NCBI RefSeq assembly: GCF_016127575.1
Contig: NZ_CP066018.1
Coordinates: 3,420,001 to 3,452,000, forward strand
Direction of reading: 5' to 3'
Length of the DNA stretch: 32,000 nt
Source of the DNA: Cupriavidus necator
GTDB taxonomy: Bacteria > Pseudomonadota > Gammaproteobacteria > Burkholderiales > Burkholderiaceae
Part shown: positions 1 through 32,000 of the stretch, piece after piece
Layout of the letters: each line of letters opens with the position of its first letter
Numbering within the stretch: position 1 is the first letter of the stretch
Program-made: the position numbers and the translations under genes
Notes under the pieces: generated by a model
Databases searched by the model: none
What the model saw: the letters and a program-made list of their open reading frames with translations, nothing else
What the model was told of the DNA's origin: nothing

Positions 1-513
1 GACCACGCGCATGCCCTTGCCGCCGCCGCCTGCGCTGGCCTTGAGCAGCACCGGGTAGCCGATGCGGTCGGCCTCGCGGCGCAGCAGCACCGGATCCTGG
101 TCCTCGCCGTGGTAGCCCGGCACCAGCGGCACCGCGGCCTTCTCCATCAATTGCTTGGCGGCGCTCTTGCTGCCCATCGCGTGGATGGCAGACGCCGGCG
201 GGCCGATGAAGACCAGCCCCGCCGCGGCGCAGGCCTCGGCAAAGGCCTCGTTCTCGGACAGGAAGCCGTAGCCGGGGTGGATGGCCTGGGCACCGGTCTC
301 CTTCGCCATCTCGATGATGTGGTCCGCGCGCAGGTAGCTGTCGCGCGCGGCCGCGCCGCCGATATGCACGGCCTCGTCGCAGAAGGCGACGTGGCGTGCG
401 TCGGCGTCGGCATCCGAGTACACCGCGACGGTGCGGATGCCGAGCCGGCGGCAGGTGGCGGCCACGCGGCAGGCGATTTCACCGCGGTTGGCGATCAGGA
501 TCTTGTTGAACAT
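1..513 (-). CDS. mccA: 3-methylcrotonyl-CoA carboxylase biotin-carboxylase (alpha) subunit. Only the N-terminal 171 codons are present; the rest lies beyond the left edge.
   Basis: Absent from the ORF track because there is no stop in the window. My own minus-strand translation from the ATG at 513-511 reads [51 protein letters not shown], a typical biotin-carboxylase N-terminus. It starts 18 nt after the carboxyltransferase gene stop. Confidence 0.85.
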
Positions 514-531
514 CGGTCTTCCTTGTCGTGA

Positions 532-2139
532 TTACATGCGGAACACGCCGAACTTCATGTCCTCGATCGGCGCATTCAGGCTCGCGGACAGTCCCAGGCC
601 CAGCACGGTGCGGGTCTGCGCGGGATCGATCACGCCGTCGTCCCACAGGCGCGCGCTGGCGTAGTACGGATGGCCCTGGTGCTCGTACTGGTCGCGGATC
701 GGCTGCTTGAACGCCTCTTCCTCTTGCGCGCTCCACTTGCCGCCCTTGCCCTCGATGCCGTCGCGGCGCACCGTGGCCAGCACGCTGGCGGCCTGCTCGC
801 CGCCCATCACCGAGATGCGCGCGTTCGGCCACATCCACAGGAAGCGCGGCGAATAGGCGCGCCCGCACATGCCGTAGTTGCCGGCGCCGAACGAGCCGCC
901 GATGATCACCGTGAATTTGGGTACCTGCGCGGTGGCCACCGCGGTCACCATCTTGGCGCCGTTGCGCGCGATGCCTTCGTTCTCGTACTTGCGCCCGACC
1001 ATGAAGCCAGTGATGTTCTGCAGGAACACCAGCGGGATCTTGCGCTGGCAGCACAGCTCGATGAAGTGCGCGCCCTTCAGTGCGGATTCGGAGAACAGGA
1101 TGCCGTTGTTGGCGACGATGCCGACGGGGTAGCCCCAGATGCGCGCGAAGCCGCACACCAGCGTGGTGCCGTAGCGCGCCTTGAACTCGTCGAACTCGGA
1201 GCCGTCGACCAGGCGCGCGATCACCTCGCGCACGTCGTAGGGCTTGCGCGTGTCGGTCGGGATCACGCCGTACAGTTCTTCCACCGGGTACAGCGGCTCG
1301 ACCGGCTCGTGCAGGCGGATCTGGTCCGGCTTGCGGCGGTTCAGGTGCTGCACGATATTGCGCGCCAGCGACAGCGCGTGGTGGTCGTTCTGCGCGAAGT
1401 AGTCGGCCACGCCCGACAGGCGCGTATGCACGTCGGCGCCGCCCAGGTCTTCGGCGCTGACCTCCTCGCCGGTGGCGGCCTTCACCAGCGGCGGGCCGCC
1501 CAGGAAGATGGTGCCCTGGTTCTTGACGATGATGGACTCGTCGCTCATCGCGGGCACGTAGGCGCCGCCGGCGGTGCACGAGCCCATCACCACCGCGATC
1601 TGCGGGATGCCCTGCTTGGACAGGTTGGCCTGGTTGTAGAAGATGCGGCCGAAGTGGTCGCGGTCGGGGAACACGTCGTCCTGGTTGGGCAGGTTGGCGC
1701 CGCCGGAATCGACCAGGTAGATGCACGGCAGGTTGTTCTCCTCGGCGATCTCCTGTGCGCGCACATGCTTCTTGACCGTCATCGGGTAGTAGGTGCCGCC
1801 CTTGACGGTGGCGTCATTGCAGACGATCACGCACTCCTGCCCGGCCACGCGGCCGATGCCGGTGATGATGCCGGCGCCAGGCGCGGCATCGTCGTACATT
1901 TCGTACGCAGCAAGCTGCGACAGCTCCAGGAACGGGGTGCCCGGATCCAGCAGTTGCTGCACGCGGTCGCGCGGCAGCAGCTTGCCGCGCGACAGGTGCT
2001 TGTCGCGCGCGTCCTTGCCGCCGCCTTCGGCGAGCTTCGCGATCCTGGCCTCCAGGTCGGCTACCAGGGCCTGCATGGCTTCGGCGTTGGCCTTGAAGGA
2101 CTCGGAGCGGGCGTTCAGTTTGGTTTCGATGATTGGCAT
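532..2139 (-). CDS. mccB: 3-methylcrotonyl-CoA carboxylase carboxyltransferase (beta) subunit
   Basis: The 535-aa ORF shows full-length resemblance to MccB/LiuB-type carboxyltransferases ([31 protein letters not shown]). It is flanked by ivd and a biotin carboxylase gene. Confidence 0.92.
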
Positions 2140-2203
2140 ATCGTGCTTCTGGGTGTGCCGCGAGATGGTGCTGTCGGTCGGCAGATGGCGAAGGTAGGCG
2201 CGC

Positions 2204-3385
2204 TTACATGGTTTCCGCGAACAGCTCGCGGCCGATCAGCATGCGGCGGATTTCCGAGGTGCCGGCGCCGATCTCGTACAGCTTGGCGTCGCGCCACAGG
2301 CGGCCGGCCGGGTATTCATTGATATAGCCGTTGCCGCCCAGGATCTGCACGGTCTCGCCCGCCATCCAGGTGGCCTTCTCGGCGGTGTACAGGATCACCG
2401 CGGCGCAGTCCTTGCGCACCTGGCGCACGTGCCCGCTGCCCAGCGCGTCCAGGTTCTTGCCGACCGTGTACAGGTAGCTGCGCGCGGCCTGCAGCGTGGT
2501 GTACATATCGGCCACCTTGCCCTGGATCAGCTGGAATTCGCCGATGCTCTGGCCGAACTGCTTGCGGTCGTGGATATACGGCGTGACCACGTCCATGCAC
2601 GCCTGCATGATCCCGACCGGGCCGCCGGACAGCACCGCGCGCTCGTAGTCCAGCCCGCTCATCAGCACCTTGGCGCCGCCATTCTCGACGCCAAGGATGT
2701 TCTCGACCGGCACTTCCACGTCCTGGAACACCAGTTCGCCGGTGTGCGAGCCGCGCATGCCCAGCTTGTCCAGCTTCTGCGCCACCGAGAAGCCCTTCAT
2801 GCCCTTCTCGACGATAAAGGCAGTCATGCCGCGTGCGCCCAGCTCAGGCTCGGTCTTGGCATAGACCACCAGCACGTCGCAGTCCGGGCCGTTGGTGATC
2901 CACATCTTGGTGCCGTTGAGCACGTAGCGGTCGCCCTTGAACTCGGCGCGCAGCTTCATGCTGACCACGTCGGAGCCGGCATTGGGCTCGCTCATGGCCA
3001 GCGCGCCGATCCATTCGCCCGAGACCAGCTTGGGCAGGTACTTCGCCTTCTGCGCCGGCGTGCCGTTGCGGTGGATCTGGTTCACGCACAGGTTGGAATG
3101 CGCGCCGTACGACAGGCCCACCGACGCCGAGGCGCGGCTGATCTCTTCCATCGCGATCATGTGCGCCAGGTAGCCCATGTTGGCACCGCCGTATTCCTCG
3201 GCCACGGTGATGCCCAGCACGCCCAGGTCGCCCATCTTCTTCCAGGCGTCCATCGGGAACTGGTCGGTGCGGTCGATCTCGGCGGCGCGCGGGGCCAGTT
3301 CGGCCTGAGCCCAGGCGCGCACGGAATCGCGCAGCATTTCGATGTCTTCGCCGAGGTCGAACTTGAGGCCGGGGAGGGTGTTCAT
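2204..3385 (-). CDS. ivd: Isovaleryl-CoA dehydrogenase (acyl-CoA dehydrogenase family)
   Basis: The ORF track extends to 3661, but the first 92 residues are R/P-rich and overlap the upstream gene. The ATG at 3385 gives [22 protein letters not shown] (393 aa), which is ACAD-like throughout. It sits in liu/mcc context. Confidence 0.9.
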
Positions 3386-3456
3386 AGCGGTGTTGTCTCT
3401 GGTGTTGTCTGTGGGAGCGGGGGGATTGGCTGGCGCCGTGCACCGGCGCCAGCGCG

Positions 3457-5181
3457 TCAGGCCGTCCTGGATTCGCTGAGTTTCAGGTCCTGCGTCATGC
3501 GCTCGCGCATCACGAATTTCTGTACCTTGCCGGTGATGGTCATGGGCATCTCGTCGACAAAGCGGATGTAGCGCGGGATCTTGTAGTGCGCGATCTGGTC
3601 GCGGCAGAAATCGCGGATCTCGTCCTCCGTGGCGCTCGCGCCGGGCTTGAGCACGATCCACGCGCAGACCTCTTCGCCGTACTTCTGGTCGGGAACGCCG
3701 AACACCTGGACCGCCTGGACCTTCGGATGGCGGAACAGGAACTCCTCGATCTCGCGCGGGTAGATGTTCTCGCCGCCACGAATCAGCATGTCCTTCACGC
3801 GGCCGACGATGTTGCAGTAGCCTTCCGCGTCGATGGTGGCGAGGTCGCCGGTGTGCATCCAGCCGTCGCGAATGGCTTCGGCGGTACGCGCCTCGTCATC
3901 CCAGTAGCCCAGCATCACCGAATAGCCGCGGGTACACAGCTCGCCGGTTTCTCCTACGGGAACCGTGGCACCTGTCGCATCCACGATCCTGACTTCGAGG
4001 TGCGGCTGGATGCGGCCCACCGTGGTCGTGCGCTTGTCCAGCGGATCGGTGGTGCTGCTCTGGAAGGAGACCGGGCTAGTTTCCGTCATGCCGTAGGCAA
4101 TCGTCACCTCGGACATATGCATCTGCGACACCACGCGCTTCATGGTTTCGATCGGGCAGGGTGACCCCGCCATGATGCCGGTGCGCAGAGAAGAGAAGTC
4201 GTAGCTCGCGAAGTTCGGGTGATCGAGCTGGGCAATGAACATGGTCGGCACGCCATGCAATGCCGTGCAGCGTTCTTCGCTGACTGCCTGCATGGTGGCT
4301 TCCGGCTCGAAGGCCTGGCCGGGGAACACCATTGCCGCGCCGGAGGACACGCAGGCCAGCACCGCCAGGACCATGCCGAAGCAGTGATAGAAGGGCACCG
4401 GGATGCAGAGCTTGTCCTGCTCGGAGAAACGCATCGCCATGGCAATGAAGCGTGCGTTGTTGACGATATTGCGATGGGTCAGCGTGGCGCCCTTGGGCGC
4501 ACCGGTAGTGCCGCTGGTGAACTGCACGTTGATCGGGTCATGGCGGTCCAGCTGTGCCGTGATGGCATCCAGCGTCGACCGAGCCACGCCTGTGCCGCGC
4601 GCAATCACGTCGGCATAGCGGAGCATCCCGGGTGTATGGTCGTCGCCCATGCGGATGACGCAGCGCAGTGCCGGCAGCCGCGCCGCCTGCAGTTCGCCCG
4701 GCGCGCAGGTGGCCAGTTCGGGGGCGAGTACCTGGAGCATCTCCAGGTACCGTGAGGTCTTGAAGGCTTCCGCCGCGACGATCGCCTTGACGCCCACCTT
4801 GTTCAGCGCGTACTCCAGCTCGGACAGGCGGTAGGCGGGATTGATGTTCACCAGCACCAGCCCCAGCCGCGCCGTGGCGAACTGGGTGACCAGCCACTCG
4901 ACCCGGTTGGGGGACCAGATGCCGACTCGGTCGCCTCTGGCCAGCCCCAGCGTGTGCAGGCCTGCCGCCAGTGCGTCCACGGCATCGGAGAATTCGCGCC
5001 AGTTCCAGCGCACCCCTTGCTCGCGAAAGGCAACGGCTTTCCGCTCGGGATAGCGAGCCACCGTTTGCGCCAGCAACTCCGGCACGGTCTGTTCCGACAG
5101 CGGAATGGTGGTGTCCCCTCTCACATGCGAAAGCCCGCCAATCGGCAGGATGGTGGGAGAGGACTCGGCCTGCATCGTCAT
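3457..5181 (-). CDS. AMP-dependent acyl-CoA synthetase/ligase
   Basis: AMP-binding motif [16 protein letters not shown] and C-terminal ...GKVQKF. The track start at 5214 is a GTG. The ATG at 5181 (MTMQAESS) has GGAGA 5 nt upstream, so I prefer it. Confidence 0.85.
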
Positions 5182-5226
5182 ACTTGTCTCCAAAGCCCGG
5201 TTGTGGTTCGTCACGTTGGATATTTG

Positions 5227-5239
5227 TGAGTGTTACTCA
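5227..5239. promoter_or_regulatory. Candidate TetR operator, palindrome TGAG-N5-CTCA (copy 1), next to the acyl-CoA synthetase start
   Basis: tgagtgttactca was read directly. The same TGAG-N5-CTCA architecture recurs at 5402-5414 in the same divergent intergenic region. Confidence 0.4.
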
Positions 5240-5401
5240 ATAAACAGCGCATCGATGGATTCTGGGGTGGCGTCTCCGGGTTTTCCCGGATATTTGCGGC
5301 GCGGTTGCTTTATTTTTGGCTATTCCTTCGAGGCTCGCCTGACACCCGTTGGTGCGATGATCGAAAAATACATGGTGCCAATCGAAATGGCAACCTAAAA
5401 T

Positions 5402-5414
5402 TGAGTAAAGCTCA
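5402..5414. promoter_or_regulatory. Candidate TetR operator, palindrome TGAG-N5-CTCA (copy 2), about 60 nt upstream of the TetR gene
   Basis: tgagtaaagctca was read directly. With flanks it becomes ttgag-taaag-ctcaa, a 5+5 bp inverted repeat. Confidence 0.4.
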
Positions 5415-5472
5415 AGTCAGGGCTGAGCCGGCCCTATAATCTCGCCTTCGGGCAAGCAAGGACTCAATCAAG

Positions 5473-6168
5473 ATGGAAGACGTCACATCGCCCCGCCGTG
5501 TGCCGGCGGGCGCCAAGGCGGAACAACGCATCCGGGACATCCTGCGCGTCAGCCGCGAGGTATTCGCCGAGCTCGGCTATGAGCGGACCACGACCACCGA
5601 GATCGCCCAGCGCCTGGGCATCTCCGAGGGCACGGTGTTCACCTACTTCCATGGCAAGCGCGAGCTATGCGCACGCGTGATCGAGGACTGGTATGACGAG
5701 ATCATCAGCACCGTGGAACAAGGCATGCCGCACGGGCAAAGCACAAAGGTGCAGCTGGAGTTCTATGTCAGGACACACCTGCGGTTGTTCCTGATCCAGG
5801 GGACGGGCTTGTGTGCGCTGGTGTTGTCGGAGGGGCGTGCAAAAGGGCCGGGGCTGGGAGAGGTGTTCGTACCGCTGCAGCGCCGCTATACGGCACCGTT
5901 GATGGACTTGCTGGCGCGGGCGCGGGACAACGGCGAGATCCGGGATGACCTGCCGTTGAGCCTGCTGCGCTCGGCAATCCTCGGCCCGATGGAGCACATC
6001 CTGTGGGACGCGATCGCCCGGCAGCGGCAAGTGGATATCGAGAAGACGGCCAGGGATATGGTGGCGTTGTTGTGGCCCGCCTTGCTGCCTGTAGACGTCG
6101 AGGTGGAGAAATTGCGCGCATTCTATGGAGAAGTCGGCGCAGCATTGAGAAGGGCGGGCAACGGTTGA
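5473..6168 (+). CDS. TetR/AcrR-family transcriptional regulator
   Basis: N-terminal HTH region RILRVSREVFAELGYERTTTTEIAQRLGISEGTVFTYFHGKRE. It is 231 aa and divergent from the acyl-CoA synthetase/ivd/mcc operon. Confidence 0.88.
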   Translation: MEDVTSPRRVPAGAKAEQRIRDILRVSREVFAELGYERTTTTEIAQRLGISEGTVFTYFHGKRELCARVIEDWYDEIISTVEQGMPHGQSTKVQLEFYVRTHLRLFLIQGTGLCALVLSEGRAKGPGLGEVFVPLQRRYTAPLMDLLARARDNGEIRDDLPLSLLRSAILGPMEHILWDAIARQRQVDIEKTARDMVALLWPALLPVDVEVEKLRAFYGEVGAALRRAGNG

Positions 6169-6301
6169 CGTGCGGCGCGCCTTGAAGCGCCGGTCCACTA
6201 ATCCACTGATCTAGTTCTTGCGAGGGACCCTTGCCGGATTCATGCGCCGCCATACGCGATCGCCTGCTGGCGGCCCTGCACGTCTTCGAATAGGCCTTAA
6301 T

Positions 6302-7156
6302 CTACCAGGGCGAACGCCCGTCGATTTCCATTGATGGCAGCCCCAGCAGCGCGCGCGCCTGGGCCACTGTCGCCACGGGGCGCCCATATTCCTCGCACAA
6401 GGCCGCTACCTGGCTGACCAGCGCGGCGTTGGAGGGCGCCAGTGTCTGCTTGTCAAGCCGCACATTGTCTTCCAGGCCGGTGCGGCAATGGCCGCCCAGT
6501 TCGAGCGACCAGCGCGCCATCGTCAGCTGGTCCCGGCCGATGCCAGCGCCGGTCCAGGTCGCATCGGGTGCCAGGCGCCGCAAGGTGTGCACGTAGAAGG
6601 CAAGCACCTCGCGATCGACCGGCATCGCATTCTTGATCCCCATCACGAACTGGATATGCAGTGCGCCGTCGATCTTGCCGGCCTGTTGCATGGCCACCGC
6701 CTGGAAGATCATCGACAGGTCGAAGGCCTCTATCTCGGGCTTGATGGCGTAGGCCTTCATTTCCGCGGCGAGCCAGTCCACCAGGTCTGGCGGATTGTCA
6801 TAGACGCGAGTGGGGAAATTGACCGAGCCGGTGGCAAGCGACGCCATGTCCGGGCGCAGCGACAGCATCCCCCCTCGCTCCCTTCCCGCGCCTGAGCGGC
6901 CGCCGGTGGAGACCTGCGTGATGATGCCCGGCGCATGCTTGCGGATGCCCTCCAGCACGCGGGCAAAGCGGTCGGGCTCGGAGGAGGGCGTCTCGTCGTC
7001 ATTGCGCACGTGCAGGTGGACGAGCGTGGCGCCCGCCTCGAAGGCGGCCTGGGTGGATTCGACCTGCTCGCTGACAGTGATCGGCACGGCAGGGTTGTCA
7101 CGCTTGCGCGGCAGCGAGCCGGTGATGGCGACGGAGATGATGCAGGGCTGGGTCAT
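6302..7156 (-). CDS. DUF849 / BKACE-family beta-keto acid cleavage enzyme (3-keto-5-aminohexanoate cleavage enzyme family)
   Basis: MTQPCIISVAITGSLPRKRDNPAVPITVSEQV...LVHLHVRNDD...GGHCRTGLEDNV is the typical BKACE TIM-barrel pattern. GGAG lies 9 nt before the ATG at 7156. An alternative ATG at 7183 forms an ATGA overlap with the catD stop. The 518-aa track ORF is an artefactual extension. Confidence 0.8.
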   Translation of the reverse strand: MTQPCIISVAITGSLPRKRDNPAVPITVSEQVESTQAAFEAGATLVHLHVRNDDETPSSEPDRFARVLEGIRKHAPGIITQVSTGGRSGAGRERGGMLSLRPDMASLATGSVNFPTRVYDNPPDLVDWLAAEMKAYAIKPEIEAFDLSMIFQAVAMQQAGKIDGALHIQFVMGIKNAMPVDREVLAFYVHTLRRLAPDATWTGAGIGRDQLTMARWSLELGGHCRTGLEDNVRLDKQTLAPSNAALVSQVAALCEEYGRPVATVAQARALLGLPSMEIDGRSPW

Positions 7157-7182
7157 GTCGGCTCCGGTAAGGATGTATGGCA

Positions 7183-7965
7183 TCACGCCTGTGACAGGAA
7201 GTGGATCACCGCGTGCGAAAACGCCTCGGGCAACTCCCAGTTGGACAAATGCGCGGCGTTGAGCGCGAGGTATTCGGCGCCGGCAATGCCTTGCGCCAGC
7301 TCGCGGCCCTGTTCCGGCGTGGTGGCGGCATCCTGCACGCCCGCGATCACCAGCACGCGCGAGCGGATGCCTGGCAGCAGGCCGCGCAGGTCGGCGTCGC
7401 GCACGGCGGCGCAGTTGGCGATATAGCCATCGGCATCCGTGGATGCGAGCATGGCGAGCACGGGCGCGATGTGCGCCGGATCGCCGGCCAGCGCGGCCGG
7501 CGTGAACCAGCGGGCCAGCACGCCCCCGGCGATTGCCGCCATGCCCTCGTTGCTGACGCGCTCGATGCGCGTGTTCCAGCCGGACGCCGGGCCGATCAGC
7601 GCCGCGGTATTGGCCAGCACGAAGCGGCCGAAGCGTTCGGGATGGTGGCGTGCCAGCCAGATGCCGGTCATGCCGCCCATCGACAGGCCGCAGAAGTGGG
7701 CGTGCTCGACACCGGCATGGTCCATCACCGCCAGCACGTCGGCCCCGAGCTCGGCCATGCCGAACGGCGCTGCCGGCACGCCGGAGGCGCCATGGCCGCG
7801 CGTGTCGTAGCGCAGCACGCGGAAGCGCTCCAGCAGCGCCGGCATCTGCGGGTCCCACATCGACAGGGTGGTGCCCAGCGAGTTGGACAGGGCCAGCACC
7901 GGCGCGCCGGCCGGACCGTTAAGTTCATAGTGAAGGCGAAGCCCGTCGCGGGTGGCAAAGCGCAT
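7183..7965 (-). CDS. catD: 3-oxoadipate enol-lactonase (alpha/beta hydrolase)
   Basis: A 260-aa alpha/beta hydrolase with HGASG and nucleophile elbow GLSMGG. It lies immediately after catC in a catBCD arrangement, with GGGAG upstream of the ATG. Confidence 0.85.
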   Translation of the reverse strand: MRFATRDGLRLHYELNGPAGAPVLALSNSLGTTLSMWDPQMPALLERFRVLRYDTRGHGASGVPAAPFGMAELGADVLAVMDHAGVEHAHFCGLSMGGMTGIWLARHHPERFGRFVLANTAALIGPASGWNTRIERVSNEGMAAIAGGVLARWFTPAALAGDPAHIAPVLAMLASTDADGYIANCAAVRDADLRGLLPGIRSRVLVIAGVQDAATTPEQGRELAQGIAGAEYLALNAAHLSNWELPEAFSHAVIHFLSQA

Positions 7966-7978
7966 GACGTGGGCTCCC

Positions 7979-8257
7979 TCAGCGGATCGATGAAGGATGC
8001 GGCGCCAGCGGCGTGACGGCGATCTTCATGTACGGGAACAGCGGCAGCCCCGACAGCAGCGTGTGCAGCGTCTCGTTGGACTCGACGTCGAACACGCTGT
8101 AGTTGGCATACTCGCCCACCACGCGATAGAGCTGCTGCCACTTGCCCTGGCGCTGCAGGTCCTGCGCATAGGCTTTCTCGCGCGCCTTGATGTCCTCCGC
8201 CTGCGCGGCGGGCATGTCGTGCGGCAGGCTTACGTCCATTCGTACCAGATACAGCAT
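7979..8257 (-). CDS. catC: Muconolactone delta-isomerase
   Basis: 92 aa, MLYLVRMDV...GKWQQLYRVVGEYANYSVFDVESNETLHTLLSGLPLFPYM. Size and sequence are characteristic of CatC. Confidence 0.92.
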   Translation of the reverse strand: MLYLVRMDVSLPHDMPAAQAEDIKAREKAYAQDLQRQGKWQQLYRVVGEYANYSVFDVESNETLHTLLSGLPLFPYMKIAVTPLAPHPSSIR

Positions 8258-8302
8258 TGGTGTCTCCTCGCTTCGATTCTGATGGGGTCTGATGGCAGGG
8301 AA

Positions 8303-9448
8303 TCAGGCGCGGTCGCGCCGGTAGTGGGCGAGCTTGTCCTCGTCCAGCGCCATGCCCAGGCCGGGGCCCTGCGGCAGGTGCAACGCGAAGTCGCGGTAGA
8401 CGGGGCGCTCGGCGACGATGTCGTCCTTCAGCAGCAGCGGGCCGAACAGTTCGGTGCCCCACGCCAGTTGCGGCAGGGTCGCAAAGCCGTGGGCGGCGGC
8501 AATGGTGCCGATGCTGCCTTCGAGCATGGTGCCGCCATACAGCGCGATGCCGGCCGCATCGCCCACCGCGGCCGTGCGCAGCATGCCGAAGATGCCGCCC
8601 GACTTGGCGATCTTCAGGGCGAACACGTCGGCGCCGCCGATGCGGGCCAGTTCCATCGCGTCCTCGGGCCCGCACACCGCTTCGTCGGCCATGATGGGCA
8701 CCACGAAACGCGCCGCCAGGCGCGCCAGCGCGGCGCGTTGCTCGCGTGGCGTGGGCTGCTCGATCAGGTCGATGCCGGCGGTCTCCAGCATGGCAATGCC
8801 GGTGGCGGCATCCGCTTCGTTCCAGGCCTGGTTGACGTCCACCGTGACACGGGCGCGCTCGCCCAGCGCGCGCTTGATCGCGGAAACGTGTGCGACGTCC
8901 TCGCGCACGCTGCGCCGGCCGATCTTGAGCTTGAAGGTATCGTGGCGGCGCTCGGCGAGCAGGCGCTCGGCCTCGTCGATGTCCCGCGCGGTGTCGCCGC
9001 TGGCGAGCGTCCACAGCACCGGCAGGGTGTCGCGCACGGCGCCGCCCAGCAGTGTCGCCAGCGGCACGCCGAGACGCTTGCCCTGCGCGTCCAGCAGTGC
9101 GGTCTCGAGCGCCGACTTGGCGAAGCGGTTACCGCGTGCGACCTTGCCGAGGCGCGCCATGGCGCCATGCACATTGGCCGCATCCTGGCCCAGCAGCGCC
9201 GGTGCAAGGTAGCTGTCGATGGTCAGCTTGATGCCCTCGGGGCTCTCGTCGCCGTAGGAAAGTCCACCGATGGTGGTCGCCTCGCCGAGGCCTTCGATGC
9301 CGTCGGCACAGCGCAGGCGGACGATCACCAGCGTCTGCCGCTGCATGGTCGCCATGGCGAGCTGATGCGGCCGGATGGTCGGAAGATCGACCAGGATGGC
9401 CTCGATGGACTCGATGGCCGTGATGCTTTGCTGCGTCGCCACTTTCAT
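8303..9448 (-). CDS. catB: Muconate cycloisomerase (enolase superfamily)
   Basis: 381 aa of the MLE/enolase-superfamily pattern (IVRLRCADGIEGLGEATTIGGLSYG, KLKIG, VDVNQAW, IEQP). It sits upstream of catC. Confidence 0.9.
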   Translation of the reverse strand: MKVATQQSITAIESIEAILVDLPTIRPHQLAMATMQRQTLVIVRLRCADGIEGLGEATTIGGLSYGDESPEGIKLTIDSYLAPALLGQDAANVHGAMARLGKVARGNRFAKSALETALLDAQGKRLGVPLATLLGGAVRDTLPVLWTLASGDTARDIDEAERLLAERRHDTFKLKIGRRSVREDVAHVSAIKRALGERARVTVDVNQAWNEADAATGIAMLETAGIDLIEQPTPREQRAALARLAARFVVPIMADEAVCGPEDAMELARIGGADVFALKIAKSGGIFGMLRTAAVGDAAGIALYGGTMLEGSIGTIAAAHGFATLPQLAWGTELFGPLLLKDDIVAERPVYRDFALHLPQGPGLGMALDEDKLAHYRRDRA

Positions 9449-9526
9449 ACCTTCCTGATGCAGTTGAACGTTGCACCGGAGTATGGAGGGCTATTTTTGG
9501 GGTGTCCAAGACCGTTGGCGTCTGAT

Positions 9527-9547
9527 TTCATACCTACAGAGTATGAA
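9527..9547. promoter_or_regulatory. LysR (CatR/BenM-type) recognition site TTCATAC-N7-GTATGAA in the catB promoter region
   Basis: ttcatacctacagagtatgaa was read directly. It is a perfect 7-bp inverted repeat containing ATAC-N7-GTAT, located 82-99 nt upstream of the catB ATG. Confidence 0.65.
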
Positions 9548-9561
9548 CCGCCCGTTGCGCC

Positions 9562-10479
9562 TTATTCCTTCGGCGGCGGCAGGTAGGCCATGCCCTCATC
9601 CTCGTAGAGCTGGTAGATCATGTCCCGCAGCGAGCGCAGGTCGGCCGACTCGTCCAGCATGCGCGTGCTCATGATAATGGGCGACACCAGCTTGGGATCG
9701 TCCAGTTCCTTGTAGGTCACGTCGCCCCGCTTGAGCCCGTAGACGCTGCTCGGGACCACCGAGATGCCTTCGCCCATCGCCACCAGCCCGAGCGCGATTT
9801 GCAGCTCGCGCACCTCGTGCAGGCGGCGCGGCTTCAGGGCGCGGTCGTGGAAGGCGGCCAGCACCTGGTCGGCAAAGCTCGGGCGCGGCGCCTTGGGGAA
9901 GATGATGAGCGGCTCGCCGACCAGGTCGTGCAGCGCGAGCTCGGGCTTGGCGTCAGCCAGCGGATGGCCGACCGGCAGCGCCACGATCATGCGCTCCTCA
10001 CGCAGCACCACGCGCCGCACCGACGGGTCTTCGTGGCGAATGCGCCCGAAGCCCACATCGATGCGCCCCTCCTTGAGCGCCTTGATCTGGTCCATGGTCG
10101 ACATCTCGTGCAGGCTCAGTTCGAGATCGGCGTGCATCTGCCGGAAGCGCCGGATGATCCGCGGCAGCATCCCATACAACGTGGAGCCGACAAAGCCGAC
10201 CGACATCTTGTGCTCGATCTTGCCGACCCGCTTGGTCATCGCCTGCAGTTCCGCGGTCTGGGCCAGCAGTTGCAGCGCGTGGGTATAGAAGAAGCGCCCG
10301 GTATCGGTCAGTTTCAGCGGGCGCGAGTGGCGCTCGAACAGTTGCACACCCAGGTCGTCCTCCAGTTGCTGGATCTGGCGCGACAGCGGCGGCTGTGCGA
10401 TATGCAGCCGCTCGGCCGCCCGGGTGAAGTTGCGTTCCTCTGCCACCGCCACGAAGTAACGCAGGTGCCGCAATTCCAA
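9562..10479 (-). CDS. LysR-family transcriptional regulator, CatR/BenM type
   Basis: The start is a TTG at 10479 (TTG GAA TTG CGG CAC CTG CGT = MELRHLRYF) with GGAGG 7 nt upstream. HTH region FTRAAERLHIAQPPLSRQIQQLE. 305 aa, divergent from catA-benABCD. Confidence 0.88.
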   Translation of the reverse strand: MELRHLRYFVAVAEERNFTRAAERLHIAQPPLSRQIQQLEDDLGVQLFERHSRPLKLTDTGRFFYTHALQLLAQTAELQAMTKRVGKIEHKMSVGFVGSTLYGMLPRIIRRFRQMHADLELSLHEMSTMDQIKALKEGRIDVGFGRIRHEDPSVRRVVLREERMIVALPVGHPLADAKPELALHDLVGEPLIIFPKAPRPSFADQVLAAFHDRALKPRRLHEVRELQIALGLVAMGEGISVVPSSVYGLKRGDVTYKELDDPKLVSPIIMSTRMLDESADLRSLRDMIYQLYEDEGMAYLPPPKE

Positions 10480-10483
10480 GACT

Positions 10484-10520
10484 ATACCTCCTGAGTATCG
10501 ATGGGATACTAAATCAGTGT
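10484..10520. promoter_or_regulatory. Tandem LysR sites in the divergent regulator/catA promoter region: ATAC-N7-GTAT (10484-10498) and ATAC-N7-GTGT (10506-10520)
   Basis: atacctcctgagtat and atactaaatcagtgt were read directly. The first overlaps the regulator's own Shine-Dalgarno sequence. The pair resembles the site 1 / site 2 arrangement described for BenM/CatM. Confidence 0.65.
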
Positions 10521-10625
10521 TGGACTGCCAAAACTGCCGTTGACTATGCTCCATCCGTGCCCGGAAGACAAGCTCGATACCTGCAAAGCATGAACCGGGA
10601 CCCAACCACAACTATGGAGACCCCC

Positions 10626-11549
10626 ATGACTCACTCGGAAATCGACGCCCTGGTCCACAGCTTTATCGTCGCCACCGGCACGCAAGGCACCCCCGACCCG
10701 CGCGTGCAGCAGGTGGTAGTCCGCCTGACCGCGGACCTGTTCAAGGCGATCGAGGACCTCGACCTGAGCGCCAGCGATGTCTGGAAGGGCATCGAGTACT
10801 TCGCCGAGGCGGGCGCCACCCAGGAGTTGGGCCTGCTCGCCGCCGGCCTGGGGCTGGAGCGATTCCTCGACGTCCGCGCCGACGAGGCCGAAGCCCGCGC
10901 CGGCCTGACCGGCGGCACGCCGCGCACCATCGAAGGCCCGCTCTACGTGGCCGGCGCCCCGGAAAGCACCGGCTTTGCCCGGCTCGATGATGGTAGCGAC
11001 GACGGCAAGGGCGAGGTCCTGTTCATGCAAGGCACGGTGTACGGCGCCGACGGCAAGCCGCTGCCCGGCGCCAGGGTCGAGGTGTGGCATGCCAACCTGA
11101 TGGGCAACTACTCGTTCTTCGACAAGACCCAGTCGCACTTCAACCTGCGCCGCACCATCGTCACCGATGCAAACGGCCGCTACCAGTTCCGCAGCAACGT
11201 GCCCAACGGCTACGGCTGCCCGCCGCAAGGCACCACCCAGCGCCTGCTGGACCAGCTTGCGCGCCACGGCCGGCGCCCGGCCCACATCCACTTCTTCGTG
11301 TCGGCGGACGGCCACCGCAAGCTGACCACGCAGATCAACATCGACGGCGACGAATACCTGTGGGACGACTTCGCCTTCGCCAGCCGCGAGGGGCTGGTGC
11401 CGGCGGTGACCCGCGTCACCGAAGCCGCCGCGCTCGACAAACACGGCGTGGACAAGCCGCTCGCCTCGATCGACTTCGATTTCCGGCTGCTGCCGGAGCA
11501 GGCCGGCGCCCCCGCCGCCGAGGTGGAGCGCCAGCGCGCCGCCGCCTGA
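10626..11549 (+). CDS. catA: Catechol 1,2-dioxygenase
   Basis: MTHSEIDALV..., an intradiol dioxygenase pattern (IEGPLYVAGAP, VWHANLMGNYSFFD, GRRPAHIHFFV). GGAGA lies 6 nt before the ATG at 10626, and the track ORF start at 10557 is rejected. Confidence 0.9.
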   Translation: MTHSEIDALVHSFIVATGTQGTPDPRVQQVVVRLTADLFKAIEDLDLSASDVWKGIEYFAEAGATQELGLLAAGLGLERFLDVRADEAEARAGLTGGTPRTIEGPLYVAGAPESTGFARLDDGSDDGKGEVLFMQGTVYGADGKPLPGARVEVWHANLMGNYSFFDKTQSHFNLRRTIVTDANGRYQFRSNVPNGYGCPPQGTTQRLLDQLARHGRRPAHIHFFVSADGHRKLTTQINIDGDEYLWDDFAFASREGLVPAVTRVTEAAALDKHGVDKPLASIDFDFRLLPEQAGAPAAEVERQRAAA

Positions 11550-11653
11550 TTTTCCGCAATGCCGCCCGCCGCGCGGGCCGGTAGATCCAGTCCGGGCGGC
11601 AGCGCCATGCGCAGCGCCGCCCCGGCGACAAGACATCGGCAGGAGACAACTCC

Positions 11654-13087
11654 ATGATCCCCATCTATCCGGAGGGCAAGGCCCCCGTTCGCCCCGGCGC
11701 AAAGCGCCTCGACCTGGATACCTTCCTGGTGGAAGACAAGGCAAGCGGCGACTACCGGCTGCACCGCGCGGCCTTCACTGACGAAGAGCTGTTCGAACTC
11801 GAGATGAAGCACATCTTCGAGGGCAACTGGATCTACCTGGCGCACGAAAGCCAGATCCCGAACAACAACGACTACTACACCACCCATATCGGCCGCCAGC
11901 CGGTGGTGATCGCGCGCAATCGCCAGGGCGAACTGAACGCCTTCATCAACGCGTGCAGCCACCGCGGCGCCATGCTGTGCCGCCACAAGCGCGGCAACAA
12001 AGCCACCTACACCTGCCCGTTCCACGGCTGGACCTTCAACAACAGCGGCAAGCTGCTGAAGGTGAAGGATCCCGAGAACGCCGGCTACCCTGACTGCTTC
12101 AACAAGGAAGGCTCGCACGACCTGAAGAAGGTGGCGCGCTTCGAGAACTACCGCGGCTTCCTGTTCGGCAGCCTGAACGCTGACGTGCCGCCGCTGAAGG
12201 ATTTCCTGGGCGAAGCGGCGCGCGTCATCGACATGATCGTCGACCAGTCGGCCGACGGGCTCGAGGTGCTGCGCGGCTCGTCCACCTACACGTTCGAGGG
12301 CAACTGGAAGCTGCAGGCCGAGAACGGCGCCGATGGCTACCACGTGTCGGCGGTGCACTGGAACTACGCCGCAACCACCAGCCAGCGCAAGCAGAAGAAC
12401 GCGCAGGAAGACAAGATCCGCGCCATGGACGCCGGCAAGTGGGGCCAGCAGGGCGGCGGCTTCTACGCCTTCGAGCATGGCCACATGCTGCTGTGGACGC
12501 GCTGGGCCAACCCGGAGGACCGCCCCAACTTCAGCCGCCGCGAGGAATTCGCCGAGCGTTGCGGCGCCGAGACCGCGGACTGGATGATCCAGAACTCTCG
12601 CAACCTGTGCCTTTATCCCAACGTCTACCTGATGGACCAGTTCGGCTCGCAGATCCGCCTGCTGCGTCCGCTGGCCGTCGACAAGACCGAGGTCACCATC
12701 TACTGCATCGCGCCGAAGGGAGAATCCGACGAGGCGCGCGCGCGCCGCATCCGCCAGTACGAGGACTTCTTCAACGTCAGCGGCATGGCCACCCCCGACG
12801 ACCTCGAGGAGTTCCGCGCTTGCCAGCAGGGCTACGCCGGGCAGGCACTGGCCTGGAACGACATGTGCCGCGGCGCGAAGCACTGGATCGACGGTGCCGA
12901 CGAGGCCGCGCAGCGCATCGGACTCAAGCCCGTGATGAGCGGGGTGCGCACCGAGGACGAGGGCCTCTACACGGTGCAGCACCGCTACTGGCTGGACGTG
13001 ATGAAGAAGGCCGTGGCAGAGCAATCCGCCGAAGCCGCGAATGAAGCCACCGACACCACCGACGCCGCCGCAGGGAGCGCAGCATGA
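11654..13087 (+). CDS. benA: Benzoate 1,2-dioxygenase large (alpha) subunit, Rieske oxygenase
   Basis: Rieske motif CSHRGAMLC...CPFHGWTF. 477 aa, followed by beta subunit, reductase and diol dehydrogenase genes. Confidence 0.9.
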
Positions 13088-13599
13088 GCACCGCCGACAT
13101 CACCCTCGACCAACCGGTCGACATGGCCGCCATCCAGTCCTTCCTGTACCGCGAGGCACGGCTGCTGGATGACGAAGAGTGGGACGCATGGCTTGCGTGC
13201 TACCACCCCGACGCAAAGTTCTGGATGCCCTGCTGGGATGACGACGGCAAGCTGATCACCGACCCGCAGCGCGAGATCTCGCTGATCTATTACCCGACCC
13301 GCCAGGGCCTGGAGGATCGCGTGTTCCGCATCAAGACCGAGCGCTCCAGCGCCACCATTCCGGACACGCGCACCAGCCACAACCTGAGCAACGTCGAAGT
13401 GCTCGGGGTGGCGGGCGACACCTGCACCGTGCGTTTCAACTGGCACACGCTGAGCCATCGCTACCAGACCACCTACAGCTACTTCGGCATGTCGCGCTAC
13501 ACGCTCGACCTCTCCGGCGCGCAGCCGCGCATCCTGGACAAGTATGTCGTGCTCAAGAACGACTACATCAACCAGGTCATCGACATCTATCACATCTGA
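13084..13599 (+). CDS. benB: Benzoate 1,2-dioxygenase small (beta) subunit
   Basis: 171 aa with the SnoaL-like ring-hydroxylating beta-subunit pattern ([18 protein letters not shown]). ATGA overlap with benA. Confidence 0.88.
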
Positions 13600-14640
<1,041 letters not shown>

Positions 14641-14657
14641 GCAAGGAGCACGACAAC

Positions 14658-15443
14658 ATGAGAACTGCTACACGCTTTGCCGGCAAAGCCATGATCGTGA
14701 CCGGGGCCGCGCAAGGCATCGGCCGCGGCGTCGCACAGGCCGCCGCCGCCGAGGGCGCCTCGGTGGTGCTGGTCGACCGATCGGCGCTGGTCGATGAAGT
14801 CGCGGCGCAGATCGTTGCTGCGGGCGGGCAGGCCATCGCAGTGCACGCCGACCTGGAGCGCTATGCCGGCGCCACGCAGATGGCGCAGGCGGCCGAAGCA
14901 GCCTTCGGCCGCATCGACATCCTCGTCAACAACGTGGGCGGCACGATCTGGGCCAAGCCCTTCCAGGCCTATGAGGAGGACCAGATCGAAGCCGAGATCC
15001 GGCGCTCGCTGTTCCCCACGCTGTGGTGCTGCCGCGCGGTGCTGCCCGGCATGGTCGCGCGCCGGCAGGGCGTCATCGTCAACGTGTCGTCGATTGCCAC
15101 GCGCAGCATCCACCGCGTGCCCTACGCGGCGGCCAAGGGCGGCGTCAACGCACTGACGGCCAGCCTCGCCTTCGAGCATGCGCACGAAGGCGTGCGCGTC
15201 AACGCCGTGGCCACCGGCGGCACCGAGGCGCCGCCGCGCAGGATTCCGCGCAACATGGCAGCGCAGAGCGAGCAGGAGGCCATCTGGTACCAGGCCATTG
15301 TCGACCAGACCAGGGCCTCGAGCCTGATGCACCGCTATGGCACGATCGACGAGCAGGTCCATGCCATCCTGTTTCTCGCCTCGGACGAGGCTTCGTACAT
15401 TACCGGCACGGTCTTGCCAGTTGGCGGCGGGGATCAGGGCTGA
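14658..15443 (+). CDS. benD: 1,6-dihydroxycyclohexa-2,4-diene-1-carboxylate dehydrogenase (SDR family)
   Basis: SDR motifs TGAAQGIGRG and YAAAKGG. AAGGAG lies 9 nt before the ATG at 14658. An alternative ATG at 14637 overlaps the benC stop (ATGA). Confidence 0.85.
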   Translation: MRTATRFAGKAMIVTGAAQGIGRGVAQAAAAEGASVVLVDRSALVDEVAAQIVAAGGQAIAVHADLERYAGATQMAQAAEAAFGRIDILVNNVGGTIWAKPFQAYEEDQIEAEIRRSLFPTLWCCRAVLPGMVARRQGVIVNVSSIATRSIHRVPYAAAKGGVNALTASLAFEHAHEGVRVNAVATGGTEAPPRRIPRNMAAQSEQEAIWYQAIVDQTRASSLMHRYGTIDEQVHAILFLASDEASYITGTVLPVGGGDQG

Positions 15444-15552
15444 TGAGCCAGCGTCTGGGTGGAATCGATTGGAGCGCAGTCCGACCGCCGAGGGACTGCA
15501 GCGTGTTGCATTGTTCGGCTTACAGCCTTCATTGGCAGATAGGAGTCAGATC

Positions 15553-16248
15553 ATGACCAAGCCCTCGATCATTCTGGCGCACGGTTTCTGGGGAGGTGCC
15601 GCGCATTGGGGAAAAGTCATCGTTGAACTGGCGCGAAAGGGGTATACGAACGTCCGCGCCGTTGAAATGCCGCTGACATCGCTTGCTGACGATGTCGAGC
15701 GTACCCGCAAGATGATTGCCCAGCAGAAGGGGCCGGTCCTCCTGGTGGGGCATTCGTACGGTGGTGCGGTGATTACCCAGGCGGGTGACCAGCCCAATGT
15801 GGTGGGGCTTGTGTATATCGCGTCGTTTGCGCCAGATGCGGGGGAGAGCCCCGGTGGCATTACGCATCAGCATCTTCCGGTTGCGGCGCCCAATCTCGAA
15901 CCCGACAGCGACGGCTACTTGTGGCTCAAATCCGATAAGTTCCATGAGAGCTTCTGCCAGGATCTTTCGCCCGACGACGCGCTGGTGATGGCGGTGACGC
16001 AGAAGGCGCCGCTTGCAAGCACCTTCGGCGACGTCATCACGACGCCGGCCTGGAAAAAGAAGCCGTCCTGGTACCAGATTTCCAGCGAAGACAGAATGAT
16101 CGCCCCCGAAAACCAACTGAAGATGTCGGCCCGGCTCAATCCCCGGAAGGTCGTGACTCTGGCGGCAAGCCATGCTTCGCTGGCTTCGAAGCCAGCCGAG
16201 GTTGCAGCGTTGATCGACGAAGCCGCGACGGAGTCGGTCAGGGGATAG
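15553..16248 (+). CDS. Alpha/beta-fold hydrolase of unknown specificity
   Basis: MTKPSIILAHGFWGG...LVGHSYGG (GxSxG elbow). AGGAG lies 7 nt before the ATG at 15553. The track ORF start at 15337 is an upstream extension. Confidence 0.75.
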   Translation: MTKPSIILAHGFWGGAAHWGKVIVELARKGYTNVRAVEMPLTSLADDVERTRKMIAQQKGPVLLVGHSYGGAVITQAGDQPNVVGLVYIASFAPDAGESPGGITHQHLPVAAPNLEPDSDGYLWLKSDKFHESFCQDLSPDDALVMAVTQKAPLASTFGDVITTPAWKKKPSWYQISSEDRMIAPENQLKMSARLNPRKVVTLAASHASLASKPAEVAALIDEAATESVRG

Positions 16249-16319
16249 CGCCCTGAACGCCCCGCCGGACCAGTGCGCCGAACAGCGGAAAGCTGCACGG
16301 TCAAGGGGGAGCCCCCCGG

Positions 16320-17711
16320 CTACAGCATCGCTGAATGCAAGTGATGCGGATTATCGAGCGTTTCCGCGATGATCCGCAGCGACTCCTCGATCTCATCGCG
16401 CTCGCCCGGGCCGCCCAGGCAGACACGGATCGCATCGGGCGGGTTGCCGTCGGTCGAGAAGGCGGCGGCCGATACCGCGCCGATGCCGCGCGAGCGCAAG
16501 TGCAGCGCCAGTTCCGACGGGCTCCACGCTGAAGCCGCCGGGATCGGCAGCCACAGGTGAAAGCCCTCCGGGTCCGCGTCATAGGCCAGGCCCTCGAGCA
16601 CATGGCGCGCAATCAACTGCCGCGCCGCGCTTTCGGCGCGGATGGCCTTGAGCATGTCGTCCACCGTTCCGTCCTTGATCCAGGATGTAGCGAGCAATGT
16701 GTTGATGGGGCTCGCCATCACCGTCGTTGCCCGCAGGGTGCCAGCCAGGCGCTGCGCCTGCCGGGCGGTGGGGGCGTGCAGGAACGCTATGCGCAGCCCG
16801 GCGCCCAGGCATTTGGACAGGCCGGTGACGTAATACGTGAGTTCCGGGGCGAGCGCGGCAAACGTCTGTGGTGCCCGCAGCGGCAGCATGCCGTAGGCAT
16901 CATCCTCGATGATCGGCACGCTGTAGCGCAGCGCGACTTCGGCGAGCTGCTCGCGGCGTGCCTGCGGCATGGTGCGCGTGCTCGGGTTCTGGATGGTCGG
17001 ATTGCAATAGAGCGCCGCCGGCTTCTGTGTCTTGCACATGGCTTCGAAGGCGTGGGCGAACGGGCCATCCTCGTCGCCGGGCAGCGCCTGTAGCTGGATA
17101 TTGAGCTGCGCGGCGATGGCCTTGATGCCGGGGTAGGCCAGCGCGTCGGCACAGATGGTCTGCGCCGGCCGTGCGAGCTGCGACAGCAGTGCAACCAGCG
17201 CGCTGTGGATGCCGGGCGTGACCAGCACGGTGTCCGCGCTGCATGCCGGCACCCAGCGGCGCAGCCATTTCGCAGCAACCGAGCGATCGGCCGGGGTTCC
17301 GCCGAAGTCCTGGTAGCGCAGCAGCGTGTAGGGATCGGCAGCCTCCAGCAGTTGCGCCATGGCGGAACGAAGCCGCGCTGTCATCGCGGGCGGCTCCGGC
17401 GGCATGTTCATGGACATCTCCGCACCCGTGCCGCCGCGCAGCGGCATCGCGGGCGCACGTCCGCGCACGTAGGTGCCACTTCCTGTCTTGGTGTCGATCA
17501 ATCCCCGCTTCCTCGCTTCACTGTAGCCGCGCGCCACGGTGGTGTAGTTCAGTTGCAGCGCTTCGGCCAGGTCGCGCAGCGGCGGCAGCCGGTCGCGCGC
17601 GCGCAACTGGCCGTCGGCCAGTGCCTCCTCGATCAGGTCCGGAATCAGTAAATAGGCCGGCTTGGCACTGCCGGCGATACGTTTTACCCAATGGCTGGTC
17701 AGGTTGGACAC
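16320..17711 (-). CDS. MocR/GabR-type regulator: GntR winged-helix domain fused to a fold-type-I aminotransferase-like PLP domain
   Basis: N-terminal LPPLRDLAEALQLNYTTVARGYSEARKRGLI, and a C-terminal aminotransferase-like region with YVTGLSKCLGAGLRIAF (putative PLP lysine). The probable start is a GTG at 17711 with GGAGA 5 nt upstream. Confidence 0.8.
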   Translation of the reverse strand: MSNLTSHWVKRIAGSAKPAYLLIPDLIEEALADGQLRARDRLPPLRDLAEALQLNYTTVARGYSEARKRGLIDTKTGSGTYVRGRAPAMPLRGGTGAEMSMNMPPEPPAMTARLRSAMAQLLEAADPYTLLRYQDFGGTPADRSVAAKWLRRWVPACSADTVLVTPGIHSALVALLSQLARPAQTICADALAYPGIKAIAAQLNIQLQALPGDEDGPFAHAFEAMCKTQKPAALYCNPTIQNPSTRTMPQARREQLAEVALRYSVPIIEDDAYGMLPLRAPQTFAALAPELTYYVTGLSKCLGAGLRIAFLHAPTARQAQRLAGTLRATTVMASPINTLLATSWIKDGTVDDMLKAIRAESAARQLIARHVLEGLAYDADPEGFHLWLPIPAASAWSPSELALHLRSRGIGAVSAAAFSTDGNPPDAIRVCLGGPGERDEIEESLRIIAETLDNPHHLHSAML

Positions 17712-18021
17712 CGTGGTCTCCCGCTGCGCGATGCGATGGCATTCAGTGCCCTGAGGGTAGCACCCGAATGATCGCTTACCAAGCCGCACAAGCGATTGCA
17801 TCAGAAGTTCTCAATGATGGTGCGATATCAGCGCGGATGCACCACGCGTGCGCACCAGGCGGCTGGTTCCCGTTCAAAAATGTGCATTGTGGCGAAGCCG
17901 TCATGGCGTGCGCTGTGCGCCTTTGGTGGCATCCATGGCCAAAGCCGTTGCGATCATTGGGCCGATCATTTGGTCGGCTTCGGCTTGATTGGAGATTGAT
18001 CGCATGACTGCGGGCATTGCG

Positions 18022-18036
18022 TGGCACATCGGTTGC
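18022..18036 (+). promoter_or_regulatory. Sigma-54 (RpoN) -24/-12 promoter TGGCAC-N5-TTGC upstream of the Nit1C-type operon
   Basis: tggcacatcggttgc was read directly. The match to the GG-N10-GC core, with flanking consensus bases, is exact. It lies 90 nt upstream of the first ATG (18126) in the correct orientation. Confidence 0.7.
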
Positions 18037-18125
18037 GGATGTTGGCGTGTTCGGCCTGGCGCCGAACGGTCGATCGGCAAGGGATCGGTCGGCCGCACTG
18101 CCCCATCAACGCAACGGAGAGAAGC

Positions 18126-18608
18126 ATGCCTGCTGTCAGCAAACCGGCCCACAAGAAGGGCGATTTCCTGGTCGACTATGAAGAGAAGGTATTCGAGGAC
18201 GTAAAGGCCGAAGCCGGCGAGAAGGCGCTGGTGACCTTCCACACCGTCGCCTTCGAAGGCTCGATCGGCTTCGTCAACATGCTGCAGGCCACGCGCCTGC
18301 TGCGCAAGGGCTTCGAGACCTCGATCCTGCTGTACGGCCCCGGCGTGAACCTTGGCGTTCAGCGCGGCTTCCCGACGCTTGGCGACGAGGCATTCCCCGG
18401 GCATATGAACTTCAACAAGCAGCTCACCAAGTTCATGGACGAGGGCGGCAAGGTCTACGCCTGCCGCTTCGCCCTGCAGGCCCTGTACGGCCACGGCGAG
18501 GCCTCGCTGATCGAGGGCATCCGCCCGATCAATCCGCTCGATGTGCTCGACCTCAAGCTGCTGCACCGCAAGGAGAACGCGCTGATCATCGATACCTGGA
18601 CGGTCTGA
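18126..18608 (+). CDS. Small conserved protein, first gene of Nit1C-type clusters (MSMEG_0572/Sll0783-like; NitB in Pseudomonas nomenclature)
   Basis: [23 protein letters not shown]..., 160 aa. GGAGAG lies upstream of the ATG at 18126. The assignment rests on position and on remembered family resemblance. Confidence 0.65.
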
Positions 18609-18628
18609 GCGAAAGGGCAGGTGCCACC

Positions 18629-19645
18629 ATGTCACAGAAACGCATTGTGCGCGCGGCCGCGGTCCAGATCGCGCCCGACCTCGAGAGCGGCGCAGGCACG
18701 CTGGCCAAGGTCTGCGAGGCGATCGACGAGGCCGCCGGGAAAGGCGTGCAGCTGATCGTGTTCCCGGAGACCTTCGTGCCGTACTACCCGTACTTCTCCT
18801 TCGTACGGCCGCCGGTGCACTCCGGCAGCGACCACATGCGGCTGTACGAGCAGGCCGTGGTGGTGCCCGGCCCGGTCACCGATGCCGTCGCCGGGCGCGC
18901 ACGCCGGCACGGCATGGTCGTGGTGCTCGGCGTGAACGAGCGCGACCACGGCAGCCTGTACAACACGCAGCTTATCTTCGACACCGAGGGCAACCTCGCG
19001 GTCAAGCGCCGCAAGATCACGCCCACCTTCCACGAACGGATGATCTGGGGGCAGGGCGATGCGGCCGGCCTGAAGGTCGCGGACACCGCGATCGGCCGCG
19101 TCGGCGCGCTGGCGTGCTGGGAGCACTACAACCCGCTGGCCCGCTATGCGCTGATGACCCAGCACGAGGAAATCCACTGCAGCCAGTTCCCGGGCTCGCT
19201 GGTCGGGCCGATCTTTGCCGAGCAGATCGAAGTCACGATCCGGCATCACGCGCTGGAATCCGGCTGCTTCGTCGTCAACGCCACCGGCTGGCTGACCGAA
19301 GCGCAGATCGCCTCCGTGACCACCGATCCGGCGCTGCAGAAGGCGCTGCGCGGCGGCTGCAACACTGCAATCATCTCGCCGGAGGGCCAGCACCTGGCGC
19401 CGCCGTTGCGCGAGGGCGAGGGCATGGTCATTGCCGACCTCGACATGTCGCTCATCACCAAGCGCAAGCGCATGATGGATTCGGTGGGCCACTACGCGCG
19501 CCCGGAACTGCTAAGCCTTGCCATCAATGAGCGGCCGGCGGCGACGGCAGTGCCGATGGCAGGCGCCTTCTCCAACTTCCATGGGAGTATCCGCGATGAC
19601 ATCCAGCGCGAGCGTGCCGGCTTCGAGCCGGCAATTGATGACTGA
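18629..19645 (+). CDS. Nitrilase (carbon-nitrogen hydrolase superfamily, Nit1C/Nit6803 type)
   Basis: Glu-Lys-Cys triad contexts [19 protein letters not shown] and [11 protein letters not shown]. 338 aa. Confidence 0.9.
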
Positions 19646-20741
19646 ACTGCAGTCCGTCGGGCTGCGCCTGGAAGACCCGAATGCCGGCGCGGCCAGCCGG
19701 CGCGGCGGGGCGGGTCCGTCCGATCACAAGGCGGTCACCATCGACGGCGTGACCATCATGGTGCCGGTGCATACCAGTACCGCGTGGCACTCGCCGTTCG
19801 TGGCGCATTCGCCCGACGGAACGGGGCGCAGCGCGCTGATGCGCGGCACCATCCCGATTGCCAGCATCAGCTTTCCGAAGGCGCCGCGTTTCCATGCGCT
19901 GCAGACCCTGGAGGGCATCCCGTACTCGCATATCGCCACGCTGCATGGCGCCGATGTGCTGGCCACCACGGTGCTGCAGACTTGCATCCGCTACGAGAGC
20001 CGCAAAAAGACCTGCAAGTTCTGCTCGATCGGCCAGTCGCTGGCGGCGGGCCGCACGATCGCGCGCAAGACGCCGGAGCAACTGGCCGAAGTGGCGCGCG
20101 CCGCAGTGCTGCTCGACGGCGTCAGGCATATGGTGCTGACCACCGGCACGCCGCCGACGCCGGACCGGGGCGCGGCTATTCTTTGCGAGAGCGCCTTCGC
20201 CATCAAGGCCGCGGTCGACCTGCCGATCCAGGCGCAGTGCGAGCCGCCCGACGACGACCGCTGGTTTGAGCGCATGAAGGCCGCCGGCATCGACACGCTC
20301 GGCATGCACCTCGAGGTCGTCACGCCGGCGCTGCGCGAGCGCATCATGCCGGGCAAGGCGGGGGTGCCTCCGAGCCGCTACATGGAAGCCTTCAAGGCCG
20401 CCGTTGCGGTGTTCGGCAGGGCGCAGGTCAGCACGTACATCCTCGCGGGACTCGGCGACACCGCGGAAGCCATCCTGTCGATCTCGCGCGAGCTGATCGA
20501 GCTCGGGGTGTATCCGTTCGTGGTGCCTTTCGTGCCGATCTCCGGCACGCCGCTGGAGGACCACCCGGCACCCTCGCCGGCCTTCATGCAGTCGATCCTG
20601 CAGCCGCTCGGCGCCATGCTGAGCGCCGCCGGCATGCGCTCGTCCGACATCAAGGCAGGTTGCGGCAAGTGCGGCGCGTGCTCGTCACTGGCCACCTACG
20701 AGCGCGAGGCGGCACTGGCGACCGACGGAGCGACATCATGA
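19596..20741 (+). CDS. Radical SAM-type protein (MSMEG_0568-like; NitD)
   Basis: Cys cluster C-x9-C-x2-C ([18 protein letters not shown]) plus C-terminal CGKCGAC. The ATG at 19596 has GGGAG upstream and overlaps the nitrilase by 50 nt. An alternative ATG at 19638 overlaps the nitrilase stop by 8 nt. Confidence 0.75.
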
Positions 20742-21292
20742 AAAGCGATCTCTGCGTCGAGGTGCCGGGCATCCCGATGTTCCGCATCCGCTGGGCGGAG
20801 CACACCTGGGAGGCGGAGCAGGCCTATCGCCTGCGCCAGGCCGTGTTCTGCGAGGAGCAGGGCATCTTTGCGGGCGACGACCGGGACGCGGTGGACGACG
20901 TGGCGCAACTGCTGGTGGCGGTGCGCTTCGAGCCGGAATTGCCCCGCCATCCCGGCACCGTGGTCGGCACGGTTCGCATCCATGAAAGCGAGCCGGGCGT
21001 GTGGTTCGGCTCGCGGCTTGCGGTGGATGCGGCATACCGAAGCCAGGGCAAGATCGGTGCGACGCTGATCCGCCTGGCGGTGAGCAGCGCCCACGCGATC
21101 GGCTGCCGGCGCTTCCTTGCGCACGTGCAGAGCCAGAACGTGCCCTTGTTCAGGCGCTTGCATTGGCACGTCCTGGCAGAGGAGACGCTGCTCGGGCGGC
21201 CTCACCACCTGATGCAGGCAGACCTGAACCATTACCCACCTTGTCATACGCCGCACGCGGGCCTGATTGCGGAAGGCAGGGCCGTGCGATGA
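20738..21292 (+). CDS. GNAT-family N-acetyltransferase (MSMEG_0567/Sll0786-like; NitE)
   Basis: ATGA overlap with the upstream stop. Contains the acetyl-CoA-binding-like segment RLAVDAAYRSQGKIGATL. 184 aa. Confidence 0.75.
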   Translation: MKSDLCVEVPGIPMFRIRWAEHTWEAEQAYRLRQAVFCEEQGIFAGDDRDAVDDVAQLLVAVRFEPELPRHPGTVVGTVRIHESEPGVWFGSRLAVDAAYRSQGKIGATLIRLAVSSAHAIGCRRFLAHVQSQNVPLFRRLHWHVLAEETLLGRPHHLMQADLNHYPPCHTPHAGLIAEGRAVR

Positions 21293-22284
21293 GCCTCGAC
21301 GACCTCGTACACACCTTGCGCAGCAGCCGGGGTTTTGCGCATAAGACCGATATCCCGGCCATGCTGTCGCCACTCGGCGCCGCGGCCACCGGACGCAACG
21401 CGGCCATGGCTGTCGATGTCGGCGACGACTGCGCGGCATGGCGGGATGGCGACGGCTACCTGCTGTTCGCCATTGAAGGACTGGTCAGTGATTTCATCCG
21501 CACGATGCCGTGGTTCGCCGGCTACAGCGCGGTCATGGTCAACATCAGCGATATCTATGCGATGGGCGGCAGGCCGACGGCCGTGGTCGATGCGCTATGG
21601 AGCCATGGCGCCGCCGACGCCGCTGAAGTGCTCAAGGGCATGGCAGCGGCGTCTGCCGCTTATGGCGTGCCGATCGTCGGCGGTCACAGCAACGCGCGCA
21701 GCGAGGAAAGCCAGCTTGCCGTGGCGATCGTTGGCCGGGCGCGCAAGCTGCTGTCGAGTTTCGCGGCGCGTCCCGGGCAGCGCCTGTTGATGGCGGTGGA
21801 CCTGCGCGGCGCGTTCGCGGAGCCGTACCCGTTCTGGAACGCATCGACGGGCGCGCCGGGCGAACGACTGCGCGCGGATCTCGAACTCTTGCCGGTGCTG
21901 GCCGAAGACGGCCTTTGCACCGCGGCCAAGGACATCAGCATGGCGGGTGCGCTCGGCACCGCGCTGATGCTGCTCGAATGCTCCGGGGTGGGCGCCAGCA
22001 TCGCGCTGGAGCGCATTCCGCGGCCCGATGGCGTGCCGCTGGAGCGATGGCTGACCGCATTCCCCAGCTATGGCTTCCTGCTGGCCGTCAATGACGACGA
22101 TGCGCAGGCGGTCGAACGCCGCTTCCTCGATCGCGGCATTGCCTGCGCCCAGATCGGCGCCATCGACGATTCCCGTGTCGCCACGCTCACGCACGCCGGC
22201 GAACGGGCCACGTTGTGGGACTTCCGCGAGGCAGGGTTCATCCTGCCGACGCGCCTGGCCACGCCGATCGATTCCCCAACCTGA
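21289..22284 (+). CDS. AIR-synthase-like (PurM/ThiL/HypE superfamily) ATP-dependent enzyme (Sll0787-like; NitF)
   Basis: ATGA overlap with the GNAT stop. N-terminal AVDVGDDCAA and NISDIYAMGG motifs are typical of the PurM-like superfamily. 331 aa. Confidence 0.78.
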   Translation: MSLDDLVHTLRSSRGFAHKTDIPAMLSPLGAAATGRNAAMAVDVGDDCAAWRDGDGYLLFAIEGLVSDFIRTMPWFAGYSAVMVNISDIYAMGGRPTAVVDALWSHGAADAAEVLKGMAAASAAYGVPIVGGHSNARSEESQLAVAIVGRARKLLSSFAARPGQRLLMAVDLRGAFAEPYPFWNASTGAPGERLRADLELLPVLAEDGLCTAAKDISMAGALGTALMLLECSGVGASIALERIPRPDGVPLERWLTAFPSYGFLLAVNDDDAQAVERRFLDRGIACAQIGAIDDSRVATLTHAGERATLWDFREAGFILPTRLATPIDSPT

Positions 22285-22292
22285 GACCTGCC

Positions 22293-22580
22293 ATGCCAGT
22301 TACCTATTTCCGCATCCGCTGGCCTGACCAGACCGAGATGGCCTGCTATTCCCCATCCTCCATCGTCACGGAGCACTTTGCCGAAGGGGCGGCGTATCCG
22401 CTGGACGAGTTCGTCGAGCGCGCGCGTACCGCGCTGGGCGCCGCTTCCGAGCGGGTGCGTGCCAGGTATGGCTACGCCTGCTCGTCCGCGATGGACCAGC
22501 TCCGCATCCTGGAAATCGCCGCGCAGCGGTTCCGGGGCCAGGACGGCGCCACCGTCCGGTTTCTCGGCTTTGGCAGCTAG
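22293..22580 (+). CDS. Small conserved protein of Nit1C-type clusters (MSMEG_0570-like; NitG)
   Basis: MPVTYFRIRWPDQTEMACYSPSSIV..., 95 aa, 8 nt after the upstream stop. The assignment rests on position and remembered family resemblance. Confidence 0.6.
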   Translation: MPVTYFRIRWPDQTEMACYSPSSIVTEHFAEGAAYPLDEFVERARTALGAASERVRARYGYACSSAMDQLRILEIAAQRFRGQDGATVRFLGFGS

Positions 22581-22615
22581 CCGTTCTTCAAATTCCTCGC
22601 CTTAAAGGATCCAAC

Positions 22616-23902
22616 ATGTCCAACGTCATCTACACCAATCCGGACCAGGCCGCAGAACCCAGGCACTACGGCGTCATCATTGTCGGCGGCGGCCAGGCCG
22701 GACTATCGATGAGCTACTTCCTGAAGCAGGCCGGCATCGATCATCTCATCATCGAGAAGCACACCGTCACGCATACCTGGCGCACGCAACGCTGGGATGC
22801 GTTCTGCCTGGTGACGCCGAACTGGCAATGCGCGCTGCCGGGCTATCCCTACCAGGGTGATGATCCGCACGGCTTCATGAAGAAGGATGAGATCACGGCC
22901 TATCTCGATGGCTTTATCCGGACGGTCGGCGCACCGGTGCTCGAGCACACCGAGGTACGGCAAGTGAAGGCGCGCGCTCAGGGGGGATTTGCCGTGGTGA
23001 CGAGCCAGGGTGCATTCACCGCAGACCAGGTGGTGGTGGCCTCGGGCGGTTATCACACGCCGATCGTGCCGCGCATGGCCGAGCGCCTGCCGGCGTCGGT
23101 CCGGCAGCTGCAATCGTCCGAATACAGGAATCCCGAGTCGCTGCCCGAGGGTGCGGTGCTCGTGGTTGGCTCGGGCCAGTCGGGCGCGCAGATTGCGGAA
23201 GACCTGCACCTGGCCGGCCGCAAGGTGTACCTGGCCGTCGGCGAGGCGCCGCGCTGCGCGCGCTTCTATCGCGGGCGGGACGTCGTGGACTGGCTCGCGG
23301 ACATGAAATACTACGACCTGCCGGTCACCGAGCATCCGCTGCGCGAGGGCGTTCGCGACAACACCAATCACTATGTCACCGGCCGCGACGGCGGGCGCGA
23401 TATCGACCTGCGCAGGTTTGCCACTGAGGGCATGGAGCTCTACGGCTTGCTCGACGACTACCTCGAAGGCCAACTGCGTTTTGCGCCGGACCTGCGTCGC
23501 AACCTGGACGATGCCGATGCGACTTACAACCGCATCAACGCGAGCATCGACAAGTTCATCGCGGAGCGAGGTATCGAGGCGTCGCCGCCGAGCGTCTATG
23601 AGCCCGTGTGGACGCCGCCGGCCGAGCGCACCGAACTTGATCCTCAGGCAGCCGGCATTGGTTCGATCATCTGGTGCATCGGCTTCCGGCCGGACTTCAG
23701 CTGGCTCGAAGTGCCGGTGTTCAACGGCCGCGGCTATCCGGGCCACGAACGTGGCGTGACCGCGCACGCCGGCCTGTACTTCCTTGGCCTGCCCTGGCTG
23801 CACACGTGGGGATCGGGGCGATTCTCCGGCATCGCGCGCGACGCCGAGTACCTGGCCGCCCTGATCGCCGCAGGCCGGGGCGACACCGCGCTGGCCGCCT
23901 GA
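22616..23902 (+). CDS. FAD/NAD(P)-dependent oxidoreductase, flavin-monooxygenase-like (MSMEG_0569-like; NitH)
   Basis: Two dinucleotide-binding motifs, VIIVGGGQAGLS and VLVVGSGQSGAQIA. 428 aa. Confidence 0.85.
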   Translation: MSNVIYTNPDQAAEPRHYGVIIVGGGQAGLSMSYFLKQAGIDHLIIEKHTVTHTWRTQRWDAFCLVTPNWQCALPGYPYQGDDPHGFMKKDEITAYLDGFIRTVGAPVLEHTEVRQVKARAQGGFAVVTSQGAFTADQVVVASGGYHTPIVPRMAERLPASVRQLQSSEYRNPESLPEGAVLVVGSGQSGAQIAEDLHLAGRKVYLAVGEAPRCARFYRGRDVVDWLADMKYYDLPVTEHPLREGVRDNTNHYVTGRDGGRDIDLRRFATEGMELYGLLDDYLEGQLRFAPDLRRNLDDADATYNRINASIDKFIAERGIEASPPSVYEPVWTPPAERTELDPQAAGIGSIIWCIGFRPDFSWLEVPVFNGRGYPGHERGVTAHAGLYFLGLPWLHTWGSGRFSGIARDAEYLAALIAAGRGDTALAA

Positions 23903-23903
23903 C

Positions 23904-24736
23904 ATGGAAGCCGTCGTCTCGCGCCATGTGGCCGGCATGCCCCAGTTGGCATACACCGGCCTGTCAGAGAACTGGCTGCTGAAGACCTGCGGCGACCTGC
24001 ACTGGCGCCTGCTGGCCGCCGGCGCCGGCCTGGGGGTGCCGGACTTCCGCGATGCCGAGGGCAATCCGGTGTATGCGGCGTTCACCGCGATCCGCGTGCG
24101 CGACGCCGCGCCGCAAACGGTCGGCGAGCACGCCGGGTTCAGCATCGGTTCGCACATCGTGCCAGCGGGTGGCGTGAAGCACCTCAGCGAACATGCGGTC
24201 GACATGCATGGGGACTGCCGCGCCAGCGTGACGATGCTGTCCACCTTCATCCGCCGCACGCGTGACCGGGACAACCGCTCGGTCGTGCGCACCATGCCGA
24301 CCGTGGCCGCGCAGTGGGCCGGCGCCGGCCCGTCGGCACAGGCGGCGGAACTGTCGCTGCTGGCACGGCGTTTTCGCGGCGGGGATTGGGGCATGCATCT
24401 CGGGCTCGATCAGGCCCGGCATCGCGTCTGCCACGCCGCCGAGTACCTGCCGTGCCCCTGCAACGACTTCAATGGCGCCGACCTGCTGTACTTCGCCAGC
24501 TTCCAGGCCATGGTCGATCGCGCGGAATGGCAATGGCGCCGCGACGCGGATCCGCCCACGGTGTTCGCGCGGGACCTGTTCTTCCATGGCAACGTCAATG
24601 TCGGCGAGTCGCTGGAGCTGATCTTCTCCGCGCTGCGCGAGGACGAGGAAGGATTGACGCACTGGTGTGAGATCCGGCGCAGCCGCGACGGCGAGAAGAT
24701 CGCAGATGTGGTCACGCAGAAGCGGTGGAGGCAACG

Positions 24737-24740
<4 letters not shown>
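23904..24740 (+). CDS. Double hot-dog-fold protein, LnmK / Pnap_2097-like (tentative)
   Basis: Starts 1 nt after the flavoprotein stop. Two hotdog-like halves each open with a helix-type motif (GLSENWLLKTCGDLHWRLL and DFNGADLLYFASFQAMVDRAEWQW). The family name is from memory. Confidence 0.5.
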
Positions 24741-26815
<2,075 letters not shown>

Positions 26816-27007
26816 GCGTGACGTCCTCGATCGCCACGTCGCCCACCAGCATGTAGCCGGGCGCATGCGTGATACACAGCGGCAGCAGCGCCTGCACGGC
26901 CGCGGCCAGAGGCGTGCCGCCTGGATGGCGATGCTTCCGCTTGCTGAGATGTCCGACAACCGGGTCGCGACCTTCCCGCGTTTCGTATTTGCACCAGAAC
27001 CTTCGCC

Positions 27008-28063
27008 CTACCGCGTGGCGAACGCCAGCCGCGGTGGCGCTTCTGGCACCGCGCAGCGAACGCGCCGGTCGCGCTCCGGCAGTGTCAGCTGGGTACGTGG
27101 CGGCGCGGCTCGCCGCACGCCGAGGATTTCGGCTACATTGGCTTGCGGGCGGAGCAGCGGCCGCAGCAGCGAGGCGGGGCCTGTGAGCAGCGGCGTCACG
27201 CCCGGGCCGTGCCCGCTGACCGTGCTGTCGCCGTGTACCACGACGCCGATGGTCACGCGGTCATTGGCGTAGCGCGGCCCCCGCCGCGTATCGGCGCCGA
27301 TGATCGCCACCATGTCGCCGAAGCGCAGGCTGCCCAGACGGTAGCGCTCACGTGCCTGCCGGTCCGACAGCTGGATATCGTAATCCCCGCGCCATGCATT
27401 GTTCTTTCCCAGTCCGGAGCCCATGACGCGCGCCGGCACCAGATGCGTGACCGGCGCATGGAGCTGGCCATCGCGCTCCAGCAGGCCCCATCGCGCCAGC
27501 AGGCGCGGCGAGCAGTTGAGGACTTCGATTCGGGGGTAGTCGCGGAGTCGTAAGCCCAGTCCATGCGAAAGAACCTGGATGCGGTCGCCGATGCAAAGGC
27601 GCACCAGCACCTCCGTGGGAAAGTCCACCAGCACGTGGTTGACGCCGCCGTGCTTGCCCGTCACCACACCAGTCCGGCCCGCGCACGCTCCGTTGACCAC
27701 ACGGGCCGGATTGCCGACGCAGGCATAGGTCAGCAGGGCGCTGTTGGGTCCGTCGCGTGGGCCGACGATCTCGCGCCCGTTGTTGTGCAGGGCGACCCCC
27801 GGCTCGATATGGTCGCCCGCCAACCCGACGCAAGGATCGCCGATGCGCCTATTGACCACGATGCCGCCGGTACCCGGCAGGACGCGCGGCACGCCGTCGT
27901 AGCCAATGCGGTAGGGCGAGGCGCGCCCCACGGGATGCGCGATCTGCCCAAGGACGGACACCGCCACGAGTTCGTCGGCATTGATTCGGGGAACGGGGCG
28001 TGCACCGTCGCGGCCGGCCGGACGGGACAGGGCTTGCTGGACGAGCGGAATCGGGCGGGACAT
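27008..28063 (-). CDS. DUF4438-like protein (function unknown)
   Basis: The SPYRIGYDGVPRVLPGTGGIVVNRRIGDPCVGLAGDHIEPGV segment resembles what I remember of DUF4438 (the TM1086 family). The ATG at 28063 has GGAG 9 nt upstream. An alternative ATG at 28072 directly abuts the GGAG. Confidence 0.55.
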   Translation of the reverse strand: MSRPIPLVQQALSRPAGRDGARPVPRINADELVAVSVLGQIAHPVGRASPYRIGYDGVPRVLPGTGGIVVNRRIGDPCVGLAGDHIEPGVALHNNGREIVGPRDGPNSALLTYACVGNPARVVNGACAGRTGVVTGKHGGVNHVLVDFPTEVLVRLCIGDRIQVLSHGLGLRLRDYPRIEVLNCSPRLLARWGLLERDGQLHAPVTHLVPARVMGSGLGKNNAWRGDYDIQLSDRQARERYRLGSLRFGDMVAIIGADTRRGPRYANDRVTIGVVVHGDSTVSGHGPGVTPLLTGPASLLRPLLRPQANVAEILGVRRAAPPRTQLTLPERDRRVRCAVPEAPPRLAFATR

Positions 28064-28075
28064 GGGTGCCATCTC

Positions 28076-28750
28076 CTATCGCATCCTGCGCACCACGGTG
28101 GCGGCGATCTGCGGCTGTCCCGGCGCGCGCCGGTTCTCGGCCGCGACGGCGTCGTAGATGGTGTGCGCGATATGGTGCAGCTCCGCATCGGTCACGCGTC
28201 CGCTGACCTGATAGAACAGGCGCACGCGCTGCGGCAGCCCGGGCACGGCGCTGGTCCGGGACTGGCGCATATGGCGCCGCACCTGGTCCATGTCGCGCAC
28301 CACCTGTCGCGCAAGATGGCTCAGGCGTAGCCGTCCGTTGGCGTCGCGGTAATCGGTTGCGTGTAGCAGCTTGCTTTCGAGGCCTGCCGGCAGGCGCTTG
28401 GGGGCAGCCGGCATCGGCGTGAGATCGAGCACCGAGCCGCCCCTGCGCGGGCCGATGCGGAGCTGGTTGCGCACATCGAAGCCGCGCAGGCACAGGCGTT
28501 CGACCAGGATCTGCTCGGCGCAACGGCCACGCAGGTTATTGATGACGATGAGCGCCGGACGCTGCCCGCGCGGCCGGGCCTCGGCGGCGGCCAGATCACG
28601 GCATGCCAGATGCCGGGCGCGCGAGGCCGGCAGGCATTCGTTGCGGCCGACGGCAGGGTCGGCATCCCCGGCGCGTCCGCGCTCGCGCGTCCAGTGCCGA
28701 ACGGCATCGTCAAGCATGGCGTCGACGAACTGGTCGATTGCTGCGCTCAT
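28076..28750 (-). CDS. Hypothetical protein (224 aa)
   Basis: MSAAIDQFVDAMLDDAVRHW... The ATG at 28750 forms an ATGA overlap with the upstream gene's stop. The track ORF extension to 29068 was rejected. No family was recognised. Confidence 0.55.
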   Translation of the reverse strand: MSAAIDQFVDAMLDDAVRHWTRERGRAGDADPAVGRNECLPASRARHLACRDLAAAEARPRGQRPALIVINNLRGRCAEQILVERLCLRGFDVRNQLRIGPRRGGSVLDLTPMPAAPKRLPAGLESKLLHATDYRDANGRLRLSHLARQVVRDMDQVRRHMRQSRTSAVPGLPQRVRLFYQVSGRVTDAELHHIAHTIYDAVAAENRRAPGQPQIAATVVRRMR

Positions 28751-29613
28751 GCTTCGGCTCCTTGCGGGGCCGGTGTGCCGATCGCCGGAGTGGGGCAAAG
28801 GGGATACCACCAGGCGGTGGCTTGCTGCCAGGGGTCGGCATGATGGCCGGTCCCGACCAGCGGGCCATCGACGCAAGCATGGTGCGGCGACGACGCCATT
28901 ACATGCAGCGCGGCCAGCCTGGGCAGGCGTTCGGCGAGCCCGGCCACTCCTGCCGCTGCCAGTGCGTCGCGCAGCAGCGAGCGCTCGGCGCCGAACAGGG
29001 ATTCGGAAGGCAGCGGGTCCAGATGCCGCACGTCGACGCCGCTTCGCCACAGGGCATGCACCGGCCACGGTGCGCCGTCACCATCAAGCGTGGTCAGCAC
29101 GATGGCGGCATCGAGCGTGGCGGAGAGTGCGAGCGTGTCGAGGGCGATGGCGAGCGGATCCCACCAGGGGGAGGGCATTGGGCCGAGCGCCGGCCTTGCC
29201 CCCTCGCAGCGGCGCAGCAGGGCGTCGAGCAGGACCTCGTAGCGCTCGACCACGGCATGGTCGGCAGCGTCGCCGAGCTGGGAACCGGCCACGTTGTCTC
29301 CGACCCAGCGAAACGGCCACGACGCGGCATCGGTGCAGTCGCGCATCGCGATCCACGCAATCAGAGCGGGTTCGAGCGGCCTCGGCACGGCGCCGCCGCT
29401 GTCCAGTGCCGCGCCGTTGGCCGAGAGGCCTGGCAGTACCATCTCGCTCGCATCGATGACCTGCCAGAACGCGCGCGTGAGCCAGGGCTCCAGCACCCGC
29501 GTGAGCCGCAACGCCAGGCTCGGCCCCCAGGGCGACCCGAGCACCAGCGCGGGATCGAGGATGCAGGCGAGCTTGCGTTGCCGTACCGATACGATCATGT
29601 CCTCAGCATGCAT
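28747..29613 (-). CDS. Hypothetical protein (288 aa)
   Basis: MHAEDMIVSVRQRKLACILDPALVLG... GGAGA lies 9 nt upstream of the ATG at 29613. No family was recognised. Confidence 0.55.
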   Translation of the reverse strand: MHAEDMIVSVRQRKLACILDPALVLGSPWGPSLALRLTRVLEPWLTRAFWQVIDASEMVLPGLSANGAALDSGGAVPRPLEPALIAWIAMRDCTDAASWPFRWVGDNVAGSQLGDAADHAVVERYEVLLDALLRRCEGARPALGPMPSPWWDPLAIALDTLALSATLDAAIVLTTLDGDGAPWPVHALWRSGVDVRHLDPLPSESLFGAERSLLRDALAAAGVAGLAERLPRLAALHVMASSPHHACVDGPLVGTGHHADPWQQATAWWYPLCPTPAIGTPAPQGAEA

Positions 29614-29672
29614 GGCGGGGCGTCTCCGTGTCAGCCGCGGTCAGGGATGCGCAAATGTACGGCGCGCCACGG

Positions 29673-30758
29673 TCAGGCCGCAGCCTGCGGCACGCCGAGC
29701 ACGCTGTTCAGCGCGTGTGTCACGCCGGGGAATCCTCGGCCCTCGGGCGTCATCCGGTACGCGGCGACCCACGCTTCCGCGTGCGCGCCCATGGGCCGCA
29801 CCACGCTCTGGAACAGGATCGGATCGGTTGCGGTCTTGAAATCATTGTCCGCAACAAACTGCAGGATCCGCCGGCCGCTTTCGGCCATCTTGGCCCGTTG
29901 CGAGGGCTCGGCCACCCCGCCGAGATAGCGATTCGAGACGATCTCGACCACATCCCACTTGGTGTTGGCGTCAAAGGCCTTCTTGATGTCGGGCGAATCC
30001 AGCAGCTTGAGCACCTGGATCAGGTAATGCCCGGTTTCCATCGCGAGCGCGAAGATATTGCCGTAGGTAGACCGGTCCAGCGCATAGCGCAGGTCGAGCC
30101 CGATGCGCTGGATGGTGCCGACGCTGCCGAAGGGACGCTGGTCGATCAGCTGTCCGCCCCGGATGACTTCGCCGATCAGCAGATCGCGGAAGTACTGGCC
30201 CATCGCCACCATGAAGCCGACCATCTGGCGATGGAAATTGCGGTTGACCACTGCGCCGGCCGGGGCCTGCGCGGTGCCATAGTTGAAGGCGCGCCGATAG
30301 GCCACCATGCGGTCCTGCCGGGTGTAGCGCAGTGGCCGCCATTTTTCGAGCAGATAGAGTCCGCGCGCGCCGGGGCCGCGCTGGATGCGCATCTTCCCCA
30401 GGCGGAACAAGCGCAGCAGGGTCTCGACCACCTCAAAGATCTTCATGCGCTCGTGCTGATAGATAAAGTACAGCTCGGCAGCCGCATGCAACTGGCTCGG
30501 GATGATTGAATCGTCGAAGTCAGGCTGTACATAGGGATAGCCGATCTTCTCGAAGCCGACTGCCCCCTGAGGACCGAGGCCGAGCAGATCGAAGAAGCCT
30601 TCCTCCCCGCTGCCATTGGGTTTGGACAACAGTTCAGAGTAACGCTGCTCGAACTGCGAGGCGAAGGCGTCGCGCTGGTCGGGCGGCAGGCTGGCCAGCT
30701 GCTCCTGCAGAAAGGTCTCCCACAGGCGCTGAATGGTTTCGGTGGTCTGGAAGTTCAT
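29673..30758 (-). CDS. Hypothetical protein (361 aa)
   Basis: MNFQTTETIQRLWETFLQEQL... Its composition is balanced and globular (K, F, Y, I, N present), unlike the antisense frames. GGAG lies 6 nt upstream of the ATG, 21 nt after the upstream stop. No family was recognised. Confidence 0.7.
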   Translation of the reverse strand: MNFQTTETIQRLWETFLQEQLASLPPDQRDAFASQFEQRYSELLSKPNGSGEEGFFDLLGLGPQGAVGFEKIGYPYVQPDFDDSIIPSQLHAAAELYFIYQHERMKIFEVVETLLRLFRLGKMRIQRGPGARGLYLLEKWRPLRYTRQDRMVAYRRAFNYGTAQAPAGAVVNRNFHRQMVGFMVAMGQYFRDLLIGEVIRGGQLIDQRPFGSVGTIQRIGLDLRYALDRSTYGNIFALAMETGHYLIQVLKLLDSPDIKKAFDANTKWDVVEIVSNRYLGGVAEPSQRAKMAESGRRILQFVADNDFKTATDPILFQSVVRPMGAHAEAWVAAYRMTPEGRGFPGVTHALNSVLGVPQAAA

Positions 30759-30779
30759 GATGCGCTCCGTCGTCGGGGG

Positions 30780-32000
30780 TCAGGCCTTGGCAGGGCCGCC
30801 GTCGGGACCCGCAGGGCCCGCTCCGCTACCGTCGGCGCCAGTACCTTCGGTGCCGTCGAAGGCATCAGCCGCACCGGGAGTGAGAGGGGCGGGGGCAGCG
30901 GCGGGCGGCACGGCGGACGTGCCCGGCGTAAGGAGTCGCCGGCGATTCCGTTCCCCCAACTCGTGCGCGATACGATCGATCGAGCCGTCCGGATGTGGCG
31001 GAATCTGCGGGGCGTGCTCGCGATAGTCGCGGTTGCGCCGGTGCCACTCGGGCACGCGCTGCTCGATCATCATCAACGCGCCGCGCTGGTATCCCGGCAG
31101 CATTCCGATATTGCCAAAGGTCCCCATATGTGGCGGACTGTGATAGACGGGGGCGAGCGTCGCATCTGCAAGCATATCCGAGGCCGGAATGCAGCCGGAT
31201 GTCATCTGTTCGACGATGGGCCGCAGTGCGCGCTCGGCCTGCAGCTGGAGCACAAGCTCGCCATGCATCAGCCAGGCGAGCGGTGTCGGTCCTGCCGGCC
31301 CCGTCAGATCGAAGTGATCAATGGTGTGCTTGTCCCATACACGCCATTGGGGCGCGGGGATGACCGGATCCTGCGGGGCGGCGAAGCTGACCCCTGCCGG
31401 GATCAGCAGTGCGGCCATTTCCGACAGCATTGCGCCCGTCGGGTTGTCGGGATTGGTGATGTCCTTCATCGGTGCAGCGGCATCGAGCCAGACATCGGGG
31501 TAACGCAGCGCCAGCGCAAAGATGGCGTGGGCGGCGGCACGCTGTTCCGGCATGCCAAACTCTTCGGTGCCGTTGGCGTAGAGATCGATTGCGCGGTCGA
31601 GATCGTGCAGGACACGGTCAAGCAGGACCTGCAGCTTGAGCGTATCGGGGTCGCAGTCGCAACGGGTGACACAGTCGATGGTCGAAGCAAATCTGCCGCG
31701 CAGACTGACCAGATTCATCAGACGCTGCTCGGCAAAGGTGGTGCCGCTCCCTCCGTAAAGGCCATACATCAGTACGCTGGGACGCGCAATGCGCAGGAGG
31801 CGCAGGCCGCCGGAAGCCTGGAAGCCGTCCACGAACAACTGCAAGGCGTCCTGAAACGCCAGCAGCGGTGGCGCGTCGCGGACCGGCAGGTGCAGCGTCA
31901 CCTGCACGAAGCGCGAGAACCGCCCGAGCATGTTCCATGCGGTCGCGCCGACCCGGCGCAGCCCGTCGCTCGAGCCTCCCGCACACAGCTGGATCATTTC
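30780..32000 (-). CDS. Hypothetical protein with a Pro/Ala/Gly-rich C-terminal tail; the reading frame is open to the right edge, so it may be 5'-truncated
   Basis: A 405-aa ORF in the track (ATG at 31997), but the frame continues through 32000 with no stop. The body has ordinary composition, and roughly the last 50 residues are low complexity. Confidence 0.6.
   Translation of the reverse strand, partial: EMIQLCAGGSSDGLRRVGATAWNMLGRFSRFVQVTLHLPVRDAPPLLAFQDALQLFVDGFQASGGLRLLRIARPSVLMYGLYGGSGTTFAEQRLMNLVSLRGRFASTIDCVTRCDCDPDTLKLQVLLDRVLHDLDRAIDLYANGTEEFGMPEQRAAAHAIFALALRYPDVWLDAAAPMKDITNPDNPTGAMLSEMAALLIPAGVSFAAPQDPVIPAPQWRVWDKHTIDHFDLTGPAGPTPLAWLMHGELVLQLQAERALRPIVEQMTSGCIPASDMLADATLAPVYHSPPHMGTFGNIGMLPGYQRGALMMIEQRVPEWHRRNRDYREHAPQIPPHPDGSIDRIAHELGERNRRRLLTPGTSAVPPAAAPAPLTPGAADAFDGTEGTGADGSGAGPAGPDGGPAKA

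Follow-up and report, generated by a model that had tools for sequence, protein, structure and literature searches.

The element at positions 18022-18036 of the 32-kb stretch of Cupriavidus necator DNA analysed here (the window) is, as judged from sequence comparison, very probably a real sigma-54 promoter of a nitrogen-starvation gene cluster, the Nit1C operon. An earlier note on this DNA had recognized the motif and had read it as a nitrogen-controlled promoter served by an activator encoded elsewhere. The observation was confirmed and that reading gained support; the main addition made here is a conserved, predicted operator for the MocR-type regulator encoded divergently from the operon. 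Three elements were found to be kept across genera: the promoter, MocR-type boxes at fixed spacing from it and, still farther upstream, a group of NtrC-like dyads. Since the MocR boxes adjoin the promoter and the NtrC-like sites lie upstream, two signals are probably in control. We favour, with moderate confidence, a reading in which nitBCDEFGH would be transcribed from a sigma-54 promoter with trans-encoded NtrC as the ATPase, and MocR would gate or shape the DNA loop according to a metabolite.

The promoter core and the elements that accompany it are the following:

18022-18036, plus strand: sigma-54 promoter core TGGCACatcggTTGC (15-mer TGGCACATCGGTTGC), an exact match to TGGCAC-N5-TTGC
18022-18027, plus strand: -24 element TGGCAC
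18033-18036, plus strand: -12 element TTGC
18116-18121, plus strand: Shine-Dalgarno sequence GGAGAG of nitB

As the earlier note had stated, the match to TGGCAC-N5-TTGC is exact, and neither strand of the 32-kb window turned out to have another exact match. On average, 0.09 exact matches were obtained per dinucleotide shuffle of the window, with at least one in 9 of 100 shuffles. When one mismatch was allowed, six matches were obtained in the window against 3.4 expected, so that only the exact match stands out. In TGGCACatcggTTGC, GG at -24 and GC at -12 are separated by exactly 10 nt, and the only departure from the extended consensus TGGCAC-N5-TTGCW, a minor one, is the G (instead of A or T) that follows TTGC. 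The motif had been placed 90 nt upstream of the first gene; its upstream position and its orientation held, while the distance had to be corrected, given that nitB starts at the ATG at 18126 and not at 18127, so that 89 nt separate that ATG from the C of TTGC. The transcription start is predicted at about 18047-18049. A promoter scan of the intergenic region (17650-18200) revealed no sigma-70-like promoter and no -35/-10 candidate. An Rfam scan of 17600-18300 returned only a sub-threshold chance match, indicating that no riboswitch or leader RNA is present there, and the predicted fold of the 5' UTR (18047-18135) was not more stable than those of shuffled sequences (z = -0.36). A small hairpin in this predicted 5' UTR was kept within Cupriavidus only. 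The IHF consensus WATCAANNNNTTR, read by eye, had no match in 17900-17985.

The operon downstream of the promoter comprises:

18126-23902, plus strand: Nit1C operon nitB-H, seven NCBIfam equivalogs above their cutoffs
18126-18608, plus strand: nitB
18629-19645, plus strand: nitC
ending at 20741, plus strand: nitD
ending at 21292, plus strand: nitE
ending at 22284, plus strand: nitF
ending at 22580, plus strand: nitG
22616-23902, plus strand: nitH

The seven genes matched NCBIfam models TIGR04044, 04048, 04043, 04045, 04049, 04042 and 04046, all above cutoff, and the set is complete: an MSMEG_0572 family protein, an Nit6803 nitrilase, a radical SAM protein, a GNAT protein, an AIR-synthase-like protein, an MSMEG_0570 family protein and a flavin oxidoreductase. 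The genes after nitH code for a Pnap_2097/LnmK-like protein and a methylmalonyl-CoA mutase, and the NitB of the window shares 99% identity with its counterpart in Cupriavidus necator A5-1. Nit1C is among the most widely transferred nitrogen-starvation clusters and occurs in cyanobacteria, mycobacteria, many proteobacteria and on virulence plasmids of Klebsiella pneumoniae. Nitrogen control of the cluster family, on which the earlier note had relied, is documented for two regulators: NtcA binds at sll0783 in the homologous cyanobacterial cluster, and in mycobacteria the MSMEG_0565-0572 operon shows GlnR-dependent induction of more than 500-fold. A literature search by the locus tags of the C. 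necator, P. xenovorans and P. phymatum clusters returned nothing.

Conservation of the promoter was analysed in 82 loci, namely 80 loci of NitB relatives from species genomes, the Klebsiella plasmid pK2044, and the window. The core TGGCAY-N6-TGC was matched at 9/9 positions in 80 of the 82 loci, an invariance that is partly built in because the best-scoring site was taken for each locus; the core precedes the nitB ATG by 56-116 nt (median 85 nt), in the orientation seen in the window, and the loci that carry it belong to beta-, gamma- and some alpha-proteobacteria. A 9/9 match is expected by chance in about 0.1% of 170-nt stretches. The flanks also follow the sigma-54 consensus, with C or T after TGGCA, then A or G, and a T before TGC in 45 of 64 non-redundant loci chosen for having little shared upstream sequence. 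Moreover, the NitA-type clusters of an Acinetobacter plasmid and of a Photorhabdus chromosome, in which the divergent gene codes for a true sigma-54 activator, have TGGCACagctcTCGCA at the same place before nitB. The presence of the same promoter in 80 of the 82 loci and in the NitA-type clusters indicated a conserved sigma-54 promoter and not a fortuitous match. About 9% of shuffled 32-kb windows hold one exact match, and a motif without function might be imagined on that account; nevertheless, its position and orientation are kept in 80 of 82 loci from three proteobacterial classes, by which the chance reading is effectively refuted, and we give it practically no weight.

The earlier note had also claimed that no gene for an enhancer-binding protein (EBP) lies nearby, and this held for the entire 32-kb window. 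The EBP signatures GAFTGA and GESGTGKE were not found in any of its six reading frames, and the same search pattern, used as a control, detected both in real NitA. Pfam scans of 30 window ORFs revealed benzoate/catechol genes, TetR, LysR and other proteins, and in none of them a Sigma54_activat domain. GAFRGA matches in the window were considered as degenerate EBP motifs and rejected, since they were not in ORFs with AAA+ domains. In Pseudomonas, as the earlier note correctly stated, the cluster is preceded by nitA, the divergent gene of a sigma-54 regulator (PMC11049912). When NitA was queried against plasmids, the matches beyond Acinetobacter were CynF-like regulators located beside nitrate/cyanate-type ABC transporters, not beside Nit1C. 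The window has no adjacent NitA of the Pseudomonas type; a MocR gene stands in that place, and its Pfam and NCBIfam domains agree with the previous description of the only adjacent regulator as a MocR/GabR-type protein that is not an AAA+ EBP. The sigma-54 holoenzyme requires an AAA+ EBP, and since MocR has no AAA+ domain and the window contains no EBP gene, an EBP encoded elsewhere is required, as had been argued. The C. necator genome presumably carries both ntrC and rpoN.

The regulator gene that faces the operon is:

16320-17711, minus strand: mocR, coding for a MocR/GabR-type PLP-dependent regulator, EhuR/EnuR-like, with Pfam domains GntR and Aminotran_1_2

Its product contains an N-terminal GntR helix-turn-helix domain (PF00392) and a class I/II aminotransferase domain (PF00155), and keeps an SK motif that aligns with the PLP-lysine motif SK of MppQ. 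Translation of mocR likely starts at the GTG at 17711, which follows a GGGAGA; a longer ORF beginning with an ATG at 17801 is possible, and the added stretch is not conserved. The best named match was NCBIfam EhuR (NF052286), with 394 bits against a cutoff of 480. Identity with the ectoine regulator EhuR/EnuR was rejected on that score and because the target is Nit1C and not ectoine genes. About 70 of the 80 loci, with representatives of the beta-, gamma- and alpha-proteobacteria, encode a MocR homolog divergently from nitB at a distance of 290-490 nt. The MocR of the window is an ortholog of H16_A1958, of the group "YrdX". Suvorova and Rodionov (2016; PMC5320631) placed H16_A1958 of Ralstonia eutropha H16 in that group, with this operon as its regulon, and described the target operon as PF02635-COG388-COG2516-COG3153-COG2144-COG2072 in Burkholderia, Comamonadaceae, Ralstonia and Rhizobiales; the available text and supplement contain no link of this regulon to sigma-54 or NtrC. 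On the evidence of the compared loci, MocR is a conserved partner of the cluster and no bystander, which constitutes the main omission of the earlier note.

Putative MocR boxes were located in the window as follows:

17985-17992, plus strand: putative box TTGATTGG, first of a direct pair
17996-18005, plus strand: putative box TTGATCGCAT, second of the direct pair
17949-17956, minus strand: putative inverted box TGATCGCA, an exact octamer match, kept in 11 Cupriavidus species
17962-17968, minus strand: putative inverted box TGATCGG, kept in 11 Cupriavidus species (alignment A1)
18016-18021, plus strand: ATTGCG beside the -24 element, a weak remnant of a third box
17769-17775, plus strand: TGATCGC near mocR, conserved in alignment A1
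17794-17801, plus strand: GATTGCAT near mocR, conserved in alignment A1

A tandem direct repeat, TGATYG-N5-TGATYGCAT, was found at fixed offsets from TGGCA in 72 of the 82 loci (which were anchored on TGGCA), the two boxes lying about 36-37 and 25-26 nt upstream of it. In the window, the direct boxes TTGATTGG and TTGATCGCAT (17985-18005) form an 11-bp repeat at about -62 to -43 from the predicted start, and together with the inverted boxes they build an array in which two boxes pointing backward are followed by two pointing forward. Other genera have a third box at the -24 element, in the form ATTGA-N-TGGCAC or CCGATCA-N-TGGCAC; an inverted box abuts TGGCA in 14 loci, and TTGA stands directly upstream of TGGCA in 19. 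Over the 450 nt preceding nitB, the density of the octamer TGATYGCA was 80 times that in the remainder of the loci. Similar boxes adjoin mocR where this gene is separated from nitB, and those at 17769-17801 of the window, about 60-90 nt upstream of the mocR start, probably serve mocR autoregulation. The Agrobacterium pAt locus keeps MocR and its ATTGTATG boxes without a sigma-54 motif, and the NitA-type loci of Acinetobacter and Photorhabdus have the sigma-54 promoter without MocR boxes; by this distribution, the boxes follow MocR rather than sigma-54. In layout, the arrays of the loci correspond to the commonest operator type of MocR proteins, which has two boxes in direct and one in inverted orientation (PMC5320631), and the half-site of the boxes resembles ATTGT, the half-site of the EnuR operator (PMC8739950). 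In Methylophilus, the whole module is duplicated before an intervening gene.

At the targets of GabR, PdxR and TauR, the sigma-70 holoenzyme is activated by a MocR-type regulator alone, and the same could be proposed for nitB, with TGGCA and TTGC as further MocR-like boxes that mimic a sigma-54 promoter. Several features speak for it: TTGATGGCA resembles TTGATYGCA, the spacing of 11 bp between the -24 and -12 elements is also that of the boxes, the -24 element is embedded in TTGATGGCAT in several loci, and Agrobacterium runs the cluster without a sigma-54 motif. However, the G after the T in TGGCA was present in all 64 non-redundant loci (80 of 82 overall), at a position where the upstream boxes have C or T; TGGCAC-N5-TCGCA also occurs in clusters that have an adjacent EBP and no MocR; and the intergenic region offers no -35/-10 candidate. 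We consequently regard transcription by sigma-70 and MocR alone as highly improbable, and retain the sigma-54 promoter.

The candidate enhancer consists of the following elements, for which no strand is assigned:

17838-17854: NtrC-like 17-bp dyad TGCACCAcgcgTGCGCA, 10/12 to TGCACC-N5-GGTGCA, centre at about -202
17808-17824: weaker NtrC-like dyad TTCTCAatgaTGGTGCG, 8/12, centre at about -232, 30 bp from the first
17883-17887: GTGCA half-site, possible third activator site, kept in 6 of 11 Cupriavidus sequences

The earlier note had pointed to three hexamers, TGGTGC at 17818-17823 and GCACCA at 17839-17844 and 17852-17857, all of which were found at those positions; by themselves they are weak evidence, because GCACCA has 53 copies in the G+C-rich window. 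Its statement that these half-sites are not in the canonical 17-bp dyad had to be revised: the second hexamer lies within the canonically spaced dyad 17838-17854 (10/12) and the first is the right half of the weaker one (8/12), while the third is not conserved in Cupriavidus. The dyad 17838-17854 is one of only two sites of at least 10/12 in the 32-kb window. Its left half, TGCACC, is nearly invariant in Cupriavidus, and it has positional counterparts at -183/-185 in Paraburkholderia and Caballeronia. The right half of the weaker dyad, ATGATGGTGCG (17814-17824), is invariant in Cupriavidus; alternatively, it may be a MocR box for mocR autoregulation, spaced by two turns of the helix with respect to those at 17769 and 17794. 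One of the compared loci (L006) has a 9/12 dyad at the offset equivalent to the GTGCA half-site.

The compared loci were scored with the published NtrC consensus, TGCACCA-N3-TGGTGCA (PMC8743547), over the region from -300 to -40 relative to the promoter. In the 64 non-redundant upstream regions, 84 sites of at least 9/12 were found, against 11.2 +/- 3.9 in dinucleotide shuffles, and 23 of at least 10/12 against 1.2 +/- 1.0; compared with the rest of the same loci, dyad density was 7.6-fold and 25.6-fold higher, respectively. The dyads prefer offsets of about -140, -150, -172, -183, -194 and -215, in steps of 10.5-11 bp (Rayleigh R 0.65-0.70), although both the enrichment and the phasing statistics overstate independence, with inflated p-values, because the compared loci share ancestry. 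The dyads are often paired, 31-33 bp apart across loci, in the same manner as the sites at glnAp2. The window has two such sites, centred at about -202 and -232, roughly three helical turns apart, more than about 100 bp upstream and on the correct face of the helix. Orthologous loci carry fuller dyads than the 10/12 and 8/12 of the window, examples being CGCACCcggctGGTGCG in Paraburkholderia, TGCACCgataaGGTGCC in Thalassolituus and TGCAATcaaatGGTGCA in a further locus (L038), and the Klebsiella plasmid pK2044 has three NtrC-like sites. By the same consensus scoring, no NtrC-like dyads were found in the NitA-type loci or in the Agrobacterium locus. The sites of the window itself fall short of the full consensus, and 9/12 sites turn up about once per kb in this G+C-rich DNA. 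No NtrC motif for Burkholderia is given in the paper on B. cenocepacia NtrC. Taken as indirect support, the enrichment and helical phasing of dyads in MocR-type loci and their absence from NitA-type loci are consistent with NtrC as the candidate activator, as had been suggested.

The sigma-54 promoter might instead be served by some other unlinked EBP, either NitA/CynF-like or another Cupriavidus EBP, in which case the GCAC dyads would be sites of that EBP or of the mocR promoter. The imperfect NtrC sites of the window would fit such a situation, and there is precedent for it: P. fluorescens NCIMB 11764 has its nitA away from nitB (PMC11049912), which shows that the EBP can be displaced from the cluster, and the nearest relatives of NitA control operons for cyanate-type transport, so that this EBP family moves between nitrogen-scavenging loci. 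On the other hand, the NitA-type enhancer palindrome TTATGAAATTTCATAA is absent here, neither the 14 kb downstream of nitH nor the 18 kb upstream revealed an EBP gene, and the conserved dyads have the 17-bp geometry and half-site of NtrC in many genera, including Klebsiella, where the NtrC consensus is experimentally founded. An activator other than NtrC is therefore held to be unlikely.

It could also be that the two assignments are swapped, the TGATYGCA boxes being the enhancer of an unlinked EBP and the GCAC dyads being bound by MocR near its own gene. The invariant ATGATGGTGCG and TGCACC sites are indeed nearer to mocR, and the boxes lie upstream of the sigma-54 promoter, forming in Cupriavidus a symmetric array of four. 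Several observations make this exchange very unlikely: Agrobacterium keeps boxes and MocR without sigma-54 promoter or dyads, boxes adjoin mocR where this gene is apart from nitB, their layout and EnuR-like half-sites fit the operators of the MocR family, and the distance of the boxes from the promoter, at -62 to -43, is shorter than is usual for EBP sites.

With NtrC assigned to the dyads and MocR to the boxes, control of nitBCDEFGH could proceed as follows. A closed complex of the sigma-54 holoenzyme would form at the 18022-18036 promoter. Under nitrogen limitation, phosphorylated NtrC, encoded elsewhere, would assemble on the dyads at about 17808-17890 (roughly -200 to -230) and would loop to the promoter to drive its opening at the expense of ATP. 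The PLP-dependent MocR, encoded divergently, would bind the array 17949-18005 (about -98 to -43), between enhancer and promoter, a place usually occupied by IHF at sigma-54 promoters; in other genera, the MocR boxes come right up to the upstream border of the sigma-54 footprint. Bound between enhancer and promoter, MocR might tie looping or the binding of the holoenzyme to a PLP-reactive amine or amino-acid ligand specific to the pathway, and the promoter would respond both to general nitrogen status, signalled by NtrC, and to a specific metabolite, sensed by MocR. Unliganded MocR might either block the promoter, as EnuR does, or assist in the manner of ArgR at astC, through a bend in the DNA. 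A stronger version, possible but in our view doubtful, is that MocR is an obligatory ligand-controlled second factor at this sigma-54 promoter in beta- and gamma-proteobacteria, taking the architectural place of IHF. If so, the closed complex would be remodelled only in the presence of a specific amine or amino acid, and the cluster would possess a naturally occurring enhancer with two inputs, for which Borrelia rpoS with BosR plus Rrp2 is a counterpart. That MocR activates the sigma-54 holoenzyme without any AAA+ partner is extremely improbable.

Several known systems share parts of this arrangement. The Nit1C cluster with NitA of Pseudomonas oleovorans (pseudoalcaligenes) CECT 5344 has the same seven genes, nitB-H, as the window, and the NitA-type clusters of Acinetobacter and Photorhabdus have a sigma-54 promoter before nitB as the window does. 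They differ in the regulator, the window having a divergent MocR-type gene instead of NitA, and in the enhancers, which are NtrC-like dyads and MocR boxes in the window and AT-rich NitA palindromes in the NitA-type clusters. The "YrdX" regulon shares the regulator ortholog group and target operon (PMC5320631). The closest named relative of the window MocR is EnuR/EhuR, the repressor of ectoine catabolism, whose operator has a similar ATTGT half-site and adjoins the core promoter as the window boxes do; EnuR, however, acts on a sigma-70 promoter of ectoine genes, and the target of the window MocR is Nit1C.

As regards the joint action of two regulators, the astCADBE promoter of E. coli and Salmonella depends on NtrC and sigma-54, with ArgR as an accessory protein that helps without being essential, and NodD at nodA and BosR at rpoS are further parallels (PMC3037356). 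Both astCADBE and, as proposed here, the window would combine a nitrogen-regulated sigma-54 promoter with a metabolite-sensing DNA-binding protein; the accessory protein is ArgR in the former and a MocR-family PLP protein in the latter. At the nac promoter of Klebsiella aerogenes and in synthetic sigma-54 enhancers, proteins bound within the loop between the NtrC sites and the promoter modulate output according to helical phase in a "quenching-like" manner, and such enhancers tolerate insertions or deletions of 10-11 bp (PMC4740811), a tolerance that matches the 10.5-11 bp steps of the dyad offsets across the compared loci. These cases of loop repression involve Nac, TetR, LacI or TraR, whereas the protein in the window is MocR, and the literature examined describes no natural example of loop modulation by a MocR protein. 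To our knowledge, MocR-family proteins have been studied so far only at sigma-70 promoters, and the arrangement, if true, would be a natural case of a MocR regulator working on a sigma-54 enhancer.

A sigma-54 promoter is in itself ordinary, and the MocR-Nit1C regulon was already predicted in 2016 (PMC5320631). What appears to be new is the conserved combination of MocR, sigma-54 and NtrC-like sites, of which no description was found in the literature searched; judging from the loci compared, in most proteobacterial versions of Nit1C a sigma-54 promoter seems to be joined by NtrC-like sites and by a PLP-sensing regulator specific to the cluster. This combination offers two handles on the cluster: switching it on would take nitrogen limitation together with the MocR ligand, and the compound bound by MocR is likely a substrate or intermediate of the pathway and would thus provide a route to the metabolite of the cluster.

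The longest open reading frame of mocR, the divergent gene coding for a MocR/GabR-type regulator, begins at an ATG at window position 17801, and the start that is conserved, a GTG at 17711, is preceded by the ribosome-binding site GGGAGA. The 90 nt by which the longer frame exceeds it (17712-17801) are unconserved and contain non-triplet indels between Cupriavidus species, and this same segment carries candidate operator boxes. In most non-Cupriavidus loci (e.g., L020, L030, and the Klebsiella plasmid locus L081, at 4841-4851), an A/T tract (AAAAAATTTTT) is conserved approximately 60-70 nt upstream of TGGCA, the -24 anchor of the sigma-54 core, being flanked by the NtrC-like dyads on one side and by the MocR boxes on the other. 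This tract may bend the DNA intrinsically or bind a nucleoid protein. Two inverted MocR boxes occupy its position in Cupriavidus. On the other side of the promoter, a small hairpin (GTTCGGC-ctggc-GCCGAAC, window 18049-18067) opens the predicted nit transcript and is kept within Cupriavidus as GTCGGCC...GGCCGA; the entire 5' UTR showed no structure above that of shuffled sequences.

Variants of this regulatory module were found in other genera. In Methylophilus sp. QUAN (locus L054), the entire module is duplicated, the second copy (4340-4405), consisting of an A-tract, tandem TGATTGCA boxes and TGGCATggctgTTGCT, lying ahead of a gene for a 407-aa protein located between mocR and nitB; locus L062 is similar. 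The 407-aa product had no match in Pfam. Since this gene is preceded by a module of its own, the regulon in Methylophilaceae seems to reach past nitB-H. The MocR-type Nit1C cluster of the Agrobacterium tumefaciens Ach5 plasmid pAt (L083) contains ATTGTATG/CATACAAT boxes, and neither a sigma-54 motif nor NtrC-like dyads were found in its region 4720-5000. On this plasmid, MocR appears to act alone, and the promoter is presumably of the sigma-70 type. In Massilia (loci L056, L071, L079, and L080), the boxes (ATTGTATG or ATTGACTG) are similar to those of pAt, and the sigma-54 core is retained.

The nitH gene is immediately followed by two further genes, and the remainder of the window contains an aromatic-degradation block upstream of the Nit1C cluster and a gene run on the opposite strand:

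532-16248: aromatic-degradation block, also including acyl-CoA genes and a TetR regulator gene
8303-9448: muconate cycloisomerase
9562-10611: LysR regulator
10557-11549: catechol dioxygenase
11654-14640: benzoate-type Rieske dioxygenase alpha and beta subunits and reductase
14637-15443: dehydrogenase
23904-26815: Pnap_2097/LnmK-family acyltransferase-decarboxylase, then fused methylmalonyl-CoA mutase
27008-31997 (-): opposite-strand run, the first gene (27008-28072) coding for a DUF4438 protein

The LnmK-like gene of the window scores 373 bits against TIGR04099. In many loci of Cupriavidus and Paraburkholderia, nitH is likewise followed by such a gene, and therefore the nit operon may extend past its seven classical genes. 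The four ORFs after the DUF4438 gene (288-405 aa) had no Pfam match at E <= 1e-5.

Beyond Acinetobacter and Photorhabdus, the nearest relatives of the activator NitA (40-48% identity) are encoded on Methylobacterium, Bosea, and Rhodobacteraceae plasmids (L084, L085, and L086), divergently from operons for CmpA/NrtA-type ABC transporters, one of them followed by cyanase. This neighborhood suggests that NitA is a member of a CynF-like family of enhancer-binding proteins. The whole Nit1C cluster is also present on pK2044, the virulence plasmid of K. pneumoniae NTUH-K2044 (L081, record 150659-158110), where it is accompanied by the divergent MocR gene, tandem boxes, a predicted sigma-54 promoter, and three NtrC-like dyads. 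Plasmid records with a NitB match numbered 374 for Klebsiella and 30 for Escherichia.

Follow-up and report, generated by a model that had tools for sequence, protein, structure and literature searches.

The Nit1C operon of Cupriavidus necator H16 as part of a nine-gene, nitrogen-starvation-induced unit with a putative propionyl-supply module

The seven plus-strand genes at 18126-23902 of the 32 kb stretch of DNA analysed here (the window) are the already described Nit1C operon, nitBCDEFGH. An exact protein match on AM260479.1 places the window in chromosome 1 of Cupriavidus necator H16, where the genes are H16_A1957 to A1951; in M. smegmatis the cluster is called gpr, and in Synechocystis sll0783-0787. 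Taken as a whole, the evidence is best explained by a nitrogen-starvation-induced pathway that makes or remodels a small nitrogenous molecule inside the cell rather than by a simple nitrile detoxifier, and we put the probability of this reading at about 80%. There is good support for the identity of the operon and for the extent and regulation of the unit, while the order of the reactions and their substrates are conjecture.

The seven core genes and their products

An open reading frame check of the window returns seven plus-strand frames in the order nitB-C-D-E-F-G-H, with exactly the coordinates given in an earlier note on this DNA. Families were assigned by an NCBIfam profile search, in which the score of each protein is compared with the curated cut-off (given below as bits / cut-off). 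All seven proteins lie far above the specific cut-offs, as equivalog-level matches, and so the identification with the Nit1C, MSMEG_0567-0572 or Sll0783-0787 set proposed in that note is right for every gene. The junctions, when recomputed, are likewise identical to those it listed: a gap of 20 nt between nitB and nitC, an overlap of 8 nt between nitC and nitD (50 nt from the upstream ATG), overlaps of 4 nt at both nitD/nitE and nitE/nitF, and gaps of 8 nt between nitF and nitG and 35 nt between nitG and nitH. GC at the third position is 0.75-0.86 in the frames of NitB, NitD, NitF and NitH, which supports their coding; these are the four that a coding-signal filter listed, with NitC, NitE and NitG outside its list.

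The first gene, nitB (H16_A1957; 18126-18608, 160 aa; TIGR04044, 299.7 / 109.9), encodes a small protein of the MSMEG_0572/Sll0783 family with one invariant cysteine, C113, and 84-92% identity over many proteobacterial families. It is possibly DsrE/YchN-like, to judge from a sub-threshold match to Pfam DsrE (E 0.018); its AF2 model (pLDDT 47) is unusable. NitC (H16_A1956; 18629-19645, 338 aa; TIGR04048, 591.8 / 502.6) is a Nit6803-family nitrilase with Glu47, Lys129, Glu136 and Cys163, and its 500-bit alignment with the crystal structure of Synechocystis Nit6803 (PDB 3WUY) displays the catalytic motifs. The efficiency of the Nit1C nitrilase in vitro is poor (PMC7815647).

The product of nitD (H16_A1955; 19638-20741, 367 aa, or 381 aa from 19596; TIGR04043, 593.1 / 303.7) is an MSMEG_0568-family radical SAM enzyme, which also matches variant_rSAM NF045502 (159.6 bits) and Pfam Radical_SAM. 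We prefer 19638 as its probable start because the match to TIGR04043 leaves out the first 15 residues of the longer form, and NCBI's gene call likewise starts at 19638. The cluster motif is a variant one, C116-x9-C126-x2-C129, and four additional cysteines that are invariant in a seven-sequence alignment, C201 and C342-x2-C345-x2-C348, suggest a second Fe-S cluster. The sole relative in a PDB search is HydE, and the match is weak.

NitE (H16_A1954; 20738-21292, 184 aa; TIGR04045, 243.7 / 68.5) is a GNAT-family acyltransferase (Pfam Acetyltransf_1) that scores 32.4 bits against FeeM, for which the cut-off is 27; the FeeM likeness is one to an N-acyl amino acid synthase. NitF (H16_A1953; 21289-22284, 331 aa; TIGR04049, 504 / 321.3) is an AIR-synthase-like, ATP-dependent enzyme of the sll0787 family (PurM superfamily), related to methanogenesis marker 2, ThiL, SelD and PurL, and the domain models TIGR04045 and TIGR04050 imply a NitE-NitF fusion in mycobacteria. 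NitG (H16_A1952; 22293-22580, 95 aa; TIGR04042, 123.9 / 79.9) is an MSMEG_0570-family protein with invariant C18 and C63; its AF2 model has a pLDDT of 85.7, and no fold relative is known, the top Foldseek match in the PDB having an E of 1.8. The last of the seven, NitH (H16_A1951, 'trkA2'; 22616-23902, 428 aa; TIGR04046, 711.1 / 498.4), is an MSMEG_0569-family flavin-dependent oxidoreductase of the class-B flavin-monooxygenase-like type, with the bacterial FMOs 4USR and 4A9W as relatives in the PDB.

That the chemistry of the cluster is unassigned, as the earlier note had it, agrees with the searchable literature (PMC7815647, PMC11049912), in which we found no papers under family or locus names, and the nitrilase is the only member with a known activity or metabolite. 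A 2021 paper says of Nit1C that 'the biological function ... has remained obscure' (PMC7815647), and in 2024 NitB and NitG were still entered as unknown (PMC11049912).

Two further genes and the extent of the unit

The earlier note ended the unit at 23902. Its seven families and their order stand, but 23902 is only the end of nitH, and the neighbourhoods of homologues show further genes. Here, a gap of 1 nt separates nitH from H16_A1950 (23904-24740, plus strand), which in turn overlaps H16_A1949 (sbm2; 24737-26815, plus strand) by 4 nt (ATGA). The co-induced, tightly packed unit is nine genes long, 18126-26815, from H16_A1957 to A1949, and this extent is well supported; no intrinsic terminator was detected downstream of 26815.

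H16_A1950 belongs to the Pnap_2097 / LnmK family of bifunctional acyltransferase-decarboxylases. Its best model is TIGR04099, the Pnap_2097 subfamily (373.4 / 125), and it also scores 339 bits (cut-off 100) against TIGR04098, the family that includes LnmK. In the match to the PDB structures of LnmK (4HZO/6X7L; E 4e-8) the NPxY..F motif is aligned, and Tyr57 and Phe60, invariant in 18 family members, fall on the catalytic Tyr62 and Phe65. LnmK uses a Tyr62/Phe65 mechanism and is specific for (2R)-methylmalonyl-CoA (PMC11350588), the isomer that the mutase beside H16_A1950 would make. The family and the catalytic Tyr/Phe are shared with the LnmK / LnmL propionyl-ACP route (leinamycin-type polyketide beta-alkylation); unlike in that route, H16_A1950 has neither an acyl carrier protein nor a ketosynthase nor an HMG-CoA-synthase cassette nearby, and the whole window encodes nothing that is an obvious acceptor for the LnmK-like enzyme, such as an acyl carrier protein.

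The neighbouring H16_A1949 is a single-chain B12-dependent mutase (NF006944, 978.5 / 876; Pfam MM_CoA_mutase and B12-binding). Among PDB entries human MUT scores best (719 bits, as against 396 for HCM and 262 for IcmF), and by score the protein appears to be a true methylmalonyl-CoA mutase. A mutase and a methylmalonyl-CoA decarboxylating enzyme are a known functional pair in the E. coli Sbm operon (scpA-argK-scpB-scpC), which converts succinate to propionate and in which ScpB is a crotonase-fold decarboxylase. The C. necator genes likewise pair a mutase with a decarboxylase that would give a propionyl thioester, although the decarboxylase has the double-hot-dog, LnmK-like fold and, unlike in the E. 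coli operon, the window yielded neither a MeaB/ArgK chaperone nor a CoA-transferase.

The LnmK-like gene comes after nitH at 14 of 14 genome loci, directly at 13 and after a gap of about 1 kb at one (L016); one of the 14 loci is in an Acetobacteraceae MAG, at 37% identity. The mutase gene follows at 12 of the 14. The same nitH-then-LnmK-like layout recurs on plasmids of Paraburkholderia and Agrobacterium and at six metagenome loci, and in Agrobacterium, C. campinensis and the Acetobacteraceae MAG the LnmK-like gene is there without the mutase. Only nine of 52 informative metagenome loci have either acyl module after nitH, and thus the module is dispensable for the core chemistry.

In the pK2044 (Klebsiella) and Acetobacter clusters, the slot after nitH holds a PrpE-like, short-chain acyl-CoA ligase. 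For these two AMP-binding genes the best NCBIfam model is propionate-CoA ligase (443 and 527 bits), which outscores acetate-CoA ligase; both are well under the PrpE equivalog cut-off of 955, and they may act on a different short acid, perhaps even on what the nitrilase produces. The suggestion is that two unrelated modules, LnmK-like plus mutase and PrpE-like ligase, both point to propionyl thioester supply. Since they fill the same slot, the pathway probably relies on a propionyl (short-acyl) thioester. At 36 of 53 metagenome loci nitF and nitG are separated by the gene for the MSMEG_0565 glycosyltransferase. Together, these accessory genes (glycosyltransferase, PrpE-like ligase, LnmK-like plus mutase) strengthen the view, already taken in the earlier note, of a small-molecule pathway over plain nitrile detoxification.

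Expression and regulation

In RNA-seq of C. necator H16, the H16_A1949-A1957 cluster is up about 90-300-fold at nitrogen depletion, once the ammonium has run out (PMC3734047). Eight of the nine genes, at log2 6.4-8.2, are all in the genome-wide top 11 (7.58 for H16_A1950 and 6.44 for H16_A1949), nitE is the top induced gene of the genome, and nitG is missing from the published table (PMC3734047 Table S2). The cluster was therefore flagged by experiment as a top nitrogen-depletion-induced one before this analysis, without the Nit1C name (PMC3734047). Co-induction in the same strain does not refute the claim that the genes are one unit (PMC3734047 Table S2); it is evidence of co-induction, not of a single transcript.

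A sigma-54 type -24/-12 promoter element, TGGCACatcggTTGC, is located at 18022-18036 on the plus strand, 104 nt before the nitB ATG; it is the single exact match in the 32 kb, where 0.09 are expected by chance. The pattern GGCA[CT]-N5-TTGC is present in 10/10 beta-proteobacterial orthologous regions and missing from two alpha-proteobacterial ones, and sigma-54 promoters of nitrogen-stress genes in C. necator H16 are reported in PMC3734047, which cites Brigham et al. About 180-200 nt before the element, an alignment of 10 orthologous intergenic regions contains a conserved inverted repeat, GGTGCG-N14-GCACCA (17819-17844), which may be an enhancer or a site for a regulator. Directly before the promoter, the phylogenetic footprint includes conserved direct repeats (CGATCATT twice and TTGATYGS twice; 17950-18006) that may be MocR boxes.

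The divergent gene on the minus strand (16320-17801; presumably H16_A1958; 463 aa from the other start, 17711) encodes a MocR-type regulator, with a GntR winged-helix and a fold-type-I aminotransferase-like domain (Pfam GntR and Aminotran_1_2). Its best NCBIfam match is EhuR-like, at 394 bits under a cut-off of 480. The divergent position is kept at 14/14 genome loci, on Paraburkholderia, Agrobacterium and Klebsiella plasmids, and at 20 of 27 informative metagenome loci. By its domains this adjoining regulator is of the MocR type and is not the sigma-54 activator NitA. Promoters of the sigma-54 class require an AAA+ activator, a kind of protein to which MocR regulators do not belong, and the window encodes none.

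Pseudomonas Nit1C (nitABCDEFGH; P. oleovorans CECT 5344, P. fluorescens NCIMB 11764) has the same seven families in the same order on a single strand, and sigma-54-dependent transcription is in principle common to both. There, however, the sigma-54 activator NitA adjoins the operon, whereas C. necator has the MocR-type regulator instead, and two more co-induced genes after nitH. That regulation, with a sigma-54 promoter and a MocR neighbour, differs from that of Pseudomonas is well supported. The M. smegmatis gpr cluster (MSMEG_0565-0572) comprises the same families and, as in C. necator, is massively induced by nitrogen starvation, in this case more than 500-fold and under GlnR (PMC6039565) rather than sigma-54 with MocR; in it the GNAT and the PurM-like protein are fused into one and a glycosyltransferase, MSMEG_0565, is present, whereas the C. 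necator genes are separate and a glycosyltransferase gene is absent. Synechocystis sll0783-sll0787 (Nit6803) is also nitrogen-starvation induced, with a PHB-related phenotype (PMC3901256), but the cyanobacterial flavoprotein gene is at the start of the cluster on the opposite strand (PMC1199592) and the Synechocystis cluster has no acyl-supply module.

Alternative explanations

A catabolic role in scavenging nitrogen, which has been proposed for Pseudomonas, would have NitC as the key enzyme, releasing ammonium from nitriles or cyanohydrins (e.g. from cyanide and 2-oxoacids), with the other proteins as helpers. Nit1C is genetically linked to growth on cyanide (PMC11049912, PMC7815647), the operon is switched on exactly at nitrogen exhaustion (PMC3734047; PMC6039565), and NitC is by sequence a bona fide nitrilase. 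The explanation is nevertheless doubtful: the Nit1C nitrilase has no useful cyanide activity and a low efficiency with all nitriles tested, and the authors of that work question whether it serves mainly to provide nitrogen (PMC7815647). The core cluster has no transporter or other uptake system, some of its enzymes consume SAM or ATP, and the glycosyltransferase and acyl-supply modules that it has recruited are typical of biosynthesis.

We regard it as unlikely that the operon mainly raises NADPH/NADP, or sets the redox state in some other way, in nitrogen starvation, indirectly aiding PHB synthesis and peroxide resistance with no specific end-product. The M. smegmatis gpr cluster does raise NADPH/NADP and give peroxide resistance (PMC6039565), PHB accumulation is impaired in an sll0783 mutant (PMC3901256), and expression of the C. 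necator cluster peaks in the PHB-production phase (PMC3734047), but this is a phenotype-level account that leaves the enzyme set unexplained, and a flavin monooxygenase-like enzyme would use up NAD(P)H, not make it. Redox balancing is also compatible with the biosynthetic model rather than exclusive of it. Still more improbable is that H16_A1950-A1949 is an independent succinate-to-propionyl module (e.g. for 3-hydroxyvalerate units in polyester) that lies beside Nit1C by chance, as the annotated gene name sbm2 and the E. coli-like pairing of mutase and decarboxylating enzyme might suggest. Against this, the genes are adjacent in beta- and alpha-proteobacteria alike, with very short junctions, and loci that lack the mutase still have the LnmK-like gene after nitH. 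Both genes are induced as strongly as nitB-H, and in other lineages a non-homologous PrpE-like gene takes the same slot.

Proposed pathway

In the nitrogen-starvation-induced small-molecule pathway that we favour, the mutase would convert succinyl-CoA to (2R)-methylmalonyl-CoA, and the LnmK-like enzyme would decarboxylate this, holding the propionyl group on Tyr57 before handing it to an acceptor. The most likely consumer of the propionyl thioester would be the FeeM-like GNAT NitE, although NitE could simply use acetyl-CoA. NitF may activate an amide or carbonyl oxygen with ATP (PurM/HypE-type chemistry), NitD, as a two-cluster radical SAM enzyme, may functionalise a C-H bond, and NitH, being flavin monooxygenase-like, would spend NAD(P)H on oxidising a heteroatom. 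NitC would turn a nitrile into an acid and ammonium, and the small, cysteine-bearing NitB and NitG may be carriers or scaffolds. The two extra genes in C. necator are a hint that the pathway requires a propionyl donor.

Identity and order of the core genes

The definition of the Nit1C gene set dates from 2005 (PMC1199592). Later work connected it with cyanide assimilation by Pseudomonas (PMC11049912, PMC7815647), with GlnR-dependent effects on peroxide resistance and on NADPH balance in M. smegmatis (PMC6039565) and with PHB accumulation in Synechocystis (PMC3901256). The cluster itself is known, and existing annotation already names it; what is added here is its true extent in C. necator, the type of its promoter and regulator, a link to published expression data and a propionyl-donor hypothesis.

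An earlier note on this DNA, made from the sequence alone, had claimed a complete Nit1C cluster at 18126-23902 of the plus strand. Seven plus-strand ORFs lie at the positions claimed, and recomputing the junctions gives the same values: a 20 nt gap, an overlap of 8 or 50 nt depending on the nitD start, two overlaps of 4 nt, and gaps of 8 and 35 nt. For nitD, the start at 19638 is favoured, being both where the TIGR04043 model begins and the start in the NCBI gene call. The resulting order, B-C-D-E-F-G-H on a single strand with short junctions, is the proteobacterial Nit1C order described in PMC1199592. Family identity was checked with NCBIfam models, as the note had proposed, and all seven proteins score above the curated cut-offs (1.2-3.6-fold): NitB with TIGR04044, NitC with TIGR04048 (nitrilase), NitD with TIGR04043 (radical SAM), NitE with TIGR04045 (GNAT), NitF with TIGR04049 (AIR-synthase-like), NitG with TIGR04042 and NitH with TIGR04046 (flavin oxidoreductase). 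NitC reaches 591.8 bits against a cut-off of 502.6, which makes it a Nit6803-family, subfamily 1 nitrilase, and its six partners exceed their cut-offs 1.4-3.6-fold. Superfamily assignments are concordant in Pfam, which has no match for either small protein (NitB, NitG). At ~70% identity to the crystallised Nit6803, NitC also has the catalytic motifs FPE(47)T, RK(129)ITPT and AC(163)WEH, evident in an alignment with 3WUY. The interpretation of the cluster in the note, that its chemistry is still unassigned, is likewise supported: literature searches on the cluster, its families and its locus tags turned up no assigned chemistry.

Extent of the unit

The seven-gene set stands as claimed, but the unit does not end at 23902: two more genes continue past nitH, joined to it by a 1-nt gap, a 4-nt overlap and co-induction. 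H16_A1950 (23904-24740; 278 aa) starts 1 nt past the nitH stop. Its product scores 373 bits with TIGR04099 (Pnap_2097 family) and 339 bits with TIGR04098, the LnmK-family bifunctional acyltransferase/decarboxylase model (cut-off 100). The H16_A1950 stop overlaps the start of the next gene, the methylmalonyl-CoA mutase gene sbm2 (H16_A1949; 24737-26815), by 4 nt (ATGA, preceded by GGTGGAGG). The mutase is a single chain of 692 aa with mutase and B12-binding Pfam domains; it scores 978.5 bits with NF006944 (cut-off 876) and is much nearer to true methylmalonyl-CoA mutase (human MUT, 719 bits) than to the hydroxyisobutyryl enzyme HCM (396) or the isobutyryl enzyme IcmF (262). Nothing relevant came up in the literature under 'sbm2' or the locus tags around it. 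Downstream of the mutase gene, neither a terminator scan nor folding of 26790-27030 (z-score 0.94) gives evidence of an intrinsic terminator.

LnmK decarboxylates (2R)-methylmalonyl-CoA, with the propionyl group held on Tyr62 and the enolate stabilised by Phe65 (PMC11350588). Y57 and F60 of H16_A1950 align with these two residues and are invariant in 18 family members. (2R)-methylmalonyl-CoA is the isomer that a mutase makes from succinyl-CoA, and the only support for the predicted (2R)-methylmalonyl-CoA decarboxylation and propionyl transfer by H16_A1950 is this gene context, an adjacent and translationally overlapping mutase gene. A cognate ACP and a polyketide beta-branching cassette (ketosynthase, HMG-CoA synthase) were looked for among the ORFs of the window and not found. 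The LnmK-like family also occurs outside Nit1C, in a Thalassospira cluster with an acyl-AMP ligase, an ACP and a P450.

The association with Nit1C was followed in a genome-collection scan seeded with the single LnmK-like protein, which returned 14 loci of close relatives; wider sampling comes from plasmid and metagenome collections. In all 14 (Cupriavidus, Ralstonia and one Acetobacteraceae MAG with 37% identity), the LnmK-like gene lies downstream of nitH with a complete nitB-H upstream, and in 12 the mutase gene then follows. A Paraburkholderia plasmid is annotated with the same layout of nitB-H, LnmK-like gene and mutase gene, and an Agrobacterium plasmid with that layout minus the mutase.

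In the Acetobacteraceae MAG (locus L016, 11330-12253), a gene of the Vut_1 transporter family sits shortly past the LnmK-like gene. Vut_1 is the YhhQ-type family, whose members import the nitrile preQ0, and the proximity may be coincidence.

Expression under nitrogen depletion

The protein encoded at 23904-24740 is identical to one on AM260479.1, chromosome 1 of C. necator (Ralstonia eutropha) H16. Published RNA-seq exists for this strain. Table S2 of Shimizu et al. (PMC3734047) is a genome-wide ranking of the most up-regulated genes, and its products and gene order agree with the window genes, with the genome orientation reversed. Eight genes of H16_A1949-A1957 are induced under nitrogen limitation by log2 6.4-8.2. 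The highest value belongs to A1954 (NitE, annotated as an acyltransferase; log2 8.24, from 18 to 5295 RPKM), followed by A1957 (NitB; 7.81), A1956 (NitC, carbon-nitrogen hydrolase; 7.71), A1950 (the LnmK-like protein; 7.58), A1955 (NitD, biotin-synthase-related; 7.55), A1953 (NitF; 6.92), A1951 (NitH; 6.67) and A1949 (the mutase, annotated as sbm2; 6.44). The nitG gene (A1952) is missing from this table, and the cluster was not identified as Nit1C by those authors. RNA-seq had been named in the earlier note as a way to judge whether the genes are transcribed together; in the data for this strain they are co-induced, which falls short of proof of a single transcript. Co-induction of the LnmK-like and mutase genes with nitB-H supports counting both in the unit.

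Promoter and regulator

A predicted sigma-54 element, TGGCAC-N5-TTGC, is found at 18022-18036, 104 nt 5' of the nitB ATG, with its GG and GC 10 nt apart. It is the only exact match in the window, where 0.09 would be expected by chance, and it is kept in 10 of 10 beta-proteobacterial orthologous intergenic regions and missing from two alpha-proteobacterial ones. A scan for sigma-70 promoters gave none upstream of nitB. TTGATYG-type direct repeats at 17950-18006, just 5' of the sigma-54 element, are conserved in the alignment, as is an inverted repeat, GGTGCG-N14-GCACCA, at 17819-17844. The inverted repeat was considered as an NtrC site; it fits the enteric NtrC consensus poorly and is entered merely as a conserved element.

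The regulator of Nit1C in Pseudomonas is the sigma-54 activator NitA (PMC11049912, PMC7815647). Neither a NitA of that type nor any other AAA+ activator is encoded among the window genes. The divergent minus-strand gene at 16320-17801 instead encodes a MocR-type GntR/aminotransferase-fold regulator, EhuR-like yet below the cut-off. In a NitH-seeded metagenome sample of 80 loci, biased towards relatives of the query, a divergent MocR gene lies 5' of nitB in 20 of the 27 informative loci and NitA in one, so a nearby NitA is no universal feature of the cluster. Among other loci, NitA is found on Acinetobacter plasmids, and MocR in Klebsiella, Acetobacter, Agrobacterium and Paraburkholderia. Podar et al. 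(2005; PMC1199592) saw no conservation extending past the seven genes and found no conserved sites upstream; each of these statements can be refined in the light of the present data.

Between benD and the MocR gene, a 231-aa alpha/beta-hydrolase gene (15553-16248) is seen only in H16 among the Cupriavidus loci; an alpha/beta-hydrolase gene also adjoins the MocR gene on an Acetobacter plasmid.

Surrounding genes and other Nit1C loci

The remainder of the window is consistent with the H16 chromosome. Acyl-CoA metabolism genes occupy 0.5-5.2 kb, and at 7183-15443 there is a complete and ordinary benzoate/catechol ortho-cleavage set (pcaD-like lactonase, catC, catB, a BenM/CatM-type regulator, catA and benABCD), unrelated to Nit1C. 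On the other side, a convergent minus-strand operon runs from 27008 to the window end at 32000 and beyond it (13105-20837 of L002, the H16 chromosome locus). It has at least seven genes, the first for a DUF4438 protein. Genes 2-6 (224, 288, 361, 692 and 432 aa) are real by third-position GC and have no Pfam or PADLOC match; three of them were checked against NCBIfam, also with no match. It is an unexplored 'dark' operon; membership in the Nit1C system was considered and rejected on the ground of its absence beside Nit1C in 14 other genomes.

NitB homologues with 85.6% identity are found on 374 Klebsiella and 30 E. coli plasmid records, including the Klebsiella pneumoniae hypervirulence plasmid pK2044 (L021, NC_006625.1 150659-159590), where a complete MocR gene and nitB-H are followed by a PrpE-like acyl-CoA ligase gene. 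A glycosyltransferase gene of the MSMEG_0565 family (TIGR04047), which the window does not have, lies between nitF and nitG in loci L017 and L023 and in 36 of 53 metagenome loci.

A propionyl thioester as the probable donor

The position after nitH can be compared across lineages. In the 52 metagenome loci whose sequence extends 1.5 kb or more past nitH, it holds an LnmK-like gene in six, an AMP-binding gene in three and an unrelated gene in 43; where the acyl module is absent, histidine kinase, Lhr helicase, hydantoinase and DAHP synthase genes are found there. On pK2044 and on an Acetobacter plasmid, the AMP-binding gene overlaps or abuts the nitH stop. Among NCBIfam models, propionate-CoA ligase scores best for the two products (443 and 527 bits), ahead of acetate-CoA ligase and below the equivalog cut-off. 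The LnmK-like/mutase pair and the PrpE-like ligase are non-homologous and occupy the same slot, and would therefore both supply propionyl as a thioester. This is most simply read as a pathway that draws on a short acyl donor, probably propionyl. Its likely consumer would be the GNAT protein NitE, which is FeeM-like by Pfam; TIGR04045 and TIGR04050 imply a mycobacterial fusion of NitE to the PurM-like domain. No acceptor or carrier for the acyl group is encoded in the window, and most clusters are without either acyl module.

Core proteins and possible chemistry

Alignment of NitD shows seven invariant cysteines. One set is C116-x9-C126-x2-C129, a Cx9Cx2C spacing in place of the canonical CX3CX2C radical SAM motif; the other, C201 with a C-terminal Cx2Cx2C, suggests a second cluster. 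Despite the spacing, NitD passes the cut-offs of Pfam Radical_SAM (53.8 bits, cut-off 29.5) and NCBIfam variant_rSAM (159.6, cut-off 125), which marks it as a variant-motif member. Its only sequence relative in the PDB is HydE, a weak match. The relatives of NitF are PurL, ThiL and SelD, and those of NitH are bacterial flavin monooxygenases.

NitB has one invariant cysteine, with 95 of 160 positions invariant in a 28-sequence sample, and is 84-92% identical across many proteobacterial families among the best 120 database clusters. Such conservation is unusual for an uncharacterised 160-aa protein and far above that of its operon partners. It also makes the AF2 model from the 28-sequence alignment unusable (pLDDT 47), because all retrievable homologues fall in this narrow range. 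Published work places NitB in a YchN/DsrE-like group (PMC6039565, PMC1199592); that assignment is only weakly reproduced by our profile comparison (Pfam DsrE, E 0.018, 15.7 bits, below the cut-off of 22.7). Sequence and profile searches of the PDB gave no match for NitB, the DARPin and antibody hits being spurious. NitG, with two invariant cysteines, gives a confident model (pLDDT 85.7) for which Foldseek finds no PDB relative below E 1.8; a PDB sequence search also returned nothing meaningful.

A bolder scheme, in our judgement a long shot, is that Nit1C is a protein-templated pathway that makes or handles a C-N triple bond, with a logic like that of hydrogenase cyanide-ligand synthesis. The intermediate would grow while bound, as a thioester or thioimidate, to the extremely conserved single-cysteine NitB, to the two-cysteine, orphan-fold NitG or to both. 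Loading of propionyl would fall to the LnmK-like enzyme, or in other lineages go through the PrpE-like ligase; NitE and NitF would carry out acylation and, in a HypE-like manner, ATP-dependent dehydration; the two-cluster NitD, which belongs near HydE, BioB and PylB, would then cleave the bound species or rearrange it; and the nitrilase would free the product. If true, this scheme would point to a previously unknown nitrogen-starvation metabolite or cofactor.

Significance

Nit1C has stayed an orphan cluster since its definition in 2005; its range spans cyanobacteria to mycobacteria and takes in hypervirulence plasmids of Klebsiella. The copy described here is neither new nor a new kind of system. 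It does make an old question easier to attack and offers a good experimental handle: its host is a model organism for PHB production that is amenable to genetic work, and there it is among the loci most strongly induced by nitrogen depletion. Together with the PrpE-like replacement elsewhere, its two extra genes lead to a concrete hypothesis that labelling could test, namely that the pathway uses a propionyl thioester.

Follow-up and report, generated by a model that had tools for sequence, protein, structure and literature searches.

A conserved cassette encoding a DUF4438 protein and a putative metallopeptidase in Cupriavidus necator and other bacteria

Organization of the locus

The window analyzed here is a stretch of 32,000 nucleotides from chromosome 1 of Cupriavidus necator H16 (NZ_CP066018.1:3420001-3452000), and ORF analysis places five tightly packed co-directional genes, designated D, E, F, G, and H in order of transcription, on the minus strand of its positions 27008-32000 (Table 1). 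The sequence-only reading of this DNA had described five such closely spaced ORFs preceded by Shine-Dalgarno sequences, and the same coordinates, gaps, and GGAG or AGGAG motifs were found again. D and E are separated by 21 nt, with GGAG 6 nt before the ATG of E, and E and F by 59 nt, with the GGAG of F 10 nt upstream; the start of G lies on the stop of F in an ATGA overlap, and its AGGAG stands 7 nt upstream. The gap between G and H is 3 or 12 nt, depending upon which of two ATG codons initiates H. The second of these (28063) is the likelier start because AGGAG stands 9 nt before it but abuts the first (28072); several assemblies also annotate H from the second ATG. A scan of the spacer beyond H predicted neither an intrinsic terminator nor a sigma-70-like promoter.

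All five genes, including the sparsely distributed G (GC3 of 0.83), share the GC1-high, GC2-low, and GC3-high pattern of the neighboring mutase gene, with GC3 values of 0.77-0.83, and their coding status is far beyond chance. Two opposite-strand ORFs (28371-29459 and 28603-29928), named in the sequence-only reading as possible rivals, do not have this codon-position pattern and are spurious.

Table 1. Genes and spacer at the distal part of the operon, in window coordinates; locus tags and accessions are presumed correspondences.
Feature	Position	Strand	Description
Gene D	30780..32000+	-	At least 405 aa, open at the window edge; presumed H16_A1944, CAJ93045
Gene E	29673..30758	-	361 aa, basic, all-alpha; presumed H16_A1945, CAJ93046
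Gene F	28747..29613	-	288 aa, acidic, pI about 5; presumed H16_A1946, CAJ93047
Gene G	28076..28750	-	224 aa, very basic; presumed H16_A1947, CAJ93048
Gene H	27008..28063 or 27008..28072	-	351 or 354 aa, DUF4438; presumed H16_A1948, CAJ93049, Q0KAC2
Spacer	26816..27007	.	192 nt between the stops of convergent H and a methylmalonyl-CoA-mutase-like gene of the Nit1C cluster

Gene content and distribution of the cassette

The operon had been predicted to leave the window, and exact-match contigs indeed supply three further genes upstream (A, B, and C) together with the N-terminal 287 residues of D. In C. necator the operon comprises eight genes, A to H (presumably H16_A1941-A1948), and a GerE/LuxR-type regulator gene lies upstream of it in divergent orientation. 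The general order of the cassette is A-B-C-D-(X)-E-F-(G)-H plus the regulator, where X is a hypervariable fibrous ORF found before E in most genomes. Cassette and regulator were matched in 168 stretches of a one-genome-per-species collection, the carriers belonging to the Beta-, Gamma-, and Alphaproteobacteria, Cyanobacteria, Desulfobacterota, and Armatimonadota. It had been proposed that the unit be abandoned if homologues were never co-localized elsewhere; orthologues of D, E, F, and H instead recur in the same order across phyla in the 80 fetched loci (F in most cassettes), and gene order and the GerE regulator are kept in almost all of these, including those of low-GC cyanobacteria. F is missing from Massilia and X from C. 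necator and Burkholderia, so these two components are dispensable.

Compared with the H16 proteins, the orthologues are 69-91% (E), 58-82% (C), and 55-80% (H) identical, in phyla whose GC contents extend from about 42% to 70%. In the identity matrix, Massilia, Steroidobacter, and Armatimonadota are out of place, and the patchy, HGT-like distribution is that of a cassette that has evidently spread horizontally. The distribution of charge is also constant: C, E, and H have pI values of 9-10.8 and D and F of about 5 in all lineages, low-GC Microcystis among them.

Walker A motifs, membrane segments, and signal-like hydrophobic stretches are absent from all eight proteins, and Pfam searches detected no BMC, CsoS4/EutN, HK97, GvpA, capsid, portal, terminase, sheath, or baseplate domain. 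No recognizable nuclease, TIR, Sir2, or pore-forming domain was found in the cassette proteins. The five window proteins gave 0 matches at E<=1 to the 5027 models of PADLOC-DB 2.0, none in NCBIfam, and nothing significant in PHROGs. The literature was searched for the cassette, and for reports of its expression or phenotype, and none were found; the system appears to be uncharacterized.

Proteins encoded by the cassette

Genes D to G had been called orphans in the sequence-only reading, and they belong to no family that could be recognized when profiles were used to search Pfam, NCBIfam, PADLOC, PHROGs, and the sequences of PDB. Full-length D (692 aa, pI 5.5; locus L004, 7901-9979), of which the C-terminal 405 codons lie in the window, consists of a conserved N-terminal portion of about 450 aa followed by a low-complexity, variable tail; most of the fetched loci encode an orthologue with 35-54% identity to it, and its profile has no match in PDB or Pfam. 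E is the ultra-conserved core of the cassette, with no known relative, fold, or function. Its identity of 69-91% to the orthologues was measured over 80 loci, and no pairwise value falls below 65%. No match to its sequence was found among PDB sequences and no relative among 2.9 million IMG/VR contigs, and a Foldseek search with its AlphaFold2 model (pLDDT 83.7, pTM 0.72) found no match in PDB (best E 1.8, TM <=0.18) or BFVD. One submitter's name for E, DUF3800, has no corresponding Pfam match at E<=1.

F, which is also present in the hybrid locus L111, has seven acidic positions conserved in at least 90% of the alignment (D20, D54, D95, D106, E110, E126, and D159). No Pfam family is common to more than one of 40 members (best E 0.017), and the best PDB match of its profile, a designed protein, is not significant (E 0.023); a submitter's naming of F as a PIN or PD-(D/E)XK nuclease finds no nuclease profile match. 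G occurs among the fetched loci only in Cupriavidus and in L008, L014, and L031 and has relatives in 13 clusters within 5.8 billion proteins; one submitter designated it a Tyr recombinase, but Pfam shows no such family at E<=1.

H had been placed tentatively in DUF4438, and this placement is now firm: both Pfam domains exceed their gathering scores, the N-terminal domain (PF14505) with 183.2 bits (cut-off 24.9; E 2e-54) and the C-terminal domain (PF20999) with 159.6 bits (cut-off 27; E 4e-47). H also aligns over 279 residues with TM1086 (PDB 3dcl and 3n99; E 3e-65), a member whose structure is solved although the function of the family is not known; no paper mentioning the TM1086/DUF4438 family was found. 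The TM1086 entries contain 5 and 30 chains in the crystal, and these counts hint at a pentamer-based oligomer. Stand-alone DUF4438 proteins (about 284 aa) lack the N- and C-terminal tails of the basic H (pI 10.9). Thousands of Firmicutes and Thermotogae carry such proteins without any cassette partner, and in Thermotogae and Clostridia these lie in unrelated and non-conserved contexts, whereas H is locked into the cassette.

The operon had earlier been described as lacking any enzyme signature, but this is not true of its full set of genes, since the upstream protein C carries an invariant HExxH...ExxAD metallopeptidase motif (H191-E-x-x-H195 and E234-x-x-A-D238). HE[VTI][AS]H occurs in each of the 65 sequences of type I and in the sequences of the diverged type II that were examined, and the arrangement HExxH-36-ExxAD holds for all 65 and for all 34 type II sequences having HExxH. 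In type I, WHKE[IV][FW]AD stands 38-39 residues beyond the second His (65/65), and type II has ExxAD or ExxSD (34/34). At the level of this motif, C looks like an active zinc metallopeptidase, and HExxH with ExxxD is likewise characteristic of the gluzincin clan MA(E). The spacing between the two elements is 19 in thermolysin and about 58 in neprilysin and differs from the 36 of C; 28 members and a profile of C matched no peptidase family in Pfam or PDB at E<=1, and none in NCBIfam.

The paralogues A and B are block-charged, of low complexity, and highly enriched in Arg and acidic residues, and they have conserved N-terminal, junction, and C-terminal motifs. An acidic, disordered head (net charge of the N-terminal block -20 to -48) is joined through a conserved acidic/basic junction to Arg-rich heptad-like repeats (C-terminal block +21 to +33), and the proteins end in a GPVxIxI strand, with GP[VI]x[ILV]x[ILV] present in 46/59 A and 51/65 B sequences. 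For A, one submitter chose the name 'tail tape measure protein', which has no counterpart among Pfam matches at E<=1. X proteins contain cadherin (E 5e-16), collagen (E 1e-6), and coiled-coil segments; 17 of them form one BLAST cluster with a C-terminal segment in common, as judged by eye. The regulator, which probably controls transcription of the cassette, resembles the LuxR/GerE family in its helix-turn-helix (PF00196, E 2e-14, 53.4 bits, cut-off 23.5) but has neither an autoinducer-binding nor a receiver domain, and no match was found for the N-terminal domain, which is about 100 residues long.

Diverged cassette types

Besides the type I cassette described above, two further diverged types were found on megaplasmids and plasmids, and in both an E-like protein adjoins a peptidase. 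Type II, which like type I is accompanied by the regulator, keeps A/B-like proteins, C, and an E-like protein (hhalign probability 97-100%), and the slot between C and E is taken by a variable beta-rich protein. C is joined there by a peptidase of family M20 and by an Amidohydro_2 enzyme, both absent from type I. Type III has an S8 peptidase; up to three hydrolases can be present in one cassette.

Possible functions of the cassette

Tentatively, and with more doubt than assurance, we favor the view that the cassette encodes a self-assembling cytoplasmic protein complex that includes charged scaffolds and a peptidase for their maturation; the assembly itself, the scaffold role, the pairing of protease with substrate, and control by the regulator are all parts that we infer. 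Such a complex would be soluble and NTPase-free, with E as the principal self-associating subunit and basic H and acidic D and F as stoichiometric partners. A and B would serve as multivalent scaffolds to be trimmed or matured by C, probably at their conserved acidic/basic junction, and X, where present (C. necator has none), might be attached through its conserved C-terminal module. This view is supported by the conservation of a single unit whose gene order is frozen in nearly all 80 loci, the extremely strong conservation of E, C, and H, the complementary charges of C/E/H, D/F, and A/B in every lineage, the repeats and end motifs of A and B, the lack of energy or membrane components, the peptidase motif of C and the retention of the core in diverged cassettes, and, additionally, the fibrous segments of X and the TM1086 chain counts.

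Extreme conservation of this kind is also seen in subunits of protein-organelle shells and lattices, such as GvpA and CsoS1. By analogy, the cassette may be likened to the alpha-carboxysome cso and gas-vesicle gvp clusters, which have one ultra-conserved small or medium subunit, a patchy and HGT-prone distribution, a core that does not require an NTPase, and 7-9 genes; basic disordered repeat proteins in two versions, as in CsoS2 of cso, also recall A and B. The cassette differs from these clusters in lacking their BMC, CsoS4/EutN, HK97, and GvpA domains and any cargo enzyme except the peptidase, and none of their structures was recovered in the search with the E model. Searches for an encapsulin or bacterial microcompartment shell were negative, there being no HK97-fold encapsulin and no BMC-H or BMC-P domain (PF00936 or PF03319) in the eight proteins and no PDB chain near the E model (TM <=0.18). 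The E model has no structural neighbor, so nothing ties E to a known shell, filament, or lattice protein. Other features that weigh against assembly are the dispensability of X and F in some genomes, the M20 and Amidohydro_2 enzymes of type II, which look more metabolic or proteolytic than structural, the partnerless DUF4438 proteins of Firmicutes and Thermotogae, and a hypervariable component, which suits an arms race better than a housekeeping structure.

It is to this last feature that the main rival appeals, a protease-activated conflict system acting in anti-phage defense or abortive infection or in inter-strain competition, which we consider unlikely but a serious competitor. X and the variable part of D would sense an invader, C would then cleave the self-neutralized pro-proteins A and B, and the freed Arg-rich polycations would strike at nucleic acids or the membrane from within; F, with its conserved acidic residues, would be an effector resembling a nuclease, and the regulatory chassis would consist of E, H, and D. 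A single hypervariable slot within an otherwise frozen cassette is in keeping with this scheme, as are the patchy distribution, the location of types II and III on megaplasmids and plasmids, and the presence of a peptidase in every E-like cassette type (C in I and II, M20 in II, and S8 in III). In protease-activated antimicrobial-peptide precursors an acidic pro-piece is joined to a cationic domain, an arrangement that A and B may resemble. Bacterial gasdermins with their protease and eukaryotic anionic-propiece/cationic-peptide precursors offer analogies for a dedicated protease beside cationic domains that an acidic segment neutralizes, but the cassette has no gasdermin, caspase-like, or CHAT domain and its proteins are far larger. 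Nor do the PADLOC models or the searches for NTPase, nuclease, TIR, Sir2, and pore-forming domains lend the scheme any support, and the putative sensor X is absent from C. necator. Defense genes usually diverge fast, so a core identity of 65-91% across phyla is atypical of them, and a dedicated LuxR-type regulator is unusual in defense islands.

An improbable alternative is dedicated protein or peptide turnover, in which A and B would be ribosomally made reserve or regulatory proteins rich in Arg, Asp, and Glu, degraded on demand by C (with the M20 peptidase and amidohydrolase in type II), and E, D, H, and F would be adaptors or hydrolases of new families. The low-complexity, Arg- and acid-rich composition of A and B and the occurrence of up to three hydrolases in one cassette would fit such a role, but type I lacks both the M20 peptidase and the amidohydrolase, no transporter or biosynthetic enzyme is linked, and the conserved motifs of A and B suggest specific binding rather than bulk storage. 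Storage also leaves the hypervariable, fibrous X and the extreme conservation of E unexplained. [quoted passage not shown]

A domesticated phage-derived particle (tailocin, GTA-like, or capsid-like), with X as fiber and A and B as tape measure or scaffold, is very improbable and largely refuted. Collagen-like and Ig-like segments of X are reminiscent of phage fibers and the name given to A by one submitter points the same way, but that name was not reproduced, PHROGs gave no significant hit to any of the five window proteins, the Pfam domains of phage structural proteins yielded nothing, and E has neither an IMG/VR relative nor a BFVD structural match. Prohead maturation combines a protease with a scaffold, a logic that C, A, and B might be thought to share. 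Finally, although long spurious ORFs are common in high-GC DNA and G has almost no relatives, the notion of unrelated neighbors or annotation artifacts has next to no probability and is refuted for D, E, F, and H by their common order in 80 loci of several phyla, low-GC cyanobacteria included, by codon-position GC that supports coding, and by junctions that show translational coupling.

Organization of the operon

The minus-strand genes at the right end of the window are part of an eight-gene operon, A to H, of which the C-terminal part of D and the whole of E to H lie inside the window and A to C lie upstream. ORF analysis recovered five close-packed frames with the same junctions that a sequence-only reading had described. 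The operon also continues past the window, as that reading had expected, since D is open at the edge and contigs found by exact-protein look-up, which locate the window on chromosome 1 of C. necator H16 (AM260479.1, ~2.11 Mb) as well as in further strains of the species, show eight genes (CAJ93042 for A through CAJ93049 for H). From gene order, the operon tags should be H16_A1941-A1948, and the tag of the regulator described next would be H16_A1940. A GerE/LuxR-type regulator gene lies upstream and is divergently transcribed, and the GerE domain of its product (E 2e-14) is the sole Pfam match among the four upstream proteins.

Genes of the operon and its convergent neighbour: positions in the window, full lengths of the products, junctions, and identity to the H16 proteins among homologous loci
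Feature	Position	Strand	Length	Junction	Identity to H16 protein
A			380 aa		24-73%
B			358 aa		24-73%
C			432 aa		58-82%
D	30780-32000, open at window edge	-	692 aa (ORF of at least 405 aa in window)		mostly 41-54%
E	29673-30758	-	361 aa	21-nt gap from D	69-91%
F	28747-29613	-	288 aa	59-nt gap from E	24-57%
G	28076-28750	-	224 aa	ATGA overlap with F	
H	27008-28072 or 27008-28063	-	351-354 aa	3- or 12-nt gap from G, by start	55-80%
Nit1C-type cluster with methylmalonyl-CoA-mutase-like gene	~16000-26815 (13944-21086 of L004, the locus fetched from AM260479.1)	+		convergent neighbour	

Shine-Dalgarno sequences (GGAG/AGGAG) are found 6-10 nt upstream of the E, F, and G starts. At H, an AGGAG stands immediately before the first ATG and 9 nt ahead of the second, so the 351-aa form appears likelier than the longer one. 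All five frames are high in GC at the first and third codon positions and low at the second, as is the neighbouring mutase gene; this pattern is not seen in the plus-strand ORFs 28371-29459 and 28603-29928, which had been raised as the possible real genes and are set aside on this ground. H matches DUF4438 in Pfam (E 2e-54 for the N-terminal and 4e-47 for the C-terminal domain) and D, E, F, and G have no Pfam match, in agreement with the earlier placing of the last gene alone; NCBIfam, PADLOC, and PHROGs returned nothing for the five window proteins. A scan of the convergent spacer after H found no terminator or promoter.

Distribution and conservation

Protein E has 780 relatives (as 90%-identity clusters) among 5.8 billion proteins, the best 120 of which are all at least 76% identical and annotated only as 'hypothetical'. 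A scan of one genome per species across 185,579 species gave 168 matching stretches. On the betaproteobacterial side these fall in Burkholderiales, Nitrosomonas, and Aromatoleum; other proteobacterial stretches belong to Methylococcales, Lysobacteraceae, Steroidobacter, and the Alphaproteobacteria Bradyrhizobium, Roseiarcus, and Stellaceae. Many are from Cyanobacteria (Microcystis, Leptolyngbya, Acaryochloris, Synechococcus, Cyanobium, and the early-branching Candidatus Cyanaurora), and the remainder from Sericytochromatia, Armatimonadota, and Desulfobacterota. The protein search also revealed a homologue in the myxobacterial Polyangiaceae.

When the eight H16 proteins were compared by tblastn with 80 fetched loci, A-B-C-D-E-F-H and the GerE regulator were found in the same order nearly everywhere, the regulator being upstream and divergent in Burkholderiales and downstream in other loci. 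G is restricted to Cupriavidus and three other loci among the 80, and has 13 relatives in the whole protein collection. Since homologues are co-localised across genomes, against the earlier concern that they might never be, the operon is by comparative criteria a real functional unit, and chance adjacency of unrelated genes is refuted.

Throughout cassettes of the C. necator kind (type I), pairwise identity of E is at least 65%, with median values of 80-86% within phyla versus 69-81% between phyla, and Massilia, Steroidobacter, and Armatimonadota are out of place in the identity matrix. The closeness of the within- and between-phylum values and the several misplaced taxa point to very strong purifying selection and to a horizontal mode of spread. 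Identities of 65-91% compare with those of the most conserved housekeeping proteins, and their maintenance in Cupriavidus, Microcystis, and Desulfobacterota alike implies a molecular machine or material under tight constraint.

Between F and H, a Microcystis aeruginosa metagenome-assembled genome (L060 11999-12652, minus strand) carries a 217-aa opposite-strand ORF that by eye resembles Uma2 (restriction-endonuclease-like), a family common in cyanobacteria; two other loci (L062 and L063) have larger gaps at this position.

Properties of the encoded proteins

E is all-alpha and is basic, with pI 9.0 in every lineage. AlphaFold on a shallow alignment, limited to sequences above 76% identity, reached pLDDT 47, and that model was not used. 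Among 1.84 billion cluster representatives, a profile search recovered 699 relatives at E<=1e-3, some only 20-31% identical, and the deeper alignment yielded a confident model of 15 helices (pLDDT 83.7, pTM 0.72), in which a hairpin of helices at the N-terminus is joined by a linker of poor prediction quality to a core of residues 87-354. Foldseek matched this model to nothing in the PDB to April 2026 (best E 1.8, TM <=0.18) or in BFVD. Residues conserved across the superfamily include Y97, R144, R150, Y154, R156, N172, D222, E241, and W268. Sequence and profile searches of the PDB with E, D, C, and F gave no significant match.

C, which is encoded outside the window, is basic (pI 10.8) and has the invariant residues H191-E-x-x-H195-N...D200 and W-H-K-E234-x-x-A-D238. 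The HExxH-36-ExxAD arrangement is present in 65/65 type I C proteins and in every C with HExxH from the type II cassettes described below, and at the level of the motif C thus carries the gluzincin signature; Pfam and PDB searches, profiles included, assigned it to no peptidase family.

A and B are paralogues with a block-charge layout, in which an acidic disordered N-terminal block (net charge -20 to -48) is followed by an Arg/Ala/Gly/Val-rich remainder (net charge +21 to +33), and this layout is kept in low-GC Microcystis. Both have conserved motifs at the N-terminus (MDxxFExDVMxDL) and at the junction of the blocks (ALDAEDxDEF[LF]), RVAGQVG-like repeats of variable copy number, and commonly, at the C-terminus, a strand of the form GP[VI]x[ILV]x[ILV] (46/59 A, 51/65 B).

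D is acidic (pI 5.2), with some 450 conserved N-terminal residues and no match anywhere in the PDB or Pfam, profiles included. F is likewise acidic, with conserved Asp/Glu residues, and profile searches with it were without significant match. H aligns across 279 residues to TM1086, whose two PDB entries contain 5 and 30 chains. DUF4438 is a large family (over 7,300 proteins at E<=1e-10), and the neighbourhood of the stand-alone members in Thermotogae and Clostridia is not conserved. Two of the first three contexts inspected had an intramembrane protease neighbour, namely a rhomboid in Thermotoga sp. KOL6 (L171 6001-7525) and an Rce1-like CPBP protease in Zhenhengia (L173 5044-6855); four other genomes had none, and the adjacency is therefore probably coincidence. 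No membrane segment or Walker A motif was found in any of the eight proteins.

Most loci outside Cupriavidus have an extra ORF, X, between D and E; C. necator and Burkholderia are without it. Its products (~70-520 aa, mostly 150-340) split into many mutually unrelated sequence clusters, examples of which show cadherin domains (E 5e-16), collagen triple-helix repeats (E 1e-6), or coiled coils; one BLAST cluster holds 17 X proteins that by eye have a common C-terminal segment of ~60 residues. A reading of the D tail and X as polymorphic toxin and immunity protein was rejected, given that the D tail has conserved islands, X is fibrous rather than immunity-like, and a secretion component or membrane protein is absent.

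More diverged cassettes

A metagenome scan seeded with short E-like proteins 26-31% identical to E recovered at least 514 stretches, mostly from soil, whose neighbourhoods define a second cassette type. In order, type II cassettes encode the GerE regulator, a pair of A/B-like proteins, C, a protein of 187 aa, a beta-rich variable protein (400-495 aa), one of ~430 aa, the E-like E2, Peptidase_M20, and Amidohydro_2. Their A/B-like proteins match those of type I with hhalign probabilities of 97-99%, and their C proteins with E 1e-75 to 1e-86; equating D with the 187-aa and 430-aa proteins combined was rejected (hhalign probability <1%). A complete type II cassette (L175 2766-12729) is carried by megaplasmid NZ_AP023181.1 of Paraburkholderia sp. 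PGU19, with two A/B-like genes, C, genes for 187-aa and 652-aa proteins, E2, Peptidase_M20, Amidohydro_2, and a GerE regulator. No feature is entered for this stretch in the PLSDB gene table. A hybrid on metagenome contig Ga0224723_1000022 (L111 3188-12021) combines type II A/B, C, and 430-family genes with an F of type I (E 7e-79) and a GerE regulator on the same strand, an arrangement that shows shuffling of modules between cassette types.

Long E-like proteins (550-800 aa) adjoin an S8 subtilase, for example on Tolypothrix plasmids. In the Tolypothrix sp. PCC 7712 plasmid (L174 5608-15779) and a second locus (L087), E-like proteins of 586-615 aa lie beside the subtilase, and the former additionally encodes a TIG-domain protein and a PG_binding_1 coiled-coil protein, together with several orphans. 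Such loci appear to represent a third type of cassette. Types II and III are regarded as older sister cassettes in which, as in type I, an E-like protein is paired with a peptidase and, because all three types have it, this pairing is taken as the ancient invariant. The bipolar proteins and the GerE regulator accompany the pair in types I and II, and D, F, H, and X were added in type I.

Possible nature of the system

System-level searches covered defence models, phage families, viral contigs, compartment shell domains, and secretion or membrane parts without a match, and nothing in them links the system to a known kind. A tentative proposal, possible rather than probable, is that the products of the cassette assemble themselves in the cytoplasm into a multi-protein complex or lattice. 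The constrained subunit E would self-associate, with H, D, and F as its partners of complementary charge and A and B as multivalent polyampholyte scaffolds; C may act as a maturation peptidase with A and B as substrates, X would be an attached variable fibre, and the GerE regulator would serve as the on-switch. We infer each of these functional steps from extreme conservation combined with a patchy distribution, reminiscent of GvpA and CsoS1, from conserved charge complementarity and repetitive scaffolds, and from the absence of an NTPase and the fibrous character of X.

The main rival to assembly, itself rather unlikely, is a protease-activated conflict system in which A and B are cut by C to free their polycationic halves, with X acting as sensor. 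The hypervariable slot occupied by X, the universal peptidase linkage, and carriage on plasmids would suit such a role, whereas the core is frozen, X is missing in C. necator, and neither a known effector nor a PADLOC match was found. A dedicated protein-turnover role, suggested by the presence of Peptidase_M20 and Amidohydro_2 in type II cassettes, is improbable, and the remaining probability falls to something else. The idea of a phage-derived particle is largely refuted, as E has no IMG/VR match and PHROGs gave none.

The cassette appears to be undescribed: its genes are annotated as hypothetical, six of the eight proteins are without a solved structure, four to six families (A/B, C, D, E, F, and G) are missing from Pfam, NCBIfam, PADLOC, and PHROGs, and the family DUF4438 is solved by crystallography and has no assigned function. 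The part of the literature covered contained nothing on DUF4438, nothing relevant on TM1086, and nothing on H16_A1940-A1948, and the supplements of two C. necator omics papers had no data for the operon genes. With the same reserve as the assembly proposal, the cassette might represent a new class of bacterial intracellular assembly, organelle-like or lattice, in which E supplies a new all-alpha fold, the block-polyampholyte scaffolds A and B give order, C, as a dedicated new-family metallopeptidase, carries out maturation, and X adds a hypervariable fibre; it would have spread horizontally across phyla, with types II and III as older sisters. Whichever answer applies, C, D, E, and F would stand as new protein families, four at the least, and DUF4438 would gain a first functional context; a new compartment, scaffold, or protease-gated effector would also offer synthetic biology a building block in an industrial chassis. 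Several hosts are genetically tractable, including C. necator H16, Burkholderia, Roseateles, Aromatoleum, and Paraburkholderia.

Annotation and flanking sequences

Recent submitters (CP196472, CP196548, and others) have named E 'DUF3800 domain-containing', F 'PD-(D/E)XK nuclease family', G 'Tyr recombinase domain-containing', A 'Tail tape measure protein', and C 'Peptidase MA-like domain-containing'. The first four names could not be reproduced with Pfam and look like over-annotation; that of C is the sole one reproduced, at the level of the motif. Gene B in AM260479.1 (L004 5438-6526) encodes 362 aa with an Arg/Pro-rich, nonsense-like second half, and in newer C. necator assemblies (L001 5436-6512) a well-behaved 358 aa; the longer form is probably a frameshift sequencing error of the 2006 H16 assembly. 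In C. necator CP196450.1 (L005 8210-9979), D is called as 589 aa versus 692 aa, with 91% tblastn coverage, which suggests that its 5' end differs or is disrupted.

The convergent Nit1C-type cluster contains radical SAM, GNAT, AIR-synthase-like, and flavin monooxygenase genes, and its adjacency to the cassette is not kept in other genomes. Upstream of A, an CTAGAGTG element resembling a -10 TAGAGT box (L004 4185-4216) is conserved in ~16 Burkholderiales loci, 17-208 nt (mostly ~50-130 nt) from the first A/B start. Just 5' of it lies an inverted repeat, for example ACAAAACACGTTTTGT in Roseateles and GATGCGGCG-n7-CGCCGCATC in H16, and the two together are a candidate promoter-operator region at which the GerE regulator would act.

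Follow-up and report, generated by a model that had tools for sequence, protein, structure and literature searches.

A conserved operon adjoining a LuxR-family regulator in Cupriavidus necator encodes a putative zinc metallopeptidase and proteins without characterized relatives

Introduction

The DUF4438 family has solved structures, those of TM1086 from Thermotoga maritima (PDB 3dcl and 3n99). Homologs of the TM1086 type found in Thermotogota and Acidobacteriota are solitary, with no such cassette around them (loci L081 and L077), whereas the proteobacterial and cyanobacterial DUF4438 members considered here sit at the 3' end of an operon. Literature searches on DUF4438, TM1086 function and PF14505 in this context yielded nothing relevant, the match retrieved being a different family naming, and a combined-term search on the features of the operon gave no match. 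Gluzincins, such as M48 BepA, the M4 enzymes aureolysin and thermolysin, and M1 peptidases, have an HExxH motif on a helix and an ExxxD motif; both motifs are shared by the operon protein designated P0007, which has a distant match to zincin folds. The protease Lit (Peptidase_U49) also has an HExxH motif and is connected to P0007 by a lead from an Atlas feature search. However, Lit is a single gene, whereas the operon is multigene and apparently LuxR regulated, there was no match between them at the sequence level, and PADLOC gave none.

Results

The stretch of DNA analyzed, here called the window, is 32,000 nucleotides of C. necator contig NZ_CP066018.1 (positions 3,420,001 to 3,452,000). The original prediction had described five closely spaced minus-strand open reading frames at its right end, and the coordinates bear this out. 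The last gene of the operon, P0002 (27008 to 28072, minus strand), encodes a 354-amino-acid DUF4438 protein of the TM1086 family. Upstream on the same strand are P0001 (28076 to 28750; 224 amino acids), an accessory open reading frame with its ATG at 28750; P0003 (29613 down to 28747; 288 amino acids), which is supported by synteny and alignment A8; P0004 (29673 to 30758; 361 amino acids), which is supported by alignment A1 and distant homologs in other clusters; and the C-terminal 405 amino acids of P0006 (30780 to the window end at 32000). The junctions of 21 nt (P0006/P0004), 59 nt (P0004/P0003) and 3 nt (P0001/P0002), and the 4-nt ATGA overlap of the P0001 start with the P0003 stop, are exactly those predicted. 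The fifth gene, described as at least 405 amino acids, does run past the edge, but the full protein has 692 amino acids and starts at contig position 3452858 (L002 4858), 858 nt beyond the window. Matches to P0006 homologs in tblastn begin at query residues 1 to 30 and the homologs span residues 1 to 640; thus, the ATG at 31997 is internal and not the start.

The operon runs off the window, as had been expected, and three further genes lie past the edge: P0007 (contig 3452910 to 3454208; 432 amino acids), P0008 (3454247 to 3455323) and P0009 (3455360 to 3456502). Beyond them is a divergent plus-strand gene for a LuxR-family regulator (3456957 to 3457493). The full order is P0009-P0008-P0007-P0006-P0004-P0003-[P0001]-P0002, so that the predicted five-gene operon is a genuine multigene unit but consists of eight genes, seven core and one accessory, with the window holding its 3' half. 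On its other side the operon converges, as proposed, on a plus-strand gene for a B12-dependent methylmalonyl-CoA mutase (24725 to 26815). The flanks in this genome are metabolic genes, the B12 mutase and a TRAP transporter. An Rfam scan of the 13-kb locus found no RNA family, and a promoter and terminator scan gave output at chance level.

In stranded RNA-seq data the whole operon was strongly transcribed from the minus strand in a condition-dependent manner, with an induction of about 100-fold in run X24 of study P10. The transcript begins at about contig position 3456526, approximately 25 nt upstream of P0009, which places the promoter outside the window as anticipated. The regulator has its own divergent transcription start in the intergenic region that it shares with the operon. 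The operon is read as a single minus-strand polycistronic mRNA from a promoter back to back with that of the regulator and is strongly induced only in some conditions; the neighboring regulator would turn it on. The regulator has a GerE helix-turn-helix domain (Pfam E value, 2e-14) and a short N-terminal region; Pfam gave only GerE and weak helix-turn-helix matches and no autoinducer-binding domain. Two antisense open reading frames (28371 to 29459 and 28603 to 29928) had been raised as possible true genes; both were rejected on the basis of conservation across phyla and the strand polarity of the RNA, which favor the minus strand.

The gene order is kept in about 60 loci from Beta-, Gamma- and Alphaproteobacteria, cyanobacteria and methanotrophs, with P0002 at the 3' end in about 60 loci and the LuxR-family regulator adjoining the cassette in 56. 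Finding one and the same arrangement independently in about 60 loci of several phyla is far beyond chance; a lack of colocalized homologs elsewhere, which would have counted against the operon, was not what was found. The operon is real, conserved and horizontally spread, and it is arranged and transcribed as described above, with a LuxR-family regulator beside it. P0001, an accessory insertion, was seen in just a few loci of Burkholderiaceae (L007 and L008); its sequence cluster is found on 101 contigs, and it had no family match in Pfam or NCBIfam.

P0004 is the core of all cassette variants and has 81% mean identity across phyla, from proteobacteria to cyanobacteria (alignment A1). Its AlphaFold2 model (pLDDT 51, from a shallow alignment of 41 sequences) was of insufficient quality for fold searching, and longer, fused forms of P0004 were sought without success. 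P0007 is 66% conserved across phyla. Conservation falls sharply for P0006, P0003 and P0008/P0009 relative to P0004 and P0007, with P0003 at about 37% mean identity (alignment A8).

Searches of the operon proteins against Pfam, NCBIfam, PHROGs and PADLOC gave a single real match, DUF4438. As had been predicted for the last gene, P0002 has both DUF4438 domains (Pfam E values, 2.3e-54 for the N-terminal and 4e-47 for the C-terminal domain), and its hmmsearch profile matched TM1086 (PDB 3dcl/3n99) with an E value of 7e-105. The in-window orphans P0001, P0003, P0004 and P0006 had no match in any of the four collections. Profiles built from the P0003, P0004 and P0006 alignments had no significant match in the PDB, and Atlas feature searches for P0004 and P0006 gave no usable match. 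Weak matches to SOCS box, type III secretion apparatus, FlgL, PspAA, CsoSCA_N and phage tail or adaptor families (E values of about 0.01 to 0.6) were below the cutoff and were rejected. The seven core proteins all lack a characterized relative.

The prediction that the operon has no enzyme signature holds inside the window, but P0007, beyond its edge, has both an HExxH motif (residues 191 to 195) and an ExxxD motif (residues 234 to 238). In an alignment of 55 sequences (A7), H191, E192, H195 and D238 are invariant and E234 is present in at least 90%. The HExxH motif lies on a helix (residues 187 to 201) of the AlphaFold model (pLDDT 94.8), and the ExxxD motif is a candidate for the third zinc ligand. 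Foldseek searches with the model returned nothing with an E value below 0.001, the structural match to zincin folds being modest and distant, and a profile search of the PDB with the P0007 alignment gave nothing significant. P0007 looks like a cytoplasmic gluzincin-like zinc metallopeptidase, a protease role suggested by the motif and the modest structural match.

The possibility that P0007 serves in antiphage defence, cleaving, once triggered, a target of the host or of the phage, as in protease-based abortive infection of the Lit/Peptidase_U49 type, was considered. The Atlas feature search linked P0007 to a Peptidase_U49 cluster (score of 0.77, a lead only), and proteases occur in variants of the cassette. 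The operon is also patchy within its family, with close P0004 homologs in 3 of 400 Burkholderiaceae genomes, and one copy, carried by a mobilizable plasmid, has a large NB-ARC/WD40 STAND ATPase nearby. However, PADLOC models matched none of the five in-window proteins, the operon proteins were not found in phage genomes (for P0004, no homolog there), the flanks in this genome, being metabolic, do not look like a defence island, and LuxR regulation with strong conditional induction is unusual for defence systems. Thus, a role in defence seems unlikely.

P0008 and P0009 are paralogous disordered proteins of 358 to 380 amino acids. In each, the N-terminal block is acidic and the C-terminal block, of Arg/Ala type, is basic. 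Their C termini have conserved motifs (...CPxC...GPVTITI in P0008 and ...GPVTLTI in P0009). With such strong blocks of opposite charge, the two might act as scaffolds, like CsoS2 of the carboxysome, in which case the operon would form an intracellular protein assembly, a condensate or an organelle-like body, with P0004 and P0007 as assembly components. The unusual conservation of these two proteins across phyla fits extensive protein-protein interfaces, and the subthreshold CsoSCA_N match noted above was in P0007. Yet no bacterial microcompartment shell, CsoS2, encapsulin or gas vesicle domain was detected by Pfam in any operon protein, HExxH/ExxxD is an invariant motif pair of catalytic type, and the much lower conservation of P0006, P0003 and P0008/P0009 does not follow the same pattern. 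An assembly function is accordingly considered improbable.

In distant variants the protease and P0004 are accompanied by extra peptidases (M20, S8, CHAT and amidase) and by actinomycete-type pathway regulators. One is flanked by LAL and SARP regulators and another by a Trp_DMAT-like prenyltransferase gene. Regulators of this secondary-metabolism type, the prenyltransferase and the strong conditional induction of the operon would suit a cluster for a nonpeptide secondary metabolite, in which P0004, P0006, P0003 and the DUF4438 protein were unrecognized tailoring enzymes and P0007 was not a protease. The core proteins have no recognizable enzyme domains beyond the zincin signature, however, and no transporter, carrier-protein or PKS/NRPS domains, and we doubt this explanation.

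Discussion

The original prediction had suggested a structural or assembly, defence or regulatory system. The best, though still tentative, reading is instead that the operon encodes a regulated pathway for protein or peptide processing, with P0007 as its sole recognizable catalytic part; assembly and defence are weaker rivals. P0008 and P0009 would be the likeliest substrates, precursors or scaffolds; P0004, P0006, P0003 and the DUF4438 protein would contribute as additional enzymes of modification or assembly, or as partners; and the end product might be a processed protein or a peptide-derived small molecule. We infer the protease role of P0007, as well as the substrate and the product of the operon.

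Several findings count against regulated processing. The intergenic gaps of 3 to 59 nt leave no room for a small precursor gene, and no conserved, intergenic, RiPP-like precursor open reading frame was found, those that clustered being alternate frames inside conserved genes. YcaO, LanB/LanC/LanM, radical SAM and exporter families were all undetected among the core proteins with Pfam and NCBIfam, and the protease activity of P0007 is predicted from its motif and from structural similarity that is modest. Of the seven core proteins, four lack a known family or fold and could equally be structural.

A more specific version of the processing pathway would yield a new peptide natural product. P0008 and P0009 would serve as precursors, in which a long acidic/basic "leader" is joined to a C-terminal core that is conserved; P0007 would release the core, and P0004, P0006, P0003 and the DUF4438 protein would modify it under LuxR control. 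This version is a long shot.

If the operon is a peptide-processing pathway, it would be of a new kind, with large precursors bearing blocks of opposite charge, and could be widely findable; C. necator, a model organism amenable to genetics, would allow tests of it. Should the operon instead serve assembly or defence, those catalogues would gain a system that is widespread and uncharacterized. Under any reading, the zincin P0007 and P0004, with its high conservation, offer good experimental entry points.

Comparison with RiPP clusters that have a processing protease, such as the cyanobactin (PatA/PatG) and microviridin clusters, points both ways. The operon lacks a short precursor, known RiPP-modifying families and an exporter, and P0008 and P0009 are unusually large for RiPP precursors. 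Like those clusters, however, it combines regulation, a putative protease and candidate substrates, and its variants carry extra peptidases (M20 and S8) and a prenyltransferase-like gene.

Organization of the operon

The window maps to positions 3420001 to 3452000 of contig NZ_CP066018.1 (C1) in a genome of 7.4 Mb (7,415,967 bp; three replicons). The original prediction of closely packed minus-strand open reading frames (ORFs) was reproduced exactly on remeasurement, with P0002 (354 amino acids [aa]; window positions 27008 to 28072) as the last gene, preceded by P0001 (224 aa; 28076 to 28750), P0003 (288 aa; 28747 to 29613), P0004 (361 aa; 29673 to 30758), and a fifth gene, P0006, which runs from 30780 to beyond the window edge. 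The junctions, from P0006 to P0002, are 21, 59, −4 (ATGA), and 3 nt. The fifth gene does extend off the window, as predicted, but the start at 31997 that gave its minimum length of 405 aa is internal, because tblastn matches to ∼50 homologs begin at query residues 1 to 30; on the extended contig the ORF has its ATG at C1 3452858 and encodes 692 aa in all. Downstream, the operon converges, as had been noted, on a gene for methylmalonyl-CoA mutase with a B12-binding domain (24725 to 26815, plus strand).

Extension rightward recovered three further minus-strand genes with gaps of 38 to 51 nt, P0007 (432 aa; C1 3452910 to 3454208), P0008 (358 aa; C1 3454247 to 3455323), and P0009 (380 aa; C1 3455360 to 3456502), and, across a 245-nt intergenic region, a divergent LuxR-family regulator with a GerE helix-turn-helix domain (E value, 2e-14). 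The regulator is annotated as 248 aa (positions 8747 to 9493, plus strand, of the home locus, L002; C1 3456747 to 3457493), a start found in one assembly only. Because most cluster members are 178 aa, the start is probably at C1 3456957, giving the 178-aa form. Upstream of the regulator is a separate, unrelated operon for a TRAP permease (fused DctQ-DctM, 833 aa; L002 9573 to 12074, minus strand; C1 3457573 to 3460074), beyond which lie DctP and a mannitol-dehydrogenase-like protein.

Transcription

In stranded transcriptome sequencing (run X24), the whole cassette was one minus-strand transcription unit, with a depth of 400 to 1250 on the minus strand versus <40 on the opposite strand. This polarity rules out the Arg/Ala-rich antisense ORFs (28371 to 29459 and 28603 to 29928) as the real genes, an alternative that had been raised with the original prediction. 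Two runs from a different study had ∼100-fold lower depth, and expression therefore depends on condition or strain. The whole stretch was present in Logan RNA contigs of eight studies. Many molecule ends bunched at approximately C1 3456526 to 3456529, ∼25 nt before the start codon (ATG) of P0009, and strand polarity switched at approximately C1 3456774 to 3456779, the beginning of the divergent regulator transcript. An inverted repeat with 20-nt arms (home locus L084, 10774 to 10820; C1 3456774 to 3456820) overlaps the LuxR transcription start and may serve as an operator, either in autoregulation or in control of the divergent operon.

X24 (organism B) also had anomalies in the basic C-terminal region of P0008, at L084 8415 and 8442 to 8650 (C1 3454415 and 3454442 to 3454650). 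Within this region were a joint that goes back 209 nt (65+8 reads), a G>C change (67 of 579 reads), and clusters of loose ends (L084 8395 to 8416). A tandem duplication within the Arg/Ala-rich stretch may explain them, as may a strain variant there or a library artifact.

Conservation of the cassette

Synteny across genomes, a check proposed with the original prediction, was evaluated in a scan of genome contigs seeded with P0002, which yielded 79 loci. The order P0009-P0008-P0007-P0006-P0004-P0003-P0002 was unbroken in ∼60 of them, and the operon is therefore a real unit. The cassette occurs in proteobacteria, including Burkholderia, Roseateles, Aromatoleum, Pseudomonas, Lysobacteraceae, Methylococcaceae, Nitrosomonas, and Alphaproteobacteria, and in cyanobacteria (Microcystis and Leptolyngbya). 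Few loci contain P0001, which is an accessory insertion. A LuxR-type gene adjoins the cassette in 56 loci; it is mostly transcribed divergently from P0009, and some loci of Gammaproteobacteria have it after P0002. The degree of conservation varied markedly from gene to gene. Mean identity was 81% for P0004, from proteobacteria to cyanobacteria; in alignments it was 66% for P0007 and 59% for the DUF4438 protein, and identity was 34 to 44% for P0006, P0008/P0009, and P0003. Distant DUF4438 homologs resembling TM1086 in Acidobacteriota (L077) and Thermotogota (L081) lacked the other cassette genes; the DUF4438 family is wider than the operon.

Within Burkholderiaceae the cassette is scattered, with close P0004 homologs in 3 of 400 genomes. 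This patchiness and a plasmid-borne copy favor a defense system, the first of the rival explanations, but PADLOC matches were absent for the five in-window proteins and the surrounding genes in this genome are metabolic.

Distant variants point towards proteolytic processing. On a metagenome contig (L083), the P0007 homolog (8001 to 9941) carries a fused N-terminal Amidase_2 (N-acetylmuramoyl-L-alanine amidase) domain and neighbors a P0004 homolog, an M20 peptidase, and several GerE regulators; the cluster is of actinomycete type and also has the pathway regulators LAL and SARP. A Paraburkholderia plasmid (L089) has, in order, P0008/P0009-like and P0007-like genes, followed after two unknowns by a P0004-like gene and then by genes for an M20 peptidase, an amidohydrolase, and a LuxR regulator. 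Adjoining this variant on the mobilizable plasmid (strain PGU19) is a 1329-aa DUF4062-NB-ARC-WD40 STAND ATPase (20136 to 24125). Other P0007 homologs adjoin a CHAT-domain protease or directly follow a P0008/P0009-like gene, and in one Burkholderiaceae genome a subtilase gene and a gene resembling tryptophan prenyltransferases lie close to P0004 homologs. Since they recur across these variants, the LuxR regulator, the predicted zincin P0007, and P0004 form the core, often with P0008/P0009.

Possible function

P0008 and P0009 are weak paralogs with a charge-block layout: the first ∼110 residues are rich in Asp/Glu (net charge, −40 and −32, respectively), the C-terminal part is rich in Arg/Ala/Pro (pI 12), and the conserved end motif is CPxC…GPVTITIRG in P0008 and GPVTLTI in P0009. 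Our best explanation, offered tentatively, is that the operon is a LuxR-controlled, condition-induced pathway for protein or peptide processing. The regulator would switch the operon on under some conditions, P0007 would process the charge-block proteins, and the remaining proteins would modify or assemble the product, which may be a peptide-derived metabolite. An assembly or condensate on a disordered scaffold ranks second among the rivals. A classical RiPP cluster is disfavored because no short precursor ORF was found in the locus and no known RiPP-modifying enzyme families or transporter were detected among the operon proteins; a biosynthetic cluster with a nonpeptide product is the third rival.

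The observation behind the original prediction is confirmed with corrections, and its interpretation is partly supported. The four in-window orphans, described there as lacking recognizable functions, had zero family matches in Pfam, NCBIfam, PHROGs, and PADLOC, and P0004, P0006, and P0003 had no family, PDB match, or usable model. The DUF4438 assignment of the last gene held, with two such Pfam domains in P0002 (E values, 2.3e-54 and 4e-47). No published function was found in the literature on TM1086; P0002 matches this structural-genomics protein of Thermotoga maritima, the structure of which has been solved (PDB 3dcl and 3n99).

Follow-up and report, generated by a model that had tools for sequence, protein, structure and literature searches.

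We found that the five closely packed genes at the right-hand end of the window (the whole stretch of DNA analysed, 32,000 nucleotides of the Cupriavidus necator contig NZ_CP066018.1) form the 3′ portion of an operon of eight genes (g1 to g8, about 9.5 kb). With a divergent GerE/LuxR gene, this operon makes up a self-contained accessory island of nine genes and about 10.5 kb. With hardly any change, the module is present in over 140 bacterial species, which belong to eight or more phyla; it corresponds to no known kind of system, and none of its genes has been characterised so far. As a tentative explanation, which we put forward short of calling it probable, the module would be a cytoplasmic machine that works without ATP, has proteolysis at its centre and processes its own polyampholyte proteins.

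All five ORFs described in the first-pass annotation are present on the minus strand, and their compact, co-directional arrangement is real. Read from the 3′ side, they are g8, the DUF4438 gene and the last of the operon (27008–28072, 354 aa from the first ATG), g7, an accessory gene in an exchangeable slot between g6 and g8 (28076–28750, 224 aa), g6, which encodes a protein of the DUF4438-bearing subfamily (28747–29613, 288 aa), g5, encoding the hallmark protein (29673–30758, 361 aa), and g4, of which the C-terminal 406 codons lie in the window (30780–32000), the 5′ end being open at the window edge. The junctions, starting from g4, are as had been described: a 21 nt gap, a 59 nt gap, a 4-nt ATGA overlap between g6 and g7, and 3 nt between g7 and the first ATG of g8. 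This last gap becomes 12 nt if g8 starts at Met4 (28063), which is the likelier start because an AGGAG abuts the first ATG.

The operon was expected to continue past the window, and it does. Recovered from the genome, the full g4 ORF spans window-equivalent positions 30780–32858 (minus strand; 3780–5858 of L001, whose positions plus 27000 give window coordinates) and encodes 692 aa, not a protein for which “at least 405” was an adequate description. Further upstream, outside the window, lie three more genes of the same strand, g3 (L001 5910–7208, 432 aa), g2 (L001 7247–8323, 358 aa) and g1 (L001 8360–9502, 380 aa), followed by the regulator gene on the plus strand (L001 9747–10493). The five genes first proposed as a unit are real, but the unit is eight genes plus a regulator. 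On the other side, a convergent intergenic region of 192 nt (26816–27007), the 3′ end of the island, separates g8 from a plus-strand ORF (24725–26815) that matches methylmalonyl-CoA mutase (E 5e-215).

Codon composition in the five window ORFs (GC3 of 0.78–0.83, GC2 of 0.41–0.56) is that of coding sequence in a high-GC genome. This pattern is absent from the antisense ORFs at 28371–29459 and 28603–29928 (GC2 0.79 and 0.62, GC3 0.66 and 0.74, respectively). Measured against three orthologous clusters on the pairable genes, g7 being excluded, dN/dS was 0.09–0.53, which points to purifying selection on the window genes. Base composition and dN/dS together indicate that the opposite-strand ORFs, which had been considered as possible real genes, are not the genes.

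The module keeps its gene content and gene order in Proteobacteria, Cyanobacteria, Planctomycetota, Desulfobacterota, Myxococcota and Armatimonadota. Homologues were co-localised in all 80 loci examined, from many phyla, with the synteny g1/g2-g3-g4-(variable)-g5-(variable)-g6-(variable)-g8-GerE, and the core proteins are 55–90% identical between phyla. Four kinds of protein make up the conserved core (one or two of the g1/g2 type, g3, a g4 of 600–700 aa, and g5); g6, DUF4438 (g8) and the exchangeable, fast-evolving genes held in three slots, here g7, are additions of this subfamily. A minimal subfamily has neither DUF4438 nor g6, and in L100 and L111 GerE comes directly after g5. None of the 24 congeneric species sampled has the island. 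Similarity to other Burkholderia copies of the island runs from luxR to g8 only, at 70–77% nucleotide identity and with unrelated flanks, and its end at the end of g8 defines the 3′ island border.

Beyond DUF4438 and GerE, nothing on the module proteins was found in Pfam, NCBIfam, PADLOC, PHROGs, the PDB or the literature. PADLOC-DB 2.0 gave 0 families at E≤0.1 for the eight proteins, and no PHROGs model matched them. The four window proteins other than g8, described at first as orphans, were not assigned to any family by sensitive profile searches either. Membrane segments and signal peptides are lacking from all the module proteins, no NTPase motif was seen in them, and no variant of the module contains an NTPase, membrane or secretion component.

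The hallmark protein g5 has 780 homologues, 64–91% identical across at least eight phyla, with a dN/dS of 0.09–0.12; its wider superfamily counts 781 representatives. The g5 tree largely tracks taxonomy (5 label changes, versus 18 in shuffles) and this, together with the dN/dS of 0.09, points to an old, tightly constrained assembly. Structure prediction covered g5 alone among the module proteins. AlphaFold2, run with a deep alignment, produced a confident all-alpha model (pLDDT 82.3, pTM 0.72) for which Foldseek found no PDB match at E≤0.001; the best Z in VIA was 5.1, and Atlas neighbours had TM≤0.25. As modelled, g5 matches no known fold.

Next to g5, g4 is 36–54% identical in 60 loci, its conserved part being the N-terminal 450 residues, and has no match in Pfam or the PDB. 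g3, conserved over its whole 430 residues, carries an HExxH motif (H191, E192, H195) invariant in 29 orthologues, as are N196, D200, E234 and D238; for the third zinc ligand, E234 and D200 are candidates only. HExxH is retained in the g3 of the divergent subfamilies L100 and L116, which the g3 HMM recognises with E 4e-85 and 4e-82. With zincin metallopeptidases such as Lit (Peptidase_U49), g3 shares the invariant HExxH and the invariant Asn, Asp and Glu downstream, but it differs from them in having no match to any peptidase family in Pfam, NCBIfam or PDB profile searches. Peptidase_U49 (Lit) came up at 0.77 in a language-model search, as a weak lead. We regard g3 as zinc-peptidase-like, HExxH by itself being no proof of catalysis.

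Peptidase genes accompany related loci. The gene after g5 in Paraburkholderia sp. PGU19 encodes an M20 carboxy/dipeptidase (E 8e-65), and such a gene was seen in one of three divergent clusters. In a remote branch, the gene of the g5-domain protein is preceded by that of an S8 serine peptidase: immediately in L098, and on the Tolypothrix plasmid L115 with one gene, for a peptidoglycan-binding protein, in between.

The tentative placement of the last gene as DUF4438 was well founded. g8 matches PF14505 (E 2e-54, 183.2 bits for a cut-off of 24.9), PF20999 (E 4e-47, 159.6 bits, cut-off 27) and the PDB protein TM1086 (3dcl, 3n99; E 3e-65); both Pfam domains being above the gathering score, it is a full-length member of the family, which itself has no known function. 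It is 47–80% identical across 73 syntenic loci, with a dN/dS of 0.15–0.22, and its residues H88, H141, H280, H288, D87, D163, D237, D253, D282 and C118 are invariant or nearly so. DUF4438 is far wider in distribution than the module, to which a single sub-branch is tied: of 301 genomes sampled from the same phylum 82 carry it, and 4 of 5 DUF4438-bearing genomes checked had no g5. Unlike g8 in its module setting, the family elsewhere occurs in peptide and amino-acid catabolic contexts, in some genomes among an M32 carboxypeptidase, an M24 peptidase, aminotransferases and an amidohydrolase, in others flanked by aat and a CN-hydrolase.

g1 and g2, which open the operon, are largely low-complexity, disordered block polyampholytes without any hydrophobic segment. 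Their first third is strongly acidic and their last third Arg/Ala-rich, the net charge by thirds being −29/+5/+23 for g1 and −39/+3/+24 for g2. Conserved motif islands include a C-terminal strand R...L.GPV.I.I, and a C-terminal 12-residue motif is conserved, preceded in some by CPxCG. An acidic amphipathic N-terminal motif is common to g1, g2 and g7 (IDQFVDAMLDD in g7), and an N-terminus of the form ‘..TAFH..’ is common to many of the variable genes that lie between g4 and g5.

g7 is present in 5 of the 80 loci, with 13 relatives among 5.8 billion proteins, and has no match to Pfam families or PDB profiles. Its alignment reads RG..AE ... D109 ... E125-S-K127 ... Y134; the E...D...ExK pattern, invariant in 6 sequences, resembles that of PD-(D/E)xK nucleases, so that g7 possibly carries a motif of this type. 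g6 is 24–60% identical across some 70 loci, where it follows g5 immediately or sits one slot further on. D54, W87, R91, D106, S111, D159 and W269 are invariant, D20 and E110 nearly so, and a C-terminal motif D.W..A..FWY.L is conserved. The acidic residues relevant to a PIN quartet (D20, D54, D106/E110, D159) are thus conserved, but hhalign against six PIN proteins of the same genome gave a probability of 0.2%. No Pfam match was found with 21 g6 members, and the RecC/AddB nuclease-like domains that came up in a language-model search, at 0.85, are a lead only. The earlier view that the unit bears no enzyme signature fails for the whole operon, given the HExxH of g3, the E...D...ExK of g7 and the invariant His/Asp/Cys set of DUF4438.

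The regulator matches GerE (PF00196, E 2e-14, 53.4 bits, cut-off 23.5), and this HTH is conserved in 20 cluster-linked regulators, none of which has a recognised sensor domain. LuxR/GerE regulators were always linked to the cluster in the loci examined, and of all features of the module the pairing of g5 with GerE is the most universal. The gene is divergently transcribed from the operon in Burkholderiales; minimal clusters have g5 immediately followed by a GerE HTH of about 100 aa, with a 4-nt overlap in L111. In the available RNA-seq data the operon was almost silent (depth 1–6, no strand bias), which lends no support to its expression; the regulator gene was read deeper.

In the proteolytic machine that we tentatively favour, a dedicated regulator would turn the operon on, and g4 and g5, with g6 and g8, would form a stable complex. 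g3 would be a zinc endopeptidase cutting the co-encoded g1 and g2, a cleavage that we purely infer. The cut would part a masking acidic block from the polycationic Arg/Ala-rich block, and release from g1/g2 an active polycation or the conserved terminal peptides. DUF4438 would then trim or convert the products, the M20 carboxypeptidase standing in the same position in a sister subfamily, and the variable genes would encode clients or adaptors docking via their short N-terminal motifs. Its biological role may lie in growth arrest or defence, in storage, or in a peptide signal. We arrived at proteolysis because four independent lines point to it, namely HExxH in g3, the S8 neighbour, M20 in PGU19 and the peptidase contexts of DUF4438. 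Against it stand the absence of any peptidase-family match for g3, the near-silence of the operon in RNA-seq, the finding of the M20 gene in just one of the three divergent clusters, and the extreme conservation of g5, for which a mere scaffold role is no explanation.

An alternative is a self-assembling cytoplasmic compartment or condensate, which we consider unlikely. Here g5, perhaps with an oligomeric DUF4438, would be the shell or lattice, g1 and g2 coacervating scaffolds, g3 a maturation protease, and the variable genes cargo targeted by short terminal peptides. In its logic the module is similar to bacterial microcompartments (BMCs), encapsulins and carboxysome scaffolds (CsoS2, CcmM): there is no ATPase, the scaffold-like proteins are disordered and multivalent, variable proteins share short motifs at their termini, and one core subunit is very strongly conserved. 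The absence of NTPase and membrane proteins, the blocky charges of g1 and g2, the common N-termini of g1/g2/g7 and of the ‘..TAFH..’ genes, and a g5 conservation at the level of proteins tiling large assemblies would all fit, as would a distribution that is patchy but follows taxonomy, as with other optional structures. TM1086 crystals hold 5 and 30 chains, but PDB chain counts are no proof of a cage. However, Pfam revealed no shell-protein family among the eight proteins, be it BMC-H, BMC-P or HK97-fold, g5 is predicted to be all-alpha with no structural neighbour, DUF4438 and g6 are missing from the minimal subfamily, and g3 is conserved over more of its length than a maturation protease needs.

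An anti-phage or conflict system is a more doubtful proposition. Protease g3 and nuclease-like effectors g6 and g7 would be triggered via variable sensors, the polycationic halves of g1/g2 being toxic. Like known protease-containing anti-phage systems with nuclease effectors, the module is an accessory island that combines exchangeable genes with nuclease-like motifs and a protein bearing a protease motif. Its independent acquisition, its absence from the 24 congeneric species, the fast evolution of the genes in its three slots, the E...D...ExK of g7, the RecC/AddB and Lit leads, and a single remote g5-domain homologue fused to an HhH domain go in the same direction. The module differs from such known systems by the lack of any PADLOC or PHROGs match and by a core that, unlike arms-race genes, stays 55–90% identical between phyla and follows taxonomy. 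Moreover, the nuclease readings are motifs and leads only, most clusters have no g7, and no phage homologues of the module were found.

We hold a RiPP-like or pheromone-like peptide pathway to be very unlikely. g1/g2 would be tandem precursors, g3 the processing peptidase, and g5, g6 and DUF4438 tailoring enzymes under a LuxR-type cluster-situated regulator. One to three paralogous precursor-like genes do open the operons, followed by a peptidase-motif protein, and the C-terminal motif with its occasional CPxCG, the constant regulator linkage and the enzyme-like residues of DUF4438 would suit such a pathway. However, the candidate precursors are 280–430 aa long and conserved at both ends, the locus has no known RiPP enzyme family, transporter or immunity gene, the conservation of g5 is atypical of a tailoring enzyme, and there is no export route, because all module proteins are cytoplasmic. 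Finally, a signal-transduction module in which g5 and its partners control the GerE-type factor, for instance by sequestration and release through g3 proteolysis, would account for the g5-GerE linkage, the sensorless regulators and the deeper reads of the regulator gene, but is likewise very unlikely, as eight genes are many for the control of one HTH protein and the divergent Burkholderiales regulator looks like that of an ordinary operon.

Taken more broadly, and with the odds against it, the island may encode a previously unrecognised, ancient bacterial multiprotein machine that works without nucleotide hydrolysis. Its centre would be an all-alpha g5 of a new fold, as conserved as a housekeeping protein; disordered charge-block proteins and a zinc-peptidase-like subunit would also belong to it, and it would have been kept, with its own regulator, in lineages scattered over eight or more phyla. 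If this is true, the machine would perform a cell-biological function without known analogue, for example as a cytoplasmic body matured by proteolysis or as a polycation system unmasked by a protease.

The ORF listing bears out the five minus-strand ORFs (g4 to g8) at the window positions where the first-pass annotation had placed them, as well as their junctions (gaps of 21 and 59 nt, an ATGA overlap, and a last gap of 3 or 12 nt). The first of them, credited with at least 405 aa, has a full length of 692 aa, and the operon continues beyond the window. In the 20-kb stretch fetched around it (L001, whose coordinates are window coordinates minus 27000), three further genes of 432, 358 and 380 aa were found upstream of g4 on the same strand, and the eight genes are numbered g1 to g8 following the direction of transcription. 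A GGAG-type ribosome-binding site precedes most of them. At the g8 start (window 28063-28077), the AGGAG abuts the first ATG (28072) and lies 9 nt from a second in-frame ATG (28063), so that Met4 is the likelier start and the g7-g8 gap the 12 nt one. Scanning for promoters and terminators gave signals no better than chance. GC3 is 0.78-0.86 and GC2 0.41-0.58 across all eight ORFs, in a genome of three replicons, 7.4 Mb and ~67% GC. The antisense ORFs, with GC2 of 0.79 and 0.62, fall outside this coding pattern and were rejected as real genes. Compared with three orthologous clusters, dN/dS was 0.09-0.12 for g5, 0.15-0.17 for g3, 0.15-0.22 for g8, 0.19-0.40 for g1 and g2, and 0.41-0.53 for g4 and g6. 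We conclude that the operon ORFs are real genes under purifying selection.

On its 3′ side, the operon converges on the gene for the large subunit of methylmalonyl-CoA mutase (window 24725-26815, plus strand, E 5e-215 to human and bacterial enzymes), which is separated from g8 by a 192-nt spacer. Beyond the 5′ end lies a divergent regulator gene with a GerE/LuxR HTH (E 2e-14) and, past it, a fused TRAP DctQM transporter and a mannitol dehydrogenase (L001). When the region was compared with the copies of Burkholderia stagnalis and Burkholderia sp. SRS-46, nucleotide similarity (70-77%) was confined to the segment from luxR to g8 and the flanks were unrelated, meaning that this ~10.5-kb stretch, hereafter the module, is the unit of inheritance. 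The sequence is present in nine RNA-seq runs of the organism, only one of them with raw reads; contig depths are contig-wide values and were set aside. In the raw-read run, the operon was read at a depth of 1-6 on both strands, and the regulator gene, on its own strand, at 12-16; in the region of that gene (L001 9543-10276), the starts and ends of reads are concentrated at L001 10071 and 9784. Because operon depth is too low and shows no strand bias, transcription is neither shown nor excluded. The operon was close to silent under that one condition, which has no bearing on function.

The tentative assignment of the last gene to DUF4438 proved correct, as g8 carries both Pfam domains and matches TM1086 in the PDB at E 3e-65. 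We know of no function for DUF4438 itself, and literature searches found no paper mentioning it or dealing with TM1086 (3DCL, 3N99), and none relevant to the gene cluster as such. When Pfam, NCBIfam, PADLOC and PHROGs were searched with the eight proteins and with family alignments, DUF4438 and GerE were the only matches; g1 to g7 had none in these collections or among PDB sequences, whether used as single sequences or as profiles. Both kinds of PDB search with g3, g4, g5, g6 and g7 returned nothing below E 0.1, and Atlas searches gave no usable match for g5, and leads only, below 0.9, for g3 and g6. The public names of g3 and g5 homologues are all "hypothetical protein", and no g5 homologue was present in the phage collection. 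Judged by sequence, no module protein other than the DUF4438 and GerE ones would belong to a described family.

The hallmark all-alpha protein, g5, has 780 homologues in a set of 5.8 billion proteins, the top 120 at 76-90% identity. An exhaustive profile search gave 781 representatives, including divergent homologues of 370-400 aa and proteins of 540-800 aa in which the domain is C-terminal. Scanning one genome per species, we found g5 encoded in 143 species, and synteny was compared over the best 80 of these loci. On the proteobacterial side they come from Burkholderiales, Rhodocyclales, Nitrosomonas, methanotrophs, Lysobacterales, Chromatiales, Pseudomonas and Alphaproteobacteria; the others are from many Cyanobacteria (including Microcystis and a relative of Gloeobacterales), Armatimonadota, Desulfobacterota, Kuenenia and Sericytochromatia. 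Outside this set, a locus was also found in Polyangiaceae. By tblastn with the eight proteins, the order is nearly everywhere g1/g2, g3, g4, (variable), g5, (variable), g6, (variable), g8, GerE, with identities of 54-81% for g3, 36-54% for g4, 64-91% for g5, 24-60% for g6 and 47-80% for g8. Only 5 of the 80 loci have g7, whose relatives total 13.

Most other clusters have a gene between g4 and g5 that is absent from the C. necator module. Its products fall into many unrelated sequence clusters, and some look coiled-coil-like by eye; a '..TAFH..' N-terminus is common to many of these genes. The idea that this gene corresponds here to g7 or to a fused g4 tail was rejected, as BLAST finds no relation. 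In Microcystis aeruginosa the slot holds a 342-aa protein with collagen-like KGDAGP/KGDTGD repeats (L058 8770-9795); also by eye, the Chromatiales proteins are CBS-pair-like and that of Kuenenia contains what resembles a carboxypeptidase-regulatory domain.

Among 24 further species of the same genus, no copy of the module was found. In a quick maximum-likelihood tree, g5 tracks taxonomy closely (5 phylum-label changes versus 18 in shuffles), with a few locally anomalous placements. The g5 of a Methylotenera MAG (L027) is near-identical to that of Roseateles puraquae (L026) and nested inside the Roseateles clade; the contig was probably mis-binned, or else the gene transfer is very recent. The module is self-contained, ancient and optional, with a conserved core and an exchangeable periphery.

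Three divergent, minimal clusters (L100, L101 and L111) keep two or three acidic/basic proteins, g3 (HMM E 4e-85) and a g5 homologue. A helical-looking large protein replaces g4, a GerE HTH of ~100 aa lies directly 3′ of the g5 homologue, and g6 and g8 are missing. Regulators of the subfamily bearing g6 and g8 are extended by a conserved N-terminal domain of ~60 aa (EF.I ... F...G), beta-rich by eye; being absent from the ~100-aa GerE proteins of the minimal subfamily (L100, L111), this domain co-varies with g6 and DUF4438. Between g5 and GerE, Paraburkholderia sp. PGU19 has two genes, one for an M20 carboxy/dipeptidase (E 8e-65) and one for a protein of 266 aa. In the remote branch of long proteins, an S8 peptidase is encoded just upstream of the g5-domain protein, with a peptidoglycan-binding protein between the two on Tolypothrix and Fremyella plasmids. 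This branch (24% identity, 615 aa) was seen on 195-kb mobilizable cyanobacterial plasmids: in Tolypothrix sp. PCC 7712 the g5-domain gene stands behind an alpha/beta hydrolase, the S8 peptidase and the peptidoglycan-binding protein (L115 5608-9930), and the branch is also on the PCC 7601 and NIES-3275 plasmids. Domain fusions among 20 remote g5-domain proteins were limited to one PKD and one HhH.

DUF4438 is also common on its own, in 82 of the 301 genomes sampled from the same phylum, mostly of one family of small genomes, and g5 was missing in 4 of the 5 DUF4438-bearing genomes checked. In the small-genome family (~2 Mb) DUF4438 is nearly universal, and g5 was absent from both genomes checked. 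One member (G049) has it between aat (Leu/Phe-tRNA protein transferase) and a carbon-nitrogen hydrolase (L096 6063-8498), and the adjacency to the hydrolase recurs in six further genomes (L088-L093). In another genome (G317, L097 4457-12605), two tandem DUF4438 genes lie amid an M32 carboxypeptidase, an Ldh_2-family dehydrogenase, an M24 peptidase, an amidohydrolase and two aminotransferases, surroundings which hint at an enzymatic role for DUF4438 in the catabolism of peptides or amino acids.

As to the proteins themselves, g5 was modelled twice. The model from a shallow alignment was poor (pLDDT 58), and the fold searches made with it, being meaningless, were discarded. A 50-sequence alignment gave pLDDT 82.3, pTM 0.72 and 17 helices, with core residues 85-345 above 90. 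This better model had no Foldseek-PDB match at E<=0.001, a best Z of 5.1 with VIA (wide) and TM<=0.25 in the Atlas; such an absence of matches does not prove the fold new. In g4, conservation extends over the first 450 residues, without a nameable motif. Features of g6 are conserved acidic residues and, at the C-terminus, an FWY.L motif; a PIN assignment is unsupported (hhalign probability 0.2%), and its RecC/AddB-like hits, at 0.85, are leads only. The g7 protein, whose N-terminus resembles those of g1 and g2, has an RG..AE / D / ESK / Y pattern like that of PD-(D/E)xK nucleases, a reading for which family and PDB-profile searches found no profile support. In g8, a set of His, Asp and Cys residues is invariant or nearly so.

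The paralogues g1 and g2 run from an M..FE.DVMDDL motif through an acidic low-complexity block, a DA.D.DEF motif and an Ala/Arg-rich basic block to a C-terminal R...L.GPV.I.I strand, preceded in some g2 proteins by CPxCG. Net charge by thirds is -29/+5/+23 in g1 and -39/+3/+24 in g2. In g3, the HExxH protein, the FLHEVAHNLQAD segment is invariant (H191, E192, H195, N196, D200), and E234 and D238 are invariant too. Membrane-like segments and signal-peptide-like N-termini are absent from all eight proteins; no NTPase motif was seen in any of them, and no family match suggests one.

Only one functional theme, proteolysis or peptide processing, draws support from several independent tool results: the HExxH of g3, invariant across subfamilies, the S8 peptidase of the remote branch, the M20 peptidase of a sister cluster, and the neighbours of DUF4438 elsewhere. 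For this reason we tentatively read the module as a possible ATP-independent cytoplasmic machine built around proteolysis, whose substrates may be its own charge-block proteins. Its output would be the splitting of the acidic block from the polycationic one, or the release of the conserved terminal peptides. Four serious rivals are each less probable than this reading: a protein compartment or condensate, then, slightly less likely, a defence system, and, less likely again and level with each other, peptide biosynthesis and control of the GerE regulator. A three-chain complex prediction of regulator residues 115-248 with g5 and g8 scored 0.00, which counts neither for nor against binding.

The module would be new as a system: no known multi-gene system has such a composition, and seven of its nine families lack annotation in any source, being named "hypothetical protein" throughout. 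It is found near-intact from Burkholderia to Microcystis, Kuenenia and Polyangiaceae, with a core protein that evolves at a housekeeping pace. To be widespread, tightly constrained, optional and unexplained is a rare combination, and usually a sign of missing cell biology. As the module is ~10 kb long, self-contained, provided with its own regulator and carried by cultivable strains (among Burkholderia, Cupriavidus, Azoarcus, Roseateles and Pseudomonas, with Burkholderia ubonensis, B. stagnalis, Azoarcus olearius BH72 and Roseateles depolymerans as examples), it is open to direct study, and DUF4438 would gain from it a first functional context.
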